A DNA stretch of 64,000 nucleotides from an uncultured Acidobacteriota bacterium (GTDB lineage: Bacteria; Acidobacteriota; Thermoanaerobaculia; Multivoradales; UBA5704): NCBI GenBank assembly GCA_963700145.1, contig OY969474.1:3744001-3808000 (forward strand), written 5' to 3'. How positions within the stretch are numbered: position 1 is the first letter of the stretch; every line of letters starts with the position of its first letter. Under the pieces are notes generated by a model that saw nothing but the letters and a program-made list of their open reading frames with translations, did no database searches and was not told the origin of the DNA. The translations under genes and the position numbers were made by a program. Below, one piece after another: positions 1-64,000 of the stretch.

Positions 1-142
1 TGATCCGCTTGGCCGGGTCCTTGTCGACGGCGCTCAGGAAGGGCCCGGAGTAGTCCCCCGGGACGGCGAAGAGGTGCGCGGCGCCGAACTCGGCGAGGCG
101 CGCGATCAGGTAGTCCTTGACGGTCGTCGTCGGCTCCGCCAT
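1..142 (-). CDS. ThDP-dependent alpha-keto acid decarboxylase (indolepyruvate/pyruvate decarboxylase family), 5' part; runs off the window
   Basis: Hand translation from ATG at 142 gives MAEPTTTVKDYLIARLAEFGAAHLFAVPGDYSGPFLSAVD, matching the PDC/IPDC N-terminus (TVxDYLxxRL...FGVPGDY). It starts 1 nt after the upstream stop. Not in the ORF track. Confidence 0.8.
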   Translation of the reverse strand, partial: MAEPTTTVKDYLIARLAEFGAAHLFAVPGDYSGPFLSAVDKDPAKRI

Positions 143-143
143 C

Positions 144-1805
144 TCAGTACCCCAGCGAGTAGTCGGACGGGAGCCACGACGGGCGCTTCAGCCCGAAGTG
201 CTCCTCGAGCATCAGCTCGGCGGTCTGCAGGGCGCCTTCGACCCAACCCTGGTTGATCGAGTAGGCCTCGCCGCAGATGAAGACCTGCTCGTCCGGCAGC
301 GGCTGCCGGACCTTCGGCATGATCTCCCAGAAACGCGTCCCCGCCTTCCAGGCGTGCCAGCCGCCGCCGTAGGGGTCGTCCGACCAGTCGTGGTAGGCGG
401 CGGTGTAGGGCTCGGGGACGAACTCGAGGCCGTGGACCACCCGTACCAGGTCCTGCGCCGCCGCGACCATCTGCTCGGTGATGGCGAACGGCGTGTCCGG
501 CACCGGGCTGCCGGAGACGAACGGGTTGGGGCGGCCGCGGAAGGCGTGCTCCTCCCCCAGCGTCTGCACCTCCAGCGCCTTCCAGAACGGCACGCTCCCC
601 AGGTCGTTGTAGCTGACCATCATCAGCGAGTTGTCGTTGGCGGGGTCGCCCCCCTTCTCCTCCCCTTCGGTCTGGAAGTAGAAGGTCTGGCGCAGCGGCA
701 TGTCGGTGATCGAGCGGCCGGCGCGCAGGCCGAGCACCCGCCACCAGGGGTAGGGGTAGCCGAGGAAGATCTTGAACGCCGCCTGGCTGATGACCGCGTT
801 GATCATCTCGCGCACCGACTGGTCCTGGATCAGCGGGTCCCAGCGCACCAGCTCGAGCGAGCGGCGCGGCATCGCCAGCACCACCTTCTGCGCCGACACC
901 TTGAGCGTCTCCTTGGGCCCGGGGATGGTGCGCGCGTTGGTGCGCCCGGAGGCGTCGGTCGCGGTGCGCACGAAGAGCAGTGAGTAGCCGTCGCCGTGCC
1001 GGGCCAGGGTGTCGAGGCGGCAGTTGGAGTGGAAGTCGCCCTCGATGTCGATGAACGCCTGCCCCACCGCCCGCGGCAGCGCCTCGTAGCCGGCCACCAG
1101 CGTCCGGTACTTGACCTTCGGGCCGAACTCGAAGACCGGCAGCGAGAGCACGGAGTTGGAGTTGGCGACGTTGGTGTAGTAGCCCCCCGCGTCGTCCATG
1201 AACTGGTAGGCCTCGCTGGTCAGGACGCGGTAGAGCAGGTTCCAGAACCCGGTCTTGTAGAGCTTCTCGCCGTTGAAGACCTCCACCTCGTTCCACTGGT
1301 CGGCGGTGAGCTTGTCGGCGTGCGGCACCAGCGAGTCCATGACGTAGCGCTGGAGCTGGTCCGGGTTCATCCCCTGCTCGGTCGGGTTCATCAGGTACGG
1401 CACGAGGGCGGGGTCGGTCAGGTCGCGCGCCCGCATCAGGCGCCGCCGCAGGTAGACCAGGTTGTTCTCGCCGCCGGGGTCGTCGGGGGCGCCCATCGGG
1501 AACTCGCGCGTCGGCAGCCCCTGGTTCTCGATCAGCTCGCGGACGAAGGTCTGCGTGTCGGGGATGTAGCGCATGCCGCCCAGCTCGGCGTTGACGTGCG
1601 GCATCCCCGGCAGCGGCAGCGAGTAGAGCCGGCCGCCGATCCGGTTGCTGTACTCGAAGAGGGCGATGCGCTGCTTGGGGTACTTCTGCTTCAGGCGCCA
1701 CGCCGCGTAGACCCCGGCGCAGCCGGCGCCGACGACGGCGACGTCGACCTCGAAGTCCGCTTCGTCCGAGGGCTCGAACGCTTCGTGCACCAGCGGTCTG
1801 GCCAT
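144..1805 (-). CDS. Flavin monoamine oxidase / L-amino acid oxidase family protein
   Basis: VAVVGAGCAG FAD-binding motif, E..RIGGR, ELGGMRY, and C-terminal ICGEAYS..QGWVEGAL. Confidence 0.85.
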   Translation of the reverse strand: MARPLVHEAFEPSDEADFEVDVAVVGAGCAGVYAAWRLKQKYPKQRIALFEYSNRIGGRLYSLPLPGMPHVNAELGGMRYIPDTQTFVRELIENQGLPTREFPMGAPDDPGGENNLVYLRRRLMRARDLTDPALVPYLMNPTEQGMNPDQLQRYVMDSLVPHADKLTADQWNEVEVFNGEKLYKTGFWNLLYRVLTSEAYQFMDDAGGYYTNVANSNSVLSLPVFEFGPKVKYRTLVAGYEALPRAVGQAFIDIEGDFHSNCRLDTLARHGDGYSLLFVRTATDASGRTNARTIPGPKETLKVSAQKVVLAMPRRSLELVRWDPLIQDQSVREMINAVISQAAFKIFLGYPYPWWRVLGLRAGRSITDMPLRQTFYFQTEGEEKGGDPANDNSLMMVSYNDLGSVPFWKALEVQTLGEEHAFRGRPNPFVSGSPVPDTPFAITEQMVAAAQDLVRVVHGLEFVPEPYTAAYHDWSDDPYGGGWHAWKAGTRFWEIMPKVRQPLPDEQVFICGEAYSINQGWVEGALQTAELMLEEHFGLKRPSWLPSDYSLGY

Positions 1806-1838
1806 GATCTCTCCTGTCGGTCGGTGCGGCGGAGCATC

Positions 1839-3630
<1,792 letters not shown>

Positions 3631-3911
3631 GGCGGGCTCCTGAGGAAGGTTCGCGGGCATTCTAGCCCGCGGCCGAGAGCGAGGCGGCCGCCGCCCGGTC
3701 GGCCGGGATGAAGCGCGCCGGGTATGGCTCGGGTCGCCTTCCGGCACCCTTGTAGCGGGACAACCGCCGCCTTCGCCGCGCCCGCCACGAAGAGAGGTAT
3801 AGAGAAAGGGACCGGGCCTGATTAACGGCTCGCGGCTCAAGGTAAGCAGCCAGCTGCTCTTCAGCCCCGATGGTCCGTGATCGTTCGCGACTCGAATTGG
3901 CTAAAGCGACA

Positions 3912-5330
3912 TCACACTAGGGCGGCAGTGCTCGACGGGTTAGTAGCAACTAGCCCTTTCCCACTCTCGACCGCCCCGCCCCCCGTGAGCGCCCGCCCGA
4001 ACCTTTCGTAGCTATCTTCAAGGTTTTGAATGCCCGGCAATATCTCGCCACCCAGCATCTTTATCAAGGCTCCGCCCGCCAAGCTCAAGTAATCAATTTC
4101 TGTTTCGCGAATTGCGAATTCTCTGAGCATAGCAGTCGTATCACCGCCACCCATCACAACGTATATTCTGTCCTTAACCTGCGGGCTTATTACAAACTCC
4201 AGAAGCTTACGTGAACCGGTATTAAAGTCTATCGATAGATCGTAGGCGCCCATCGGTCCCTTAATGTAGACCATCAGTTGCTGATCAGCATCCAGACCTT
4301 CAACTTCTCGCTGAATCACATTCTCGTAAAGGCGAACCGTTCCATCGCCGATATCGTACGCGCCGAATTCTCGCGGCACTTCTGAAACTTTGTGGACTGA
4401 ACGTGCAGAGCCGTTACTAGTGCCCGCTACATCGATCGGCAGGACAAAGGTCTTTTCATGACCTCGTAAGAGAGCCTCTACCTTTGGCAAGTAATCCAAA
4501 AGGCTCTTCCCTTTCGAATCTCGTCTCTCAAGAAGACGCCGAGTCTCGCTCCCAAGATCGTATCCCTTTGCAACAAGGCAGAGATTTGCCAGTAAACCGC
4601 CGGTCAAGATGTGTCTAACCAAGCCCTCTCGCAGCGCTCGCTCAATCAGACTGAAGTAGTCCTGAATCTTTGTACCACCGAGCATGAAAATGCTGCTAGG
4701 ATTCTCAGCCTTGAGAAAACGTGTCTTCAAAGTGTCAACCGTAGAGAGTTCTTCGTGAAGGTTGGGGCCAGCTATGTTGGGAATGTCCTGGAACCCAACC
4801 ACTGAGCGATGTGAGCGGTGAGCTATCGAGAAAGCGTCCAACACGAAGAATTCGACACCGCATTTCTCTATAAGGTCGCGTATGAAGCGAGATTTGGCGT
4901 GCTCTGAAGGAGGGAGGCTCTGTGATTCGCCGGGCAGGAATCTGAGATTCTCCAAGAGCAGCGCGGTCCCTCCCTTCATTCTGCTGATCGCCTTTATTGT
5001 ATCCTCGTTAAGGGTGTCATCGATGAATGTGTTGCCAATATAGTCGATGTCTCCTGTGATGTTCGGCCGAAGGCTTCTTTGAATGAATCCAGTTCCAATA
5101 TAACTGAGGTCGCCTGGCCGACCGTTATGAGTGCCCACGATGACTCTCGCGCCTTTCTCAAGTGCCAAGCGCCTGATCGTGCGCGCGGAACGAATGATTC
5201 GGGCGTTGGCCTGGATATCTCCATGCGCCACGGTAGTGTTTGTGTCAACGCGAAGGAAAACCACTTTATTTCGAAATACTTCGCTGCCATACAAATCTTC
5301 GATGAGGTCGATGGTCAGGTAGCGAAGCAT
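3912..5330 (-). CDS. pgk: Phosphoglycerate kinase family protein, divergent/archaeal-like, in a lower-GC insert
   Basis: RVDTN, HNGRP, LLENLRF, DAFSIAHRSH, LGGTK, YDIG, GPMG, GGGDT, GGA motifs; AGGAGG RBS before ATG 5330. Confidence 0.85.
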   Translation of the reverse strand: MLRYLTIDLIEDLYGSEVFRNKVVFLRVDTNTTVAHGDIQANARIIRSARTIRRLALEKGARVIVGTHNGRPGDLSYIGTGFIQRSLRPNITGDIDYIGNTFIDDTLNEDTIKAISRMKGGTALLLENLRFLPGESQSLPPSEHAKSRFIRDLIEKCGVEFFVLDAFSIAHRSHRSVVGFQDIPNIAGPNLHEELSTVDTLKTRFLKAENPSSIFMLGGTKIQDYFSLIERALREGLVRHILTGGLLANLCLVAKGYDLGSETRRLLERRDSKGKSLLDYLPKVEALLRGHEKTFVLPIDVAGTSNGSARSVHKVSEVPREFGAYDIGDGTVRLYENVIQREVEGLDADQQLMVYIKGPMGAYDLSIDFNTGSRKLLEFVISPQVKDRIYVVMGGGDTTAMLREFAIRETEIDYLSLAGGALIKMLGGEILPGIQNLEDSYERFGRALTGGGAVESGKGLVATNPSSTAALV

Positions 5331-5343
5331 AGAACCTCCTTGG

Positions 5344-5625
5344 TCAGGAGATTGCATTGCCCTTGGATGACAGTTGCCATGAGAGAATGTACTCGGTGGA
5401 GTCGTACCTGTGGACGGTGGATGACACCTCGAGATAGCCGTCGATCTCGAGTTCGTGTAAGAGGTGGAGAAACTCGATCTCGGTCACGGAGAACCCATGG
5501 GGTACACCGTGCTGCAGAAACTCGCGATCCGTGTCGCATCCTTCTACTAGCCGTGACTCGAATACACCAGCGACCTGGATCAACTCCAGAAGACGCAGCT
5601 TGTCGGGATCGACGAGCGTGGACAT
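5344..5625 (-). CDS. Small hypothetical protein, possibly winged-helix fold
   Basis: AGGAGG RBS; LHLLHELEIDGYL...WQLSSKG resembles a wHTH helix plus wing; lies directly upstream of the pgk-like gene. Confidence 0.6.
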   Translation of the reverse strand: MSTLVDPDKLRLLELIQVAGVFESRLVEGCDTDREFLQHGVPHGFSVTEIEFLHLLHELEIDGYLEVSSTVHRYDSTEYILSWQLSSKGNAIS

Positions 5626-5998
5626 CGTTAGATCCTCCTGCGGGCTACGTCGGAGCGGGGAAGGCGCACACTCAGCATTTTGGGCATCTGTGGCGGGCGG
5701 CTTGGCGTACGCGCCTCCTCGCCCTGCGCGACTCCCGAGGCACTACTCCCTAGGACCGACATGCTGCCGATGGCCTCTTCATGGGACCACACGGAGAACT
5801 CAGGTTGGCGGCAGCGCCGCGGTAGTCCTCGGCGAGGCGCACGGGATGCCCATACGCTGTCATTACCGCGCTCAACCTACCAGATGCCTCACCGCGTCGC
5901 AACCCCCTGGGCCTACGGAGGTTGCGATTCTTGATCTTCGCTTGCACGGTCGCGCACGCGCTCGGTGAAGGTCTTGACTCGGGTGTGACGGATCGGGC

Positions 5999-6763
5999 TC
6001 AGGATGCAAGATACGATGCCGCGCGGTCGGCGATCCATAGGAGCTCGCCGTCCTCGGGGCGGATGAGCCGCGCCGGGGTGCGGCTCGGGTCGCCGTCCGG
6101 CGCCCGCGCGGCGCGCAGGGCCGCGGCCTTCGCCGCGCCCGCCACCAGGAAGAGGAAGCAGCGCGCGCGGTTGAAGGCCGGGACCGTCAGCGTCAGCCGC
6201 CAGGCGGCGAGCTTCTCGACCCAGACCGCCGCCGCCAGCCGCTGCCGCTCGGCGAGCACCGCGCTGCCGGGGAAGAGCGACGCGGTGTGGCCGTCCTCGC
6301 CCAGCCCCATGAGCACCAGGTCGAAGCGCGGCGGCTCGCCGGCCGCGAGGCCGAAAACCGCGCGCAACGTCGCCTCGTAGGCCGCCGCTGCCTCCTCGGG
6401 GGGCAGCTCGGTGCGCCAGCGGTGGAGGTTCCCGGGCGGCGCCGGCACCCGCGAGAGCATCGCCTCCCAGCTCATCCCGAAGTTGCTCTCGGGGTGAGCG
6501 GGCGGCACGTAGCGCTCGTCCCCCCAGAAGAATCGCGCCCGCTCCCAGGGGAAGGCGCCGCGCAGCGCGGGCTCCTCGGCCAGCAGCTCGTACAGGCGCC
6601 GCGGCGTGCTGCCGCCCGAGAGCACCCAGGAGAAGGTGCCCCGCGCCGCGACCGCCGCCGCGGCGCGCGCGACGATCTCCCCGGCCGCCGCCCGCGCCGC
6701 CTCCTCGGCGTCGGCGGCGACCCGCAGCGCGCCCGCTACGCCTTCGGCTCCCACATCCGCCAC
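5999..6763 (-). CDS. pgl: 6-phosphogluconolactonase
   Basis: [16 protein letters not shown]...[24 protein letters not shown]; follows zwf; start approximate. Confidence 0.95.
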
Positions 6764-8244
6764 TTCCGGCCGTCGCGGGCCATCAGCTCGTCCGCCTCCG
6801 GCGGCCCCCAGGAGCCGGCGGGGTAGTCGGGGAAGTCGCGCGGCGGCAGCGCCTCCCAGACGTCGAGCACCGGCGTCAGGATGCTCCAGGCCACCTCCAC
6901 CATGTCGGCGCGCTGGAAGAGCGTGCGGTCGCCGGTCATGCAGTCGTAGAGCAGCGTCTCGTAGCCGGTGGCGGGCTCGGTGCCGAAGTAATCCGAGTAG
7001 CAGAACTCCATCTCGACGTTGCCGAGCCGCACCTCGGGGCCGGGGACCTTGGCGCCGAAGCGCAGCGCGATCCCCTCGTCGGGCTGGATGCGGACGACCA
7101 GGAGGTTGGCGCGCAGCCGCTCGACCGAGGTGCCGCGGAAGAGCTCGAAGGGCGCGCGCTTGAACTCGATGGCGATCTCGGTGACGCGGCGGGGGAGGCG
7201 CTTGCCGGTGCGCAGGTAGAAGGGCACGCCGGCCCACCGCCAGTTGTCGATGCCGAGCTTGAGCGCGACGAAGGTCGGTGTCGGCGAGCCCGGCGCCACG
7301 TCCGGCTCCTGCCGGTAGCCGGGCACGGGCTTGCCGTCGATTTCGCCCGGCCCGTACTGGCCGCGCACCGCGCAGTGCAGCACCTCCTGCGGCGCCAGCG
7401 GCGGGATGGCCTTCAGGATCTTCACCTTCTCGTCGCTCACCGCGTCGGCCTCGAAGGAGATCGGCGGCTCCATGGCGGTGATCGAGAGGAGCTGGAAGAG
7501 GTGGTTGGGCACCATGTCGCGCAGCGCCCCGGCCTCCTCGTAGTAGCGGCCGCGCCGCTCGACCCCCAGCTCCTCGGCCACGGTGATCTGCACGTGATCG
7601 ACGTAGCGGCGGTTCCAGATCGGCTCGAAGATGCCGTTGGCGAAGCGGAAGACGAGGAGGTTCTGGACGGTCTCTTTGCCCAGGTAGTGGTCGATGCGGT
7701 AGACCTGCGTCTCGGCCAGCACCTCGCGGATGGCGGCGTTGAGCGCCACGGCGCTGGGGTAGTCGCGGCCGAAGGGCTTCTCGATCACGACTCGCCGCCA
7801 GCCGTCGCGCTCGGCGAGGAGGCCCACCTTGCCCAGCCGCTTGAGGGTGGGGACGAAGAGGCTCGGCGGCACGGCGAGGTAGAAGAGCGCGTTGCCGCCG
7901 GTCTCGTGGGCCGCGTCGAGCTCGCGCAGGCGCTCGGCGACGGCGCGGTAGGTGGCTGCGTCCTCGAGGTCGCCCCGGAGGTGGTGGAGGCGGGCGAGGA
8001 GCCCCTTCCAAGCGTCCTCCTCGACCGGCCCGGCCGCGTGCTCGCGTACCGCGCGGTCCATCTCGGCGCGGTAGGCCTCGTCGGAGAGCTCCTGGCTGCT
8101 TACCGCGAGGACCGCGAAGCGCTCGGCGAGGAGGCGCGCCTCGGCGAGGTTGAGGAGGGCGGGCAGGAGCTTGCGGCGAGTGAGGTCGCCGGTGCCGCCG
8201 AAGATGACCAGGACGCAGGGGTCGGCGGGGCGGGGGGCGTCCAC
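6736..8244 (-). CDS. zwf: Glucose-6-phosphate 1-dehydrogenase
   Basis: [37 protein letters not shown]; GTG start at 8244. Confidence 0.97.
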
Positions 8245-8249
8245 GCGGT

Positions 8250-9257
<1,008 letters not shown>

Positions 9258-9316
9258 CGCGTTGCCAATCTCCTTTGCCATTGCCATTGTAGAATGGCAG
9301 CAAGCGGGAGGCCAAG

Positions 9317-9571
9317 GTGGAGACGACACTAGACAAGTTCGGACGAGTCGTTCTGCCAAAGCAGGTGCGGGACAGCCTCGGGCTCGAGGCTGGCTCAGTC
9401 CTGCGCATCGAGCAGGCTCCCGGGGAGATCCGCCTCACCCCCGTCGAGGAGAAGCCCTCCTTAGTCTGGCGGGATGGTCTACTCGTGTTCGTCGGCGAGA
9501 TCGAGGGGGACCTCGATGACGCGGTTCGGCGGCAGCGCGAAGAGCGCCTGAAAAAGCTCGTCCGGGGCTGA
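9317..9571 (+). CDS. AbrB/MazE/SpoVT-family antitoxin (VapB-like)
   Basis: [21 protein letters not shown] AbrB signature; directly upstream of a PIN gene. Confidence 0.9.
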
Positions 9572-9577
9572 GACGCC

Positions 9578-10012
9578 TTGAAGGTGCTCTTCGACACCTC
9601 GGTGATCGTGGCCGCCCTGGTCGCCGGGCACGTCCACCACGCGCGGGCCTCCGCCTGGCTGCGCCGGGCTCACTCACCCGAGCTGCAGCTCGTCGTGGCG
9701 ACCCACACTCTCGCCGAGCTCTACTCCGTTCTCACCGCACTACCTTCGCGGCCGCGCATCTCGCCGCGAGAAGCCTTCTCTTTGATTCAGGAGAACGTCG
9801 AGCGGCACGCGCGCCTGGTGTCGCTCTCCGAGGCCGACTACACAGCCACCTTGCGTGATCTCGCCGCGCGCTCCTTGGCGGGTGGAGTGGTCTTCGACGC
9901 CCTACTGGTGCGCGCGGCGCGCAACGCGGAAGTGGACCAGCTGCTGACGCTGAACCTGAGCGACTTCCGCAGGATCTGGCCCGAAGGGGAAGGAATCCTG
10001 ATCGAGCCCTGA
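9578..10012 (+). CDS. PIN-domain toxin (VapC-like)
   Basis: [25 protein letters not shown] acidic PIN residues. Confidence 0.92.
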
Positions 10013-10038
10013 AGTCGGGTCCTAGGCTTCAGAGATAG

Positions 10039-10640
10039 CTAGACCAGGATTGCGTCCAGGACGAGTATCACCAACGTCACGACCAAGCAAACAACACCAT
10101 TCCGGATGCATCGGTAGCACCGCCTAGAGTATGTTGCGAACACCAAATTGTACGCTTGGTTGAGTTGAATGGCGTTTAGTATGACGTCCTTCAAAGAGTC
10201 GTTCACCATCACTGCATCACATGGCATTCTCGGCTGGAGGTACAAATCGTACAGCTCCTCCGGCTTGACTATTCGCAGAGCGAACCAAACGGCGCCGAGT
10301 AGATATGGCAAAGGCGCTAGGATTGCCACCCCAAGTATCCACACGGGGATCACGTGGGCGCCGCGACCGAAGAGGCCCGTTGCACCAAGTGTGAACGCAC
10401 TCATAACCGCTACCGAACCAAGAAAGGCTTGGCCTCGCCGATGCATTAGCTCCCTACGATACAGCTCCGACCGTAGCGTTCCTTTAAAGCGTCCTCCGTT
10501 AGTTGGCGGTATTTGGTCCATGAGCTGTCGAGGGGGTCTCCTTGCTCCCACTTTCTCTGTTGCGCGCTGATGCGCGCGCGGACCTGCCGGACAATAGACC
10601 GGTCGACGAAAAAGGGAAGCAACTCGTCAGCGAGCTTCAG
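10039..10640 (-). pseudogene. Membrane protein with about 3 TM segments (Pycsar-effector-like topology), apparently frameshifted near 10476
   Basis: The C-terminal frame has three hydrophobic segments. A second frame overlapping the ATP-grasp stop (LKLADELLPFFVDRSIV...LTEDALKER) joins it with one extra base. Real lesion or sequencing error. Confidence 0.6.
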
Positions 10641-11562
10641 ACGGTTCTCCCAGAAGCTCGTCTACTATGGCTTCGGAAATGCGCCCCTCGAAAACTACGT
10701 CAAGCCAACCCCATTCTCCGGTAGGATTTACCTCAAGGAACAGGTAGTCATTCCGTACGCGCGCCAAATCAATCGCACCATAGCGAAGGCCTAGGCGCCG
10801 CAACAGCGCTAAGCAGCTAGCTTTCAACGCCGGGGTGCCGTTGAACGGACGGAATGCAACCTGTTCCTTTCGTAGTCTCCAATCGCCAATGACCGGCTCA
10901 GCAGTCTCAGCAAAGAAGCACCGCTCTCCGACGACGGTGACTCGAATGTCTGTCTTGGGTTCGACGTTCTGCTGCAGAATGAGCGGCATTTCTCGACAGA
11001 AGGCTTCTGTCAACTGATCTGGTGGAAGTGCCGTGGTGTAGAAGAAGAGATCCTCTCCACCGAGGCGCAGCAAGAATGAGTCCAATGCCTTAACCGCGAT
11101 TCGCTCCGCATTCGCAAGAGAGGTAGGCAGATAGTTCGCGACAGCGGTACGTGGAACCTGGAATCCGAGAGAGTTTGCGACTGCCAGCTGGAAAGGCTTG
11201 CTCTCCGCGGCATAGGTGCTCGTAGGGTGGTTCACCCATCGCGCACGCCGAAAGACAATAAGCGACCGCGCAAAGGCGGCCCATTGGTGCCTACTGAGTA
11301 GCTCCTCTGGAGAGTATCGATGGCCGCTGCTCTCTCTTAGATGGGTTGGAGCGCGGTAGAGAATAGCTCGCGGATCGCGAACTTCGCGCGGCTCCCCGTT
11401 TGCAATTACATGCCTGAGCAGTGGCTGAAGCGGGTCAAGGAGGATTTGGTCTAATGCAAGGAGATCGAGGTCAAGGCGCCAATAAGCAACGTTACGGGAC
11501 CTGAGAACTTCGACCACCGAATCGGTGGCCAAGTCGCGCGAGTTCGTGACCAGTAAGATCAA
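10627..11562 (-). CDS. ATP-grasp ligase, MvdC/MvdD (graspetide synthetase)-like
   Basis: ILLVTNSRDLATD, WVNHP...AESKPFQL, VAVK-like IAVKAL, QQNVEPKTDIRVTVVG, DWR, GAIDL, FLEVNPTGEWGWL. Confidence 0.9.
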   Translation of the reverse strand: MILLVTNSRDLATDSVVEVLRSRNVAYWRLDLDLLALDQILLDPLQPLLRHVIANGEPREVRDPRAILYRAPTHLRESSGHRYSPEELLSRHQWAAFARSLIVFRRARWVNHPTSTYAAESKPFQLAVANSLGFQVPRTAVANYLPTSLANAERIAVKALDSFLLRLGGEDLFFYTTALPPDQLTEAFCREMPLILQQNVEPKTDIRVTVVGERCFFAETAEPVIGDWRLRKEQVAFRPFNGTPALKASCLALLRRLGLRYGAIDLARVRNDYLFLEVNPTGEWGWLDVVFEGRISEAIVDELLGEPSEAR

Positions 11563-11571
11563 TGGAGTGAA

Positions 11572-11772
11572 TCACGGCCCTTTCATGTCTTCTCCTGTCT
11601 CGTGATCGCACTTCTTGGACGCGGGCGGCCGTCGTAGCAGGCCTTGCCCTTCTGCCATAGTGCCAGGCTCCGGCTGCCAAGCACCGATACGCCTGCAATA
11701 GCGCCAGCCTTCCGGCTCAGGATCAGTAGCGTTAGGAAATCTGGCGCTCAGTTCGATTAACAAGTGGCTCAT
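11572..11772 (-). CDS. Putative graspetide (RiPP) precursor peptide
   Basis: 66 aa ORF ending 9 nt before the ATP-grasp start; GGAG RBS; C-terminal core SKKCDHETGEDMKG has Ser/Thr/Lys nucleophiles and Asp/Glu acceptors. Confidence 0.8.
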   Translation of the reverse strand: MSHLLIELSARFPNATDPEPEGWRYCRRIGAWQPEPGTMAEGQGLLRRPPASKKCDHETGEDMKGP

Positions 11773-11784
11773 GGCTGACCGCTC

Positions 11785-11901
11785 CTATTTCCCGAGACTT
11801 CGGTACAGGATCTTAGGACGGGCAAGCATTGTGACGATGCACTCAACTCCGCGCGAGCTCAGTAACTCGATGAACTCTCTCAAGTCTTTCTGCAGACTCA
11901 C
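11785..11901 (-). pseudogene. Truncated nucleotidyltransferase (MNT-like) N-terminus
   Basis: GTG-started MSLQKDLREFIELLSSRGVECIV resembles the N-terminus DLREFIELLNxxxVEYLVVGG, then breaks off into low-GC sequence. Confidence 0.6.
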
Positions 11902-12037
11902 CGAGCGACTCCCGGTACCTGGCGATCAGCTCCAGCAGAAGATCGAGGCGCTGCTGGGGCGTGAGGCTCGCGTAGTACTCCGCGTCGGCGCGGTCGGCCT
12001 CGTCGAAGCCGCGGAAGACCTGTAGAGCTCGCTCCAT
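11843..12037 (-). CDS. Small protein of the type usually preceding an MNT nucleotidyltransferase (TA-like partner)
   Basis: FDEADRADAEYYASLTPQQRL motif; TATAGT 7 nt upstream of ATG. Confidence 0.7.
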   Translation of the reverse strand: MERALQVFRGFDEADRADAEYYASLTPQQRLDLLLELIARYRESLGESAERLERVHRVTELARS

Positions 12038-12055
12038 CGACTGAACTATACGCCG

Positions 12056-13447
12056 TCACTCCCCCTCCGCCCGGATCGGGAACAGCTCCGCCTGCCGCTG
12101 GTCTTGGGGGGAGATGGGGACGCGGTAGTCGCCGGTCCAGCAGGCGGTGCAGTAGCTGTCCTTGGGGCCGGAGACGGCAGCGAGCATGCCGTCGAGCGAC
12201 AAATACCCCAGGCTGTCGGCCTCGATGAACTCGCGGATCCCTTCGACGTCGTGGCTGGCGGCGATCAGCTCGGCGCGGGTGGGGGTGTCGATGCCGTAGC
12301 GGCAGGGCCACTGCGTCGGCGGCGCCGAGATCCGGACGTGCACCTCGGCGGCGCCGGCCTCGCGCACCATGTGCACGATCTTTTTGGACGTCGTGCCGCG
12401 CACGATCGAGTCGTCCACCAGCACCACGCGTTTGCCTGCGATCAGCTCGCGCACCGGGTTGAGCTTGATCTTCACCCCGAAGTTCCGGATCGACTGCTTG
12501 GGCTCGATGAACGTCCGCCCGACGTAGTGGTTGCGGATCAGCCCGAACTCCAGCGGCAGCCCCGACTCGCGGCTGTAGCCGAGGGCGGCGAAGAGGCCGC
12601 TGTCCGGCACCGGCACGACGACGTCCGCCGCCGCCGGTGCCTCGCGCGCCAGCTGCGCCCCCATCTTGAGGCGCGCCTGCGACACCGAGTCGCCGAAGAC
12701 CGTGCTGTCCGGGCGCGCGAAGTAGACGTGCTCGAATATGCAGCGGCTCGCCTCGACCGCCTGGGGCAGGCGGAAGCTCGCCGTCTCCGCGCCGCGCGCC
12801 ACCACCACTTCCCCCGGTTCCAGCTCGCGCACCGGCCGTGCTTCCAGCAGATCGAAGGCGCAGCTCTCCGAGGCGAAGCAGGGCGCGCCGCCGAGGTCGC
12901 CCAGGACCAGCGGCCGGAAGCCGTGCGGGTCGCGCGCCGCGATCAGCCCCTCCTGGGTCGCCAGGAGCAGCGAGTAGGCACCCTGCACCTCGGAGAGCGC
13001 GGTCATGAACGACTCCACGATCTCGAGCCGCGGGCTGCGCGCCATCAGGTGGAGGATCACCTCGGTGTCGCTCGTCGTCTGGAAGATCGAGCCCTCGCGC
13101 TCCAGCCGCCGGCGGATCTCGACCGCGTTCGTCAGGTTGCCGTTGTGGACGATGCCGATCGGCCCCATCGAGGTCTTGACCACGATCGGCTGCGCGTTGG
13201 CGAGGACGCTGGTGCCGGCGGTGGAGTAGCGGGTGTGGCCGATCGCCCGCCGCCCGGGGAGGCGCGCGATGACCTTCTCGCGGAAGATGTCGGCGACGTG
13301 CCCCATGCCGCGCTCGACGTGGAGCTGCGCGCCGTCCCAGGAGACGATGCCCGCGCTCTCCTGGCCGCGGTGCTGGAGCGCGTAGAGGCCCAGGTAGGCG
13401 AGGTTCGCCGCGTCGTCGCTGCCTTCGATGCCGAAGATGCCGCACAT
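12056..13447 (-). CDS. purF: Amidophosphoribosyltransferase
   Basis: MCGIFG, LQHRGQESAG, GHTRYSTAG, VLVDDSIVRGTTS, YCTACW. Confidence 0.98.
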   Translation of the reverse strand: MCGIFGIEGSDDAANLAYLGLYALQHRGQESAGIVSWDGAQLHVERGMGHVADIFREKVIARLPGRRAIGHTRYSTAGTSVLANAQPIVVKTSMGPIGIVHNGNLTNAVEIRRRLEREGSIFQTTSDTEVILHLMARSPRLEIVESFMTALSEVQGAYSLLLATQEGLIAARDPHGFRPLVLGDLGGAPCFASESCAFDLLEARPVRELEPGEVVVARGAETASFRLPQAVEASRCIFEHVYFARPDSTVFGDSVSQARLKMGAQLAREAPAAADVVVPVPDSGLFAALGYSRESGLPLEFGLIRNHYVGRTFIEPKQSIRNFGVKIKLNPVRELIAGKRVVLVDDSIVRGTTSKKIVHMVREAGAAEVHVRISAPPTQWPCRYGIDTPTRAELIAASHDVEGIREFIEADSLGYLSLDGMLAAVSGPKDSYCTACWTGDYRVPISPQDQRQAELFPIRAEGE

Positions 13448-13544
13448 GGCGAGCTCACCAACCCTTCGAAACGGATGATACCCTTCGCGTCATCCCGGCT
13501 CGGCCGTTTGTCGTGTCCAACTCGCGCTCCGAAGGAGGTACCCG

Positions 13545-14183
13545 ATGACTGTCGCTCGCCCCGGCCTCTGGCGTCCGTGCTTCCTGCTCGCCGGTGTCTT
13601 CATCCTGATCGGCGGGCCGCTGCATCCCGGCGGCAGCATGGAGCAGATGATCGGCCACCCCAACTGGGTTCCCTCGCACCTCCTCCAGCTCGCCGGCTTC
13701 CTGGCGCTCGGCGCTGGGCTCGTCCTCCATCGCCGCGCCGTTCCCCTGTCCGAGCGGTCAACCCGCTGGTCGCGCTGGGCCCTGTACGGCACCGCCCTCC
13801 AGGCGTTCGAGATGGTCCTCCACACCGCCTCCTCGGTGGACCACGGCAGGCTGATGGCCGGAGAGGCCACGCCGGTGCTCAGCGCGCACTTGGCGCTCGC
13901 GGTCGTCGCGTACCCGCTCTTCGCGGCGTCGATCGTGGGGTGGATCCTGGCGACCGCCCGCGACCGCGCCTTGGCCTCCCCCTGGGTGGCCTGGCTCGGC
14001 ATCATCGGGGCGGTGGCGCACGGCTTGGCGGCGCCGCTCGTGGTGGCCTTCGGCCTGATGCAGTTCCGCATCCTCTTCCCGATGGTGATGCTGCTGGCGC
14101 TCTGGCTCGTCCTCGCGGCGCTCTGGCCGCGGCGCGCCGTGGCCGGCGCCGGGATCGCGGCGGCGGCGATCGCCGGCACCTAG
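13545..14183 (+). CDS. Integral membrane protein of unknown function
   Basis: About 6 hydrophobic segments; AAGGAGG RBS; sits antisense between purL and purF. Confidence 0.75.
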
Positions 14184-16390
14184 AGCCCGAGCGCCAGCGG
14201 CAGCGCCGTCGTCCAGATCCGGTGGAGGTCGGCGACCGGGGCCGCAAGCCGGTCGCCGCCGGTCTGGAGGTCGAGCGTCTCGCCGCCGACCTCGCCGATC
14301 TCCTCGGCGGGGACGCCGCCCTCCTCGGCCGCCCGCAGCACGCGCTCGAGCGACGCCGGCTTGCAGGCCACGATCGCCCGCGCCTGGGTCTCGGAGAAGA
14401 GGTCCGCGCCTTCTAGCCCCACCCGCAGGACGGCCCCGAAGCCGCCGCCCATCACCGCCTCGGCGAGCGCCACGGCGAGGCCGCCTTCCGACAGGTCGTG
14501 CGCGGTGGTGAGGCAGCCGTCGGCGATGAGCTTGCGTAGCAGCCTCGCCAGCCGCGCCTCGGCGTCGAGGTCCACCTCCGGCGACCGCCCCTGCTCGATG
14601 CCGTAGAGGAGGCGCAGGTAGGCCGAGCCGCCGTGCTCGCTGCGGTCGCGCCCCAGGAGCACCACCCGGTCGCCGGGGCGCCGGAACCAGGACGCCGGGA
14701 CGTTGCCGAGCTTCTCGATCGTCCCCACCGCCGCGACCGTCGGCGTCGGGTGGATCGAGCGCCCCTCGGTCTCGTTGTAGAGCGAGACGTTGCCCGAGAC
14801 GACCGGCACGCCGAGCGCGCGGCAGGCCTCGGCCATGCCGCGCACCGCCTCGCGGAGCTGCCAGGAGACCTCGGGGTTCTCGGGGTTGCCGAAGTTGAGG
14901 CAGTCGGTGAGCCCCACGGGCTCGGCGCCGGCGCAGGCCAGGTTGCGCACCGCCTCGGCCACCGCCTGGGCGCCGCCGCGGCGCGGGTCGAGGGCGCAGT
15001 AGACCGGGTTGACGTCGGAGGTGAGCGCGAGGCCCGCCGGCGTGCCCTTGAGCAGCAGGACCGCCGCGTCGCCGCCCGGGCCGGCGACGGTGTTGGTGCG
15101 CACCGAGGTGTCGTACTGCCGCCAGATCCACTCCTTGCTCGCCAGCTCGGGGGTCGCGAGGAGGCGCTCCAGCGCCGCGCGCGGGTCGCCCGGCGGCGGC
15201 ACCTCGGGCGGGCGCTGGCGGGCGGCGAGAGCGGCCGGCTCGGCGGCCGGGCGGCGGTAGACCGGCGCCTCCTCGGTCAGCGGCCCGACCGGCATGTCGG
15301 CCACCGTCTCGCCGCGCCAGGTGAGGACGGCGCGGCCGTCGCCGGTGACCTCGCCGATCTTCGCCACCTCGAGGCCCCAGCGCTCGAAGATGCGCACCAG
15401 CGCCTCCTCGCGCCCGCGCTGCGCCACGACGACCATCCGCTCCTGCGACTCCGAGAGCATCATCTCGTAGGGGGTCAGCCCCGGCTCGCGCAGCGGCACG
15501 CGGTCGAGGTCGAGGCGGATGCCGGTGCCGCCGCGGCCGGCCATCTCGAAGGCCGAGCTGGTGAGCCCCGCCGCCCCCATGTCCTGGATCGCCACGATGG
15601 CGCCGGTGCGCATCGCTTCGAGACAGGCTTCGAGGAGGACCTTCTCGGTGAACGGGTCGCCGACCTGCACCGTCGGCCGCTTCTGCTCGCTCTCGGCGTC
15701 GAAGGCCTCGGAGGCCATCGTCGCGCCGTGGATGCCGTCGCGGCCGGTGCGGCTGCCGGTGTAGAGGATCGGGTTGCCGGGGCCGGTGGCGCGGGCGCGG
15801 AAGACGCGGTCGCGCCGCGCCACGCCGAGGGCGAAGGCGTTGACCAGGATGTTGCCGTTGTAGGAGCGGTGGAAGCCGGTCTCGCCGCCCACGGTCGGCA
15901 CGCCGAAGCAGTTGCCGTAGTCGCCGATGCCGCGCACCACGCCATCGACGAGCGAGCGCATGCGCGGCGCGTCGAGCTCGCCGAAGCGGAGCGAGTCGAG
16001 GCAGGCGATCGGCCGCGCGCCCATGGTGAAGACGTCGCGCAGGATGCCGCCGACGCCGGTCGCCGCCCCCTGGTAGGGCTCGATGTAGCTCGGGTGGTTG
16101 TGCGATTCCATCTTGAAGACCGCCACCCAGCCGTGGCCGATGTCGACGACGCCGGCGTTCTCCCCCGGCCCCTGGAGGACGCGCGGGCCCTGCGTCGGGA
16201 GCTCCTTGAGATAGACCTTCGACGACTTGTATGAGCAGTGCTCCGACCAGAGGGCGGCGGCGATCCCCAGTTCGGTGTAGTTGGGGTCGCGCCCGAGGAG
16301 GCCGCGCAGGCGGTCGTACTCCTCGTCGGAGAGGCCGTGGGAGCGCGCCAGCTCCGGCGTCACCTCCGGCTCGGCGAGAGTGATGGGCAT
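14180..16390 (-). CDS. purL: Phosphoribosylformylglycinamidine synthase subunit PurL
   Basis: [54 protein letters not shown]; start MPITLAE at 16390. Confidence 0.97.
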
Positions 16391-17097
16391 CAGCGCGAAG
16401 CTCCGACGGCCACCGCGCTCTCGACGACGCCGGCCAGGAGCTCCAGCCCGTCGGCGTTGCCGAGCACCATCTCGGCGCAGCGCTCGGGGTGGGGCATCAT
16501 GCCGAGGACGTTGCCGCGCGCGTTGACGATGCCGGCGATCGCCCGCGCCGAGCCGTTCGGGTTCCACTCCTCGCTGCGCGTGCCGTCCGGCGCCACGTAG
16601 CGGAAGACCACCTGCCCGGCCGCCTCGAGCTGGTCGAGCGCCGCCGGGCCGTCCTCGTAGTTGCCTTCGCCGTGCGCGATCGGCATGCGCAAGACCTGGC
16701 CCTTCTTGAGCCGGCGGGTGAAGGGGAGGTCGTCGCGCTCGACCTTCAAGTAGACGTCGCGGCAGAGGAAGCGGAGGTCCTTGTTGCGGCGCATGGCGCC
16801 GGGGAGGAGGCCGGCTTCGAGGAGCACCTGGAAGCCGTTGCAGATCCCGAGCACCAGCCCGCCCGCCTCGGCGTGCTTCTTGACCGCGGCCATGACCGGC
16901 GAGAGCGCGGCGAGCGCCCCGGCGCGCAGGTAGTCGCCGTAGGCGAAGCCGCCGGGCAGGACCACCAGCTCGCACCCCTTGACCGTCTCCTCCTGGTGCC
17001 AGAGGAAGACCGCCTCCTGCCCGAGCACGTGCTTGAGCACGTGGTAGACGTCGTGGTCGCAGTTGCTGCCGGGGAAGACGACGACGCCGGTCTTCAT
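16390..17097 (-). CDS. purQ: Phosphoribosylformylglycinamidine synthase subunit PurQ
   Basis: [41 protein letters not shown]. Confidence 0.97.
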
Positions 17098-17375
17098 GGG
17101 AACGGGTCTCCGACCGCCGCGGACGCGGGGGCGGCGGGCGTCAGCTCGACCGCGTACTCCTCGACGACGGTGTTGGCGAGGAGCTTCTCGCACATGGCGC
17201 GCAGCAGGCGCTCGGCCTCGGCCGGGTCGTCGGTCGCCAGGCGGATGTCGAAGGACTTGCCGGCGCGCACGTCCTCGACGCCGTCAATCCCAATACGGGA
17301 GAGAGCGCTGCAGATCGCCTTGCCTTGCGGGTCCAGGATCTCGCGGCGCGGGTAGACCGTGACTCGTGCCTTCAA
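17094..17375 (-). CDS. purS: Phosphoribosylformylglycinamidine synthase subunit PurS
   Basis: [26 protein letters not shown]. Confidence 0.95.
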
Positions 17376-18156
17376 AGCTCACCTCCATCCAGGGGGTGGG
17401 ACGGGCCTGACAGGTGATCTCCACCCGGGCGCGGGAGCCGGCGCGCGCCAGCGCCTCCGAGACCACCGCCGCCGCCAGCGCCGGCAGGTTGTTGGTGCGC
17501 GACAGGTGGTAGGGCGCGACCCAGCGCAGGCGGTCGCAGAGCAGCTCCGGCAGGCCGTCCGCGGCGTCGCCGTTCGACAGGTGCCCGTGGCGGCCGGCGA
17601 CGCGCTGCTTGAGCGGCCAGGGGTAGGGGCCGTTGCGCAGCATGTCGAGGTCGTGGTTGGTCTCGAGGAGCAGGACGTCGAGGTCGCGCAGCCTCCCCCA
17701 GGCGAGCTGGCTGCGGGTGCCGAGGTCGGCGACCAGGCCGACGCGGCAGCCGTCGCCGTCCTCGACGACGATGCCGATCGGCTCGCGCGCGTCGTGCGGC
17801 ACGGCGAAGGCCTCCAGCCGGAAGCCGGCGGCCTCGCACGGCTCGCCGGAGCGGATGACGACGACCGGCAGCTCCGGGTCGTCGTCGGGGAGCGGGGCGC
17901 CCTGGAGAGTGCCGGCGGTGGCGTAGACCGGCAGGCCGTGGCGCGCCGCGAAGCGCTCGGCGCCGCGGGCGTGATCGACGTGCTCGTGGGTCAAGACCAG
18001 GGCGTGGAGGTCGGAGCCGGCGAGGCCGACCAGCTCGAGCCGCCGCTCCAGCTCGCGGCAGGAGAAGCCGGCGTCGATCAGGATGCGCCGCCCGCCGCTC
18101 CCTTCGACCACCACGGCGTTGCCGCCGCTCCCCGACCCGAGCACCGCTACACGCAT
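17284..18156 (-). CDS. MBL-fold metallo-hydrolase (YycJ/WalJ-like)
   Basis: LGSGSGGN, IDAGFS, THEHVDH, VPHDA, ETNHD, HGHLSN, HLSRTNN. Confidence 0.9.
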   Translation of the reverse strand: MRVAVLGSGSGGNAVVVEGSGGRRILIDAGFSCRELERRLELVGLAGSDLHALVLTHEHVDHARGAERFAARHGLPVYATAGTLQGAPLPDDDPELPVVVIRSGEPCEAAGFRLEAFAVPHDAREPIGIVVEDGDGCRVGLVADLGTRSQLAWGRLRDLDVLLLETNHDLDMLRNGPYPWPLKQRVAGRHGHLSNGDAADGLPELLCDRLRWVAPYHLSRTNNLPALAAAVVSEALARAGSRARVEITCQARPTPWMEVSFEGTSHGLPAPRDPGPARQGDLQRSLPYWD

Positions 18157-18320
18157 GGCGGGGACGGCAGGTGCCTGGGACGGTGGCGCGTCATGAGAGG
18201 TGGCGCGGGGGGCCTCGCTTCGGAGACGCCAAGGGTAGCACCGGCGGGGCGGGATGTCACTGCACCCCTTGTGGGCGGGGCGGGGCCTGGCCACAAGGGG
18301 TGGTAGACTTCGGTCCGATC

Positions 18321-18740
18321 ATGAGCGCCAAGGACCTCCAGAACTTCCGCTACCTGCTGGGGCAGATCGTCCGCGCCGAGCGCTGGCCGCGGCGGCAGCT
18401 CGAGCGCCGCCTCGGCCTCGGCCACAAGAACCTCGAGAAGCTCCTCGACGGCACGATGGAGACGCGCCTGCGCCACATCCTGGCGGTCGCCGAGTGGCTC
18501 GGCGTCCGCCCGGGCGAGCTCGTCGACCTCGGCTGCCCCGAGACCGCCGCGGCGGCCCGCCGTTCGGTCGCCGACGTGCTGGCGCCGAGCCGCGAGGCCG
18601 TCGAGGCCGGTGTCGCCAAGAAGGGGGCGGCGGCAGCGGGCGGCGACCTGGAGGCGATGATCGCGAAGATCGTGCGCCAGGTCATCGAGCAGCAGGGCCC
18701 GGGGCGAGGCGAGGAACCCCCGGGCGGCGAGCCCGAGTAA
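18321..18740 (+). CDS. XRE-like helix-turn-helix protein
   Basis: RRQLERRLGLGHKNLEKLLDGTMETRLRHILAVAEWLGVRPGEL; TAGACT -10-like box at 18304. Confidence 0.75.
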   Translation: MSAKDLQNFRYLLGQIVRAERWPRRQLERRLGLGHKNLEKLLDGTMETRLRHILAVAEWLGVRPGELVDLGCPETAAAARRSVADVLAPSREAVEAGVAKKGAAAAGGDLEAMIAKIVRQVIEQQGPGRGEEPPGGEPE

Positions 18741-18768
18741 CCTCCCCGCGTCCGCGGGAGAGCGGTCC

Positions 18769-19321
18769 GGTCCGAAAATACTCTGCCCCGGTCCGAAGGG
18801 AACACACCCCGCAGGCTTCCCCAAGGGGGACGGTCCGAAGTTGTGCCGGGGAAGCGGCCGGGGCGGTGGTTTCGGTCCGAAAATCTTCCGATTTGGTCCG
18901 ATTTTGTGCCGCCCACGGCCCACGGGCGGCTTCTCTCGCGTCCGAAACCCTTGCCCCGGCGCCAAGATCGCTGTCGGCGGTCCTGAGTTGGGACGGCACA
19001 GTCCGATTCCCTGAAGATTCGGTCCGAAGATAGGACATTTTGGTCCAATTCTCTATCGCTTAGGGTACTCGGACTCCCTCGGCTGTCTCGTTTTGGTGCT
19101 TTCTGGTCCGAAGTTGTTCCCAGCGAGGACCAGGGGTGCCTTAGACGCCGCCACGAGCGAGTGGCGTGGTCCGAAAGTGGGCCTACTCTGTCCGAAGACA
19201 GGGCAAAGCGGTCCGAAGATCGGGCAGTCAACCGTCGGGGATCTGAAATTCGGTCCGAAAACTCTCCACCCTACCGCTCGGCGAGCTTCAACCGGTCCTA
19301 AGTGAGTCCTATCCGGTCTCG
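18769..19321. repeat. Degenerate 21-bp-period array with conserved GGTCCGA core
   Basis: Exact GGTCCGA at 18769, 18790, 18832, 18874, 18895, 19021, 19105, 19168, 19210, 19252; near matches at 18979, 19000, 19042, 19189, 19294; all offsets are multiples of 21. Confidence 0.9.
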
Positions 19322-19376
19322 TGAGAAACCGCACAGCCGGTCCGTCTATGCTTGAGAAAGACACTAGGGAGACACC

Positions 19377-20867
19377 ATGCCCAATGACGACACCGTGCGG
19401 TTCGCCGGTTTTCCGACGGCCTTCGTACACGAGACACCGAAGGGAAAGAAGATCCAGCAGCTCCTCTGGGGTGACTTCCTCCGGCTCCTGGGCGGCAAGG
19501 AGGGCGAGTGGGTCGAGGTGCGGGCGCGGGGGCAGAATGGCTGGATGCGGGAGGAGGATCTCCAAGAGGAGCGACTCCTCGAAGTGAACTTCGTGGACAT
19601 CGGCCAGGGGGACGGCTGCTTCATTGTCACGCCCGACGATCGTTTCCTGGTGATCGACGCAGGCGAGTCGGACAACATGTACCGGTTCCTCCGCTGGCGG
19701 TTCAACCTGCGCGCCCATCCCGACCAGGAGGTCGCCTGCGACACGGCCATCGTCACCCACCCCGATGCGGACCATTACAAGGGGTTCCAGCAGCTCTTCG
19801 ACTCGCCCCTCCTCCGCTTCGACGCCGTGTACCACAACGGCCTCGTCGAGCGGGTCGGCGACGACGTCCTAGGCGCCAAGAAGAAGGAGGGAAAGCTCTC
19901 ATACATGACGGAGCTGGTACCTGACCAAACTGCCCTCGACGCCATCATCGGCGACCCGGCCCTGGTGGGAAAGAAGCTCTATCCGCGTCTCTTGCGGACG
20001 GCCGCGACGAGCGGGCGGGTCGGACCCATCCGCTCCCTTTCGGTCGGCGACGAGTTTCTGCCGGGTTACGACGGCAGCGACGGAAGTGGACTGTCTTTTC
20101 GCGTTCTCGCTCCTGTCCCGGAAGTCGTGGACGGCAAGCCCGCGCTCCGCTGGTTGGGGGACGTGGGCAAGACGAAGAACGGCCATTCGGTCGTTCTCCT
20201 GCTGCGCTACCGCGACGTGCGGATTCTCCTCGGCGGCGATCTCAATATTCCGGCGGAGAACTACCTGCTGGCGCACTACACGGGACTGGATCCCGAGACA
20301 GACGACCCTGTCGAGCGCGAGGAGCTGGTTGCGAAGGCGCGGGAGGTTTTCGAAGCCGACGTCGCCAAGGCCTGCCACCACGGCAGTGCCGACTTCAACT
20401 CGCTCTACCTACGGGCGGTCAACCCGCTGGCTACTGTGATCTCGAGTGGCGACGGCGAGCCGCACTGCCATCCGCGGCCCGACGCCCTAGGCACTTTCGG
20501 CAAGCACGGCCGGGGCGACCGGCCCCTGATCTTCTCGACGGAGCTGGCACGTTCGAGCAAGGAGACCATCAAGGAACCCAACCGGGTGCGTGCCGAGATT
20601 CGCGCCCTCATGGAGAAGCGGGACCTGGAGGAGGACATCGACAAGCGCGCCGCGCTCCAGGAGAAGATCAACGAGAAGCTCGGCGTCCTCGAGCGCAGCG
20701 TCGCCGTCTACGGCATGATCAACGTGCGCACCGACGGCCGCGAGGTCCTGCTGGCCCAGAGGCTCGAGGAGCCGCGCTCCGGCACCGGTGAACGTTGGGA
20801 CGTACACGCCCTCACGCGCGACCCGCAGACCGGCGAGCTGCGCTATCGCTCCAAGCACGAGGGCTGA
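19377..20867 (+). CDS. ComEC/Rec2-like MBL-fold hydrolase with N-terminal SH3-like domain
   Basis: FVDIGQGDG, IDAG, THPDADHYKG, N.HSVV, LLGGDL, KACHHGS, VISSG...HCHP; N-terminal WVEVRARGQNGWM. Confidence 0.85.
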   Translation: MPNDDTVRFAGFPTAFVHETPKGKKIQQLLWGDFLRLLGGKEGEWVEVRARGQNGWMREEDLQEERLLEVNFVDIGQGDGCFIVTPDDRFLVIDAGESDNMYRFLRWRFNLRAHPDQEVACDTAIVTHPDADHYKGFQQLFDSPLLRFDAVYHNGLVERVGDDVLGAKKKEGKLSYMTELVPDQTALDAIIGDPALVGKKLYPRLLRTAATSGRVGPIRSLSVGDEFLPGYDGSDGSGLSFRVLAPVPEVVDGKPALRWLGDVGKTKNGHSVVLLLRYRDVRILLGGDLNIPAENYLLAHYTGLDPETDDPVEREELVAKAREVFEADVAKACHHGSADFNSLYLRAVNPLATVISSGDGEPHCHPRPDALGTFGKHGRGDRPLIFSTELARSSKETIKEPNRVRAEIRALMEKRDLEEDIDKRAALQEKINEKLGVLERSVAVYGMINVRTDGREVLLAQRLEEPRSGTGERWDVHALTRDPQTGELRYRSKHEG

Positions 20868-20911
20868 GATGGCCGACTCCGGGCTCGCGAAGGCGTGCCG
20901 CCGAGAGCTAG

Positions 20912-22181
20912 CAGGCCGCTGAGAAACGGCCTTCAACGGCGGGTGCGAGGCTGACAGCGATCTGGGAGCGGGCGATGTCGCGTGCGCGGGTGGAAGGGGA
21001 GGGCAACAGGCGCCTTGTGGGCGCGTTTGAGCGCCGCTGGTTTTGCTGGGCAGGACCTTTTTGGGCTATGCCGGCACGAGCAGGCGACTTAATCGGAGCA
21101 GGTTGTACGCTGCGGCGGCGAGGCGGGCGGCCAGCTGCGTCCTCGCCACGCCTCGGACCCTGGTCCGGTGCAGCCCTGCGCAGGTCTTGAGCCAGCCGAA
21201 GATCGTCTCGATTCGCCGCCGTACGACCTGACTGATCCGGTAGCCGGGACGGCGCGTTGTTCGCCGGTCGATTGCCGAGCGCCTGCGCCGGTGGGCATTC
21301 TGGGTGACGTGGGGGGTGACGCCGAGCTCTCGGCAGGCAGCCACGAAGCCCTTGGTGTCGTAGCTCTTATCGGCGCCCACCGTCTTGCGCCGCGAGCCTT
21401 CGAGCCGCGCGAGCAGACCCAGAGCTTCGCGACGCTCGGCGAACCCATCGGCCTGGGCCACCACGAAGTCCACCAACAATCCGTTGCGGTTCTCCATCAG
21501 AGCGTGGCCGGAAAACGAGAGCTTCGCCTCGTGCCCATCCCCCTTGCGGGCCAGGCGCGCTTCCGGGTCGGTCGTCGAGGCGTGCGTCTCGTTGCTCCGC
21601 TTCGTCCCCGTGAAATCGCTCCAGCCGTTGGCGTCTCCGCCCGGTGGCCCGTCCTTGGGCCGGAAGCTCTTCATCGACGCCCAGGCCTCGATCAGCGTCC
21701 CATCCACCGAGAAGTGCTCGCTCGACAGCAGCCGCTGCACGCTCGCCTCAGCCACGATCGCCGCCAAAAACCGCTCGGCCACCTCGTGCCGGATCAGCCG
21801 CTCCCGGTTGCGTGAAAACGTGCTCGCGTCAAACGACGGCTCGTCGAGCTCCAGATCCAAAAACCAGCGAAACAGCAGGTTGTACTCGAGCTGCTCGCAA
21901 AACTGCCGGTCGCTCCGCACCGAAAACAGCGCGATCAGCAGCTGCGCCTTGAGCAGCCGCTCCGGCGGCACCGACGGCCGCCCCGTCTCGGCGTACATCA
22001 CCGCAAACACCTCACTCAACTGCCCGAGAGCCCGGTCGGCCAGCCCCTTGATCCGCCGGATCGGATGCGCCGCCGGAATCCGCTCCTCCAACGACCCCAC
22101 CATCAACAACGTCCTCTGCTCGCGCGCTTTCCCTCGCATGGCCTGCAAGGGTAGCGCGAACCGGGGTTTTTCAGCAGCCTG
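20912..22181 (-). mobile_element. IS5-family insertion sequence, complete
   Basis: Imperfect TIRs CAGGCCGCTGAGAAAC / CAGGCTGCTGAAAAAC; CTAG direct repeats at 20908-20911 and 22182-22185. Confidence 0.92.
21066..22140 (-). CDS. IS5-family DDE transposase
   Basis: GRPSVPPERLLKA, YNLLFRWF, FSVDGTLIEAWAS, GADKSYD, RRRIETIFGWLK. Confidence 0.95.
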
Positions 22182-22314
22182 CTAGAGCTCGGTCCGTTTT
22201 CAAGGCTCCCAACTTTGCCCGCAACTTCCGGATAGCTCGCTGAATGGTCGCCACGTAATCTTCCGAGCGTGTGGCGCGCTGGTCAACGGACATGCCGCAC
22301 CCGAGGAGGACCGC

Positions 22315-22791
22315 ATGACTTCGTTCCGTGTCGTCGCCATCGATACTTCCATCGCCGAGTCGGTCCGCAGCACGCTGCGGTCGCCGCGGTACGGGCACCC
22401 GGCTCATACCGAGATCGCGACGGGGTACGGGCCCTGCCGGCACTGCCTGCGCACCTTCCGTGTCGGCGCCGAGGCGCGCATCCTGTTCACGTACGACCCT
22501 TTCGAGGGCGTGGAAAAGCTGCCGCTGCCGGGACCGGTCTTCGTGCACGCCGAGGCGTGCGAGCGCTACCCCGAGGACAGCGGCTTCCCCGGCGATCTGC
22601 GGCCGCACGCGCTGACGCTCAACGCCTACGCCCGCGGCCGCCGGCTACGGGCGCAGGAGTACGTGGCGGACGGCGAGGTGGATGCCGCTCTCGAGCGGCT
22701 CCTCGCCCGGCCCGAGATCGACTACGTCCACGTCCGCGACACCGCGGCGGGCTGCTACGACCTGCGCGTGCAGCGCGCGAGCGCGAGCTAA
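22315..22791 (+). CDS. DUF1203 family protein
   Basis: PCRHCL, GPVFVHAEAC, YVHVRDTAAGCY. Confidence 0.85.
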   Translation: MTSFRVVAIDTSIAESVRSTLRSPRYGHPAHTEIATGYGPCRHCLRTFRVGAEARILFTYDPFEGVEKLPLPGPVFVHAEACERYPEDSGFPGDLRPHALTLNAYARGRRLRAQEYVADGEVDAALERLLARPEIDYVHVRDTAAGCYDLRVQRASAS

Positions 22792-22799
22792 GTCCTCCC

Positions 22800-23144
22800 C
22801 TAGAGGGGCAGGAAGAGCAGCGAATCGACGAAGTCCTCCGGCTCTCCTGCGTTCGCTACCAGCTCCAGTCCCTCCACGCAGCGGCCGATCGGCAGCTTCT
22901 GTGAGGCGTAAATCACCCCGGTAAAGCGCACGCCGACGCGCTGTCGTCGCCGGGCTTCGATGACCAGATCTCTGTCGGTCGAGAACAGGACTCGGCCCAG
23001 CGACGTTGCCCTGTCGAGCAGCTCAGAGTCGCTCAACCGGTGCGCCCGGTCCTCGAAAGCGGTGAGTAGATCGACCCCGCGGAGCCGGAGGCCCTGGGTC
23101 ACGGCGCGGTTGACGTTGTGATTGAAGTAGAGGCTGACCGGCAA
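22800..23144 (-). CDS. DUF5615 PIN-like toxin
   Basis: YFNHNV...LRLRGVDLLT, SDSELL, GRVLFSTDRDL; downstream of a DUF433 gene. Confidence 0.82.
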   Translation of the reverse strand: MPVSLYFNHNVNRAVTQGLRLRGVDLLTAFEDRAHRLSDSELLDRATSLGRVLFSTDRDLVIEARRRQRVGVRFTGVIYASQKLPIGRCVEGLELVANAGEPEDFVDSLLFLPL

Positions 23145-23146
23145 GG

Positions 23147-23464
23147 TCAGATCTGCCCCTGCGCTCGCAGCTTGCCGATGAGAGGGTGTTCTCCGACTTC
23201 GCGCCGGATCTCTTCGACCTGTGCCTCACGCCGCTCGAGGTTCGCCTCGATCTCTTCCTGGTGGTCCCAGTAGTACGCGAGCGCCGAATGCACCTGCCCT
23301 AGCGTCAGGTGCGGATGCTGGTACGCCAGCTCCTCGGGGCTCCAGCCGTGCACCTGGACCTCCTCGACGAGCTCGAACACCTTGGTGTTGGCGCCCTCGA
23401 TCCAGGCAACCCCCTCTTCGTCCAAGACGATGTGCTCGTACGTTGTGCGCGTGGCGGCGATCAT
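23147..23464 (-). CDS. DUF433 antitoxin
   Basis: IEGANTKV...GWSPEEL...HLTLGQVHSALAYY. Confidence 0.88.
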   Translation of the reverse strand: MIAATRTTYEHIVLDEEGVAWIEGANTKVFELVEEVQVHGWSPEELAYQHPHLTLGQVHSALAYYWDHQEEIEANLERREAQVEEIRREVGEHPLIGKLRAQGQI

Positions 23465-23484
23465 GACGCGATCTCAACCGGATC

Positions 23485-24030
23485 TTACCTCTCCAGCCGG
23501 TACGCCCCCCCGTCCTTGGCGACGTCGAAGTCCCCCGAGCGCCCGCGCGGGATCGACAGCGACCGCCAGCCCGCGCCCGCGAAGTGCTTGGCCAAAAAGA
23601 CGATCTGGCCGACGTGGTAGGCGTAGTGGGAGAGCTGGCGCTGGATGGCTTCGACGACGGTGTGGGGCTCGCCGCGGATGGTGACGGAGCGGTCCAGATC
23701 CTCGGGGGCGAGCGCGGCGATGGCGTCGAGGGTGACCGTCCAGCCTTCGTCCCAGCGCCGGCCGACGCTCGCGCGCGTCTCGTCGGGCTCGTCCTCGAAC
23801 TCCAGGTCGCGCCCGCGCCAGGGCTTTTCGCCGTCGCTGGTCAGGAAGTCGGTCCAGCGCGAGCGCATGTTGCCGGCCATGTGCTTGACGACCAGCGCGA
23901 TGCTGTTGGCCTCCGGGTCGAGGCGGCGGAAGAGCGCCGCGTCGTCCACCTGCGCCATCGCCGCCTCGCCCAGCCCCTTGAGCTTGCGGAGCTGGCGCAG
24001 GACGTCGTCGAGGTAGTGCTTACCGTCCAT
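23485..24030 (-). CDS. DUF1572 / DinB-superfamily protein
   Basis: NSIALVVKHMAGNMRSRWTDFLTSDGEK, HYAYHVGQIV; GGAGG RBS before ATG 24030. Confidence 0.88.
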   Translation of the reverse strand: MDGKHYLDDVLRQLRKLKGLGEAAMAQVDDAALFRRLDPEANSIALVVKHMAGNMRSRWTDFLTSDGEKPWRGRDLEFEDEPDETRASVGRRWDEGWTVTLDAIAALAPEDLDRSVTIRGEPHTVVEAIQRQLSHYAYHVGQIVFLAKHFAGAGWRSLSIPRGRSGDFDVAKDGGAYRLER

Positions 24031-24096
24031 CGTCGGGTCCTCCCGGGCGGAGGATAGCGAAGCCGGGCCGCGCCGCACCCGCTAAGCTTCGCGGCC

Positions 24097-25035
24097 ATGA
24101 GCGTCATCGAGGTCGAGGAGCTGGCGAAGGTCTATCGGGCGGGGAAGGGCGACCCGGTGCGGGCGCTCGACGGCGTCTCCTTCGCGGTGCCCGCGGGGCA
24201 GATCTTCGGCCTCCTGGGCCCGAACGGCGCCGGCAAGTCGACGCTCATCAAGTGCCTGACGACGATCACCGCGCCCACCTCGGGGCGCGCGGCGGTGGGC
24301 GGCTTCGACGTCGTCCGCCGCCCGCTCGACGTGCGCCGCCAGATCGCCGTGGTGCTGCAGCAGGCGGCGGTCGAGACCATGCTCAACGTCGAGGACAACC
24401 TCCTCGTCTACGCCTACCTGCACGGCATCGGCCGCCGCGAGGCGCGCGCTCGCCTGCGCGCCATCGTCGAGGAGTTCGATCTGGGCGACATCCTCGCCGA
24501 GACCGTCCAGGACCTGAGCATCGGCACCAAGCGGCGCGTCCAGGTGGCGAAGATCTTCATGGTCGACGCGCCGGTCGTCTTCCTCGACGAGGCGACGACC
24601 GGCATGGACCCGCTGATGAAGCGGCGGGTCATGGAGCGCATCCGCGCCGAGGCGCGCGCCGGCCGCACGGTTCTCATCACGACGCAGATCCTGAGCGAGG
24701 CCGAGCAGCTCTGCGACACGATCATGATCATCGACCACGGCAGGAAGCTCGCGGCCGGGACGCTGCCGGAGCTGCGGCGGCTCGCCGAGCAGCTCTTCCG
24801 CGTCAGCCTCACCTTCGCCGAGATGAACGACGAGTTGGCGGCCCGCCTCGCCGGCCTCGAGGCGGTGGAGATGACGATCGACGGCCGGCAGGTCGAGCTG
24901 GTCTTCCGCGGCGAGGAGGCGGCGCTTCTGGAGCGCCTCGCCGACATCGCGCGCGTCGTCCCGATCACCGGCTTCGAGGTCCGCGGCGCCGATCTCGAGC
25001 AGGTCTTCGTGGCGCTCGTCGAGGAGAAGCGGTGA
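24097..25035 (+). CDS. ABC transporter ATP-binding protein (DrrA-like)
   Basis: Walker A GPNGAGKST; Walker B FLDEATTG. Confidence 0.92.
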   Translation: MSVIEVEELAKVYRAGKGDPVRALDGVSFAVPAGQIFGLLGPNGAGKSTLIKCLTTITAPTSGRAAVGGFDVVRRPLDVRRQIAVVLQQAAVETMLNVEDNLLVYAYLHGIGRREARARLRAIVEEFDLGDILAETVQDLSIGTKRRVQVAKIFMVDAPVVFLDEATTGMDPLMKRRVMERIRAEARAGRTVLITTQILSEAEQLCDTIMIIDHGRKLAAGTLPELRRLAEQLFRVSLTFAEMNDELAARLAGLEAVEMTIDGRQVELVFRGEEAALLERLADIARVVPITGFEVRGADLEQVFVALVEEKR

Positions 25036-25793
25036 ACGCCGTCGCCGCGGTCTTCTACCGCGACTTCCGGCAGCGCATCACCAACGTCGCGTGGCTGTTC
25101 TGGGACCTCTTCGTCCCGGTCGCCTACCTGGTGCTCTTCGGCACCGGGTTCGAGCGCGCCTTCGCCGGCAGCTTCGTCGTCGGCGGCGAGAGCGTGGGCT
25201 ACGTCGCGTTCCTACTCCCCGGGGTGATCGCGATGACCAGCTTCGGCGTGGCGATGAACACTTCGTGGGGCTTCTTCATGGACAAGGACTCCGGGATCTT
25301 CTACGAGCTCCTGACCTACCCGATCACCCGCGAGCAGCTGCTGATCGGCAAGATCTGCTTCAACGTGCTGCTCGCCGCGAGCGGGACGCTGCTGGTCATC
25401 GCGGTCGGCGTCCTGGCGCTGGGGGTCGAGGTGCGCTGGGGCGCGCTGCCCCTCACCTTCCTCGCCCTCGCGGTGACCACCGCCGGCTGGTTCTTCCTGT
25501 TCAGCATCGTCGCGGTGCGGATGCGCCGGCTGGACACTTTCAACACGGTCACCAGCGCCGCCTACATCGTCCTGATGTTCATCAGCACGATGTTCTACCC
25601 CTTGGAGCAGCAGCCATCCTGGTTCCGCGGCGCGGCACGGTTCAACCCGATGACCTGGCAGGTGGACGTCCTGCGCCACACCCTGCTCGGCGTCGGCGCC
25701 GCCGCCACGGTGCTCCTCGAAGCCCTGGCGTTCGGCGCCTTCACCGTCCTCTGCCTCTACTTCGCCGTGCGCGCCCTTAACCGAGCGGCGTGA
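25032..25793 (+). CDS. ABC-2 type permease
   Basis: GTGA overlap with the ATPase; multiple TM segments; FLLPG, FISTMFYP, NPMTWQV. Confidence 0.9.
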   Translation: MNAVAAVFYRDFRQRITNVAWLFWDLFVPVAYLVLFGTGFERAFAGSFVVGGESVGYVAFLLPGVIAMTSFGVAMNTSWGFFMDKDSGIFYELLTYPITREQLLIGKICFNVLLAASGTLLVIAVGVLALGVEVRWGALPLTFLALAVTTAGWFFLFSIVAVRMRRLDTFNTVTSAAYIVLMFISTMFYPLEQQPSWFRGAARFNPMTWQVDVLRHTLLGVGAAATVLLEALAFGAFTVLCLYFAVRALNRAA

Positions 25794-25799
25794 GCCGCC

Positions 25800-26606
25800 C
25801 TATGAAGACGCCGGCGTGAAGTGCGCCGCCATCCAGTCTCTCCACGCCGGCTGCTCGCGGGCGGCGACCTCCTGCGCTCCATCGCCGTAGAGGTAGGCGT
25901 GGAAGTAGGTCATCACCCCGGGGCAGGCGAAGACGCTGACCAGGGCGATGCCGGGCGCCGGCGTGTCGGTGCGCAGCACGAGCTTGTGCTCGTCCGCCTG
26001 CTCGACGACGCCGGCGAGCGGCGGGACGTCCGCGGCGGTCGCCGCGAACCGCTCGCCCGGGGCCGCGCCGGCCAGACCGAGCGCGCCGCGCAGCGCCGTC
26101 CAGGCCTCGTCGAGGGGCAGGGAGCTGCCGCCGGAGACCGAGATCGAGGCGCAGCGCTGGCCGGGGAAGTGGGTCAGGTAGAGCTTCAGGATCTGCAGGT
26201 AGGACGCCCAGCCGGTCTTCATGCTGTCGAGCTGGTCGTCCCAGTCGGACCGGTCGGTGAAGAGGCTGGTGACCAGCCGCACGACGCAGATGCCGCCGCC
26301 GCGGGCCTCGACGAGGTGCTCGGTGGCGAGCGGCGGCGCGCCCGGCATCCAGTTCTCCGCTTCGAAGACGACCCGGCGGGGCGGGTCCCACACCTTGACG
26401 GTCCCCTTGGCGTCCATCTCCGGCCCCTCGCCGAAGTGGGAGACGGACTCGCCCCCCTCGCGCTCCTCGACCTCGGTGGGCACGAACCAGGCGGTGATGC
26501 CGGGGCCGGTGGCGATCGCCTGCCAGACCTCCTCGGGGGTGCCGGGGACCTCGACCTCGACGGCGACGGAGCGCATCGCGGGCGCTGCTTCCTTGACGGT
26601 GGTCAT
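25800..26606 (-). CDS. SRPBCC/START domain protein
   Basis: VEVPGTPEEVWQAIATGPGITAWF, VWDPPRRVVF, GWASYLQIL. Confidence 0.85.
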   Translation of the reverse strand: MTTVKEAAPAMRSVAVEVEVPGTPEEVWQAIATGPGITAWFVPTEVEEREGGESVSHFGEGPEMDAKGTVKVWDPPRRVVFEAENWMPGAPPLATEHLVEARGGGICVVRLVTSLFTDRSDWDDQLDSMKTGWASYLQILKLYLTHFPGQRCASISVSGGSSLPLDEAWTALRGALGLAGAAPGERFAATAADVPPLAGVVEQADEHKLVLRTDTPAPGIALVSVFACPGVMTYFHAYLYGDGAQEVAAREQPAWRDWMAAHFTPASS

Positions 26607-27205
26607 GACGTCTCCTTCGGTTCGGACGGGTTGGGTAAAGGGTGAGCGGCCACCATGAGGCGGTGCCGGCGCCCGCCGGGCGCCGCGGCGTCGTGGTAGC
26701 GCGCGACGAGCTTGGTGACGGCCGCCGCCAGCTCCTCGGTGAAGGCGGCGCGGTCGGCCGCCGAGCGGAAGCGGACCTCGGCGTCGAGCGCCAGGGTCGG
26801 CAGGCGCTTGCCCGCCGCGTCGGCCCGGCGCACCAGGGCCCCGACCTCGCGCACGATGCGGGCGGCCAGGGCGACGAGGTAGCGGGCCGAGAGGCGGTCG
26901 GCGATCCGGCCGGGGTCGGTGGCCGAGTCGCCGAGCGCGGCGGGGGAGACGACGTAGGAGGCGGCGGTGGCGACCAGGACCCGCTCGGTCAGCCCGCCCC
27001 AGCGGCGCTCCTCGGCGACGTGGACGAGGCCGTGGGCCTCGAGCGCGTGCAGGTGGTAGTTGACCTTCTGGCGCGCCAGCCCCACCCGCGCGGCGAGGGT
27101 GGACGCCGACCCCGGCTCGGCCAGCGCGGCGAGCAGCCGGGACCGCACGGGGTCCAAAGCCACCACCGCGGCGGCCGGATCCTCGATGACTTCGACGGCG
27201 AGCAT
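26603..27205 (-). CDS. ArsR-like winged-helix transcriptional regulator
   Basis: DPVRSRLLAAL.EPGSASTLA..VGLARQKVNYHLHALE. Confidence 0.88.
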   Translation of the reverse strand: MLAVEVIEDPAAAVVALDPVRSRLLAALAEPGSASTLAARVGLARQKVNYHLHALEAHGLVHVAEERRWGGLTERVLVATAASYVVSPAALGDSATDPGRIADRLSARYLVALAARIVREVGALVRRADAAGKRLPTLALDAEVRFRSAADRAAFTEELAAAVTKLVARYHDAAAPGGRRHRLMVAAHPLPNPSEPKETS

Positions 27206-27211
27206 GCGGGG

Positions 27212-27240
27212 ATTCCACCATTGACAAACATTCTTGTCAA
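27212..27240 (-). promoter_or_regulatory. Sigma70-type leaderless promoter overlapped by a palindromic operator
   Basis: TTGACA-N17-TGGAAT-N6-ATG; perfect inverted repeat TTGACAA-N6-TTGTCAA at 27221-27240. Confidence 0.7.
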
Positions 27241-27265
27241 GGGGGGACGATCCCCTAGGAGGGGC

Positions 27266-28027
27266 CTAGATCTCGTACGTCTTGCCCTGCTCCAGGTAGT
27301 CGAGGTCCGGGTTCTTCAGGGCCCGGACCTCCTCGCGGATGTGGTCGATGCAGGCAGGCTTGAGGTGGTGGAGGAGGACCGGGACCTTGCGCTCGAGCTT
27401 GCGCAGCTCGGCGGCCATGGTCTGGGGGGTGAGGTGGAAGGAGACGTCGGCCACCTCCTGGAGGGCGTTGTCGAAGCTAGTGTCGAGGCAGAGGGCCTTC
27501 AGGTTCTCGGTGCGGTTGGCGATCTCCCAGAGGCGGCTGGTGGGGCCGGTGTCGGAGGACCAGAGGAGGGCGGTGTCCCCCTCCTCGATGAGGAAGCCGT
27601 AGGTCGGCACCAGATGGTCGACGTTGAAGGGGGTGAAGGTCACGCCTTCGACGACCAGCGGCACCTCCTCGGCCATCTCGTGGAAGCGCACCACCGGCAG
27701 CAGGTGGTTGGGCAGGCGGGTGAAGTCGGGCCAGGTGGCGTTGTTGAAGAGGTACTTCCTGATGGCGTAGATCGTCGCCGGCGAGGCGTGGATGTCGGCC
27801 GCCTGCTCGCGTCGGCCGTAGACGTTCTCGATGAAGAACGGGAGCGAGTTGATGTGGTCCATGTGGGAGTGCGACAGGAGGATCGTGCGCACTCCCACCT
27901 GCTGCTCGATGGGCAGGGCCGAGGAGAGAGAGCCCGCGTCAAGGGCGATCGTGCCGTTGACGAGCAGGCACGTCATCCGGCAGTCGGCGCTCTCCCCCCC
28001 GTAGCTCCCCAGCACCTGGAGGTGCAT
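27266..28027 (-). CDS. Class II cyclic-nucleotide phosphodiesterase-like MBL protein
   Basis: LGSYGG, LDAGS, SHSHMDH, LFNNATWPDF, SSDTGP, HLTP, HHLKP. Confidence 0.82.
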   Translation of the reverse strand: MHLQVLGSYGGESADCRMTCLLVNGTIALDAGSLSSALPIEQQVGVRTILLSHSHMDHINSLPFFIENVYGRREQAADIHASPATIYAIRKYLFNNATWPDFTRLPNHLLPVVRFHEMAEEVPLVVEGVTFTPFNVDHLVPTYGFLIEEGDTALLWSSDTGPTSRLWEIANRTENLKALCLDTSFDNALQEVADVSFHLTPQTMAAELRKLERKVPVLLHHLKPACIDHIREEVRALKNPDLDYLEQGKTYEI

Positions 28028-28048
28028 AGATAGAACACATTCTATCCC

Positions 28049-30970
28049 TTAGAACCGGCTGCCGATCCAGAAGCTGGTGGCGAAGCCGTCGGCGGACTCC
28101 GCGAAGTCCCAGCGTTTGGCGAAGTCCCAGTTGAGGTCGAGCCCGAAGAGCCGCGCCGTCACCCCGAAGCCGTAGGAGGAGACGCCGTCCTGCAGGCGCG
28201 TCTCCTCGTCGGCGAGGAGGTGGAAGGACTGGAAGTCGCGGAACCAGGCGCCGCCGACGTCGAGGAAGAGCACGCCGCGGATCTGCTGGAAGTCGATGAG
28301 CGGCGTCGCCAGAATGTCGACGAGAGGGAAGCGGTACTCGACGTTGGCGAAGAAGCCCGTGTCGCCCACCAGGCCGCGGAAGGGGACGCCGCGCACCGTG
28401 TCGAGGCCCCCGAAGTAGACCACGTTGGGGTTGTTGCCGTCGCTCGCGCCGACGAAGCCGCGCAGCGCGATGTTGCTGCGCTGGGTCACCGCGAAGTACT
28501 GGCGGATGTCGAGGTCGGCGCTGGTGGCGAGGGTGCCGCTCTCCTCGATGTCGGGGGCGTAGAAGAGGTCGAGCCGCCAGCGCCGCCCGCCGATCGGTCC
28601 CCAGGGCGCGAAGAGGGCGGAGTCGCCGACCAGCGCCCCGGTCAGCAGCGGGGCCTGGTCGTCGACCTCCACCACGTCGACGAAGAACTCGCCGGTCTCC
28701 GGGTCGATGGTCACCGCCGGCCGCAGGAACTCGCGCATCAGGTAGCCGGTGCCGAGCTCGGCGCGGGTGTAGAAGGTGAAGGGGTAGAGGACCGAGGCGA
28801 TGAGGCCGGTCTGCTTGAAGATGGTGCGGCCGCGGAAGCTCTGGCCGATCGGGTCCTCGATGAAGAAGAAGGTGCGGTCGTCGAAGAGGTGCACCTGCCA
28901 CTGCCAGCGGCGCGACAGGTCCATGTAGACGAGGTCGAAGTTGGAGAAGCTGTCGATCGAGTCGAAGGCGGCGAGGATGCGGCGGTCGCCCAAGTAGTCG
29001 GAGAAGGTCAGCAGCACCCGCCCGACGACCGTCTGGTCGTCCTCGACGCCGACGTAGCTCTCGGCGTCCTCGAGGAAGAACTTGAACCCCTTGTAGTCGC
29101 CCTTGTTGGCGTCGTCGATCGCCACCTGGATGTCGGGCTCGAAGACCGGCAGGTCCTGGGCGATGACCGGCTCGACCGCCATCTCGACGGTCGTCGGGTC
29201 CTCGACCGGCTGGTCGGTGTCGCGGACGTAGAGGTCGAAGCGCCCCTTGTAGTAGCCGGTGTAGACCAGCCCCTCCTCGCCTTCGGTGCGGGCGAGGACG
29301 GTGGGCATGAAGGCGCCGGTGACGACGTCGGTCCACTGCTTGAGCTCGCCGCTCTGGAGGTCGAGGCTGAAGATGTTGTCGGCGCCGCGCTGGTCGGAGG
29401 TGAAGTAGACCCGCCGCCCGTCCGGGGAGTAGACCGGGTCGTTCTCGTTCGAGTCGCCGGTGGTGAGCTGGAAGCGGCGGGTGGGGTCGGCCAGGTCGAC
29501 GCGGAAGAGCTTCGCATAGCCGTTGCCGACGACCGAGACGAAGACCAGCGAGCGGCCGTCGGGCGAGTAGTCGGGGGCGCCGTCGAAGACGTCGTCGTTG
29601 GTGACCTGGGACAGCTGGCCGCTCTCGAGGTCGAGCTGGAAGAGGTCGAACTGTCCGCCCTTCCAGCCGCCGAAGGCGACCTTCTTGCCGTCCGGGCTCC
29701 AGGTCGGCGCGGTCTGCTGCTCGATGCCCTCGATCGGGAAGGAGCGGGCGATGCCGCCGCGCAGCACGTCGATGAGCAGCAGGTCGCGCCCCTTCTCGCG
29801 CTTGGCGAAGACGGCGATGGTGTTGCCGTCGGGGGCGAAGTCGAGGTCGCGCCCCATCTTGCGCCCGAGCTCCAGCTCCTGCGCCACCAGGTACTGGTAG
29901 TCGTTGCTGAAGCCGGTGGTCAGGTTGCGCAGCAGGCGCCGCTTGCGGGCATCGAAGAGGACGACGTCGACGTCGCCCTTGTAGGAGCTGAAGGCGGCGA
30001 CCAGGTCGCCCGACGGCGAGGCGGTCGGCGAGATCTCCTGGCTCGCCACCTCCTGCTCGAGGCGGAAGAGGCGGCCGAAGTCGGCGGGCTCGCCGGTCTC
30101 GACGAGCAGCGGCAGGTACTCCTTGCGCAGCCAGCGGCGGAACTCGGCGTCGAACTCCTCGGCGTCCATCTTGAAGGCGCGCTCGACGGCGCGGTCGACG
30201 CGCGAGCCGATGGTGTTGCGCAGCTCGTAGATGAAGTCCTGGAACCCCTCCTTGCCCCAGCGCTCCTCCATGAAGTCGAAGACGGAGTGGCCGAAGCGGT
30301 AGGCGAAGAAGCCGCCGAAGTTCTGGGTCACCGACGGGATGCGGTCGTTGACCACGGCGTCGCGCAGGAACATCTTGTCGCGCTGCTGCTCGTCCTTGGC
30401 CATGTAGCTCGCCATCCCCTCCATCGCCCAGATCGGCGGCGCGGTGGCGACGGCCTTGGTGAGGTTGCCCTGGAAGAGCATGTGGTACTGGAAGATGTGG
30501 GTCAGCTCGTGGAGCACCAGCTCCATCAGCTCGGCGTCGGGCAGGTCGACGGGCAGCACCATGCGGAAGCGCGCCGGCGTCGCGAAGGCGCCGATCCCCT
30601 CGGGGATGAAGTTGAGGATGATGTTGTTCTGCTCGAACTGCGAGTGGGTGGCGTAGAAGATGAGCGGCACCGGGTCCTGGATCTGGTGGTCGAACTCGCG
30701 CGACAGCAGGTCGTAGGCGCTCTCGGCGAAGGAGACCACCTTCTGCAGCAACGGCTCGGTCTGCTCGTAGTAGTGGACGTTGAAGTGCGGCGAATGGTAG
30801 ATCCGCCAGTCGAACTCCCGGTACTGGATCTTGTTCTTGCCGAAGCCGGTGCCGCGGTACTGCGGCCCGAAGCTGGAGAACTGCGCCGCGGCGGGCGCGG
30901 CGAGGAGAAGTGGCAGGACGAGAAGCGCCGCGAGGCTTGGGAAAACGGGTCTGCCGAATCTACCGGACAA
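28049..30970 (-). CDS. Outer-membrane protein: zincin peptidase + PD40/TolB propeller + BamA-like beta-barrel
   Basis: Signal peptide; FGKNKIQY; HELTH...EGMA; SPDG repeats; FGGLDTVRG; C-terminal Phe. Confidence 0.85.
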   Translation of the reverse strand: MSGRFGRPVFPSLAALLVLPLLLAAPAAAQFSSFGPQYRGTGFGKNKIQYREFDWRIYHSPHFNVHYYEQTEPLLQKVVSFAESAYDLLSREFDHQIQDPVPLIFYATHSQFEQNNIILNFIPEGIGAFATPARFRMVLPVDLPDAELMELVLHELTHIFQYHMLFQGNLTKAVATAPPIWAMEGMASYMAKDEQQRDKMFLRDAVVNDRIPSVTQNFGGFFAYRFGHSVFDFMEERWGKEGFQDFIYELRNTIGSRVDRAVERAFKMDAEEFDAEFRRWLRKEYLPLLVETGEPADFGRLFRLEQEVASQEISPTASPSGDLVAAFSSYKGDVDVVLFDARKRRLLRNLTTGFSNDYQYLVAQELELGRKMGRDLDFAPDGNTIAVFAKREKGRDLLLIDVLRGGIARSFPIEGIEQQTAPTWSPDGKKVAFGGWKGGQFDLFQLDLESGQLSQVTNDDVFDGAPDYSPDGRSLVFVSVVGNGYAKLFRVDLADPTRRFQLTTGDSNENDPVYSPDGRRVYFTSDQRGADNIFSLDLQSGELKQWTDVVTGAFMPTVLARTEGEEGLVYTGYYKGRFDLYVRDTDQPVEDPTTVEMAVEPVIAQDLPVFEPDIQVAIDDANKGDYKGFKFFLEDAESYVGVEDDQTVVGRVLLTFSDYLGDRRILAAFDSIDSFSNFDLVYMDLSRRWQWQVHLFDDRTFFFIEDPIGQSFRGRTIFKQTGLIASVLYPFTFYTRAELGTGYLMREFLRPAVTIDPETGEFFVDVVEVDDQAPLLTGALVGDSALFAPWGPIGGRRWRLDLFYAPDIEESGTLATSADLDIRQYFAVTQRSNIALRGFVGASDGNNPNVVYFGGLDTVRGVPFRGLVGDTGFFANVEYRFPLVDILATPLIDFQQIRGVLFLDVGGAWFRDFQSFHLLADEETRLQDGVSSYGFGVTARLFGLDLNWDFAKRWDFAESADGFATSFWIGSRF

Positions 30971-30990
30971 CGAAGTCCTCCTTTCCGGCG

Positions 30991-31698
30991 CTACTGCGTG
31001 AACAAGGTGCGGCTGGCCTCCACCTCTTTCTGCGTGAAGACCCCGAGGATGCGGTCCTCCAGCGAGAAGAGGTTCTCGAACATGCCGAGCAGGGGATCGG
31101 CCCTCTCCCCCTCGAAGCTCTGGAAGTCCTTGAAGTTGTCCTGGTAGACGAGCTCGCCGGTCCGGCCGTCGTAGACGTGCATCAGGATGTCGTACTCGAA
31201 GCCGGTCTGCTCGACGAGCACCTGGCGGTAGTAGGTGCGGCCGTTGAAGGGCGAGACGTACTCCTCGGTGCGGTAGCCGGTGCGGTCCTGGATGTCGAAG
31301 TCGAGGCCGCCGGCGAGGATCAGGTCGGCCTGGGCCTTCTCGCCGAGGGCGCGCCAGAAGTCCTTCTGCTTGCCGAGCTGCTCGAAGTCGAGAGTGGGGT
31401 AGTCGACCGGGCCGGGCTCGACGACCTCGAGCTCGGTCTCCCGCCGCAGCACCTTGAGCAGGTAGCGCTCGAACTCCTTCTGCACGTCGATGTTCCGCCC
31501 CTGCAGGCGCTCCTCCCCCTCCCCCTCCTGGGTGATGACGACGAACGGCGCGACGGCGATCGTGCGCACCCCCTGGAGGTCGAGGCGGGCGCGCTGCGGG
31601 AGCTTGAGCTTCACCTCGACCGAGGCGGCGCGCGCGGGGAGCGCACCGGCGGCGGCGAGGAGGAGGGCGGAGAGTGCGATGACGGCTTGGCGATGCAT
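30991..31698 (-). CDS. Secreted/periplasmic hypothetical protein
   Basis: Signal peptide MHRQAVIALSALLLAAAGALPARA; GGAGG RBS; operon position. Confidence 0.75.
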   Translation of the reverse strand: MHRQAVIALSALLLAAAGALPARAASVEVKLKLPQRARLDLQGVRTIAVAPFVVITQEGEGEERLQGRNIDVQKEFERYLLKVLRRETELEVVEPGPVDYPTLDFEQLGKQKDFWRALGEKAQADLILAGGLDFDIQDRTGYRTEEYVSPFNGRTYYRQVLVEQTGFEYDILMHVYDGRTGELVYQDNFKDFQSFEGERADPLLGMFENLFSLEDRILGVFTQKEVEASRTLFTQ

Positions 31699-31733
31699 CG
31701 AAGGGGACCTCCTGGAGGACGGTAGCGTCCTCT

Positions 31734-32282
31734 CTAGGCGTTGCGCGGTGCGGGCGGCGGGGCCGGCGGCTCGTCCTCGGGCTCCTGCGGCCGGGCCTCG
31801 GGAGTGGCCGCCGGGATGTGGGGCGGCGCCGCCGGGGGCGCGCTGGGGACCGGGTCCAGCGATTCCGGCGGCGGCGCCTCCGCGGGGGCGGCCGGCGCCG
31901 GCGCCGTCCCCTCGGGCGCGCCCGGCTTCGGCTTGAAGGCCTGGTAGAACTCGACGAAGCGGGCGTAGTTGCCGCGCGCCTCGCGGCTGTCCGGGGCGGC
32001 GCGCAGCGCCTTCTGGTAGTACTCGAGGGCCTTGTCGAACTGCCCGTTGGCCTCGTAAGCCACCGCCAGGTTGTTGTAGACGCGCGGGTTGCCCGGGTCC
32101 AGCCGCTCGGCCTGGTGGAAGCGGAAGAGCGCCTCCTGCCAGAGGCCGCGGCGCGCCATGTCGACCCCGAACTGGAGCTGCGCGGCGGTGGTGTTGGGGT
32201 TGGGGTGGCCGCTGCAGGCGGCGGAGGAGAGGCTGAGGGCGAGGACGAAGACGGCGGTGCAGACGGGCTGGCGCGGTGTCAT
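31734..32282 (-). CDS. TPR-repeat lipoprotein with Pro-rich tail
   Basis: Lipobox-like SAAC; VYNNLAVAYEANGQFDKALEYYQKAL. Confidence 0.8.
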   Translation of the reverse strand: MTPRQPVCTAVFVLALSLSSAACSGHPNPNTTAAQLQFGVDMARRGLWQEALFRFHQAERLDPGNPRVYNNLAVAYEANGQFDKALEYYQKALRAAPDSREARGNYARFVEFYQAFKPKPGAPEGTAPAPAAPAEAPPPESLDPVPSAPPAAPPHIPAATPEARPQEPEDEPPAPPPAPRNA

Positions 32283-32440
32283 CGGATGGCCGGTCTCCGC
32301 GGGGAGCGCGAAGTATATACGAGCGCCTGCGGGGGTCTCGGCCGGCCCTTCCTGCACGTCCGGTGCCGGCTGTCGGCCGCCGTCGCTGCAATGTTGGATG
32401 CGGCATTTTCCGTCTTCCTTCGCGGAGCCGGAAAAAAACG

Positions 32441-33580
32441 ATGCCTCGACGCTCTGATCCCCGCGAAGCGCTCATCGCGCTCGCCGCCGCGCCAAACCTC
32501 GGCCGGCCGCCCTTCTATCGGCTGGCGGAGGAGCTGCCGCTCTTCCTGGCCGGCGCGGCCGAGGGCGCGCCCGCCGCGCTCCTCGCGGCGCGGCTGGGGC
32601 TGCCGCCGGGGCCGGTCGAGACGGCGCTCGCGGCGCTCCCTTCGGCCGCCGCCGCCGCGCGCCGCGAGCTGGCGCGCGCGGCGAAGCTGGGCGCGGCCAT
32701 CGTGACGCGGCTCGACGCCGACTATCCGCCGGCGCTCCTGCCGCTCGCCCTGGCGCCGCCGGTCCTCTGGCTGCGCGGCGCGCTGCCGGCGGGGCCGGCG
32801 CTCGCCGTCGTCGGCTCGCGGCGCGCCGATCCCTACGGCAAGGAGACGGCGGAGCTGCTGGCGCGCGAGCTCGCCGCGGCCGGCGTCGCCATCGTCTCCG
32901 GCTTCGCGCGCGGCATCGACGCTGCGGCGCACCGCGGCGCCCTCGCCGCGCCCGGCGGGCGGACGGTGGCGGTCCTGGGCTGCGGCCTCGGCGTCGACTA
33001 CCCGCGCGGCCACCGCAAGCTGGGTGACGAGGTGGCGGCGCGCGGCGCGTTGGTCTCGGAGTTCCCGTGCGGCTGGTCGGCGCTGGCGCGCCACTTCCCG
33101 ATCCGCAACCGCCTGATCGCCGCGCTCTCGGCGGGGACGCTGGTCGTCGAGGCCGCCGCGCGCTCGGGGTCGCTGGTGACCGCGCGTCACGCGCTCGAGC
33201 TCGGGCGCGACGTGCTCGCCGTGCCCGGGCGCATCTTCGACGAGAAAGCGCTCGGCCCCAACAGCCTGCTGCGCGACGGCGCCGTCCTGGTGCGCCATCC
33301 GCGCGACGTGCTCGAAGCGCTCTGGCCGGAGATGCTGGCGCCGCACGCGCGCGCCGCGGGCGCGGCCGAAGACGCGCCGGCGACCTCCGGCCGCGGCGTG
33401 CCGCCGGGCTCGGCCGGCGAGCTGCTCGCCGCGCTGCCGCCGGCGACGGAGATCGCGGCGGAAGAGGCCGCGGCGCGCGCGCGCCGTCCCGTCGCGCAGG
33501 CGCTCGCGGAGCTGCTCGAGCTCGAGCTCGGCGGCTGGGTGCGCCGCCTTCCCGGACCGGTGTACGTGCGCGTGCCATGA
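32441..33580 (+). CDS. dprA: DNA-processing protein DprA
   Basis: AVVGSR, VSGFARGID..AH, FPIRNRLIA, VEAAARSGSL; conserved position upstream of topA. Confidence 0.95.
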   Translation: MPRRSDPREALIALAAAPNLGRPPFYRLAEELPLFLAGAAEGAPAALLAARLGLPPGPVETALAALPSAAAAARRELARAAKLGAAIVTRLDADYPPALLPLALAPPVLWLRGALPAGPALAVVGSRRADPYGKETAELLARELAAAGVAIVSGFARGIDAAAHRGALAAPGGRTVAVLGCGLGVDYPRGHRKLGDEVAARGALVSEFPCGWSALARHFPIRNRLIAALSAGTLVVEAAARSGSLVTARHALELGRDVLAVPGRIFDEKALGPNSLLRDGAVLVRHPRDVLEALWPEMLAPHARAAGAAEDAPATSGRGVPPGSAGELLAALPPATEIAAEEAAARARRPVAQALAELLELELGGWVRRLPGPVYVRVP

Positions 33581-33696
33581 GAGTTGGTTGGAGCCCGGCG
33601 CGAAAGCCTTCGCGCCTCAGTGTGCTACCCTGCGCCGCTCCCGCCGCCCCAGCCGGATGAAATGAACTCGCCGGCGTCCGGCGTTAAACAACCGCC

Positions 33697-36003
33697 ATGC
33701 CCAAGAACCTGCTGATCGTCGAGAGCCCCGCGAAGACCCGGACGCTGAAGAAGTTCCTCGGCCGCGACTACGCCGTCGAGGCGTCGCTCGGGCACATTCG
33801 CGACCTGGTCAAGAAGGACCTCGGCATCGGCGAGAACTACGAGCCGCGCTACGCGGTGCTGCCGGCGAAGAAGGAAGTGGTGCAGAAGCTGCGCAAGGCG
33901 GCGCGTGCGGCCGACGTCGTCTTCCTCGCGCCCGACCCCGACCGCGAAGGCGAGGCGATCGCCTGGCACATCGCCGAGGTGCTGGAGAAGGACCCCGGCG
34001 ACGTCCACCGCGTCACCTTCAACGAGATCACCCGCAACGCCGTGCTGCGCGCCCTCGCCAACCCCGGCGAGATCGACTACAAGAAGGTGGACGCGCAGCA
34101 GGCGCGGCGCCTGCTCGACCGCATGATGGGCTTCAGGCTCTCGCCGCTCCTCTGGGAGAAGGTCAAGCAGGGGCTCTCGGCCGGGCGCGTGCAGTCGGTG
34201 GCGCTCAAGATGGTCTGCGACCGCCAGGCCGAGATCGACGCCTTCGTGCCGCAGGAGTACTGGCTGCTGGGCGCCGACCTCCAGGGCCCCGAGCCGCCGC
34301 CCTTCCGCGCCCGCCTGACGAAGATCGACGGCAAGAAAGCCGAGGTGGCGAACGGCGAGGAGGCCGCGGCCATCGTGCGCGACCTCGAAGCGGGGAGCTT
34401 CACCGTGCGCGAGGTCGAGCGCAAGGAGTCGAAGCAGCGGCCTGGGCCGCCCTTCATCACCAGCCGCCTGCAGCAGGAGGCGGCGCGCCGCTTCGGCTTC
34501 TCGGTCAAGCGCACGATGAGCCTGGCGCAGGGACTCTACGAGGGCCGCGAGGTCGGCGACCGCGGCTCGATTGGCCTCATCACCTACATGCGCACCGACT
34601 CCACACGGGTGGCCGGCGAGGCGCTCGACGCGGTGCGCGAGACGATCGCTTCAACCTACGGCGCCGCGGCGCTGCCCGAGCGTCCCAACTTCTACAGCTC
34701 GAAGAAGGGGGCGCAGGACGCGCACGAGGCGATCCGCCCGACCAGCCTCGACCTGCCGCCGGACGCGGTGCGCGACTCGCTCAAGGCCGACGAGTGGAAG
34801 CTCTACAAGCTGATCTGGGACCGCTTCGTCGCCTCGCAGATGCTGCCGGCGGTCTTCGACGTCACCAACGTGGACGTCGAGAGCGGCCGCTACCTGCTGC
34901 GCGTCTCGGGCAAGGTGATGAAGAGCCCCGGCTACCTCGCGGTCTACCGCGAGGCGCCGGTCGAGGACGAGGCGAAGAACGGCAACGGTGCGGAGGAAGG
35001 CGAAGGGGCGCTGCCGCCGCTCGAGGCCGGCCAAAAGCTCGAGCTCCTCGGCGTCGCCAGCGAGCAGAAGTTCACCCAGCCGCCGCCGGCCTACAGCGAG
35101 GCGACGCTGGTCAAGGCGCTGGAGGAGAACGGCATCGGCCGGCCGTCGACCTACGCCGCGATCCTCTCGACGCTCTCCGAGCGCGAGTACGCGACGAAGG
35201 ACCAGGGGCGCTTCCGCCCGACGGCGCTCGGCCGCATCGTCAACCGCCTCCTCCAGGCGAGCTTCAACGACATCCTCAACGAGGGCTACACCGCCGAGCT
35301 CGAAGGGCAGCTCGACGAGATCGAGGAGGGGAAGGTCGACTGGAAGGCGACCCTCGCCGCCTTCGACAAGAAATTCACCGTCGACCTGGCGAGCGCCGGC
35401 GAGGCGATGCCGAACGTCAAGCGCGAGGGCGTGCCGGTCGGCGAGAGCTGCCCCGAGTGCGGGTCGCCCCTGGTCATGCGCTTCGGCCGCTTCGGGCCCT
35501 TCATCGCCTGCACCAACTACCCCGAGTGCAAGTACACGCGGAACGTCGAGGAGGAGCGCTCGGCGGCCGGCGGCGGGGCGGCGGGCGGCGAGGCGGGCGC
35601 GGGGGGCGCGGAGGGCGAGGAGATCCCGCCGTGCGAGGAGTGCGGGCGGCCGATGATCCTCAAGCGCAGCCGCTTCGGCACCTTCTACGGCTGCAGCGGC
35701 TACCCCGAGTGCAAGAACATCCGCAAGCTCGGCCCCAAGCCCGAGCCGCCGAAACCGACCGGCGTCCCCTGCCCCGAGTGCGGCAAGGGCGAGATGGTCG
35801 AGAAGCGCTCGCGCCGCGGCAAGACCTTCTACTCCTGCGACCGCTACCCCGACTGCAAGTTCGCCCTCTGGGACCGCCCGGTCGCCCGCGCCTGCCCTGA
35901 CTGCGGCGCGCCCTACCTTCTAGAGAAGACCACCAAGCGCGCCGGCACCCGCCTCGTCTGCAACGCCGAAGGGTGCAAGTTCCAGGAGCCGGTGGCGGTC
36001 TAG
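33697..36003 (+). CDS. topA: DNA topoisomerase I
   Basis: IVESPAK, DPDREGEAI, SAGRVQS, ITYMRTDS, AHEAIRPT, C4 zinc ribbons. Confidence 0.98.
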   Translation: MPKNLLIVESPAKTRTLKKFLGRDYAVEASLGHIRDLVKKDLGIGENYEPRYAVLPAKKEVVQKLRKAARAADVVFLAPDPDREGEAIAWHIAEVLEKDPGDVHRVTFNEITRNAVLRALANPGEIDYKKVDAQQARRLLDRMMGFRLSPLLWEKVKQGLSAGRVQSVALKMVCDRQAEIDAFVPQEYWLLGADLQGPEPPPFRARLTKIDGKKAEVANGEEAAAIVRDLEAGSFTVREVERKESKQRPGPPFITSRLQQEAARRFGFSVKRTMSLAQGLYEGREVGDRGSIGLITYMRTDSTRVAGEALDAVRETIASTYGAAALPERPNFYSSKKGAQDAHEAIRPTSLDLPPDAVRDSLKADEWKLYKLIWDRFVASQMLPAVFDVTNVDVESGRYLLRVSGKVMKSPGYLAVYREAPVEDEAKNGNGAEEGEGALPPLEAGQKLELLGVASEQKFTQPPPAYSEATLVKALEENGIGRPSTYAAILSTLSEREYATKDQGRFRPTALGRIVNRLLQASFNDILNEGYTAELEGQLDEIEEGKVDWKATLAAFDKKFTVDLASAGEAMPNVKREGVPVGESCPECGSPLVMRFGRFGPFIACTNYPECKYTRNVEEERSAAGGGAAGGEAGAGGAEGEEIPPCEECGRPMILKRSRFGTFYGCSGYPECKNIRKLGPKPEPPKPTGVPCPECGKGEMVEKRSRRGKTFYSCDRYPDCKFALWDRPVARACPDCGAPYLLEKTTKRAGTRLVCNAEGCKFQEPVAV

Positions 36004-36007
36004 CCGC

Positions 36008-36403
36008 TCAGGGCCGCCGCGGTCGGCGGAAGGCCCCGTCGATGCTCCAGATGCCTGAGCCGCGGGCGGCGATGTAGAGGAAGACGAAGGCGTAGAGCGC
36101 CGCCAGCTCGCCGCCGTTCTGGATCGGCAGGGCGCCGCCCGCCTGGTGCACCATGAAGTAGGCCACCGCCATCTCGCCGCTGGCGAGGAAGGCGGCGATG
36201 CTGGTGAAGAGGCCGAGCAGGACGAGGACCCCCAGGACCAGCTCGAGGACGCCGGCGATGAACGGCAGCGTCGGGCCGGGCGGCACCTTCTCGCCGCCCA
36301 GCGCTCCGAAGACCTTCTGGACGCCGTGGCAGGTGAAGAGGAAGCCCGTCACGATTCGCAGCAAGGCATAGATCGGTTCCGTGTACCTTCCGAGGAAACC
36401 CAT
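36008..36403 (-). CDS. DoxX family membrane protein
   Basis: HGVQKVFG, GEMAVAYF..H, NGGELA, GSGIWSID. Confidence 0.9.
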   Translation of the reverse strand: MGFLGRYTEPIYALLRIVTGFLFTCHGVQKVFGALGGEKVPPGPTLPFIAGVLELVLGVLVLLGLFTSIAAFLASGEMAVAYFMVHQAGGALPIQNGGELAALYAFVFLYIAARGSGIWSIDGAFRRPRRP

Positions 36404-36471
36404 GGCCCCACCCTCCTTGCGGTTCCGGCCGGAGTCATCCAGCCGGGCCTTCGTTCGCGTACTCTACGGGC

Positions 36472-37266
36472 ATGAGCCGCCGGAAGCACGCCGCCGCCGT
36501 CCTCGCCGTCGCCGCGGGGTTGGTCCTCGCCCTGGCCGGCCCGGCCGCCGCCCGCGCGGCGGCGCCGGACTACTCGGCCTGGGCCGAGCTCCTGCAGAAG
36601 CACTACGACCCCGCCAAGGGGATGAGCTACAAGGCGCTCAAGGCCGACAAGGCGGCCCTCGACCGCCTCCGCCGAGAGCTGGCGCAGGTGGACGTCGCCG
36701 CCCTTTCCCGCCCCGACCAGCTCGCCTACTGGATCAACCTGTACAACGTCTCGGTCGTCGGGATCGTCGTCGACAACTACCCCGTCGAGTCGATCCGCGA
36801 CCTCTCGACCGACCCGATCATCCGCATCAACGTCTTCAAGAAGCCGTCGGTGGCGGTCAAGGGCGGCAAGATGTCGCTCAACGACATCGAGAACGACAAG
36901 GTCCGCGCCGGCTTCAAGGACTCGCGCATCCACTTCGCCATCAACTGCGCCGCCGAGAGCTGCCCGCCGATCCGCCCCGAGCCCTACGTCGGCGCGCGCG
37001 TCGACCAGCAGCTCGACGACCAGACGCGGAAGTTCCTCAACAGCCCCAAGGGCGTGCGCCTCGAGCAGGACGGCGACACCCTCGTCGTCCACACCACCAA
37101 GGTCATGGACTGGTTCGGCGACGACTTCGAGCAGTGGGGGGGCGGCCGGCGCGCCTTCCTCCAGAAGCACCTGGCGCCGGAGAAGAAGCGCCGCCTGGAG
37201 GCCGCCAAGAAGGTCGAGATCGAGTTCGACGACTACAGCTGGAAGCTCAACGACGCCTCCCGCTAG
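36472..37266 (+). CDS. Secreted DUF547 family protein
   Basis: LAYWINLYN, SLNDIEN, RIHFAINCAAESCPP, WFGDDF, YSWKLN. Confidence 0.9.
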   Translation: MSRRKHAAAVLAVAAGLVLALAGPAAARAAAPDYSAWAELLQKHYDPAKGMSYKALKADKAALDRLRRELAQVDVAALSRPDQLAYWINLYNVSVVGIVVDNYPVESIRDLSTDPIIRINVFKKPSVAVKGGKMSLNDIENDKVRAGFKDSRIHFAINCAAESCPPIRPEPYVGARVDQQLDDQTRKFLNSPKGVRLEQDGDTLVVHTTKVMDWFGDDFEQWGGGRRAFLQKHLAPEKKRRLEAAKKVEIEFDDYSWKLNDASR

Positions 37267-37299
37267 ACTGCGCCCGGAGTTTGCATCGGGAGGGGCAGC

Positions 37300-38697
37300 A
37301 TGGGGCTCGGCTCCCTGCGCAAGGCCTGGCAGCTCTTCCGCGACCCGGTGACGCCGGAGAAGCGGCGCCTCCTGGCCGAGCGCTGGGAGCGGCTCGACCC
37401 CGCCCTCCGCCTCCCCGGCCAGGGCCTCGGCCAGAAGGCCACCGGCTGCGGCGCCACGGTCGGCATCCAGCCGCGCTGCGACTTCGCCTGCACCGGCTGC
37501 TACCTGGGCCGCGAGGCGAACCACGTCCCGGCGCTCCCCACCGCCGCGATCCTCGGCCAGCTCGACGAGTTGCGCCGCTGGCTCGGCCCCAAGAGCAACG
37601 TCCAGATCACCGACGGCGAGGTGACGCTGCGCCCGGTCGAGGAGCTGGTCGAGATCCTCGCCTACGCGCGCTCGATCGGCGTCGTGCCGATGGTGATGAC
37701 CCACGGCGACACCTTCCGCCGCCGCCCGGGTCTCCTCGAGCGGCTGATGATCGAGGGCGGCCTCACCGAGGTGTCGATCCACGTCGACGTCACCCAGCGC
37801 GGGCGCGACGGCTACCGCGCGCCGCGCTCGGAGCTGGAGCTGATGCCGCTGCGCGACGAGCTCGCGGCCATGGTGCGCGCGGCGCGGCGGCGCACCGGCC
37901 GGCCGCTGCGCGCCGCCACGACGCTGACGATCAGCCGCCAGAACCTGCCGCAGGTGGCGGACGTGGTGCGCTGGACGATCCGCAACCGCGACGCCTTCGG
38001 TCTCATCAGCTTTCAGCCGCTGGCGCAAGTGGGGCGGACGCGCAAGAGCCTGCAGGGAGTGAGCGCCGAGGAGCTGTGGGCCGAGGTTGGCAAGGCGACC
38101 GCCGAGCACGGCGCGCCGCTCGCCGGCGCCGGTCCGATGCACTTCGGCCACCCCGAGTGCACGCGCTTCGTCCCCTTCCTCGTCCTCGAGCGGCCGGGCG
38201 AGGCGCCGCGCCTGTTGCAATTCATCCGCGACACGCCGGACGACGTGGCGCTGATGGAAGAGTTCTTCGCCCGCGGCATCGGCGGCATCGCCTTCCGCGA
38301 CGACCGGCCGCTGGAGCTGCTGGGGCGCGGCGCCGGCGTCGTCCTCAACGACCCGCGCTGGCTCCTGGGGCGCGGCCGCCGCTGGCTCGACGCCCGCTTG
38401 CGCGCCGAGGCCGGCACCAGCGTCTGGCGGCTCGCTGCCGACGCCCTCGCCGGCCGCGTGCGGGTGGACGGCGTCACCCTGACCAGCCACCACTTCATGA
38501 GCCCGGCGGAGCTGGCGACCGAGGTCGGCCGGGCGCGCCTCGAGGCCTGCGTCTTCCGCCTCCCCTACCGCGGCGAGATGGTGCCGATGTGCCGGATGAA
38601 CGCCGACGGCGTGCGCGAGGCTTTCTACGCCGAGATCATGGCCGGCGGGGCGCCGAGCGCGGCGGCCGGCTCCCCGGCGCTGCCAGTGGTGCACTAG
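37300..38697 (+). CDS. Radical SAM protein, distant MJ0619/Tes-like
   Basis: CDFACTGC (CxxxCxxC); SFQPLAQVGR, HPEC, HHFM, RLEACVF, VPMC. Confidence 0.85.
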   Translation: MGLGSLRKAWQLFRDPVTPEKRRLLAERWERLDPALRLPGQGLGQKATGCGATVGIQPRCDFACTGCYLGREANHVPALPTAAILGQLDELRRWLGPKSNVQITDGEVTLRPVEELVEILAYARSIGVVPMVMTHGDTFRRRPGLLERLMIEGGLTEVSIHVDVTQRGRDGYRAPRSELELMPLRDELAAMVRAARRRTGRPLRAATTLTISRQNLPQVADVVRWTIRNRDAFGLISFQPLAQVGRTRKSLQGVSAEELWAEVGKATAEHGAPLAGAGPMHFGHPECTRFVPFLVLERPGEAPRLLQFIRDTPDDVALMEEFFARGIGGIAFRDDRPLELLGRGAGVVLNDPRWLLGRGRRWLDARLRAEAGTSVWRLAADALAGRVRVDGVTLTSHHFMSPAELATEVGRARLEACVFRLPYRGEMVPMCRMNADGVREAFYAEIMAGGAPSAAAGSPALPVVH

Positions 38698-39542
38698 CGG
38701 ACCGCGTTGACCAGCTCGACGGTGCGGCGCCAGATCGCGCCGCCGTCGCAGTCGCGCACCAGCGTCACCCGCCTCTCGCCCGCTCCCCATTCGATCCACA
38801 GCCGCTCGCGCAGGCGGGCCGGCACGACCACGCGCTCCACCGTCTCCGGCGCGAAGAGGCAGGCCGCGGCGACGAGGTCGTAGGCCGGGAAGGTGGACGA
38901 CGCGTGGCGCAGGCGCGCGCGGCGGAGCCAACGCCGGGAGTCGCGGCGGAGCGCCTCGCCCAGGGCGCCGCGTAGCGCGCCCAGCTCGGCGGCCCCCACG
39001 CGCACCCGCCGCGCCACGTCGAGCGGCACGACGGTGAGCGGCAGCGCGGACTCCCAGACGGCGCGGGTGGCCGGCGGGTCCACGGTCAGGTTGAACTCGT
39101 GCGGCCAGTAGGGCGGCCAGCGGCCGCGCGAATGGAGACTGCCGCCGACGACGAGCACCTCGGCGACGGCGAGGCCCCGTCCCCGCCGCGCCGCCTCGGC
39201 GAGAGCCGCGGCGACGTTGGTGAGCGGGCCGAGGGCGGCGACGGTGAGCGGTCCGGCGCCCGCGTCCTCCGGCCACCAGAGCCAGGACGCGCGGTCCACG
39301 CGCTCCTCGCCGGCCGCGAGGTCACGCGCCGCGGCGCCGCGCAGGTAGGGCCCGGCGAAGCCGCAGAGGGCGCCGAGCCGGCGGTTGTTCTCGTCGGCCC
39401 GCGCCTCCGAGCTGTTGCCGCCGACGCTCGCCACCGCCGCGACCGGGAGGCCGCTGGCGAGGAGCGGCGCCACGGCCAGCGCGTCGTCCACGTCGCCGTG
39501 CGGCGAGCCGAGCGCATTGTCCGTGTCGACAAGGATGCGCAC
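38694..39542 (-). CDS. Nucleoside hydrolase family protein
   Basis: DTDN...DVDDALA, LGPLTNVA, EFN, VPLDV. Confidence 0.82.
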   Translation of the reverse strand: MRILVDTDNALGSPHGDVDDALAVAPLLASGLPVAAVASVGGNSSEARADENNRRLGALCGFAGPYLRGAAARDLAAGEERVDRASWLWWPEDAGAGPLTVAALGPLTNVAAALAEAARRGRGLAVAEVLVVGGSLHSRGRWPPYWPHEFNLTVDPPATRAVWESALPLTVVPLDVARRVRVGAAELGALRGALGEALRRDSRRWLRRARLRHASSTFPAYDLVAAACLFAPETVERVVVPARLRERLWIEWGAGERRVTLVRDCDGGAIWRRTVELVNAVR

Positions 39543-39561
39543 CGGGCGGGAAACTACACGA

Positions 39562-40221
39562 GTGGACGTCCCGCTCTCCCCGCCGCACCTCCTCCTGCCG
39601 CGGGCGCTACCGGTTTCAGCCTTGCTGGTGCGCAGCGAAGACGGCGCCCCGGCCGAGCAGCGCACGTCGGTCCGCGCCCGCTGGGACGACGAAGCTCTCT
39701 ACGTCCGCTGGGAGTGCGCCGATCGGGACGCCTGGGGGACCTTTACCGAACGCGACGCCCCGCTCTACCAGGAGGAGGTGGTGGAGCTGTTCCTCGCGCC
39801 GGGCGAGGCCGAGCCGCGGCGCTACGCCGAATTCGAGATCGCCCCGACCGGCGTTCTCTTCGACGCGTTGATCGAGAACCCGCGCGGTGAGCGCGCCGGC
39901 ATCACAGCCGACACCGCCTGGGACTGCCCCGGCCTGGTGTGGGAGGTCGGGAAGGGGCAGCGAGACGAGGACTGGTGGGCCGCCCTCGCCGTCCCTTGGC
40001 GCGCCATCCTCGCCGCGCTCGCCCATCCACCCGGCGAGCTGCCGCGGGTCTGGCGCGCCAACCTCTACCGCATCGAGCGTCCGCGCGGCGGCGAGCCCGA
40101 GCACACCGCCTGGTCCCCCACCCTCGCCACCCCGCCCGACTTCCACCGCCCCGCCCGCTTCGGGACGCTCGTCCTCGAACCTTACGGAGTGGTCCTCTCC
40201 TCCGCCAGCAGCCCGCGATAG
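39562..40221 (+). CDS. Carbohydrate-binding family 9-like protein
   Basis: WDDEALYV, EEVVELFL, YAEFEIAP.G, WRANLYRI, AWSPT...FHRP..FG; start uncertain. Confidence 0.75.
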   Translation: MDVPLSPPHLLLPRALPVSALLVRSEDGAPAEQRTSVRARWDDEALYVRWECADRDAWGTFTERDAPLYQEEVVELFLAPGEAEPRRYAEFEIAPTGVLFDALIENPRGERAGITADTAWDCPGLVWEVGKGQRDEDWWAALAVPWRAILAALAHPPGELPRVWRANLYRIERPRGGEPEHTAWSPTLATPPDFHRPARFGTLVLEPYGVVLSSASSPR

Positions 40222-40868
40222 AGGAGCGCCGCCAGCGCCGCGCCGAGCGCCGGGCCGACGAAGTAGACCCAGAGGTCGGTGAAGTCGCCGGTGGCGATCG
40301 CGGGGCCGAGGCTGCGGGCCGGGTTCAGGCTGGCGCCGGTGAGCGGCCCGCCCATCAGGATCGCGAAGACCAGGGTGAAGCCGACGGCCAGGCCGTCGAG
40401 CGGCGTCGCCTTGCCGCTGATCCCGGCGTTCATGATCGTGTTGACCAGGAAGAAAGTGAGGATCGCCTCGAGCACGACGCCGACCGCCGGGGTGACGTCG
40501 ATCGTCACCGCCCCCAGCACCAGCCCATGCGCCAGCCGGGTCGCCCCCAGGCCGGTCTCGTCGCCGCCGAGGACCCAGCGGAGAGCGAGCGCGCCGGTGA
40601 TTCCGCCGGCGAGCTGTGCGGCCATGTAGGCGAGCGCACGGCCGGGCGCGATCTTGCCGGCCAGCCACACGCCGAGCGTCACCGCCGGGTTGAGGTGCGT
40701 GCCCGAGATGTGGCCGTAGGCGTAGGCGAAGGCGACGATGACGAGCCCGTGGGCGAGCGCCACCCCGACGAGCCCGCCGATCCCCAGGGCGCCGGCGCCG
40801 GCACCGATCAGGATCAGGGCGAAGGTGCCGATGAACTCGGCGATGAACGCGGTCCCCAGCCTGCTCAT
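40182..40868 (-). CDS. Aquaporin (MIP family)
   Basis: AEFIGTF, SGTHLNPAVT, GASLNPARSLGP. Confidence 0.95.
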   Translation of the reverse strand: MSRLGTAFIAEFIGTFALILIGAGAGALGIGGLVGVALAHGLVIVAFAYAYGHISGTHLNPAVTLGVWLAGKIAPGRALAYMAAQLAGGITGALALRWVLGGDETGLGATRLAHGLVLGAVTIDVTPAVGVVLEAILTFFLVNTIMNAGISGKATPLDGLAVGFTLVFAILMGGPLTGASLNPARSLGPAIATGDFTDLWVYFVGPALGAALAALLYRGLLAEERTTP

Positions 40869-40881
40869 GGCTTCCTCCCTC

Positions 40882-41535
40882 TCACTGTTTCTTGATGATC
40901 ACCGAGACGCGGCGGTTCTTCTGCCGCCCGGCGTCGTCGTCGTTGGACGCGACCGGCTGGCTCTCCCCCAAGCCGCGGGTCGTCAGCCGCCCGGCGTCGA
41001 GCCCCTCGCGCTCGACGAGCCAGGTCTTGACCGCCGCCGCCCGCCGCTCGGAGAGCCGCTGGTTGTAGCCGTCGTCCCCCTTGGCGTCGGTGTGCCCTTC
41101 GAGCCGCGCCGTGCCGTTGGGGAAGCCGCGCAGCACGGTGGCGAGCTGCCCCAGGGCGCCGGCGGCGTCGGCGCGGATCTCGGCCTTGTCGAAGTCGAAG
41201 AGGACGTCGGCGGGGAGCTCGACCACGACCTCCAGGCCGGTCTCGCGCGCGCCGAGGGCCTGCATGGCGCGGCGGGTCTCCTGGACCGTGGCGACGACGC
41301 CGCGCCCGGCTCCCGCGACGCCGCGCTGGATGCCGACGACGTTCAGCACCACCGGGATGACCCGCAGGGCGCCGCGGTTAGGACCGAGGCGCGCCACCGC
41401 GGCCCGGGCGGCGGCCTCGGTCGTGGGGTGCCAGGGGCCGGGATACGGGACGTCCTGGGCGCCGGCGGCTGCGGCGCCGAGGAGGGCCGCGAGGCCGGCG
41501 CCGGCGAGCGCCCGCCGCTTCGCGCGGAGCTCCAC
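40882..41535 (-). CDS. OmpA C-terminal domain protein
   Basis: DVLFDFDK, EGHTD, YNQRLSERRA, GRQKNRRV. Confidence 0.92.
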   Translation of the reverse strand: MELRAKRRALAGAGLAALLGAAAAGAQDVPYPGPWHPTTEAAARAAVARLGPNRGALRVIPVVLNVVGIQRGVAGAGRGVVATVQETRRAMQALGARETGLEVVVELPADVLFDFDKAEIRADAAGALGQLATVLRGFPNGTARLEGHTDAKGDDGYNQRLSERRAAAVKTWLVEREGLDAGRLTTRGLGESQPVASNDDDAGRQKNRRVSVIIKKQ

Positions 41536-41543
41536 GGCGCCCC

Positions 41544-42167
41544 CTACGAGTCCTGGATCGCCAGGTCGTCGAAGGGCGGCGTGTTGGGGATCTGCAGCGT
41601 CACCACCCGCACCTCGGGCGGCGGCGCCGGGAACTTCATCCAGACGAGGGCGCTCTGCCCGGGCTCGAGGGTGTCGTACCAGCGGTCGCGCCAGCCGGAG
41701 CGGACGCCGCCGATGTAGTTCCCCGCCTCGTCCTTGAGCACCTCGTACTTCTTGCCGCCGGCCGGGTCCATGACGTACATCTGGCTGAAGTAGAAGTCGG
41801 GCTCGGCCTTGGCGCCCCCCTGGTTGCGCACCCGGAGCTTCGCGGTGAGCGTGTTCCCCTTGCGCAGGAACTCCGTCACCTCGACGACGACGCCCGACCA
41901 GTTGGTCTCCTGGCTGGCGAGGACGATGCCGGGCGCGCCCGCGGGCGGCGCGACGGTGGGCGTGCCCGCGGGGGGTCCGCCGGTGGTGTCGGGGACGGCG
42001 CTCATCGCGCCGGCGTCGGTGGAGGCGGCGCCGTTGGGGCTGGCGACCGCGGCGGGCTCGCCGGTCGCGGCGGGGGCCGCCTCCTCGGCGGTGTCTTCGC
42101 GCGGGGAGCAGGCGGCGAACAGGGGCAGGAGCGCGACGAGCGTCAGGGCGAGAGTCTTCGAGCGCAC
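41544..42167 (-). CDS. Lipoprotein with low-complexity linker and beta-rich C-terminal domain
   Basis: GAGG RBS and GTG start; lipobox FAAC; co-oriented directly upstream of the OmpA gene. Confidence 0.75.
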   Translation of the reverse strand: MRSKTLALTLVALLPLFAACSPREDTAEEAAPAATGEPAAVASPNGAASTDAGAMSAVPDTTGGPPAGTPTVAPPAGAPGIVLASQETNWSGVVVEVTEFLRKGNTLTAKLRVRNQGGAKAEPDFYFSQMYVMDPAGGKKYEVLKDEAGNYIGGVRSGWRDRWYDTLEPGQSALVWMKFPAPPPEVRVVTLQIPNTPPFDDLAIQDS

Positions 42168-42211
42168 GGCATCCCTCCTCTCGGACGTTGGCGGCGTCCG
42201 AGAGGATACAA

Positions 42212-42967
42212 CTAGCGCGCGGGGACCGTCAGCACCTGCCCGGCCTTGAGCCGGCTCGAGCGCATGCCGTTGGCGCGGCGCAGCCCGTCGACGCTCGTGC
42301 CGTAGCGGCGGGCCAGCGACCAGAGGGTGTCGCCGCTGCGCACCTTGTGGCGGCGGGAGGCGGCGATCTTGATCGTCCCGGTGCCCGCGCCGTCGTCGTC
42401 GCCCCCGCCCAGCCCGGCGACGTAGCGCCGGTAGGGCGCGGGGAAGAGGGCCACGTGGTAGTGCGCCGGCCAGCGCTCGCGGGTGGCCTCGAGGAGGTCG
42501 CGGCGCTCGAGCGCCAGGAGAGTGTCCTCGAGCCAGGCGCGGCAGGCGGCGCGGCGGCTCTGGCGGAGGTCGACCGCCATGCCGGTGGGGTGGACGGAGA
42601 GGTGCGAGGCGTTGTGCGGCTGGCGCGACTTGGGGCGGGTCAGGCTGGTCACCACCAGCCGCTCGCCGCAGGCGGCGCGGTACTGCCGCCCCAGGCGCTC
42701 GACGAAGGTGCGGACCTCGGCGCGCGCATAGGGGAAGGAGACGTCGGCCAGGGTGTAGTCGCGGTTGCCGGCGAGCTCGACCAGCAAGCCCGCCGCGGTG
42801 AAGTCCTTCACTTGGGAGCTGGTGCGGAGGTAGGTGTAATCGTGCTGGCGCGCCATGCGCGCCTGGATGGCGAGGGAGTCGCTCGACCCGCGCAGGCTCG
42901 CGGCGGCGAGCGTCGAGGGGAGCGCCAGGAGGGCGAGGGCGGCGGCGGTGCAGCACTGAGTCCGCAT
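42212..42967 (-). CDS. DUF5715 (M15/LAS-type peptidase-like) + LysM protein
   Basis: VTSLTRP, SVHPTGMAVDL, HYHV; LysM HKVRSGDTLWSLARRYG. Confidence 0.85.
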   Translation of the reverse strand: MRTQCCTAAALALLALPSTLAAASLRGSSDSLAIQARMARQHDYTYLRTSSQVKDFTAAGLLVELAGNRDYTLADVSFPYARAEVRTFVERLGRQYRAACGERLVVTSLTRPKSRQPHNASHLSVHPTGMAVDLRQSRRAACRAWLEDTLLALERRDLLEATRERWPAHYHVALFPAPYRRYVAGLGGGDDDGAGTGTIKIAASRRHKVRSGDTLWSLARRYGTSVDGLRRANGMRSSRLKAGQVLTVPAR

Positions 42968-43114
42968 GGGCTGACGAGCTCTCCTTCTCGGGTTGACGCC
43001 CATTGCCGGCGCCCCTGGAGACGCCGGCCGATCCATAGCGGTAGGTCCGGCCGCGGAGTTTAGCACAGAGGACTGTGCAACTACAGACTGCCTGGCTGCC
43101 GCTCGTACCCTCTC

Positions 43115-44620
43115 TTAACCCTCCGGCCGCGCCTCCTCTTCCCGCGCCGGCCCAGTGGCGAACGGCGGGTGCTCGATCTTGGCCACGCAGGAGGTGTCGA
43201 GGCCGCGCACCGAGGCGCGCTCCAGGAAGTCGTGCATCAGCCGCTCGACGCAGGGGCCGGAGTTGTCGTGGGCGCCGCCGGGCACCTCGACCGAGAGGCC
43301 GTTGGGCAGGCCCGCGGCCACCCGCGCCGCGAACTCGGGCGGCGTCACCGGGTCGATCTCGCCGAAGACCAGCAGCACCGGTGCGTCGCTGCGCAGCGGC
43401 TCCATGTGGCCGGGGGGCGCCGTGCCGCGCGGCCACTCGCCGCAGGCGCGGAGCTGGGTACGGACGCGCTCGTCGCCCAGGAAGGAGCCGCGGGTGCGTG
43501 GCTCGATCGTCGCCGGGTCGAGGAAGGGCAGGTCCTCGGCGCAGGTCACCGACAGCAGCATGCCGAGGGCGAGGAAGCGCGGGATGGCGCGGCGGGTCTC
43601 GACCGCCACCTGCGCGATCGGCCCGAAGTCCCCCTGCGCCGCCTGGTGGATCTTGAGCGGCAGCGCGCGGGCGTTCTCGACCTGGTACATCTGCCAGCGC
43701 ACAGCCTCGACGAAAGCGGCGCGGGAGAGCTGGATCGCCGTCTCCTTGCCGGTCTCCGGGTGCGTCACCTTGGCGGGGACTGGTCCCTCGGCGAGCCGCG
43801 CCATCACCCGCTGGAGCTCGGCGCGCAGCTCGGGGAAGGCCTTGGCGCAGGCCGGGTCGGCGGCGCAGCGGTCGAAGAGCAGGTCGAGCGCCCGCTGCGC
43901 GGCCCGCGAGTGGGAGACGGGGAGCGTCTCGTCGAGCGGCGCCACGCCGAGGAGGATGGTGCTGCGCACCGACTCGGGGTGGCGGCGCAGGTAGACCTGA
44001 GCGGCGCGGGTGCCGTAGGAGCCGCCGAAGAGGTTCACCTTCTCGTAGCCCAGCCACCGGCGGACCTCGTCGAAGTCGTCGATCGCGCGGTCGGTCGTGT
44101 AGAGCCGCAGGTCGGCCTTCTTCTCCAGCTCCGCGCGGCAGCGCCGCACCTCCGCCAGCGGGAACTGCTCGCCGATGTAGGTCTGGAGGTCGGCGTCGGT
44201 GCCGCCCAGCGAGCACATCAGCGGGTTGGCGCCGAGGCTGCCGCGCTGGTCGATGAAGAGGAAGTCGCGCCGCTCGCGGATCAGCGGCGAGAACTCGGCG
44301 AAGCCGGCGGCGCTGTTGCTCGAGGCATCGCCGGGTCCGCCGGCGAGCCAGAGGACCGGATCGGGCGCCGGGTCCTTGCCGGTGGCGGGGAGGAGGATGA
44401 CCTGGATCGGGATCTTGCGGCCGCTTTGCGCCGCCCGGTCCTCCCACACCTCGTAGGTGCCGCAGCGCGCCTCGGGCGGCAGCCCTTCGCGGGTGCAGGG
44501 GCCGAGCTTGGCGGCGGGGCCGCCGGCGGCCGGCGGCGCCGGGCCGTTGGCGCACGCCGGAGCGGCGGCGGCGGCGAGCGCGAGGACGAGAGCGACGGCG
44601 AACGACTGGACTCTGGGCAT
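43115..44620 (-). CDS. Secreted alpha/beta hydrolase (TAP-like peptidase family)
   Basis: LAGGPG, DQRG, GGSYG nucleophile elbow, DPVTP, GAH. Confidence 0.88.
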   Translation of the reverse strand: MPRVQSFAVALVLALAAAAAPACANGPAPPAAGGPAAKLGPCTREGLPPEARCGTYEVWEDRAAQSGRKIPIQVILLPATGKDPAPDPVLWLAGGPGDASSNSAAGFAEFSPLIRERRDFLFIDQRGSLGANPLMCSLGGTDADLQTYIGEQFPLAEVRRCRAELEKKADLRLYTTDRAIDDFDEVRRWLGYEKVNLFGGSYGTRAAQVYLRRHPESVRSTILLGVAPLDETLPVSHSRAAQRALDLLFDRCAADPACAKAFPELRAELQRVMARLAEGPVPAKVTHPETGKETAIQLSRAAFVEAVRWQMYQVENARALPLKIHQAAQGDFGPIAQVAVETRRAIPRFLALGMLLSVTCAEDLPFLDPATIEPRTRGSFLGDERVRTQLRACGEWPRGTAPPGHMEPLRSDAPVLLVFGEIDPVTPPEFAARVAAGLPNGLSVEVPGGAHDNSGPCVERLMHDFLERASVRGLDTSCVAKIEHPPFATGPAREEEARPEG

Positions 44621-44716
44621 GCGGGGTCTCCTGCGTGGTGGCGGGGAAGTTTACGCAGTCGCGGCGCGCCGGTTTCATCGCTCTAGGAACCAAGGGCACG
44701 TACAATCGGACCCGCG

Positions 44717-45756
44717 ATGGCACTCTTTCGCCGCAAGTTCCGCCTCACCGCCTGCGCCACCACCGGCGGCTGAGCCGCCAAGGTCGGTCCGGGGGACCTG
44801 GCCAACCTGGTGGCGCCCCTCGTCGGCGGCCGCGCCGACGAGCGGGTGCTCGTCGGCCCGGAAACGGCCGACGATGCGGGCGTGTACCTGCTCGGCGACC
44901 GCGCCCTCGTCGCCACTGCCGACTTCATCACCCCGGTCTGCGACGACGCGCGCCTCTTCGGCCGCATCGCCGCCTGCAACGCGCTTTCGGACGTCTACGC
45001 GATGGGCGGGAAGCCCCTCTTCGCGCTCAACCTCTGCTGCTTCCCGCCGGAGGTGCCGGACGAGGCGCTGGCGGGGATCCTGGGCGGCGCCGTCGAGGCG
45101 CTCGCCGAGGCCGGCGCGGCTCTCCTCGGCGGCCACTCGGTGCGCGACCCGGAGCTCAAGTTCGGGCTCGCGGTGGTCGGCGAGGCGGACCGCGACCGGC
45201 TGCTGACCAACGCCGGCGCCCGCCCCGGCGACCGCCTGCTGCTCACCAAGCCGCTCGGCACCGGCGTCCTGATCAACGCCTTCAAGGCCGACAAGCTGGA
45301 CGAGACGGGGCTGGCCCCGGCGCTCGCCGAGATGGCGCGGCTCAACGCCGCGGCCGGCGCGCTGGCCCTCGAGCACGGCGTGCGCGCCGCCACCGACGTC
45401 ACCGGCTTCGGCCTCCTCGGCCACGCGCTTGGCATGGCGCGCGCCTCGGCCGCCGCCCTGCGCTTCGTCTTCGCGCGCCTGCCGGTCTACGACGGCTTCC
45501 ACCGCTTGGCGAAGGCGGGGATCACGACCGGCTGCACCGACGCCAACGAGGAGAACGTGCGGCCCTTCCTCGACGAGCGCGCCGGCCTCGACCGCTCGCA
45601 GCGCGAGCTGCTCTTCGACCCGCAGACCTCGGGCGGCCTGCTCCTCTCGACGCCCGCCGACCGCGCCGACGCCCTCCTCGCCGCGCTCCTCGCCGCCGGC
45701 CACCGCGCCGCCGAGGTCGGCGAGGTGCTCCCTGGGCCGGTGCGGCTCGAGATCGT

Positions 45757-45760
<4 letters not shown>
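44717..45760 (+). CDS. selD: Selenide, water dikinase, selenocysteine-containing (UGA at codon 19)
   Basis: MALFRRKFRLTACATTGG-UGA-AAKV matches the GG(C/U)xxK active site; DDAGVY, DFITP, NALSDVYAMGG, LTKPLGTG, TDVTGFGL, DPQTSGGLL. Confidence 0.93.
44777..44802 (+). promoter_or_regulatory. Candidate bacterial SECIS hairpin
   Basis: GCC(A)AGGTC-GGTCCGGGG-GACCTGGC stem-loop immediately 3' of the in-frame UGA at 44771. Confidence 0.55.
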
Positions 45761-47001
<1,241 letters not shown>

Positions 47002-47046
47002 GGGCGCCGGCATTCTCTACCAGCGCGCTAGACTCCCGGGCCTTCC

Positions 47047-48837
<1,791 letters not shown>

Positions 48838-48908
48838 GGAATTCGCCCCCCCGGCCGGCGGTTCTCCGGGCTTCGGGCACCACGCCCCAAGCAGCAGGAG
48901 CACCGCCG

Positions 48909-51191
48909 ATGCAACGTCTTTCCCTCGCGGCCTTTGCCGCGGCCCTCTGGTTCCTCCCGCAGCCGGCCTCGGCGCGGGCGGTGGAGCCGGCCGCGCTGCT
49001 GGCCGACCTCGTCCCCGGGCCCGCGGGCTCCGTTCCATCGACTTTCACGAGCGTCGGCGACGTCGCCTTTTTCCGTACCGTCGATGCCTACCAGAACCCC
49101 GTCGAGCTGTGGCGCAGCGACGGGACGGCGGAAGGGACCTTCGGCCTCGGCGTCTGCCCCGCCGGCGCGCAGTATTCGCTGGCCTGGACCGAGGAGCACC
49201 TCTACTTCCTCGGCTTCGACGGCGGCTGCGTGATTGGCGAGTCCGCGGCCCTCTTCCGCACCGACGGCAGCCGCGAAGGGACCGTCAAGCTGACCCAGGG
49301 GCTCGCCTTCCCGCAGCCGACGGACGGCTGGCCGGCGGTCCGCTACGTGCCCGCGCTGCAGCGGCTCTTCTTCCGCGCCGACGACGGCGCGCACGGGCCG
49401 GAGCTCTGGGCGACGGACGGATCAGCGGGCGGAGCGGTGCCGCTCGGCGACCTGCGGCCCGGGCCCTCGGGTTCCACCCCGCGGCTGTTCCAGGAGCACG
49501 GCGGCGAGCTTTACTTCTGGGCCGAGCTGGAGCCGCAGTCGTTCTGGCTCTACCGGAGCGACGGCACGCCGGGCGGAACGGTCGCGGTGAAGGGGCCGTT
49601 TTCGGCGCCGAGGCAGGCGGTGACCCTTGGCGGCGCTCTCTACTTCCTGGCCTACTCGGGAAACGAGGCGGGCCTCTGGCGCTCCGACGGGACCCCCGCG
49701 GGCACGACCCTCGTAGCCGCGTTCCCAGGCGGGAGCTCGCTCTCCGCGCCGACGGCCGCCAACGGCCGTCTGTATTTCTCCCTCGAGACGCCCGACCACG
49801 CACAGGAGCTCTGGGTGAGCAACGGGACCGCCGCCGGTACGCGGCGGCTCACCGACTTCGCCAACCCGGAGGTGTTCGCCTCGGGCCCCCGCGTCACCGG
49901 CCTCGGCTCGCGCACGGTCTTCATCGCCGATCAGGGGTCGGACCTGGGGCAGGTATGGGGCACCGACGGCACGCCGGCCGGCACGCGGCGCCTCGTCCCC
50001 TGCGACGGCTGTGGCACCTCCTGGCTGGTCCAGGACGGCAGCCTCGCCTACTTCGCGTCGCGCGACGCCGTGCATGGCGAGGAGCTGTGGCGGACCGACG
50101 GCACGCCCCAGGGGACGCGCCTGCTGGCCGACGTCGCTCCCGGCGCCACCGGCTCCTCGCCCTTCGCGCCGTTCGCTCTCGGCGGGGGCGTCGCCTACCT
50201 GGCCGACGCGGACGGCCCGCAGGGCCCCGCCCGGTACCAGATGTGGTGGGTGCCGCGCGAGGGCGGCACGGCACGCAAGCTGACCGACCTTCCCGGGGAC
50301 TGGTGGGCCGCCCAGCTGGACGGTGCGTTCAACGGCGTCGCGATCGGCAGCCGCCTCCTCTTCCGCGCCAACGACGGTGTCCACGGCCCCGAGCTGTGGA
50401 GCGTCGCGGCGGAGGTCCCGGCCTGCGGCGGCGACGTCCTCTGCCTCGGCGCCGGGGACCGCTTCGCGCTCGAGATCTCCTGGCGCCTCGCCGACGGCAC
50501 GAGCGGCCGCGGCCACCCGCAGCGGCTCACCGCCGACACCGGCACCTTCTGGTTCTTCGGGCCGGACAACGTCGAGGTCGTCGCCAAGGTGCTCGACGGC
50601 CGCACCGTCAACCGCAGCTTCTGGCTCTTCTACGGCGCGCTCTCGGACGTCGAGTACACCCTGACGCTCACCGACCGGACGACGGGCGTCGTGCGCGAGT
50701 ACCGCAACCCTCGCGGCCGCATGGCCAGCGTCGCCGACACCGGGGCGATCGTGGACGCGGCGGCCGCGACGGGTGCGCTGGCGCTGGGCGGCGCGGCGGA
50801 GGAGATCGCGGCCGAGCTCGGCGCGGCGGTCGCGGCGGCCGGCGGCTCCTGCGTCGCCGACGCGCAGACCTTGTGCCTCCAGGACGGCCGCTTCCGCGTG
50901 CGGGCGACGTGGACCGACTTCTCGGGCAACCAGGGCGTCGGCAAGGCCGTGCGCCTCACCGCCGACACCGGCTACTTCTGGTTCTTCGGCGCCGATAACG
51001 TGGAGGTGGTGCTCAAGGTGCTGGACGGGCGGCCGGTCAACGACCACTTCTGGGTTTTCTACGGCGCGCTCTCTAGCGTCGAGTACGTGCTGACGGTCAC
51101 CGACACCGTGACCGGCGTCTCGCGCACTTACCGCAACCCCTCGGGGGAGCTGGCGAGCCGAGCCGACACCCGCGCCCTGCCCGCGGAGTAG
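48909..51191 (+). CDS. Secreted ELWxxDGT-repeat protein with two copies of a C-terminal domain
   Basis: GGAG RBS; signal peptide; repeated ELWRSDGT/ELWATDG; two DTGxFWFF..NVEVVxKVLDG domains. Confidence 0.88.
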   Translation: MQRLSLAAFAAALWFLPQPASARAVEPAALLADLVPGPAGSVPSTFTSVGDVAFFRTVDAYQNPVELWRSDGTAEGTFGLGVCPAGAQYSLAWTEEHLYFLGFDGGCVIGESAALFRTDGSREGTVKLTQGLAFPQPTDGWPAVRYVPALQRLFFRADDGAHGPELWATDGSAGGAVPLGDLRPGPSGSTPRLFQEHGGELYFWAELEPQSFWLYRSDGTPGGTVAVKGPFSAPRQAVTLGGALYFLAYSGNEAGLWRSDGTPAGTTLVAAFPGGSSLSAPTAANGRLYFSLETPDHAQELWVSNGTAAGTRRLTDFANPEVFASGPRVTGLGSRTVFIADQGSDLGQVWGTDGTPAGTRRLVPCDGCGTSWLVQDGSLAYFASRDAVHGEELWRTDGTPQGTRLLADVAPGATGSSPFAPFALGGGVAYLADADGPQGPARYQMWWVPREGGTARKLTDLPGDWWAAQLDGAFNGVAIGSRLLFRANDGVHGPELWSVAAEVPACGGDVLCLGAGDRFALEISWRLADGTSGRGHPQRLTADTGTFWFFGPDNVEVVAKVLDGRTVNRSFWLFYGALSDVEYTLTLTDRTTGVVREYRNPRGRMASVADTGAIVDAAAATGALALGGAAEEIAAELGAAVAAAGGSCVADAQTLCLQDGRFRVRATWTDFSGNQGVGKAVRLTADTGYFWFFGADNVEVVLKVLDGRPVNDHFWVFYGALSSVEYVLTVTDTVTGVSRTYRNPSGELASRADTRALPAE

Positions 51192-51193
51192 CC

Positions 51194-52537
51194 TCAGGGC
51201 GCGGCGCGGGCGCTCGGCTCCATCCGGTCGATGAAGAACGCCGCGTCGAGCAGGCGCGGCCAGTCGCGCTCGATCGGCTCGTGGAAGTTGAAGCCGGCGG
51301 CGAGCGGCGCGCGCAGCCAGTGGTCGGCCGGCAGCGAGCGGAAATCCACGAACAGGTACGGCTTGCCGGTGCGGTGGAGGAAGTCCTCGAGCGCGCCGGG
51401 AGCGGACGCGATCTCGACCGGCCCTTCGTCGAGCGCGGCGTCGGCGTAGCGGTAGACGCCGGAGTGGGAGCTGAAGCCGATCGTGTAGAGCGCCTCCCCG
51501 AGCGCTTGCTCGAGGAACCTGCCGGTCGAGCCGGCGTGAGGGCGGCCGGGATCGGGGCCGCGCGGCGAGAAGGCGTCGGTGAAGACGTGGTAGTTGTGCG
51601 CCCAGACGATGGCCTTACGGTCGCGCAGCGGGCCGTTCAGCCACCAGAGGAGGTTCTCGGCCATCGCGGTGTCGCGGCTGTAGCCGTCGGCGTTGCCGGC
51701 TTCGACGTCGGCGGGCAGAGCGCGGTCCATCGCCAGGAGGCTGACCAGGCCCTGGCGGGCGAAGTCGATCTCGCGCGGGGCGACGAAGCGGAGGAGCTCA
51801 TCGCGCCGGGCATCGATCGTCGCGATGAGCCGCTTGGGCAGCGCGCGGTTGTAGTGGCGCTCGCCGGGGCGATCCCAGTGGTCCTTCGGCACCAGGCCGG
51901 CGGACATGGCGGTCAGGTCCGCGCGCTCCCGCGCGGAGAGCAGCGCCGGGTCGAGCCGGTCAAAGAAGGCGAAGACGAAGGCCGGGAAGCGCTCGTTCCG
52001 CCCCGACGCGGTCGAGACCCGGCAGTCGAAGCCGACGACCTCGATGGGTCGGGCGGTGGCCTGCGTGGCGCGCAGGTAGGCGAGCGTCGGCTGCACCTGC
52101 GCGCTCTGCCGCCAGATGCCGTAGAGGCAGAGCGCGGCGGCCTCCTCGAGCGGCGCGCCGCCGCGCAGCGCCGCCGCCATGTCGCGGCAGTCGAAGAACC
52201 CCGCCTCCCAGGCCAGCGCGTCGAACCCCATCCTCTGGTGCAGGAAGCGGATGAGCCGCGCCTTGGCGAGGAAGGCCGAGCCGTCGCCGTGCGTGGCCTC
52301 GCCGAGCTGCACGACGCGGGCGTTGCCGATCGCCGCCGCCAGTGGCGCGAGGTCCGAGAAGTCCTCGTCCGCCGGGTCGATCGAGCGCACCGCGACGGCG
52401 TGGTCGCGCAGCCACTCGATGCGCTCGGCGGCGGGATCGGCGGGCGGCCCGTTAGCCGGCGCCGGCGGCGCGGCGAGCGCGCCAGCGGCCAGCAGGAGCC
52501 CGTGGATGGAGCGGCGCCAGGGCGGTATGGTGAGCAC
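51194..52537 (-). CDS. Erythromycin esterase family protein
   Basis: LGEATHG, WEAG, RDTAMAENL, IVWAHNYH; start uncertain. Confidence 0.85.
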   Translation of the reverse strand: MLTIPPWRRSIHGLLLAAGALAAPPAPANGPPADPAAERIEWLRDHAVAVRSIDPADEDFSDLAPLAAAIGNARVVQLGEATHGDGSAFLAKARLIRFLHQRMGFDALAWEAGFFDCRDMAAALRGGAPLEEAAALCLYGIWRQSAQVQPTLAYLRATQATARPIEVVGFDCRVSTASGRNERFPAFVFAFFDRLDPALLSARERADLTAMSAGLVPKDHWDRPGERHYNRALPKRLIATIDARRDELLRFVAPREIDFARQGLVSLLAMDRALPADVEAGNADGYSRDTAMAENLLWWLNGPLRDRKAIVWAHNYHVFTDAFSPRGPDPGRPHAGSTGRFLEQALGEALYTIGFSSHSGVYRYADAALDEGPVEIASAPGALEDFLHRTGKPYLFVDFRSLPADHWLRAPLAAGFNFHEPIERDWPRLLDAAFFIDRMEPSARAAP

Positions 52538-52618
52538 CTCCGAAAAGCAGGCGCATTGTACGAGGGCCGCCGCAGGAAACCGCCGCTCCGGCGGTTCCTG
52601 GGTCCCGAGGAGGTTGCA

Positions 52619-52891
52619 ATGAGCACGAACCCGCGCACTCGTTGGAAACAGTGGACCAAGCTGCTGGCGCTGGCGGCGGTGCTCGCCGCCTTGGTCCTGG
52701 GAGCGGCGGCGCAGCGCGCCGCGGCCGATCAGCCGCACATGCAGGCGGCGCTCGACGCGCTCGAGGTCGCCGAGAACCAGCTCGAGCAAGCCGACAACGA
52801 CAAGGGCGGCCACAAGCGGCGCGCCCTCGAGCTGGTGCGCCGGGCGCAGGCGCAGGTGCGGGCAGGGATCGGCTTCGACCGCCGGCGCTGA
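52619..52891 (+). CDS. Small secreted helical protein
   Basis: GAGGAGG RBS; signal peptide; QPHMQAAL...DKGGH..A motif. Confidence 0.8.
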   Translation: MSTNPRTRWKQWTKLLALAAVLAALVLGAAAQRAAADQPHMQAALDALEVAENQLEQADNDKGGHKRRALELVRRAQAQVRAGIGFDRRR

Positions 52892-52895
52892 GCGC

Positions 52896-53564
52896 CTAGC
52901 CGAGCAGCGACTTCAGCTCGTCGAGGTCGCGGGTGAGCTGGGCGACGAGGTCTTCGAGGCGGGCGACGCGGTCGGCGAGGGGCTGGCGGGTCGGTGCGGC
53001 GGGGGCGGCATCTTCACTTGCGCTTGCCGTGGCGGACGGCGCCGCGCGCTCGGCCTCGACCGAGGCCTCGCCCACCAGGTGCGCCCACCTTGTCTCCTTC
53101 TGCCCCGCCCGCCGCGGCAGCTCGGCAACGAGCGGCTCCTCCATCGCCGCCAGCCGGCGCAGCGTCTCCTCGACCTCCTCGAGCGAGGCGAAGGCGTGCA
53201 GCCTCTCGCTGCGCGAGCGCAGCTCGCCGGCGGTCTGCGGGCCGCGCAACAGCACCAGCGTCATCAGCGCCTTCCCGGCCGCGTCGAGCCCCCAGCGCCG
53301 CGACACGCTCTGCTTCCAGCGCTCGGCGCGCGCGCCCTCGCTGCGCCAGACGAGCACTTCCTGCCGCAGCCGCTCGAGCGCCTCCCACACCGCCGCCTCG
53401 GAGAGCTGCAGCACCGGCTCGCGGTTCGTCTTCTGGTTGCAGGCGGTGAGCAGGGCGTTGACGGTCAGCGGGTAGAGCTCGGGCGTCGTCTGCTCCTTCT
53501 CGAGCAGCGCGCCGAGCACCCGGACCTCCACCGCGTCGAGCGGCCGCGGGATGAGGGTCGACAC
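52896..53564 (-). CDS. YceH/DUF480 family protein
   Basis: RVLGALLEKEQTTPELYPLTVNALLTACNQKTNREPV, LLRGPQTAGELR. Confidence 0.92.
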   Translation of the reverse strand: MSTLIPRPLDAVEVRVLGALLEKEQTTPELYPLTVNALLTACNQKTNREPVLQLSEAAVWEALERLRQEVLVWRSEGARAERWKQSVSRRWGLDAAGKALMTLVLLRGPQTAGELRSRSERLHAFASLEEVEETLRRLAAMEEPLVAELPRRAGQKETRWAHLVGEASVEAERAAPSATASASEDAAPAAPTRQPLADRVARLEDLVAQLTRDLDELKSLLG

Positions 53565-53593
53565 GCCCCGACAGTACCCATCGCGGCGGGGAC

Positions 53594-53622
53594 TTGCAAT
53601 CCGGTTTGAAGGCGTCTAAGCT
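53594..53622 (+). promoter_or_regulatory. Candidate promoter for the cold-shock gene, implying a ~230-nt 5' UTR
   Basis: TTGCAA-N17-TAAGCT. Confidence 0.5.
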
Positions 53623-53857
53623 CCGCGCCAACCGATCCGGACAAGCAGGGCTTCGACGACCACTTCCGCTCAACTACTCTCCAGTAGACCGTCGGCTCGC
53701 TTCAGCTCCAGAGGGACACGCACCACGTCGTACACCGTGAGCTCCCCGGCAATCGAGGGAACGAGTTCACCATCCGTACTCCCGTGTGGGAGTGGAGGAG
53801 AGCCGGACTGAGTCCGGCATATATCAACAACCTGTCTTATGAAGGAGCTGGGAGAGT

Positions 53858-54061
53858 ATGGCTGAGCAAGGTACCGTGAAGTGGTTCAACGACGCCAAGG
53901 GCTTCGGGTTCATCGTGCGCGAGCGGGGGGCGGACGTCTTCGTCCACCACACCGCGATCCTCGCCGAGGGGTTCCGCACGCTCAATGAGGGAGACCGCGT
54001 CTCCTTCGAGGTGGTGGAGGGCCCGAAAGGACTCCAGGCACGGAACGTCGTCCGCGTCTGA
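53858..54061 (+). CDS. Cold-shock protein (CspA family)
   Basis: [31 protein letters not shown]. Confidence 0.97.
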
Positions 54062-54085
54062 GCCGCTTCCGACGACCATAACGTG

Positions 54086-54122
54086 CCCCGGCCGGGCGGT
54101 CCCGGCCGGGGTTTCGTGTTTC
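54086..54122 (+). terminator. Intrinsic terminator
   Basis: CCCCGGCCGGG-CGGT-CCCGGCCGGGG followed by a T-rich tract. Confidence 0.8.
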
Positions 54123-54138
54123 TGGGGGTTTTGCTGCG

Positions 54139-54963
54139 CTAGCCGCGAAGCTGCGAGCGGAAGCGCTGGTAGTTCGGGGTGTCGTGGGTGAGCGAGGCCT
54201 TGCGCGGCAGCTTGGCGATCGAGGCGTCGATGTTGCGGATGCGGTCCTCGGTCAGCGGGTGGCTGGAGAAGAACTGCGTCACCGAGTTGGGCCGGCTGCG
54301 GCGCAACGACAGCAGCTCCTTCATGAACGAGGACGCGCCGCGCGGGTCGTAGCCCGCCTGGTACATGTAGGCGACGCCGAGTCGGTCGGACTCGTTCTCC
54401 GCGTCGCGGCTGTAGTTGGTCAGGATGCCGGTGCCCACGAGCTGCGCGAGCAGCTGCTGGGTCTGGCCGGAGTTGCGCCCCAGCAGCAGGCCGGCGATGG
54501 CGTTGTAGCCGTAGGCGCGGGTCATGAGCTGGGTGCCGTGGCGCGAGGCGCCGTGGCCGATCTCATGCGCCAGGACGCTGGCCAGCTCGTCGAGCGTGTC
54601 GGCCTCGCGCACCAGGCCGGCGTTGACGTAGACCAGGCCGCCGGGCAGGTTGAAGGCGTTGACCTGGTCGTTCTGCACCAGGTAGAAGTCCCAGCGCCGG
54701 TTGCCGAGCGCGGTCTGGCCGGCAATCCGCCGGCCGACGGTGTTGAGGTAGTCGCTCGAGCTGACGCGCATCTCCTTGCGGACCTGCGCGTGCAGCTCAT
54801 CGCGCATCGCCCACTCCTCGTCCACCGAGACCAGGTTGAATCCCCCCTGGCGGACGCCGGCGCTGCCGCAGGCGGCCAGGGAGAGGGACGCGGAGACGAC
54901 GAGGAGCGCGAGCGCCGCGGCCCGTGCCTGTCGGAATGTCGTGTGCGGATGGGGTGCGAGCAT
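54139..54963 (-). CDS. M48 family metalloprotease lipoprotein
   Basis: Lipobox LAAC; NAFNLPGG; AHEIGH; SRDAENESD; SHP. Confidence 0.92.
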   Translation of the reverse strand: MLAPHPHTTFRQARAAALALLVVSASLSLAACGSAGVRQGGFNLVSVDEEWAMRDELHAQVRKEMRVSSSDYLNTVGRRIAGQTALGNRRWDFYLVQNDQVNAFNLPGGLVYVNAGLVREADTLDELASVLAHEIGHGASRHGTQLMTRAYGYNAIAGLLLGRNSGQTQQLLAQLVGTGILTNYSRDAENESDRLGVAYMYQAGYDPRGASSFMKELLSLRRSRPNSVTQFFSSHPLTEDRIRNIDASIAKLPRKASLTHDTPNYQRFRSQLRG

Positions 54964-55068
54964 GGTGTGCCTCCTCTCGAAGCTCCTGCGGCCGCTCGCG
55001 GGTCGGCCTACGGGGTGGGTAAAGGCAAGGGGGATGCCAGGGCACGCCCCGGGGAGCGGAGCCCGGGC

Positions 55069-56961
55069 TCAGCGGCGGGGCGTCCCCTTCAGAGGACGGA
55101 CGATGCGAATGGTCTCCGCGTCCTGCTCCCAGCCGTAGCCGTTGCAGCGCAACGCCTGGGTCAGGAGGTCCGGCCAGGGCGTGTCCTCCACCTCCGCCGA
55201 GAAGCTGCCCGTGACGCCTTCGGCGCCGGCCAGCTCGAGTTGGCCGATCGCGGCGAAGGACCGCAGGAGCTCCGTGAGCCCGGCGTCGCGCAGCTTCAGC
55301 GTGACGCGGTCGTCGAAACAGGAGGGCGCGGTCGATTCCTCGGGCAGCTCCGGCTCGGGCTCCTTCTTCTCCTTCCAGGCGGCGGCCAGGCGCTTCGACG
55401 CTTCGATCTGCGCCGGGCTGAGCAGGCGGGCCTGGTTTGGGCGCCGCGCGACGGCGAAGGACGCGCCGTCGGCCTCGCCGAGGAGGTACCAGAAGTGGGC
55501 CCGCACCGGGTCGCGCGGCACGCCGCGCCCCTCTTCGTAGAGCCGGCCGAGCGCCGCCTGGGCGATGCCTGACCCCTGCTCGGCGGCGCGGCGGTACCAG
55601 CGCGCCGCCTCGGCGTCGTTCCGCTCGACGCCGCGCCCCTCGGCGTAGAGCTCGGCGAGGTCGCGCTGCGCCGAGCTCTCCCCCTGCTCGGCCGCCTTGC
55701 GGTACCACCTCGCCGCCTCCGCCTCGTCGCGGCGCACGCCCTCGCCTTCGGCGTAGAGCTCGGCAAGCGAGAGCTGGGCGTCCCGGTTGCCCTGCTCGGC
55801 GGCGCGGCGATACCAGCGCGCCGCTGCCGCGGCGTCGGCGGGCACTCCGCGCCCGATCTTGTACGAGACGCCGAGGGAGTACTGGGAGAGAGCGTCCCCC
55901 TGCTCGGCGGCGCGCCGCGTCCATTGCACCGCGCGCGCGTGATCGACGGCGACGCCGAAGCCGTGCTCGTAGGACATTGCGACGTGCCGCTGCGCGTCCA
56001 GGAGGCCCTGCTCGGCGGCCAGCCGGTGCCACTTGAAGGCCTCGACCAGGTTGCGCGGCAGGGCGTAGCCGTCCTCGAAGGCCCGCCCGAGGCAGTGGTT
56101 CCAGAGCGCGTCGCCGATCTCGGGGCCGCGCAGGAACCAGGGGCTCGGAGAGGCCGCGGCGTGCCCCGGGGCGCGGCCGGTCTCGTGCAGGTAGGCGAGC
56201 GCCACCTGGGCGGCGGGGTGTCCGCGCCCGGCCGCCTGCGCCAGCCAGCGCGCCGCCTGGGCGTTGTCGCGCGGGCCGCCGTAACCGGTGGCGTGCGCCT
56301 CCCCGACGACGTACGCCGCGTGGACGATGCCGAGCTCGGCGGCGTGCCGCCAGTCGGGCAGCACCTCCTTCGGGTCGTCGGGGAAGACGTCCTCGCCGAG
56401 GGGCTCGAGCACCGGCTCCAGCGTCAGGCCCTGGCGCTCGGCGAGGAGGAGCGCGGCCGCCGCGCTGCCGTGGGCGTCGGCGCCGCGCAGCCAGACGAGC
56501 CCCTGCTCCTCGTCCTGCGGCAGGCCGTGCGCGGCCGAGCCGGCGAGGTAGAGCTTGGCGAGGGCGAGCTCCGCTTCCCTCTGCCCCTGCTCGGCGGCCC
56601 GCCGCAGCCACTCGAGGCTCGCGGCCGGGTCCTTCGCTACGCCCAAGCCGGCCTCGTGCAGCGCGGCGAGTCGGCGCTGCGCCCCGGCGTGCCCCTGCTC
56701 GGCGGCGCGGCGGTACCAGGCGGCGGCGCGGGCGGGGTCCTGCGCCACGCCGTCGCAGGTCTCGAAGCGCCGGGCGAGCTCGACCTGCGCCGCGGCCTCG
56801 CCGGCCGCGGCGGCAGTGCGCAGCTCCGGAAGCGGCCGCGGCGCGGGCGCGCGGGGGTCTTCCGGCGGCGCCTCCGGCGCGGCGGCCTTCTGATTGGCGC
56901 GGCAGCCCGCCGGCGCGAGCGCGGCGATCAGCAGCAGCGGCAGGAGCAGCGCGCGGGTCAT
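55069..56961 (-). CDS. Sel1-repeat (lipo)protein with C-terminal secretin-N0/STN-like domain
   Basis: Signal ending PAGC; many WYRRAAEQG repeats; C-terminal VTLKLRDA.L.ELL...DTPW..LL. Confidence 0.85.
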   Translation of the reverse strand: MTRALLLPLLLIAALAPAGCRANQKAAAPEAPPEDPRAPAPRPLPELRTAAAAGEAAAQVELARRFETCDGVAQDPARAAAWYRRAAEQGHAGAQRRLAALHEAGLGVAKDPAASLEWLRRAAEQGQREAELALAKLYLAGSAAHGLPQDEEQGLVWLRGADAHGSAAAALLLAERQGLTLEPVLEPLGEDVFPDDPKEVLPDWRHAAELGIVHAAYVVGEAHATGYGGPRDNAQAARWLAQAAGRGHPAAQVALAYLHETGRAPGHAAASPSPWFLRGPEIGDALWNHCLGRAFEDGYALPRNLVEAFKWHRLAAEQGLLDAQRHVAMSYEHGFGVAVDHARAVQWTRRAAEQGDALSQYSLGVSYKIGRGVPADAAAAARWYRRAAEQGNRDAQLSLAELYAEGEGVRRDEAEAARWYRKAAEQGESSAQRDLAELYAEGRGVERNDAEAARWYRRAAEQGSGIAQAALGRLYEEGRGVPRDPVRAHFWYLLGEADGASFAVARRPNQARLLSPAQIEASKRLAAAWKEKKEPEPELPEESTAPSCFDDRVTLKLRDAGLTELLRSFAAIGQLELAGAEGVTGSFSAEVEDTPWPDLLTQALRCNGYGWEQDAETIRIVRPLKGTPRR

Positions 56962-56984
56962 TGGGAACTGGAGCGGCGGCGATC

Positions 56985-58478
56985 CTAGCGCAGGCGCCAG
57001 ACGGCGACGGTGCGGCCGGGGGCGCCGCCGCGGCCGGCCGGGGCGAGCCAGGGCGCGGGGGGCGCCGGGCCCAAAAGCGTGCGCGGGCGGTCGCGGAGGT
57101 CGATCTCGCCGGCGACTACGTGGCGCGCGCCGGAAGCGGCGAGGAAGCGGCGCAGCTTCGCCAGGTAGAGGGCCGGCTCGGCGGTCTCGCGGCCGAAGGC
57201 GTCGGGCAGCGCGACGTAGGGGCGGCGCACGTAGCGGCCGAGGAACGGCGAGGTGCCGGCGGCCGGCTGCCCGGGCGGGAGAGCGGCGTCGAGGCGCCGC
57301 AGGGTGGCGACCTCGACGTACGGATGATTGGCGACGAAGGCCGGCAGGCGGTAGGCGAAGGTCTTGACCGCGAGGAGGGCGACGAGGACGGCGGCGACGG
57401 CGGGGATCAGGTAGGAGAGGCGCTGACGTCCCCTCTCGACCAGCATGCCCCACGGCGCAAAGCCGAGCGCGTTGCCGATCGGCAGCAGCACGAGAAGCAG
57501 CCTTCCCCACGTGAAAAAGCTGAAGGCGGTCGCGATCAGGAAGAACGCCGCGGAGCCGAGCAGCCACCCCGCGGCGCGCCGGCGGAAGCGCACGGCCAGC
57601 GCGGCACCGACCATCAGGAGCGCCACGTGCGCCCAGGTGCCGAAGAGCTGCGGCAGCCCCTCGACGGCGAAGCGCGCGAGCTCCGCGAGCCCGCCGCGCA
57701 CGACGGCGCCGGGATCGGCGCGCACGACGTCCAGCAAACCCCGGAACGGCACCCGCTCCAGGTACGACCAGTCCGGATAGCCGTAGAGCTTCCAGGCCAG
57801 GTTCTTCCAGTTCTCGTCGTGGAAGGGGTCGCCGAAGGCGGCGGCGCGGAGCGCCCAGTGAGCGGCCAGCGGCGGCAGCGCCGCGGCGGCGGCGACAGCG
57901 AGGTGGGCGAGGCGGCGCCCGGCGCGCGGCGCCAGGAGCCAGGCGGCGGCGAGCGCCGGCAGGAGGAAGAGGGCGTTGCTCCGGGTGAAGGCGGCAAGCC
58001 CCCAGGCGAGCCCGGCAAGTGCCGCGGTGCGCGCTGCCGGCCGCTCGAGGTAGGCGAGGCCGGCGAGGAGGGCCGCCCCGGCGAGCGCCGCGAACGGCAT
58101 GTCGGTCGTCACGTGCTGGCCGATGCGCCAGAGGTTGGGGTTAACGGCGGTGAGCGCGAACGCCCAGAGGCCGGCACCCGGCCCGGCGACCCGGCGGCCG
58201 AAGCCGAAGGCGAGGAGCGCCAGCGCCGCGGCGGCGAGGTTGGCGAGGAGGCGCGCGGCGGTGAAGGGCGCGAGGCCCGTGGCGCGCGCCAGCGCGGCGG
58301 TGGCGAGCGGGTAAAGGAGCGGCCGGTAGGGATCGCGCGGCAGCCGCCCGGCGAGGATCTCCTCGGCCTGCGCCACGTAGCCGTCGCGCTCCGCGGTCCC
58401 CGCCTCCTCGACCCAGTGAACGCGGGCGCCGAAGAGCGCGAGGGCCGCGAAGAGCGCCACGGCCGCCGCTGCTACCAT
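56985..58478 (-). CDS. GT-C (ArnT/PMT-like) membrane glycosyltransferase
   Basis: ERDGY, RPLLYP, TTDMPF, FTRSN; many TM segments; start approximate. Confidence 0.75.
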   Translation of the reverse strand: MVAAAAVALFAALALFGARVHWVEEAGTAERDGYVAQAEEILAGRLPRDPYRPLLYPLATAALARATGLAPFTAARLLANLAAAALALLAFGFGRRVAGPGAGLWAFALTAVNPNLWRIGQHVTTDMPFAALAGAALLAGLAYLERPAARTAALAGLAWGLAAFTRSNALFLLPALAAAWLLAPRAGRRLAHLAVAAAAALPPLAAHWALRAAAFGDPFHDENWKNLAWKLYGYPDWSYLERVPFRGLLDVVRADPGAVVRGGLAELARFAVEGLPQLFGTWAHVALLMVGAALAVRFRRRAAGWLLGSAAFFLIATAFSFFTWGRLLLVLLPIGNALGFAPWGMLVERGRQRLSYLIPAVAAVLVALLAVKTFAYRLPAFVANHPYVEVATLRRLDAALPPGQPAAGTSPFLGRYVRRPYVALPDAFGRETAEPALYLAKLRRFLAASGARHVVAGEIDLRDRPRTLLGPAPPAPWLAPAGRGGAPGRTVAVWRLR

Positions 58479-58485
58479 CGGCGCG

Positions 58486-59871
58486 ATGCGCCGCACGCTC
58501 GCCGCTCTCGCCATCGCCGGTGGCCTGATCGTACTGCGCGGCGGCGCGCTGGCGGGGCCCGCCGTGCCCGTGCCGGTCGATCCCGCCACCTCCGCCGCGG
58601 CGACGGCCGCGCCGGCGGAGGCCGCCGAGGAGTCCCACGGCGGCCCGGTCGTGCCGGTCCTCCTCGGGCTGGTGGTGATCCTCGCCGCCGCCAAGCTCGG
58701 CGGCGAGCTGTTCGAGCGCATCGGCCAGCCGGCGGTCCTCGGCGAGCTGGTCTTCGGCGTCGTCCTCGGCAACCTCGCGCTGCTCGGCATCGACGACTTT
58801 GAGTTCCTCGGCACCAACGGGGGGCTCGAGGTGCTCGCCCAGCTCGGGGTCATCCTGCTGCTCTTCGAGGTGGGACTGGAGTCCGACACCCGCGACATGC
58901 TCGCGGTCGGCTGGTCGAGCCTGCTCGTCGCCTGCCTCGGGGTGGTGGCGCCGTTCTTCCTCGGCTGGGGCGTGGCGGCGTGGCTCCTGCCCGAGGAGCA
59001 CACCCTCGCCCACGTCTTCATCGGCGCCACCCTCTGCGCCACCAGCGTCGGCATCACCGCGCGCGTCCTCACCGACCTCGGCAAGGTGGCGACGCGCGAG
59101 GCGCGCATCGTCCTCGGCGCGGCGGTGATCGACGACGTCCTCGGGCTGGTCATCCTCGCCGTCGTCGCCGGGGTCATCGCCGCGGCCGACACGGGCGGCG
59201 CCCTCGCCTGGCTGGACGTGGCGCTCATCGTGCTCAAGGCGGTCGCCTTCCTCGGCGGCGCCCTCCTCGCCGGCGGCTGGGCGGCGCCGCGCCTCTTCCG
59301 CCTCGCCGGCCGGCTCAAGATCCGCGGCATGCTGCTGACCGTGGCGCTGGTCGTCTGCTTCCTACTCTCCTGGGTCGCCGACCTGATCGGCCTCGCCCCG
59401 ATCGTCGGCGCCTTCGCCGCCGGCCTCATCCTCGACGAGGTCCAGTACCGCGACTTCCGCGAGCGCGGCGAGCACAAGCTCGAGGAGCTGCTGCGGCCGA
59501 TCACCACCTTCCTGGTGCCGGTCTTCTTCGTGCTGATGGGGGTGCGCGTGGACCTCGCGAGCTTCGCGCGCGTCGAGGTGCTGGGCTTCGCCGCGCTCCT
59601 GACCCTCGCCGCCATCGCCGGCAAGATGCTCTGCGCCGCCGGCGTCCTCGAGCGCGGGCTGGACCGGCTGTCGGTGGCGGTCGGGATGGTGCCGCGCGGC
59701 GAGGTGGGGCTGATCTTCGCCGGCTTCGGCGCCCAGCTCGTCCTCGGGGGGGAGCGGGTGATCGTGCCGGCGGTCTACGCGGCGATCGTCATCATGGTGA
59801 TCGTCACGACGCTCATCACCCCGCCGGCCTTGAAGCTCACCCTGGCGCGCGGGGAAAGGAAAGGTCGCTAG
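58486..59871 (+). CDS. Cation:proton antiporter (CPA2, Na+/H+)
   Basis: GQPAVLGEL, LLFEVGLE, ATSVGIT, AAVIDDV, GAFAAGL, PRGEVGL. Confidence 0.93.
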   Translation: MRRTLAALAIAGGLIVLRGGALAGPAVPVPVDPATSAAATAAPAEAAEESHGGPVVPVLLGLVVILAAAKLGGELFERIGQPAVLGELVFGVVLGNLALLGIDDFEFLGTNGGLEVLAQLGVILLLFEVGLESDTRDMLAVGWSSLLVACLGVVAPFFLGWGVAAWLLPEEHTLAHVFIGATLCATSVGITARVLTDLGKVATREARIVLGAAVIDDVLGLVILAVVAGVIAAADTGGALAWLDVALIVLKAVAFLGGALLAGGWAAPRLFRLAGRLKIRGMLLTVALVVCFLLSWVADLIGLAPIVGAFAAGLILDEVQYRDFRERGEHKLEELLRPITTFLVPVFFVLMGVRVDLASFARVEVLGFAALLTLAAIAGKMLCAAGVLERGLDRLSVAVGMVPRGEVGLIFAGFGAQLVLGGERVIVPAVYAAIVIMVIVTTLITPPALKLTLARGERKGR

Positions 59872-59883
59872 CAGCCAGCCTCT

Positions 59884-61553
<1,670 letters not shown>

Positions 61554-61667
61554 TCAGGATCACAAGGCTTGCGGCGCCGCAGTGATCGGCGCCGCTACCC
61601 GTAGGGTCGCCGGCCGGAGCCGGCGATCGATCTCGATTGCGGGTTGTGGGTGCTAGATTGCCGCGCC

Positions 61668-62306
61668 GTGCCGCTCTTCGCGCGCGACGCGCCGCCGCAG
61701 CCGCCCGTCCGGCTCCACGTCGGCAGCGGCCGCGCGCGGCTCGAAGGGTGGGTCAACATCGACAACCAGGCGCTCCCCGGCGTCGACGTCGTCGCCGACG
61801 TCACCAAGGGGCTCGAGTTCAGCGACGTCGAGGCGGTCTTCGCCGAGCACTTCCTCGAGCACCTGCCGGTCGACGCCGCGCTCGACTTCCTGCTCGAGAC
61901 GCGGCGGGTGCTGGCCGACACGGGCTGGCTCCGCCTCTCGACCCCCAACCTCGACTGGGTCTGGGCGACGCACTACCGCCTGGAGGCCGACGCCGAGACG
62001 AAGCGCTTGGCGGCGCTGCAGCTCAACCGCGCCTTCCACGGCTGGGAGCACAAGTTCCTGTGGAACCGCGAGCTGCTCGGCGAGGCCCTCCTTGCCTGCG
62101 GCTTCCGCGCGCCGCGCTGGTGCCGCTGGGGGGAGAGCGAGCTGCCGGTCTTCCAGGGGATCGAACGGCACGAGACCTACGGCGACACCCCCGAGCTGCC
62201 GCACGTCCTGATCGCCGAGGCGTGCAAGGGCGACCCGCAGCCGGAGCGCCTCGCCTCCCTCCGCGACCTCCTCCAGCGCGAGTTCCTGCTCCACCTCAAG
62301 GGTTAG
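61668..62306 (+). CDS. SAM-dependent methyltransferase-like protein
   Basis: LHVGSG...GWVNID, AEHFLEH, LRLSTPNL; GTG start at 61668 preferred. Confidence 0.75.
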   Translation: MPLFARDAPPQPPVRLHVGSGRARLEGWVNIDNQALPGVDVVADVTKGLEFSDVEAVFAEHFLEHLPVDAALDFLLETRRVLADTGWLRLSTPNLDWVWATHYRLEADAETKRLAALQLNRAFHGWEHKFLWNRELLGEALLACGFRAPRWCRWGESELPVFQGIERHETYGDTPELPHVLIAEACKGDPQPERLASLRDLLQREFLLHLKG

Positions 62307-62368
62307 CGGCGCTACACTGGCCGCGACCCGGGCCACCCCATCCCTCAAGGCTCGGGAGGGGGGTTCCG

Positions 62369-63361
62369 ATGCCTTTGCGCCGCGCCGTCCTCTCCCTCGC
62401 GCTCGCCGGTCTCGCCGCTCCCACCGCCGCGGCCGAGCCGGTCCATCAGGGCGCCACGTCCGTCCTGGCCGAGCCGGTCGCCACCCCCCAGTGTGGGGGC
62501 GGCGTGGTCTACGACGACGGCGTCTTCAACATCGGGTACACGGTGGGCCCGGGAGACGCCGCGATCGTGATGAAGCTCAATCTGCTGGCCGGCACGACGA
62601 CGCTCGACCAGGCTTGCATCTGCTTTTTCCGCGACGGGTCCGGCCCGTCGTTCATGTACTTCGAGGTCGTCGTCTACGACGACAATGGTGCGGGCGGTCA
62701 GCCGGGCACGCCGCTGGGGACGGTGGCCGCGACGGCGAGCTCCCTCGGCATCAACGACCCGGAGTTCTTCTCGGTGGACCTGACGGGCTCGGGGATCGTG
62801 CTGCCGGACACCAGCGTCTTTGTCGGCGCGCGCTTCCCGGGCTTCGCGGGGATCTTCCTGTGCGGCGACACCTCGCCGGCGACGGCGCAGCGCACCCAGT
62901 TCGGCAGCGGCAACGGCGGAGCGACGTGGAGCAACATGACGGCGCTCAACGTCGGGAACCCCCCGCGCGCCATGGGCATCCGGGCGGACCCCGCGGCGGC
63001 CACCGCCGCCTGCGTGCCGAGCGCGACGGCGATGTGCCTGAACAACGACCGCTTCCGCGTCTCGGCCACCTTCGACACCGGCACCCAGTCCGGGCAGGCG
63101 CACGCGGTCGAGCTGACCGACGACACCGGCTACCTCTGGTTCTTCAGCGCCACTAACGTCGAGGTGGTGATCAAGATCCTCAACGCCTGCGTTCCGGCGG
63201 TCGGCAACCGCTACTGGGTTTTCGCCGGCGGGCTGACGAACGTCAACACGGTGATCACCGTCACCGACACCCAGGCGGGGATCTCGAAGACCTACACCAA
63301 CCCGCCCAACACGAAGTTCCAGCCGATCCAGGACACCGCCGCCTTCGCCACCTGCCCGTGA
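62369..63361 (+). CDS. Secreted protein carrying the same C-terminal domain as the ELWxxDGT protein
   Basis: GGAGG RBS; signal peptide; YDDG motif; C-terminal DTGYLWFFSATNVEVVIKIL...WVFAGGLTNV...IQDTAAF. Confidence 0.82.
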   Translation: MPLRRAVLSLALAGLAAPTAAAEPVHQGATSVLAEPVATPQCGGGVVYDDGVFNIGYTVGPGDAAIVMKLNLLAGTTTLDQACICFFRDGSGPSFMYFEVVVYDDNGAGGQPGTPLGTVAATASSLGINDPEFFSVDLTGSGIVLPDTSVFVGARFPGFAGIFLCGDTSPATAQRTQFGSGNGGATWSNMTALNVGNPPRAMGIRADPAAATAACVPSATAMCLNNDRFRVSATFDTGTQSGQAHAVELTDDTGYLWFFSATNVEVVIKILNACVPAVGNRYWVFAGGLTNVNTVITVTDTQAGISKTYTNPPNTKFQPIQDTAAFATCP

Positions 63362-63394
63362 GCCGGGGCAGGAGCTAAACGGTGTCGTTTCGGC

Positions 63395-63424
63395 TTGACT
63401 CGGCTTGGGGCGGCGTGGCAAACT
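63395..63424 (+). promoter_or_regulatory. Candidate tRNA promoter
   Basis: TTGACT-N18-CAAACT followed by a GC-rich discriminator. Confidence 0.45.
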
Positions 63425-63458
63425 GCCCCTCCCCGGAGCTTCCGGGGCGCAGCCGTGA

Positions 63459-63535
<77 letters not shown>

Positions 63536-63546
63536 CCGCCTTCCAG

Positions 63547-63575
63547 GGGCCGCCGATCGGCGGCCCTCTTGGTTT
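63547..63575 (+). terminator. Probable terminator after the tRNA
   Basis: GGGCCGCC-GATC-GGCGGCCC followed by TCTTGGTTT. Confidence 0.65.
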
Positions 63576-63720
63576 GGGGAAGAGGGGTCCGCTTCCTCGC
63601 CTTCAGAAGCGACCGCCCGCGCCCTGACCAAGGAGAAGCTGGAGCTCGCGGCGGCCCTGGAGAAGGTGGCGTAACGCCCGCGTTCCACCTGCGATGCCTT
63701 CCGGCGCCCCTCCAATGGCA

Positions 63721-63972
63721 TGCGGCGGCTCGGCATTCGAGTGCGGTCATTCCGCATTCCAAGGCGGCGGCTCCGCATTGCTTTGCGGCGACCCCGCAAT
63801 CCATTGCGCCGGCTCCGTAATACCCTGCGGCGGCTCCGCACTCGATTGCGCCGGCTCCGCAATCCATTGCGGCGGCTCCGCAATGTCCTGCGGCGGCTCC
63901 GCATTCGATTGCGCCGGCTCCGCAACCCATTGCGGCGGCTCCGCACGCGATTGCGCGGCCCGCGCACGCCAG
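63721..63972. repeat. Tandem 21-bp repeat, 12 units: TGCG(G/C)CGGCTCCGCA plus 6 variable nt
   Basis: Units start at 63721, 63742 ... 63952 in exact 21-nt register. Confidence 0.93.
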
Positions 63973-64000
63973 TTTGGCGCGCTCGGAGGTAACAACACCT

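Follow-up and report, generated by a model that had tools for sequence, protein, structure and literature searches.

A low-GC graspetide cassette with a distantly PycTM-like membrane gene, a candidate mobile anti-phage system

Three adjoining genes, all on the minus strand, make up a cassette of ~1.8 kb in the window (the whole 64-kb stretch of DNA that was analysed): a peptide, an ATP-grasp ligase, and a transmembrane (TM) gene. The cassette and its flanks contain the following features, where L001 denotes the closest related locus.

9317..9571, plus strand: AbrB/MazE-type antitoxin gene in the flank (PF04014, E 2.4e-9; TIGR01439)
9578..10012, plus strand: PIN-domain VapC-like toxin gene in the flank, convergent with the cassette (PF01850, E 7e-10)
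10039..10640, minus strand: gene for a PycTM-like membrane protein with three TM segments, frameshifted at ~10479, in pieces 10446-10640 and 10039-10479
10627..11562, minus strand: ATP-grasp graspetide ligase gene, 311 aa, intact (NCBIfam models)
11572..11772, minus strand: group 7 graspetide precursor gene, 66 aa, encoding a leader (HxL...P.G..Y...G.W) and a C-terminal core
11575..11619, minus strand: core peptide, S52-P66, part of the precursor
11833..11901, minus strand: start (~22 codons) of a DUF6036-like nucleotidyltransferase gene that is otherwise deleted relative to L001
11843..12037, minus strand: 64-aa ORF upstream of the nucleotidyltransferase remnant, without a family match

A preliminary description of this DNA had noted three tightly packed genes of low GC, and the cassette is indeed composed in that way: its genes have a GC of 0.55-0.59 and a GC3 of 0.59-0.68, against 0.71-0.77 and 0.95-0.96 for purF and gnd. 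Also as described, no protease, ABC exporter or regulator adjoins the cassette in the window, and att-like repeats, terminal repeats and a sigma-70-like promoter were not found at it. L001 lies in a Thermoanaerobaculia MAG, is 89-96% identical to the window at the nucleotide level, and carries the cassette in the same place, with purF and vapC on either side; it retains a whole 155-aa nucleotidyltransferase and an intact 200-aa TM protein. Toxin-antitoxin (TA) modules were said to flank the cassette, which is correct for the AbrB/MazE and PIN pair (9317-10012) but not for the other side, occupied by the 64-aa ORF and the nucleotidyltransferase remnant; as only ~22 codons of the latter are left, the module on that flank was TA-like at most and has been deleted in the window. 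The corresponding DUF6036/AbiEii-like nucleotidyltransferase gene of L001 (5871-6338) is nearly all missing from the window, with its 64-aa partner kept.

The TM gene starts at ~10640, overlapping the end of the ligase gene, and relative to L001 it lacks one base at ~10479. The 170-aa ORF at 10039-10551 was considered as the true protein and rejected, because the comparison with L001 gives a frameshifted longer gene. The gap is the sole frameshifting one in protein-coding genes over the ~6.2 kb aligned with L001. The TM gene was under purifying selection: its dN/dS against L001 is 0.17 overall, 0.18 before the break and 0.17 after it, and since the ratio is low on both sides, the break either happened recently or was introduced by assembly. 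Sequencing error aside, the copy in the window is probably inactive, a pseudogenised example.

Peptide and ligase belong to a known class, the group 7 (marinomonasin-type) graspetide precursors with their ATP-grasp ligases. The precursor has the 66 residues first assigned to it, but its C-terminus reads ...GEDMKGP and thus extends one residue beyond the first reading. The core, SKKCDHETGEDMKGP, fits the cluster171/gr_07 consensus and the motif [TS]KKxDxETGEDxKG; across all six frames, the window has the strict motif a single time, and a looser version was absent from 100 kb of E. coli control DNA. Donors in the core are S, K, K, T, and K, and acceptors D, E, E, and D; by analogy with homologues, and leaving connectivity aside, three cross-links are expected. 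The leader matches HxL...P...Y...G.W, with H3, G30, and W32 conserved across 67 precursors (profile match E 4e-15), and the microviridin-type PFFARFL leader is absent both from the window precursor and from the 67-sequence consensus. The window precursor is 42% identical to that of Marinomonas fungiae (L014), reportedly the source of the tricyclic marinomonasin. In the tables of Makarova et al. (2022), cluster171 is equivalent to the group 7 of Lee et al. (2020), and its members include M. fungiae JCM 18476 (PMC8939145), the locus of which is L014 among the relatives found here. A further study reports three dehydrations for the group 7 peptide Gra-3 and for marinomonasin, and cyclisation of group 7 peptides when expressed heterologously (PMC9576775); carried over from these homologues, macrolactone/macrolactam formation would be predicted for the window core. 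The chemistry of graspetide groups 3-7 is known, and the literature searched assigns them no biological role.

The ligase had been called MvdC/D-type. It matched TIGR04187 best (E 3.6e-51), followed by MvdC (1.4e-36) and MvdD (1.1e-28), with all three models below their own cut-offs, and the best structure matches to the ligase family profile are solved graspetide ligases (AMdnB, MdnB/C-type, and CdnC); given the order of the models and their cut-offs, the protein counts as a graspetide ligase without being orthologous to MvdC/D. Peptide and ligase genes share a frame in the window, and a stop codon separates the two in all 83 precursors. Their dN/dS values between the window and L001 are 0.21 and 0.15, respectively. 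Two tandem precursors are present in 5/80 loci (L015, L022, L063, L066, and L068), and the ligase of the L001/window lineage sits on a long branch (1.81).

Relatives were collected by a ligase-profile scan of GTDB genomes, with one genome per species; the best 80 of 363 loci were kept, and genes were called with our own simple caller, which will miss some. The preliminary description had proposed looking for KKxDxETGEDxKG peptides beside ATP-grasps and asking how often the TM gene accompanies them. Within these best 80 of 363, a core-motif peptide lies upstream of the ligase in 79, and at the one locus without it the DNA ahead of the ligase is only 3 bp long. In 79, too, the gene that immediately follows the ligase belongs to the same 3-TM family, the exception being L057, where an IS110 element takes the place of the TM gene. 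Homologous loci therefore do not usually lack the TM gene; the peptide, ligase, and TM gene are an obligate unit. The TM start codon falls between -30 and +60 nt from the ligase stop in 77 of the 79 loci. Hosts of the best 80 of 363 carry 16 phylum labels (quick tree), Methanobacteriota among them. Ligase and TM distances correlate across 75 loci (Mantel rho 0.53, against a maximum of 0.07 in 999 permutations), and 28 of 39 supported ligase splits were found again in the TM tree, at most one being recovered in 200 shuffles; in part, this agreement is due to shared descent of the hosts. Among the 150 TM-profile matches listed there is one ligase-TM fusion, P0199 (599 aa), which could be a stop-codon accident, and one TM protein with a C-terminal SNase (nuclease) domain, P0258. 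No longer TM fusion was found among 8000 candidates of 551-2000 aa, which is weak evidence since that search also missed the 599-aa P0199.

The cassette is mobile in its settings, which include plasmids, ICE-like regions, and transposon regions. On plasmids, all nine peptide matches were in records that also have the ligase, eight of them also having the TM gene. Where enough flank was available, the GC of the cassette was more than 3 points under that of the flanks in 58/70 loci and above it in one. The L076 TM query gave no match in plasmids or phages, nor did the L004 TM query in plasmids. A Xenorhabdus query against E. coli genomes gave just a 40-nt match in 20/5426, which at this sensitivity is no sign of the cassette.

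The same TM family reaches beyond group 7. A phage scaffold and four plasmid loci (L089-L093) have multi-repeat, thuringinin-type precursors, and in all five a TM gene of this family comes right after the ligase (HMM E 1e-8 to 2e-15; hhalign probability 97%, E 8e-11). A TM-anchored plasmid search gave five records, each with the TM gene beside a ligase, and the many Streptomyces and Nostoc ligase plasmids among 57 records had no match to that TM query. In Makarova et al. (2022), the cluster 18 membrane protein is described as thuringinin-specific and uncharacterised, with a role in peptide transport suggested, and cluster 40 is given without explanation (PMC8939145). The thuringinin-branch loci resemble the cassette in having the order precursor, ligase, and membrane gene without known transporters, and the TM gene is a possible counterpart of cluster 18 or 40; they differ in their multi-repeat cores and in the transport reading given to their membrane protein by Makarova et al.

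Hydropathy places three TM segments in the family, at ~72-90, 98-123, and 178-198 (L001 numbering), and the AF2 model is all-helical (pLDDT 92, pTM 0.86). Conserved K69, N161, N165, R168, R180, and N181 are on the K/R-rich side of the protein; by the positive-inside rule, the K/R-rich region before TM1 and the TM2-TM3 loop, with their conserved polar residues, are placed in the cytoplasm. The family is large: at 50% identity, its profile matches 978 clusters (E up to 1e-10). The L001 protein (L001 7620-8222) and the window gene read HRRGQ where the family motif has EDKAK and are without R168/N170, and their lineage is possibly a diverged subtype. Many Bacillota members have ~80 additional C-terminal residues, predicted to lie outside the cell.

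The preliminary description had drawn an analogy with a Pycsar effector, and the support found for it is independent but weak. PADLOC PycTM models were the most frequent match to the family, at E 0.002-0.15 in 8/71 members, four of which cover most of the profile, and none of 22 unrelated membrane proteins used as controls matched those models. Features in the ESM Atlas gave 0.94 and 0.92 to clusters in which just 11-13% of members are PycTM, and structures there gave TM-scores of 0.60 and 0.58 to Pycsar-effector clusters; small helical bundles readily give TM-scores of 0.5-0.6. On the other hand, the family falls below the Pfam cut-off: PF18967 (PycTM) is absent among the 25 families listed of 53 for the 71 TM members. 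Neither the window TM fragment nor L001 had a PycTM match in PADLOC or Pfam, and a sequence search of solved structures with the TM profile gave nothing under E 0.27. Foldseek (PDB and viral libraries) and VIA-align returned generic helical bundles, the best with Z 9.2 and an rmsd of 3.2 A over 147 residues; as this is within the noise for helical proteins, the fold is shown to be neither different nor new. Taken on sequence profiles and models, the relationship to PycTM is probably one of distant homology rather than membership. PycTM is reported to disrupt the inner membrane, and a preprint presents PucTM as a hexameric 3-TM channel, ~15 A wide at its centre, with an abortive-infection phenotype.

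Genes beside the cassette were scanned with Pfam, covering 144/146 first and 102/138 second neighbours after removal of near-duplicates, fragments, and most of the genes that PADLOC had matched. These 246 neighbours include no ABC exporter, MFS transporter, C39 peptidase or GNAT, and hydrolases appear only sporadically; the exporter or C39 peptidase that would have spoken against the original proposal was thus not seen among them. A crude count of ABC motifs found five proteins in 4/80 loci, none adjacent to the cassette. A hydrophobic N-terminus was seen in 0/67 precursors, and G[GA] occurs in 35/83 leaders at no conserved position. Carter et al. describe group 7 clusters as often having an acetyltransferase or drug-efflux transporter (PMC13097080); neither was encountered in the best 80 of 363 loci, and a term search of the supplements to that paper returned no rows on this point. 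Because no exporter, signal peptide or dedicated protease accompanies the cassette, its product would be expected to stay cytoplasmic.

Co-occurrence with defence islands had also been proposed for examination, and the surroundings are enriched accordingly. PADLOC (E up to 1e-10) matched 29/129 second neighbours (the 138 minus nine near-duplicates or fragments) and 11/124 control genes (p 0.003), and with a 50% coverage filter, 21 second neighbours and two controls (p 3e-5). Of the controls, 43 were from the window and 81 from two E. coli K-12 stretches picked in advance; as these are ordinary chromosome, the enrichment shows residence in islands without telling defence apart from mobile cargo of other kinds. 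By hand labels within two genes of the cassette, defence or TA genes are present in 31/77 loci, mobility genes in 23, and either in 45; no recognised defence gene lies that close in 46/77. The neighbours include type I and IIG restriction-modification (RM), Thoeris, Gabija, Druantia, Hachiman, and AbiE genes, and SIR2 on plasmids. At L020 (10128-11212) and L070/L073 (5255-14964), the cassette is beside TIR, Nmad2, and 5-hmdU-kinase-helical genes, a recurring cluster of nucleotide-modification type.

We hold it slightly better than an even bet that the cassette is a mobile three-gene system against phage, of the abortive-infection type, whose PycTM-like pore is controlled by a cyclic peptide inside the cell in place of a nucleotide signal. 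The ligase would bind the leader and cross-link the C-terminal core of the precursor, as shown for group 7 homologues, and the cyclised product would be retained in the cytoplasm. The 3-TM protein, as a distant PycTM/pJV1-SpdB3 member, would probably be an oligomeric inner-membrane pore like PucTM, and its conserved polar cytoplasmic residues may form the site through which it is controlled by the cyclic peptide, either by itself or together with the ligase. Two versions can be envisaged. Infection may lead to maturation or release of the core, e.g., by a phage or host protease, and thereby open the pore; or the peptide may hold the pore shut until infection depletes it. We lean mildly to the former, activating version. 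Two loci keep an intact TM frame without a functional ligase: L083, whose ligase is interrupted by IS66, and L086, where other DNA stands in for the peptide and most of the ligase. Unless the insertions are polar, they count against the latter, guard version and against a constitutive toxin. Conversely, the window, L010, L057, and L087 have an intact ligase but a missing or broken TM gene, and at L081 both genes are damaged; selection of the best 80 loci on ligase similarity skews them to intact ligases.

That pattern of decay bears on a distinctly improbable alternative, in which the modified peptide neutralises a TM protein that acts as a constitutive membrane toxin, the module stabilising its mobile element with or without a role against phage. 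Loss of the TM gene with the ligase kept in the four loci just named would be expected of such an addiction module, as would its residence on plasmids and in ICE-like and transposon regions with TA pairs at its flanks, but the skew of the sample to intact ligases weakens the first of these points. Plasmid loci L083 and L086, where the TM frame is intact after disruption of the ligase, argue against the strict TA-like version put forward originally, even if the upstream insertions there may be polar; moreover, a protease-resistant macrocycle would make a poor unstable antitoxin. The same tolerated orphan TM genes sit comfortably with the main rival, which we nevertheless consider unlikely: a bioactive graspetide (a protease inhibitor, antimicrobial or signal) would be secreted, with the TM protein as its dedicated export channel or as a factor for self-immunity, and the islands would simply hold the cassette as ordinary mobile cargo. 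Strict linkage without another transporter fits this rival equally well, cores as unlike as those of group 7 and the multi-core types go with one TM family, the channel reported for the PucTM hexamer is wide, and transport is what Makarova et al. proposed for the membrane protein of the thuringinin locus (PMC8939145). Such a pathway, however, would lack an energy-coupling partner and, in diderm hosts, a step across the outer membrane, and neither a protease nor a conserved site of leader cleavage was seen; of the named families, the closest to the TM protein is one of defence effectors and not of transporters, and the RM, Thoeris, Gabija, Druantia, Hachiman, and AbiE neighbours also speak against it.

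Very improbable, in our estimation, is a non-immune membrane scaffold or receptor that anchors the ligase, senses a peptide signal or aids spread of the element. The fusion P0199, the additional C-terminal domain of Bacillota members, and the nuclease domain of P0258 would suit such a protein, and the family name pJV1-spdB3 points to plasmid spread genes, spread being the function of pJV1 SpdB proteins. Yet the operon is without a regulator or output domain, and the enrichment of defence genes would be left unexplained. Group 7 peptides were, in addition, cyclised heterologously, possibly without the TM gene (PMC9576775).

Signal control of a membrane effector by a peptide that stays inside the cell, the overall reading of the preliminary description, thus gains from the linkage, the lack of an exporter, the likeness to PycTM, and the islands, but the window TM gene is broken and the peptide-ligase pair had already been described. 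Group 7 graspetides (cluster171, marinomonasin, and Gra-3) have the same leader/core consensus and the same ligase branch as the window; the literature on them, as far as its searched text extends, gives no function for them and ties the downstream TM gene neither to PycTM nor to defence; in the window, that gene is frameshifted. In that literature, the membrane gene of graspetide clusters was left uncharacterised or taken as a possible transporter. Microviridin-type exported graspetide clusters have the PFFARFL leader, absent from the window precursor and the 67-sequence consensus, and a linked ABC/C39 exporter, absent among the 246 neighbours; such clusters also carry GNAT. The peptide chemistry was already known, and its pairing with a putative Pycsar-like effector in defence islands is well supported.

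Pycsar and Pucsar TM systems share with the cassette a small 3-TM helical protein, a cytosolic helical region, and a defence-island setting. They pair the TM protein with a cNMP cyclase, whereas the window cassette has a RiPP precursor and ligase, and the cassette TM family lies below the Pfam PycTM cut-off; no nucleotide cyclase was found in the window flanks or among the 144 + 102 neighbours. Panoptes and Hailong guards are alike in being minimal operons with an enzyme-made ligand and a membrane effector, but use cyclic nucleotide or ssDNA ligands and polymerases where the cassette has an ATP-grasp ligase; repression by ligand of the Panoptes/Hailong type is also disfavoured here by the orphan TM genes at L083/L086, unless the insertions upstream of them are polar. 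Lanthiphages, according to their abstract, are RiPP clusters situated alongside defence systems and able to protect against phage; they differ in chemistry and in coming from Actinobacteria, the abstract mentions no PycTM-like effector, and the window cassette has no lanthipeptide synthetase. No link of graspetides with PycTM or phage defence was found in the literature searched, two papers on the discovery of defence systems included; subscription journals, newer DefenseFinder models, and supplements could hold one. Also cited are 10.64898/2026.08.12.744502, PMC11224242, PMC13712596, PMC13069673, 10.1101/2025.01.08.631966, PMC9225448, PMC10727000, and 10.1101/2024.06.26.600839.

If the defence reading holds, signal-effector immunity would be widened from nucleotides to cyclic peptides, and the missing exporters and proteases of these clusters would be accounted for. 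A bolder generalisation, to which we give somewhat less than even weight, is that the whole graspetide branch, group 7 together with the multi-core thuringinin-type loci, consists of immune systems and not of secreted natural-product pathways, the cyclised peptide serving as signal or lock for a Pycsar-family pore; if true, a peptide second messenger would operate in prokaryotic immunity across bacteria and archaea.

Elsewhere in the window there are two further patches. One of low GC (0.51-0.55), at 3912-5625 on the minus strand, encodes a divergent phosphoglycerate kinase (PF00162, E 6e-67, GC3 0.55) and a 93-aa ORF without a family. The other, at 19377-23464, is another small island with a DDE transposase, a DUF433/DUF5615 pair, and a protein of SH3 and metallo-beta-lactamase folds with a weak LmuA match.

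What the first reader, a model, noticed from the sequence alone, without database searches (positions are those of the whole stretch)
18304..20867. Strictly 21-bp-phased GGTCCGA array between an XRE-HTH gene and an SH3-MBL hydrolase
Seen: in about 550 bp of intergenic DNA, 10 exact and 5 near-exact GGTCCGA heptamers all fall on one 21-nt register from 18769 to 19294. The 14 nt between them are unrelated to each other, and phase is held across empty slots (gaps of 42, 63, 84). One more copy lies between the -10 box and ATG of the HTH gene (18312), and a GC hairpin (18742-18760) precedes the array. 21 bp is two helical turns, so the motifs lie on one DNA face. Inference: (a) a binding lattice for the HTH protein with autoregulation; (b) a repeat-spacer RNA with short constant handles, possibly processed or used by the downstream MBL-fold enzyme; or (c) a decayed heptad-repeat ORF. 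It is not CRISPR and matches no element I can name.
Basis: partly seen in the sequence, partly recalled or inferred. Interest (0 to 1): 0.78.

Follow-up and report, generated by a model that had tools for sequence, protein, structure and literature searches.

The report
Phased operator-like array beside XRE regulator
A 550-base non-coding stretch carries about fifteen copies of one 9-base word, each spaced by exact multiples of two DNA turns and conserved in a related genome, so it most likely works as a docking lattice for the small regulator gene next to it.

Summary
All 9 exact GGTCCGAA copies in the 64-kb window lie in 18769-19259. 13 of 14 GTCC[G/A]A copies share one 21-nt register (P <= 2e-15).

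The stretch is not coding: GC by codon position is flat, and no array ORF is in the protein collection. It matches no Rfam family and folds no better than shuffles.

A metagenomic ORF call (P0135) runs through the orthologous array of a relative.
- Motif codons are identical in 35 of 37 cases; other codons in 42 of 93 (p = 4e-8).
- One empty slot is missing as exactly 21 nt.
- A +1 shift and a -1 shift cancel out.

P0135 ends antisense to the HTH C-terminus, so HTH-array adjacency is conserved. Two of two plasmid SH3-MBL homologues lack an array, and HTH and MBL mostly lie on different contigs. One further copy (TTCGGTCCGAT) sits just before the HTH start codon.

Best reading: a phased lattice of direct-repeat operators for the neighbouring Cro/C1-type regulator. 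It works like the P2 C repressor (8-bp direct repeats two turns apart) but on a far larger scale. Binding is inferred, not shown. The RNA-handle and MBL-substrate readings are weakly supported. The decayed-ORF reading is rejected.

The parts
18321..18740 (+). Cro/C1 (XRE)-type HTH gene, 139 aa. The HTH is N-terminal, followed by a linker and a short C-terminal helix. It is the proposed binder of the motif.
   Evidence: Pfam HTH_26, E = 5.9e-6, residues 24-69. The exact protein is in the collection as a 139-aa record. There are 11 homologues at 67-97% identity, and the first ~87 residues are almost invariant. Codon-position GC is 0.80/0.48/0.96.
18309..18319 (+). Promoter-proximal motif copy TTCGGTCCGAT, ending 1 nt before the ATG. 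It follows a possible -10 (TAGACT, 18304-18309). Proposed auto-operator.
   Evidence: Sequence read. Outside the array only 2 other plus-strand GGTCCGA copies occur in 63 kb. The chance of one in the 60 nt before the ATG is 0.002 (either strand 0.007). Its promoter role is inferred; one search found no consensus promoter.
18742..18762 (+). GC-rich hairpin just after the HTH stop codon, with no U-tract.
   Evidence: Paired in both the minimum-energy and the centroid fold. The terminator scan did not call it.
18766..19311 (+). The array: 26 slots of 21 nt, 15 of them occupied by nnC-GGTCCGAA-R, all in one orientation. GGTCCGA starts: 18769, 18790, 18832, 18874, 18895, 18979*, 19000*, 19042*, 19021, 19105, 19168, 19189*, 19210, 19252, 19294* (* = one mismatch).
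   Evidence: counts, register, per-position conservation. Not coding. Conserved slot by slot in the relative's ORF P0135.
18939..18946 (+). The one out-of-register copy (CGTCCGAA, phase +2). It lies in a 19-nt inverted repeat with 18857-18875.
   Evidence: In the relative this copy is degenerate and lies 1 nt closer to slot 14.
18908..18930 (.). GC-rich palindrome (7-bp arms) filling an empty slot after a type-B unit.
   Evidence: Sequence; paired in the folds.
19149..19166 (.). GC-rich palindrome (6-bp arms, 6-nt centre) filling an empty slot.
   Evidence: Sequence; paired in the folds.
19377..20867 (+). SH3 + ComEC-type MBL-fold hydrolase gene, 83 nt after the last motif copy. It is a neighbour and a possible regulated target, not a conserved partner of the array.
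   Evidence: Pfam Lactamase_B 1.1e-10. ComEC MBL domains are the best PDB and NCBIfam matches. More than 3000 homologues were found. 2 of 2 plasmid homologues lack an array.

Best explanation
The 550-bp stretch is a lattice of protein-binding sites on double-stranded DNA. About fifteen head-to-tail copies of an asymmetric 9-bp word (C-GGTCCGAA-R) are spaced by whole multiples of 21 bp. That is two turns of B-DNA, so every copy faces the same side of the helix.

The most likely binder is the 139-aa Cro/C1-type HTH protein encoded immediately upstream.
- One recognition helix would read one word.
- Neighbouring protomers, or dimers using one helix specifically as proposed for P2 C, would touch each other along one face. 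They would load cooperatively into a filament or wrapped complex.
- The extra copy between the putative -10 and the HTH start codon would give negative autoregulation.
- The last copies, which run to within 83 nt of the next gene, would repress or insulate whatever lies downstream. Here that is a horizontally acquired SH3-MBL nuclease gene.

Shown: the phased array, its non-coding nature, selection on the word rather than the spacers, preservation of the register, conserved HTH-array adjacency in one relative, and the promoter copy.

Inferred: that the constraint acts on DNA rather than RNA, that the neighbouring HTH is the binder, that binding is cooperative, and the regulatory outcome.
For: 1. 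Register. 13 of 14 copies share one of 21 phases (P <= 1.8e-15). The period is 21.0 nt, two helical turns (established B-DNA geometry).

2. Selection on the word. In the orthologous array read through ORF P0135 of a relative, motif codons are identical in 35 of 37 cases and other codons in 42 of 93 (Fisher p = 3.9e-8). Of the 14 occupied slots compared (26 to 3; slot 28 was left out of the count), all keep the word or a near copy. All 6 empty slots compared stay empty.

3. Register kept through indels.
- The relative lacks exactly one empty slot: 21 nt between slots 6 and 4, against 42 nt here.
- It has 64 nt instead of 63 between slots 22 and 19, and 60 instead of 61 between slot 14 and the off-register copy.
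- Slot 22 to slot 8 is therefore 294 nt in both genomes.

4. Link to the HTH.
- P0135 ends antisense to the HTH C-terminus, so the adjacency is conserved.
- A copy lies at 18309-18319, directly before the HTH ATG (chance 0.002-0.007).
- The HTH domain is nearly invariant among 11 homologues.

5. Not tied to the MBL gene.

6. Not coding, no known RNA family, and no excess RNA structure.

7. Precedent. P2 C, a Cro/C1-type HTH repressor, binds 8-bp non-palindromic direct repeats 22 bp centre to centre, cooperatively (PMC2995052, passages read). BldC forms head-to-tail multimers on variable numbers of 9-bp direct repeats (PMC5859096, passages read).
Against: - No binding data exist. The AF2 model of the HTH was too poor to use (mean pLDDT 45.3).
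- A profile of the HTH matched no solved structure (best E = 0.55). No homology to P2 C or any characterised direct-repeat binder is shown.
- The comparison rests on one relative, seen only as a protein translation. Its +1/-1 shifts could be assembly errors. Adjacency at this divergence could be plain synteny.
- In the relative, 5 of the 14 copies compared (slots 19 to 13) sit 1 nt off the main register, so the phase is not absolutely strict.
- All copies are on the HTH-gene strand and start 29 nt after its stop codon. This also fits a 3'-UTR or RNA reading.
- Fifteen sites are far more than any simple operator needs, and I cannot say what the surplus is for.
- The only look-alike from the genome scan (L041) has a 31%-identical XRE gene 1.3 kb away, but that gene's own promoter carries a different inverted repeat and no GGTCCGA.
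- The source genome outside this window, and all metagenome contigs, could not be examined.
Confidence: 0.45

Rival explanations
1. The array is a DNA-binding lattice, but for some other protein encoded elsewhere (a nucleoid-associated protein, a global regulator, or a segregation or anchoring factor). The neighbouring HTH gene is merely syntenic.
For: Everything that argues for DNA-level, face-of-helix constraint applies. No direct evidence ties the HTH to the word beyond one promoter copy. The core CGGTCCG is a 7-bp palindrome, which suits a symmetric dimer of any family.
Against: The promoter-proximal copy lies in front of the HTH gene itself (chance 0.002-0.007). Exact GGTCCGAA occurs nowhere else in 64 kb, which is unlike a global factor's sites. 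No ParA/ParM/TubZ-type or Rep gene was seen among the neighbours scanned.
Confidence: 0.2
2. The constraint acts on RNA. The array is transcribed, either as the HTH 3'-UTR, as its own transcript, or as the 5' leader of the next gene. The GGUCCGAAR words would be handles for an RNA-binding protein or nuclease: a sponge, a phased processing substrate, or an antitoxin-like RNA.
For: All copies are on the strand of both flanking genes, and the array begins 29 nt after the HTH stop. The downstream gene is an MBL-fold nuclease-type enzyme. In some units GUCC can pair with a downstream GGRC, with one compensatory-looking change (my reading of the sequences).
Against: - There is no Rfam match at E <= 1 apart from one chance-level miRNA hit.
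- Fold z-scores are -1.18 and -0.71.
- The word is not consistently unpaired or paired.
- An exact 21-nt register has a natural reason on B-DNA but none known for bacterial RNA.
- The MBL family does not carry such arrays (2 of 2 plasmid homologues).
- The repeats are 9 nt, not the near-identical 34-36-nt units that I recall for ToxI-type antitoxin RNAs.
Confidence: 0.15
3. The array is a decaying 21-nt minisatellite with no function. The word survives by chance, by biased repair, or through recent homogenisation.
For: A second 21-nt tandem array lies in the same window (63720-63960). Many genomes carry 21-nt tandem arrays that contain this word. Sub-types among the spacers point to an origin by duplication.
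Against: Decay or homogenisation acts on whole units. Here 9 of 21 positions are near-invariant while the rest are near-random within the array. The same split is seen between two genomes (35/37 against 42/93). The register is kept despite heavy spacer divergence.
Confidence: 0.07
4. The array is, or recently was, a protein-coding heptad repeat (GPK, VRK, SDR or FGP every 7 residues, depending on frame).
For: 21 is a multiple of 3. Several frames are nearly open, with 1-2 stops in 210 codons. The look-alike in L041 can be read as AAVRKxx heptads with an ATGA start overlap.
Against: - Codon-position GC is flat (0.60/0.615/0.615) against GC3 of 0.85-0.96 in real genes.
- The wobble bases of the word are invariant.
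- 0 of 6 array ORFs are in the protein collection.
- No Pfam hit and no homologues of the L041 ORF.
- In the relative the word changes reading frame twice within one ORF call.
Confidence: 0.02

Closest known systems
P2 C immunity repressor and its direct-repeat operator (P2-like coliphages)
   Same: A small Cro/C1-type HTH protein. Its operator consists of 8-bp non-palindromic direct repeats 22 bp centre to centre, two helical turns apart, with cooperative occupancy and DNA bending (PMC2995052, passages read). Here there is a 9-bp asymmetric word at 21-bp multiples beside a Cro/C1-type gene.
   Different: P2 C uses two half-sites that span one promoter. Here there are about 15 sites over 550 bp, downstream of the regulator gene, plus a single copy at its promoter. 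No sequence similarity to any solved structure was detected. The context is chromosomal and not phage-like.
Plasmid and phage iteron arrays (origin and copy-control loci; named from memory: P1, F, RK2, R6K)
   Same: Direct repeats in one orientation at a pitch of about two helical turns. They are bound by monomers of one protein, and some arrays act as titration or handcuffing sites (recalled, not read here).
   Different: As I recall, iterons conserve 17-22 bp per unit; here only 9 bp are conserved. No Rep initiator gene is nearby. No DnaA box lies near the array: the only 2 matches with <= 1 mismatch are at 8681 and 10335. The setting is chromosomal.
Partition centromeres bound by small adaptor proteins (pCXC100 ParB with nine 9-nt direct repeats; tubC-TubR)
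   Same: Arrays of short direct repeats next to the gene of a small DNA-binding protein. That protein loads cooperatively into a higher-order complex and also represses its own operon (PMC3074162 and PMC6009700, passages read).
   Different: Those repeats are contiguous or arranged in blocks at 9-12-bp pitch, lie upstream of the operon, and come with a ParA or TubZ motor gene. No such gene was seen among the neighbours scanned. The binder there is RHH or winged HTH.
BldC-type head-to-tail multimers on direct repeats; mycobacteriophage stoperators
   Same: Asymmetric sites read by single protomers in a fixed orientation. BldC sites vary in the number of repeats (PMC5859096, passages read). Stoperator repressors are monomeric and bind many asymmetric sites (PMC9283540, abstract only).
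   Different: BldC repeats are adjacent 9-bp units, at most a few per site. Stoperators are scattered over a phage genome and are not phased. Both use different protein families.

Membership tests
CRISPR array | Near-identical repeats of roughly 23-55 nt separated by spacers of similar size (recalled definition) | tested here: not met
   Only 9 nt are conserved per 21-nt unit.
CRISPR array | cas genes nearby | tested here: not met
   No Cas family appeared among the Pfam hits of 26 neighbouring ORFs or the PADLOC hits of 5.
P2 C-type direct-repeat operator | Regulator is a Cro/C1-type HTH protein | tested here: met
   Pfam HTH_26, E = 5.9e-6.
P2 C-type direct-repeat operator | 8-bp non-palindromic direct repeats about two helical turns apart | tested here: met
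   GGTCCGAA(R) in one orientation at multiples of 21 bp.
P2 C-type direct-repeat operator | Two half-sites flanking the -10 or -35 of the repressed promoter | tested here: not met
   Only one copy lies at the HTH promoter region (18309-18319). The array lies downstream of the gene.
P2 C-type direct-repeat operator | Sequence or structural homology to P2 C | tested here: not met
   A profile of 12 HTH sequences had no PDB match below E = 0.55. The AF2 model was too poor for a fold search.
P2 C-type direct-repeat operator | Cooperative binding of the protein to the repeats | not testable with these tools
   Needs EMSA or footprinting.
Iteron replication or copy-control array | Direct repeats phased at about two helical turns | tested here: met
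   21-bp register.
Iteron replication or copy-control array | Adjacent Rep initiator gene | tested here: not met
   Neighbours are pur genes, an MBL-fold gene, the HTH, the SH3-MBL gene, an IS5-type transposase, DUF1203 and a DUF5615/DUF433 pair.
Iteron replication or copy-control array | DnaA boxes and an AT-rich unwinding element | tested here: not met
   No DnaA-box match with <= 1 mismatch lies within 8 kb. The lowest GC in the array is 0.565.
Partition centromere (parC, tubC, pCXC100 type) | Array of short direct repeats beside the gene of a small DNA-binding adaptor | tested here: inconclusive
   The arrangement is present, but at 21-bp pitch and downstream of the gene.
Partition centromere (parC, tubC, pCXC100 type) | Partner NTPase gene (ParA, ParM or TubZ) in the same locus | tested here: not met
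   None among the scanned neighbours.
Type III toxin-antitoxin RNA (ToxI-like) | Tandem near-identical repeats of about 34-36 nt, followed by a ToxN- or AbiQ-type endoribonuclease gene (recalled definition) | tested here: not met
   Only 9 nt per unit are conserved. The downstream gene is an MBL-fold hydrolase. 2 of 2 plasmid homologues of it lack arrays.
Csr/Rsm-type sponge RNA | Many GGA motifs presented in hairpin loops; Rfam family match | tested here: not met
   No Rfam match. No consistent loop presentation on either strand.
Protein-coding heptad repeat | Codon-position composition bias and an intact frame | tested here: not met
   GC is 0.60/0.615/0.615 by position. Every plus-strand frame and the minus frames have stops. 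0 of 6 array ORFs are in the collection.

The most novel reading that the evidence does not exclude
The XRE protein and its 26-slot array form a dedicated chromosomal nucleoprotein organelle. This would be a segrosome-like filament or wrapped complex that assembles on one face of 550 bp of DNA and is conserved in a Thermoanaerobaculia-like lineage. Its job would not be simple gene repression. It could be a barrier or insulator at the edge of a variable region, a titration device that makes the regulator's response switch-like, or an anchoring site. A second 21-bp array with a palindromic 15-bp core in the same 64 kb hints that such phased lattices are a recurrent design in this genome.
Probability: 0.2. 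Interest if true: 0.8.

Novelty: new variant of a known kind. Interest (0 to 1): 0.6.

Why it matters
Bacterial regulators normally use one to a few operators. Long, strictly phased arrays are known mainly from plasmid origins and centromeres.

This chromosomal array has 15 face-aligned sites, is kept under selection, and is paired with a tiny HTH protein. It has no motor or initiator gene nearby. It would therefore extend direct-repeat recognition of the P2 C type to a filament-scale assembly.

It would also give a simple two-part system for studying cooperative loading, helical-phase dependence and roadblock or insulator function. The lineage is uncultured and almost unstudied.

The finding also shows that spurious ORF calls in metagenomes can be mined as proxies for orthologous non-coding DNA.

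Tried and rejected
- The hits were single chance matches, ordinary whole-unit tandem repeats (7-, 14-, 21-, 42-nt) or coding repeats.
- They are therefore no evidence about gene association. Only L041 resembles this array.

2. L041 AS A SECOND EXAMPLE.
- It has 6 GTCCGA copies in one 21-nt register, with units like our type A. It also has the only HTH homologue in 1.13 Mb of fetched loci (31% identity over 77 aa, E = 4e-5).
- Against it: GC is 0.77, the array is interleaved with a second unit type, 4 of 6 frames are open, it can be read as AAVRKxx, and the HTH gene's promoter carries a different inverted repeat.
- It is left as an unresolved lead.

3. OTHER COLLECTIONS. The array and the HTH found nothing in the plasmid collection, and the HTH found nothing in the phage collection.

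4. RNA READING. Rfam at E <= 1 and at gathering scores, folds of both strands and per-position unpaired probabilities showed nothing beyond chance.

5. CODING READING. Pfam on five array translations, a homologue search with the L041 ORF and an exact look-up of 6 array ORFs all came back empty.

6. HTH STRUCTURE. The AF2 model from a 12-sequence alignment had mean pLDDT 45.3, so no fold search was run. A PDB profile search found nothing. The Atlas gave only generic HTH_3/HTH_26 clusters.

7. DEFENCE-SYSTEM READING OF THE MBL GENE. PADLOC and NCBIfam hits cover only the metal-binding motif region (residues 68-157) and fall far below family cut-offs.

8. OTHER CHECKS.
- Origin or terminus reading: there is no GC-skew turn and no DnaA box.
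- Motif as IS end: the IS5-type element has unrelated 27-nt inverted repeats.
- A literature search for the 8-mer found only primers.
- Two searches for a described phased XRE or centromere-like array found none. These two searches do not establish that none is in print.

9. NOT RUN. The complex-prediction job for HTH self-association was not run. With so shallow an alignment, a pass or a fail would hardly have moved the odds.


Full report
WHAT IS THERE

Between the stop codon of a small HTH gene (18321-18740, +) and the start of an SH3-MBL hydrolase gene (19377-20867, +) lie 636 nt without a credible gene.

I stacked the sequence in 21-nt slots from 18766. That gives 26 slots, of which 15 carry the word GGTCCGA or a one-mismatch version. 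All are on the plus strand.

The conserved word is nnC-GGTCCGAA-R:
- G5, T6, C7 and C8 are 15/15.
- A10 is 14/15 and G4 is 13/15.
- G9 and A11 are 12/15, and C3 is 11/15.
- The base after the word is A or G in every exact copy.

All 9 exact GGTCCGAA copies of the 64-kb window, on either strand, lie in 18769-19259. 13 of 14 GTCC[G/A]A copies in the gap share one phase modulo 21 (P <= 1.8e-15). The odd one, at 18940, is shifted by 2 nt.

Four amendments apply:
- The spacers are not wholly unrelated. They fall into three sub-types...AAAAYCT.C...AAGTTGTGCC and ...AAGAYMGGRCA. Unit position 19 is C in 13/15 copies. Mean spacer identity is 3.6 of 10 against 2.6 expected.
- Several empty slots hold GC-rich palindromes (18908-18930, 19149-19166).
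- TTCGG-T-CCGAA is itself palindromic, but only some units have the left arm.
- The '-10 box' is a guess.

WHAT IT IS NOT

It is not coding.
- GC by codon position is flat (0.60/0.615/0.615). The flanking genes have GC3 of 0.85-0.96 and GC2 of 0.41-0.52.
- Every frame has stops.
- None of 6 candidate ORFs from the array is in the 15-billion-protein collection, although both flanking proteins are.
- No array translation hits Pfam.

It shows no sign of being a known or strongly structured RNA.
- Rfam finds nothing in 17500-21500 at E <= 1 except one chance-level miRNA hit. At gathering scores it finds only the tRNA-Met at 63459.
- Fold energies are ordinary: z = -1.18 for the plus strand and -0.71 for the minus strand.
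- The word is not consistently looped or paired.

It is not CRISPR, because only 9 nt are conserved and there are no cas genes.

It does not look like a replication origin or a centromere. Neighbouring genes are purF/L/Q/S, an MBL-fold gene, the HTH, the SH3-MBL gene, an IS5-type element (inverted repeats 20901-20927 and 22166-22192), DUF1203, a DUF5615/DUF433 pair, DinB-like genes and an ABC ATPase. No DnaA box lies near.

RELATIVES

- Nearly all hits were single chance matches, ordinary tandem repeats in which the whole unit is conserved, or coding repeats.
- It therefore says little about gene association.

One locus, L041 (a Thermoanaerobaculia MAG), looks similar.
- It has six GTCCGA copies in one 21-nt register with empty slots.
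- Its units resemble our type A.
- It holds the only HTH homologue in the 1.13 Mb of fetched DNA (31% identity over 77 aa, E = 4e-5), 1.3 kb away.
- Against it: GC is 0.77, it is interleaved with another unit type, it can be read as Ala-rich heptads, and its HTH promoter carries a different inverted repeat.
- I leave it as a lead.

The decisive comparison came from an unexpected source. I searched 1.84 billion representative proteins with the 157-aa minus-strand translation of the array. That returned P0135 (E = 3e-8), a 336-aa singleton from a 21,092-nt ENA contig.

P0135 is a spurious ORF call that runs through the orthologous array of a relative. It ends antisense to the C-terminus of the HTH gene. 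In it the word reads as [F/L]RT or as SD, depending on frame.

I aligned 20 slots, compared as 14 occupied and 6 empty:
- All 14 occupied slots compared (26 to 3) keep the word or a near copy.
- The empty slots stay empty.
- Motif codons are identical in 35 of 37 cases. All other codons are identical in 42 of 93 (Fisher p = 3.9e-8).
- Codons only partly inside the word were left out of the count.

The spacing is also informative:
- The relative lacks exactly one empty slot: 21 nt between slots 6 and 4, against 42 nt here.
- It has 64 nt instead of 63 between slots 22 and 19.
- It has 60 nt instead of 61 between slot 14 and the off-register copy.
- Slot 22 to slot 8 is therefore 294 nt in both genomes.

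So the word, not the spacer, is under purifying selection. The register is restored after small shifts, and whole units can be lost.

Caveats: this is one relative, seen only as a translation. The +1/-1 shifts could be assembly errors. In the relative, 5 of the 14 copies compared (slots 19 to 13) sit 1 nt off the main register.

WHICH GENE DOES THE ARRAY BELONG TO?

The HTH protein has only 11 homologues (67-97% identity), all from uncultured sources. The N-terminal 87 residues are almost invariant.

The SH3-MBL protein belongs to a very large family. More than 3000 proteins score E <= 1e-10, and identity is 55-60% across phyla. It has a ComEC-type MBL domain.

Two of two plasmid homologues have ordinary protein genes about 80 nt upstream and no array.

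I matched 'longest contig' lengths between the two hit lists:
- Only one contig (11,551 nt) holds both an HTH homologue and a close MBL homologue.
- HTH contigs of 590,626, 520,136 and 31,051 nt have no MBL among the 120 best hits.
- A 176,076-nt MBL contig has no HTH.

The N-terminal third of P0135 shows no convincing similarity to the antisense of our MBL gene. A diverged or mis-called homologue there cannot be excluded.

GC falls from about 0.75 to 0.57-0.67 from the array through 23.5 kb, and an IS sits right after the MBL gene. This suggests the downstream genes are accessory.

In the one relative seen, the array again lies beside the HTH gene. In contrast, the HTH and MBL genes are mostly found on different contigs, and the two plasmid MBL homologues examined have no array.

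A further copy, TTCGGTCCGAT, lies at 18309-18319, immediately before the HTH ATG. Given the background density, the chance of that is 0.002 for the same strand and 0.007 for either strand.

MECHANISM

Three features point to a constraint on double-stranded DNA, namely a protein that reads one word per two turns on one face of the helix:
- A period of 21.0 bp is two turns of B-DNA.
- All copies share one orientation.
- The register is preserved through indels.

The neighbouring Cro/C1-type protein is the obvious candidate, with the promoter copy giving autoregulation.

The closest documented mechanism is the P2 C repressor. It is a Cro/C1-type HTH dimer whose operator is two 8-bp non-palindromic direct repeats 22 bp centre to centre. 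Occupancy is cooperative, the DNA bends, and in the authors' model one helix of each dimer reads the repeat (PMC2995052, passages read).

Other precedents:
- BldC shows that small HTH proteins can polymerise head to tail on variable numbers of 9-bp direct repeats (PMC5859096, passages).
- Centromere adaptors such as pCXC100 ParB and TubR show cooperative loading on repeat arrays combined with autorepression (PMC3074162, PMC6009700, passages).

Against membership in any of these families:
- There is no sequence match to solved structures.
- There is no usable model.
- No motor or Rep gene is nearby.
- The array is far larger than an operator and lies downstream of the regulator gene.

I therefore say it works like a P2 C-type direct-repeat operator expanded into a lattice. 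I do not say it is a member of that family.

What the lattice achieves (repression or insulation of the variable downstream region, titration, or a structural role) is inference only.

VERDICT

The feature is real, statistically overwhelming, non-coding and evolutionarily constrained. The lattice reading has confidence 0.45 for the HTH as binder, and about 0.65 for some DNA-binding protein (the best explanation plus the first rival). The RNA reading is about 0.15, neutral decay about 0.07 and coding about 0.02.

It is a new variant of a known kind (phased direct-repeat binding arrays). It is unusual in scale and setting, and it is cheap to test.

UNCHECKED

- The rest of the source genome was not examined.
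- All metagenome and viral contigs were closed collections.
- No nucleotide sequence of any relative's array was available.
- Transcription of the array is unknown.

Noticed in passing
window 63720-63960 (runs towards the window end at 64000): A second 21-nt-period array: about 11.7 units of a 15-nt core (5-bp inverted arms around a 5-nt centre) plus 6 variable nt, with a 63-nt super-period. It lies about 185 nt after tRNA-Met (63459-63535). All six frames are open. It looks like tandem palindromic operators on one DNA face. Its neighbour beyond 64000 is unseen.
   Followed up: partly
window 20901-22192: An IS5-type insertion sequence (DUF772 + DDE transposase, 21066-22148, minus strand) with 27-nt inverted repeats that are 85% complementary. 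It is inserted 34 nt after the SH3-MBL stop codon. Its ends are unrelated to the GGTCCGAA word.
   Followed up: yes
window 18760-23500: GC is 0.57-0.69 here, against 0.72-0.78 in the pur-gene flank. The stretch holds the array, the SH3-MBL gene, the IS, DUF1203 (22315-22791) and a DUF5615/DUF433 pair (22800-23464, probably toxin-antitoxin). It looks like a variable or acquired region.
   Followed up: partly
L035, L038, L045, L053, L055, L065, L107, L119 (Acidobacteriota MAGs): Intergenic arrays of tandem heptamers (GTCCGAR alternating with GTCTGAR). They often occur as two inverted blocks flanking a short central segment, so they could form very long hairpins. They recur in many Terriglobia-type genomes. 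I do not know of a description.
   Followed up: no
L041 7874-8062: A Thermoanaerobaculia MAG has GTCCGA copies in a 21-nt register between a pterin-4a-carbinolamine dehydratase gene and an unknown gene. An XRE HTH gene 31% identical to ours lies 1.3 kb away. It may be a distant counterpart or a coincidence.
   Followed up: partly
L015 7990-8230 and L095 (Magnetococcales MAGs): Perfect 21-nt tandem repeats containing the same word lie in what reads like a coding linker (7-residue repeats) in two related genomes. This is an example of how the same 8-mer arises in unrelated repeat types.
   Followed up: no
window 19377-20867: The SH3-MBL protein family is very large and keeps 55-60% identity across distant phyla. 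Its neighbours differ in each of the contexts seen. This suggests a mobile, strongly constrained ComEC-type nuclease of unknown role.
   Followed up: partly
window 2000-8000 and 8000-14000: Two further stretches have mean GC of about 0.63-0.65 in a 0.72-0.75 genome. Few ORFs there passed my codon-bias filter between 3840 and 7375. They were not examined.
   Followed up: no
window 18768-18774 and the other units: The core CGGTCCG of most units is a 7-bp palindrome. As I recall, it equals the recognition sequence of the restriction enzyme RsrII. Every copy has T, not A, at the centre on the plus strand, so the site is used asymmetrically.
   Followed up: no
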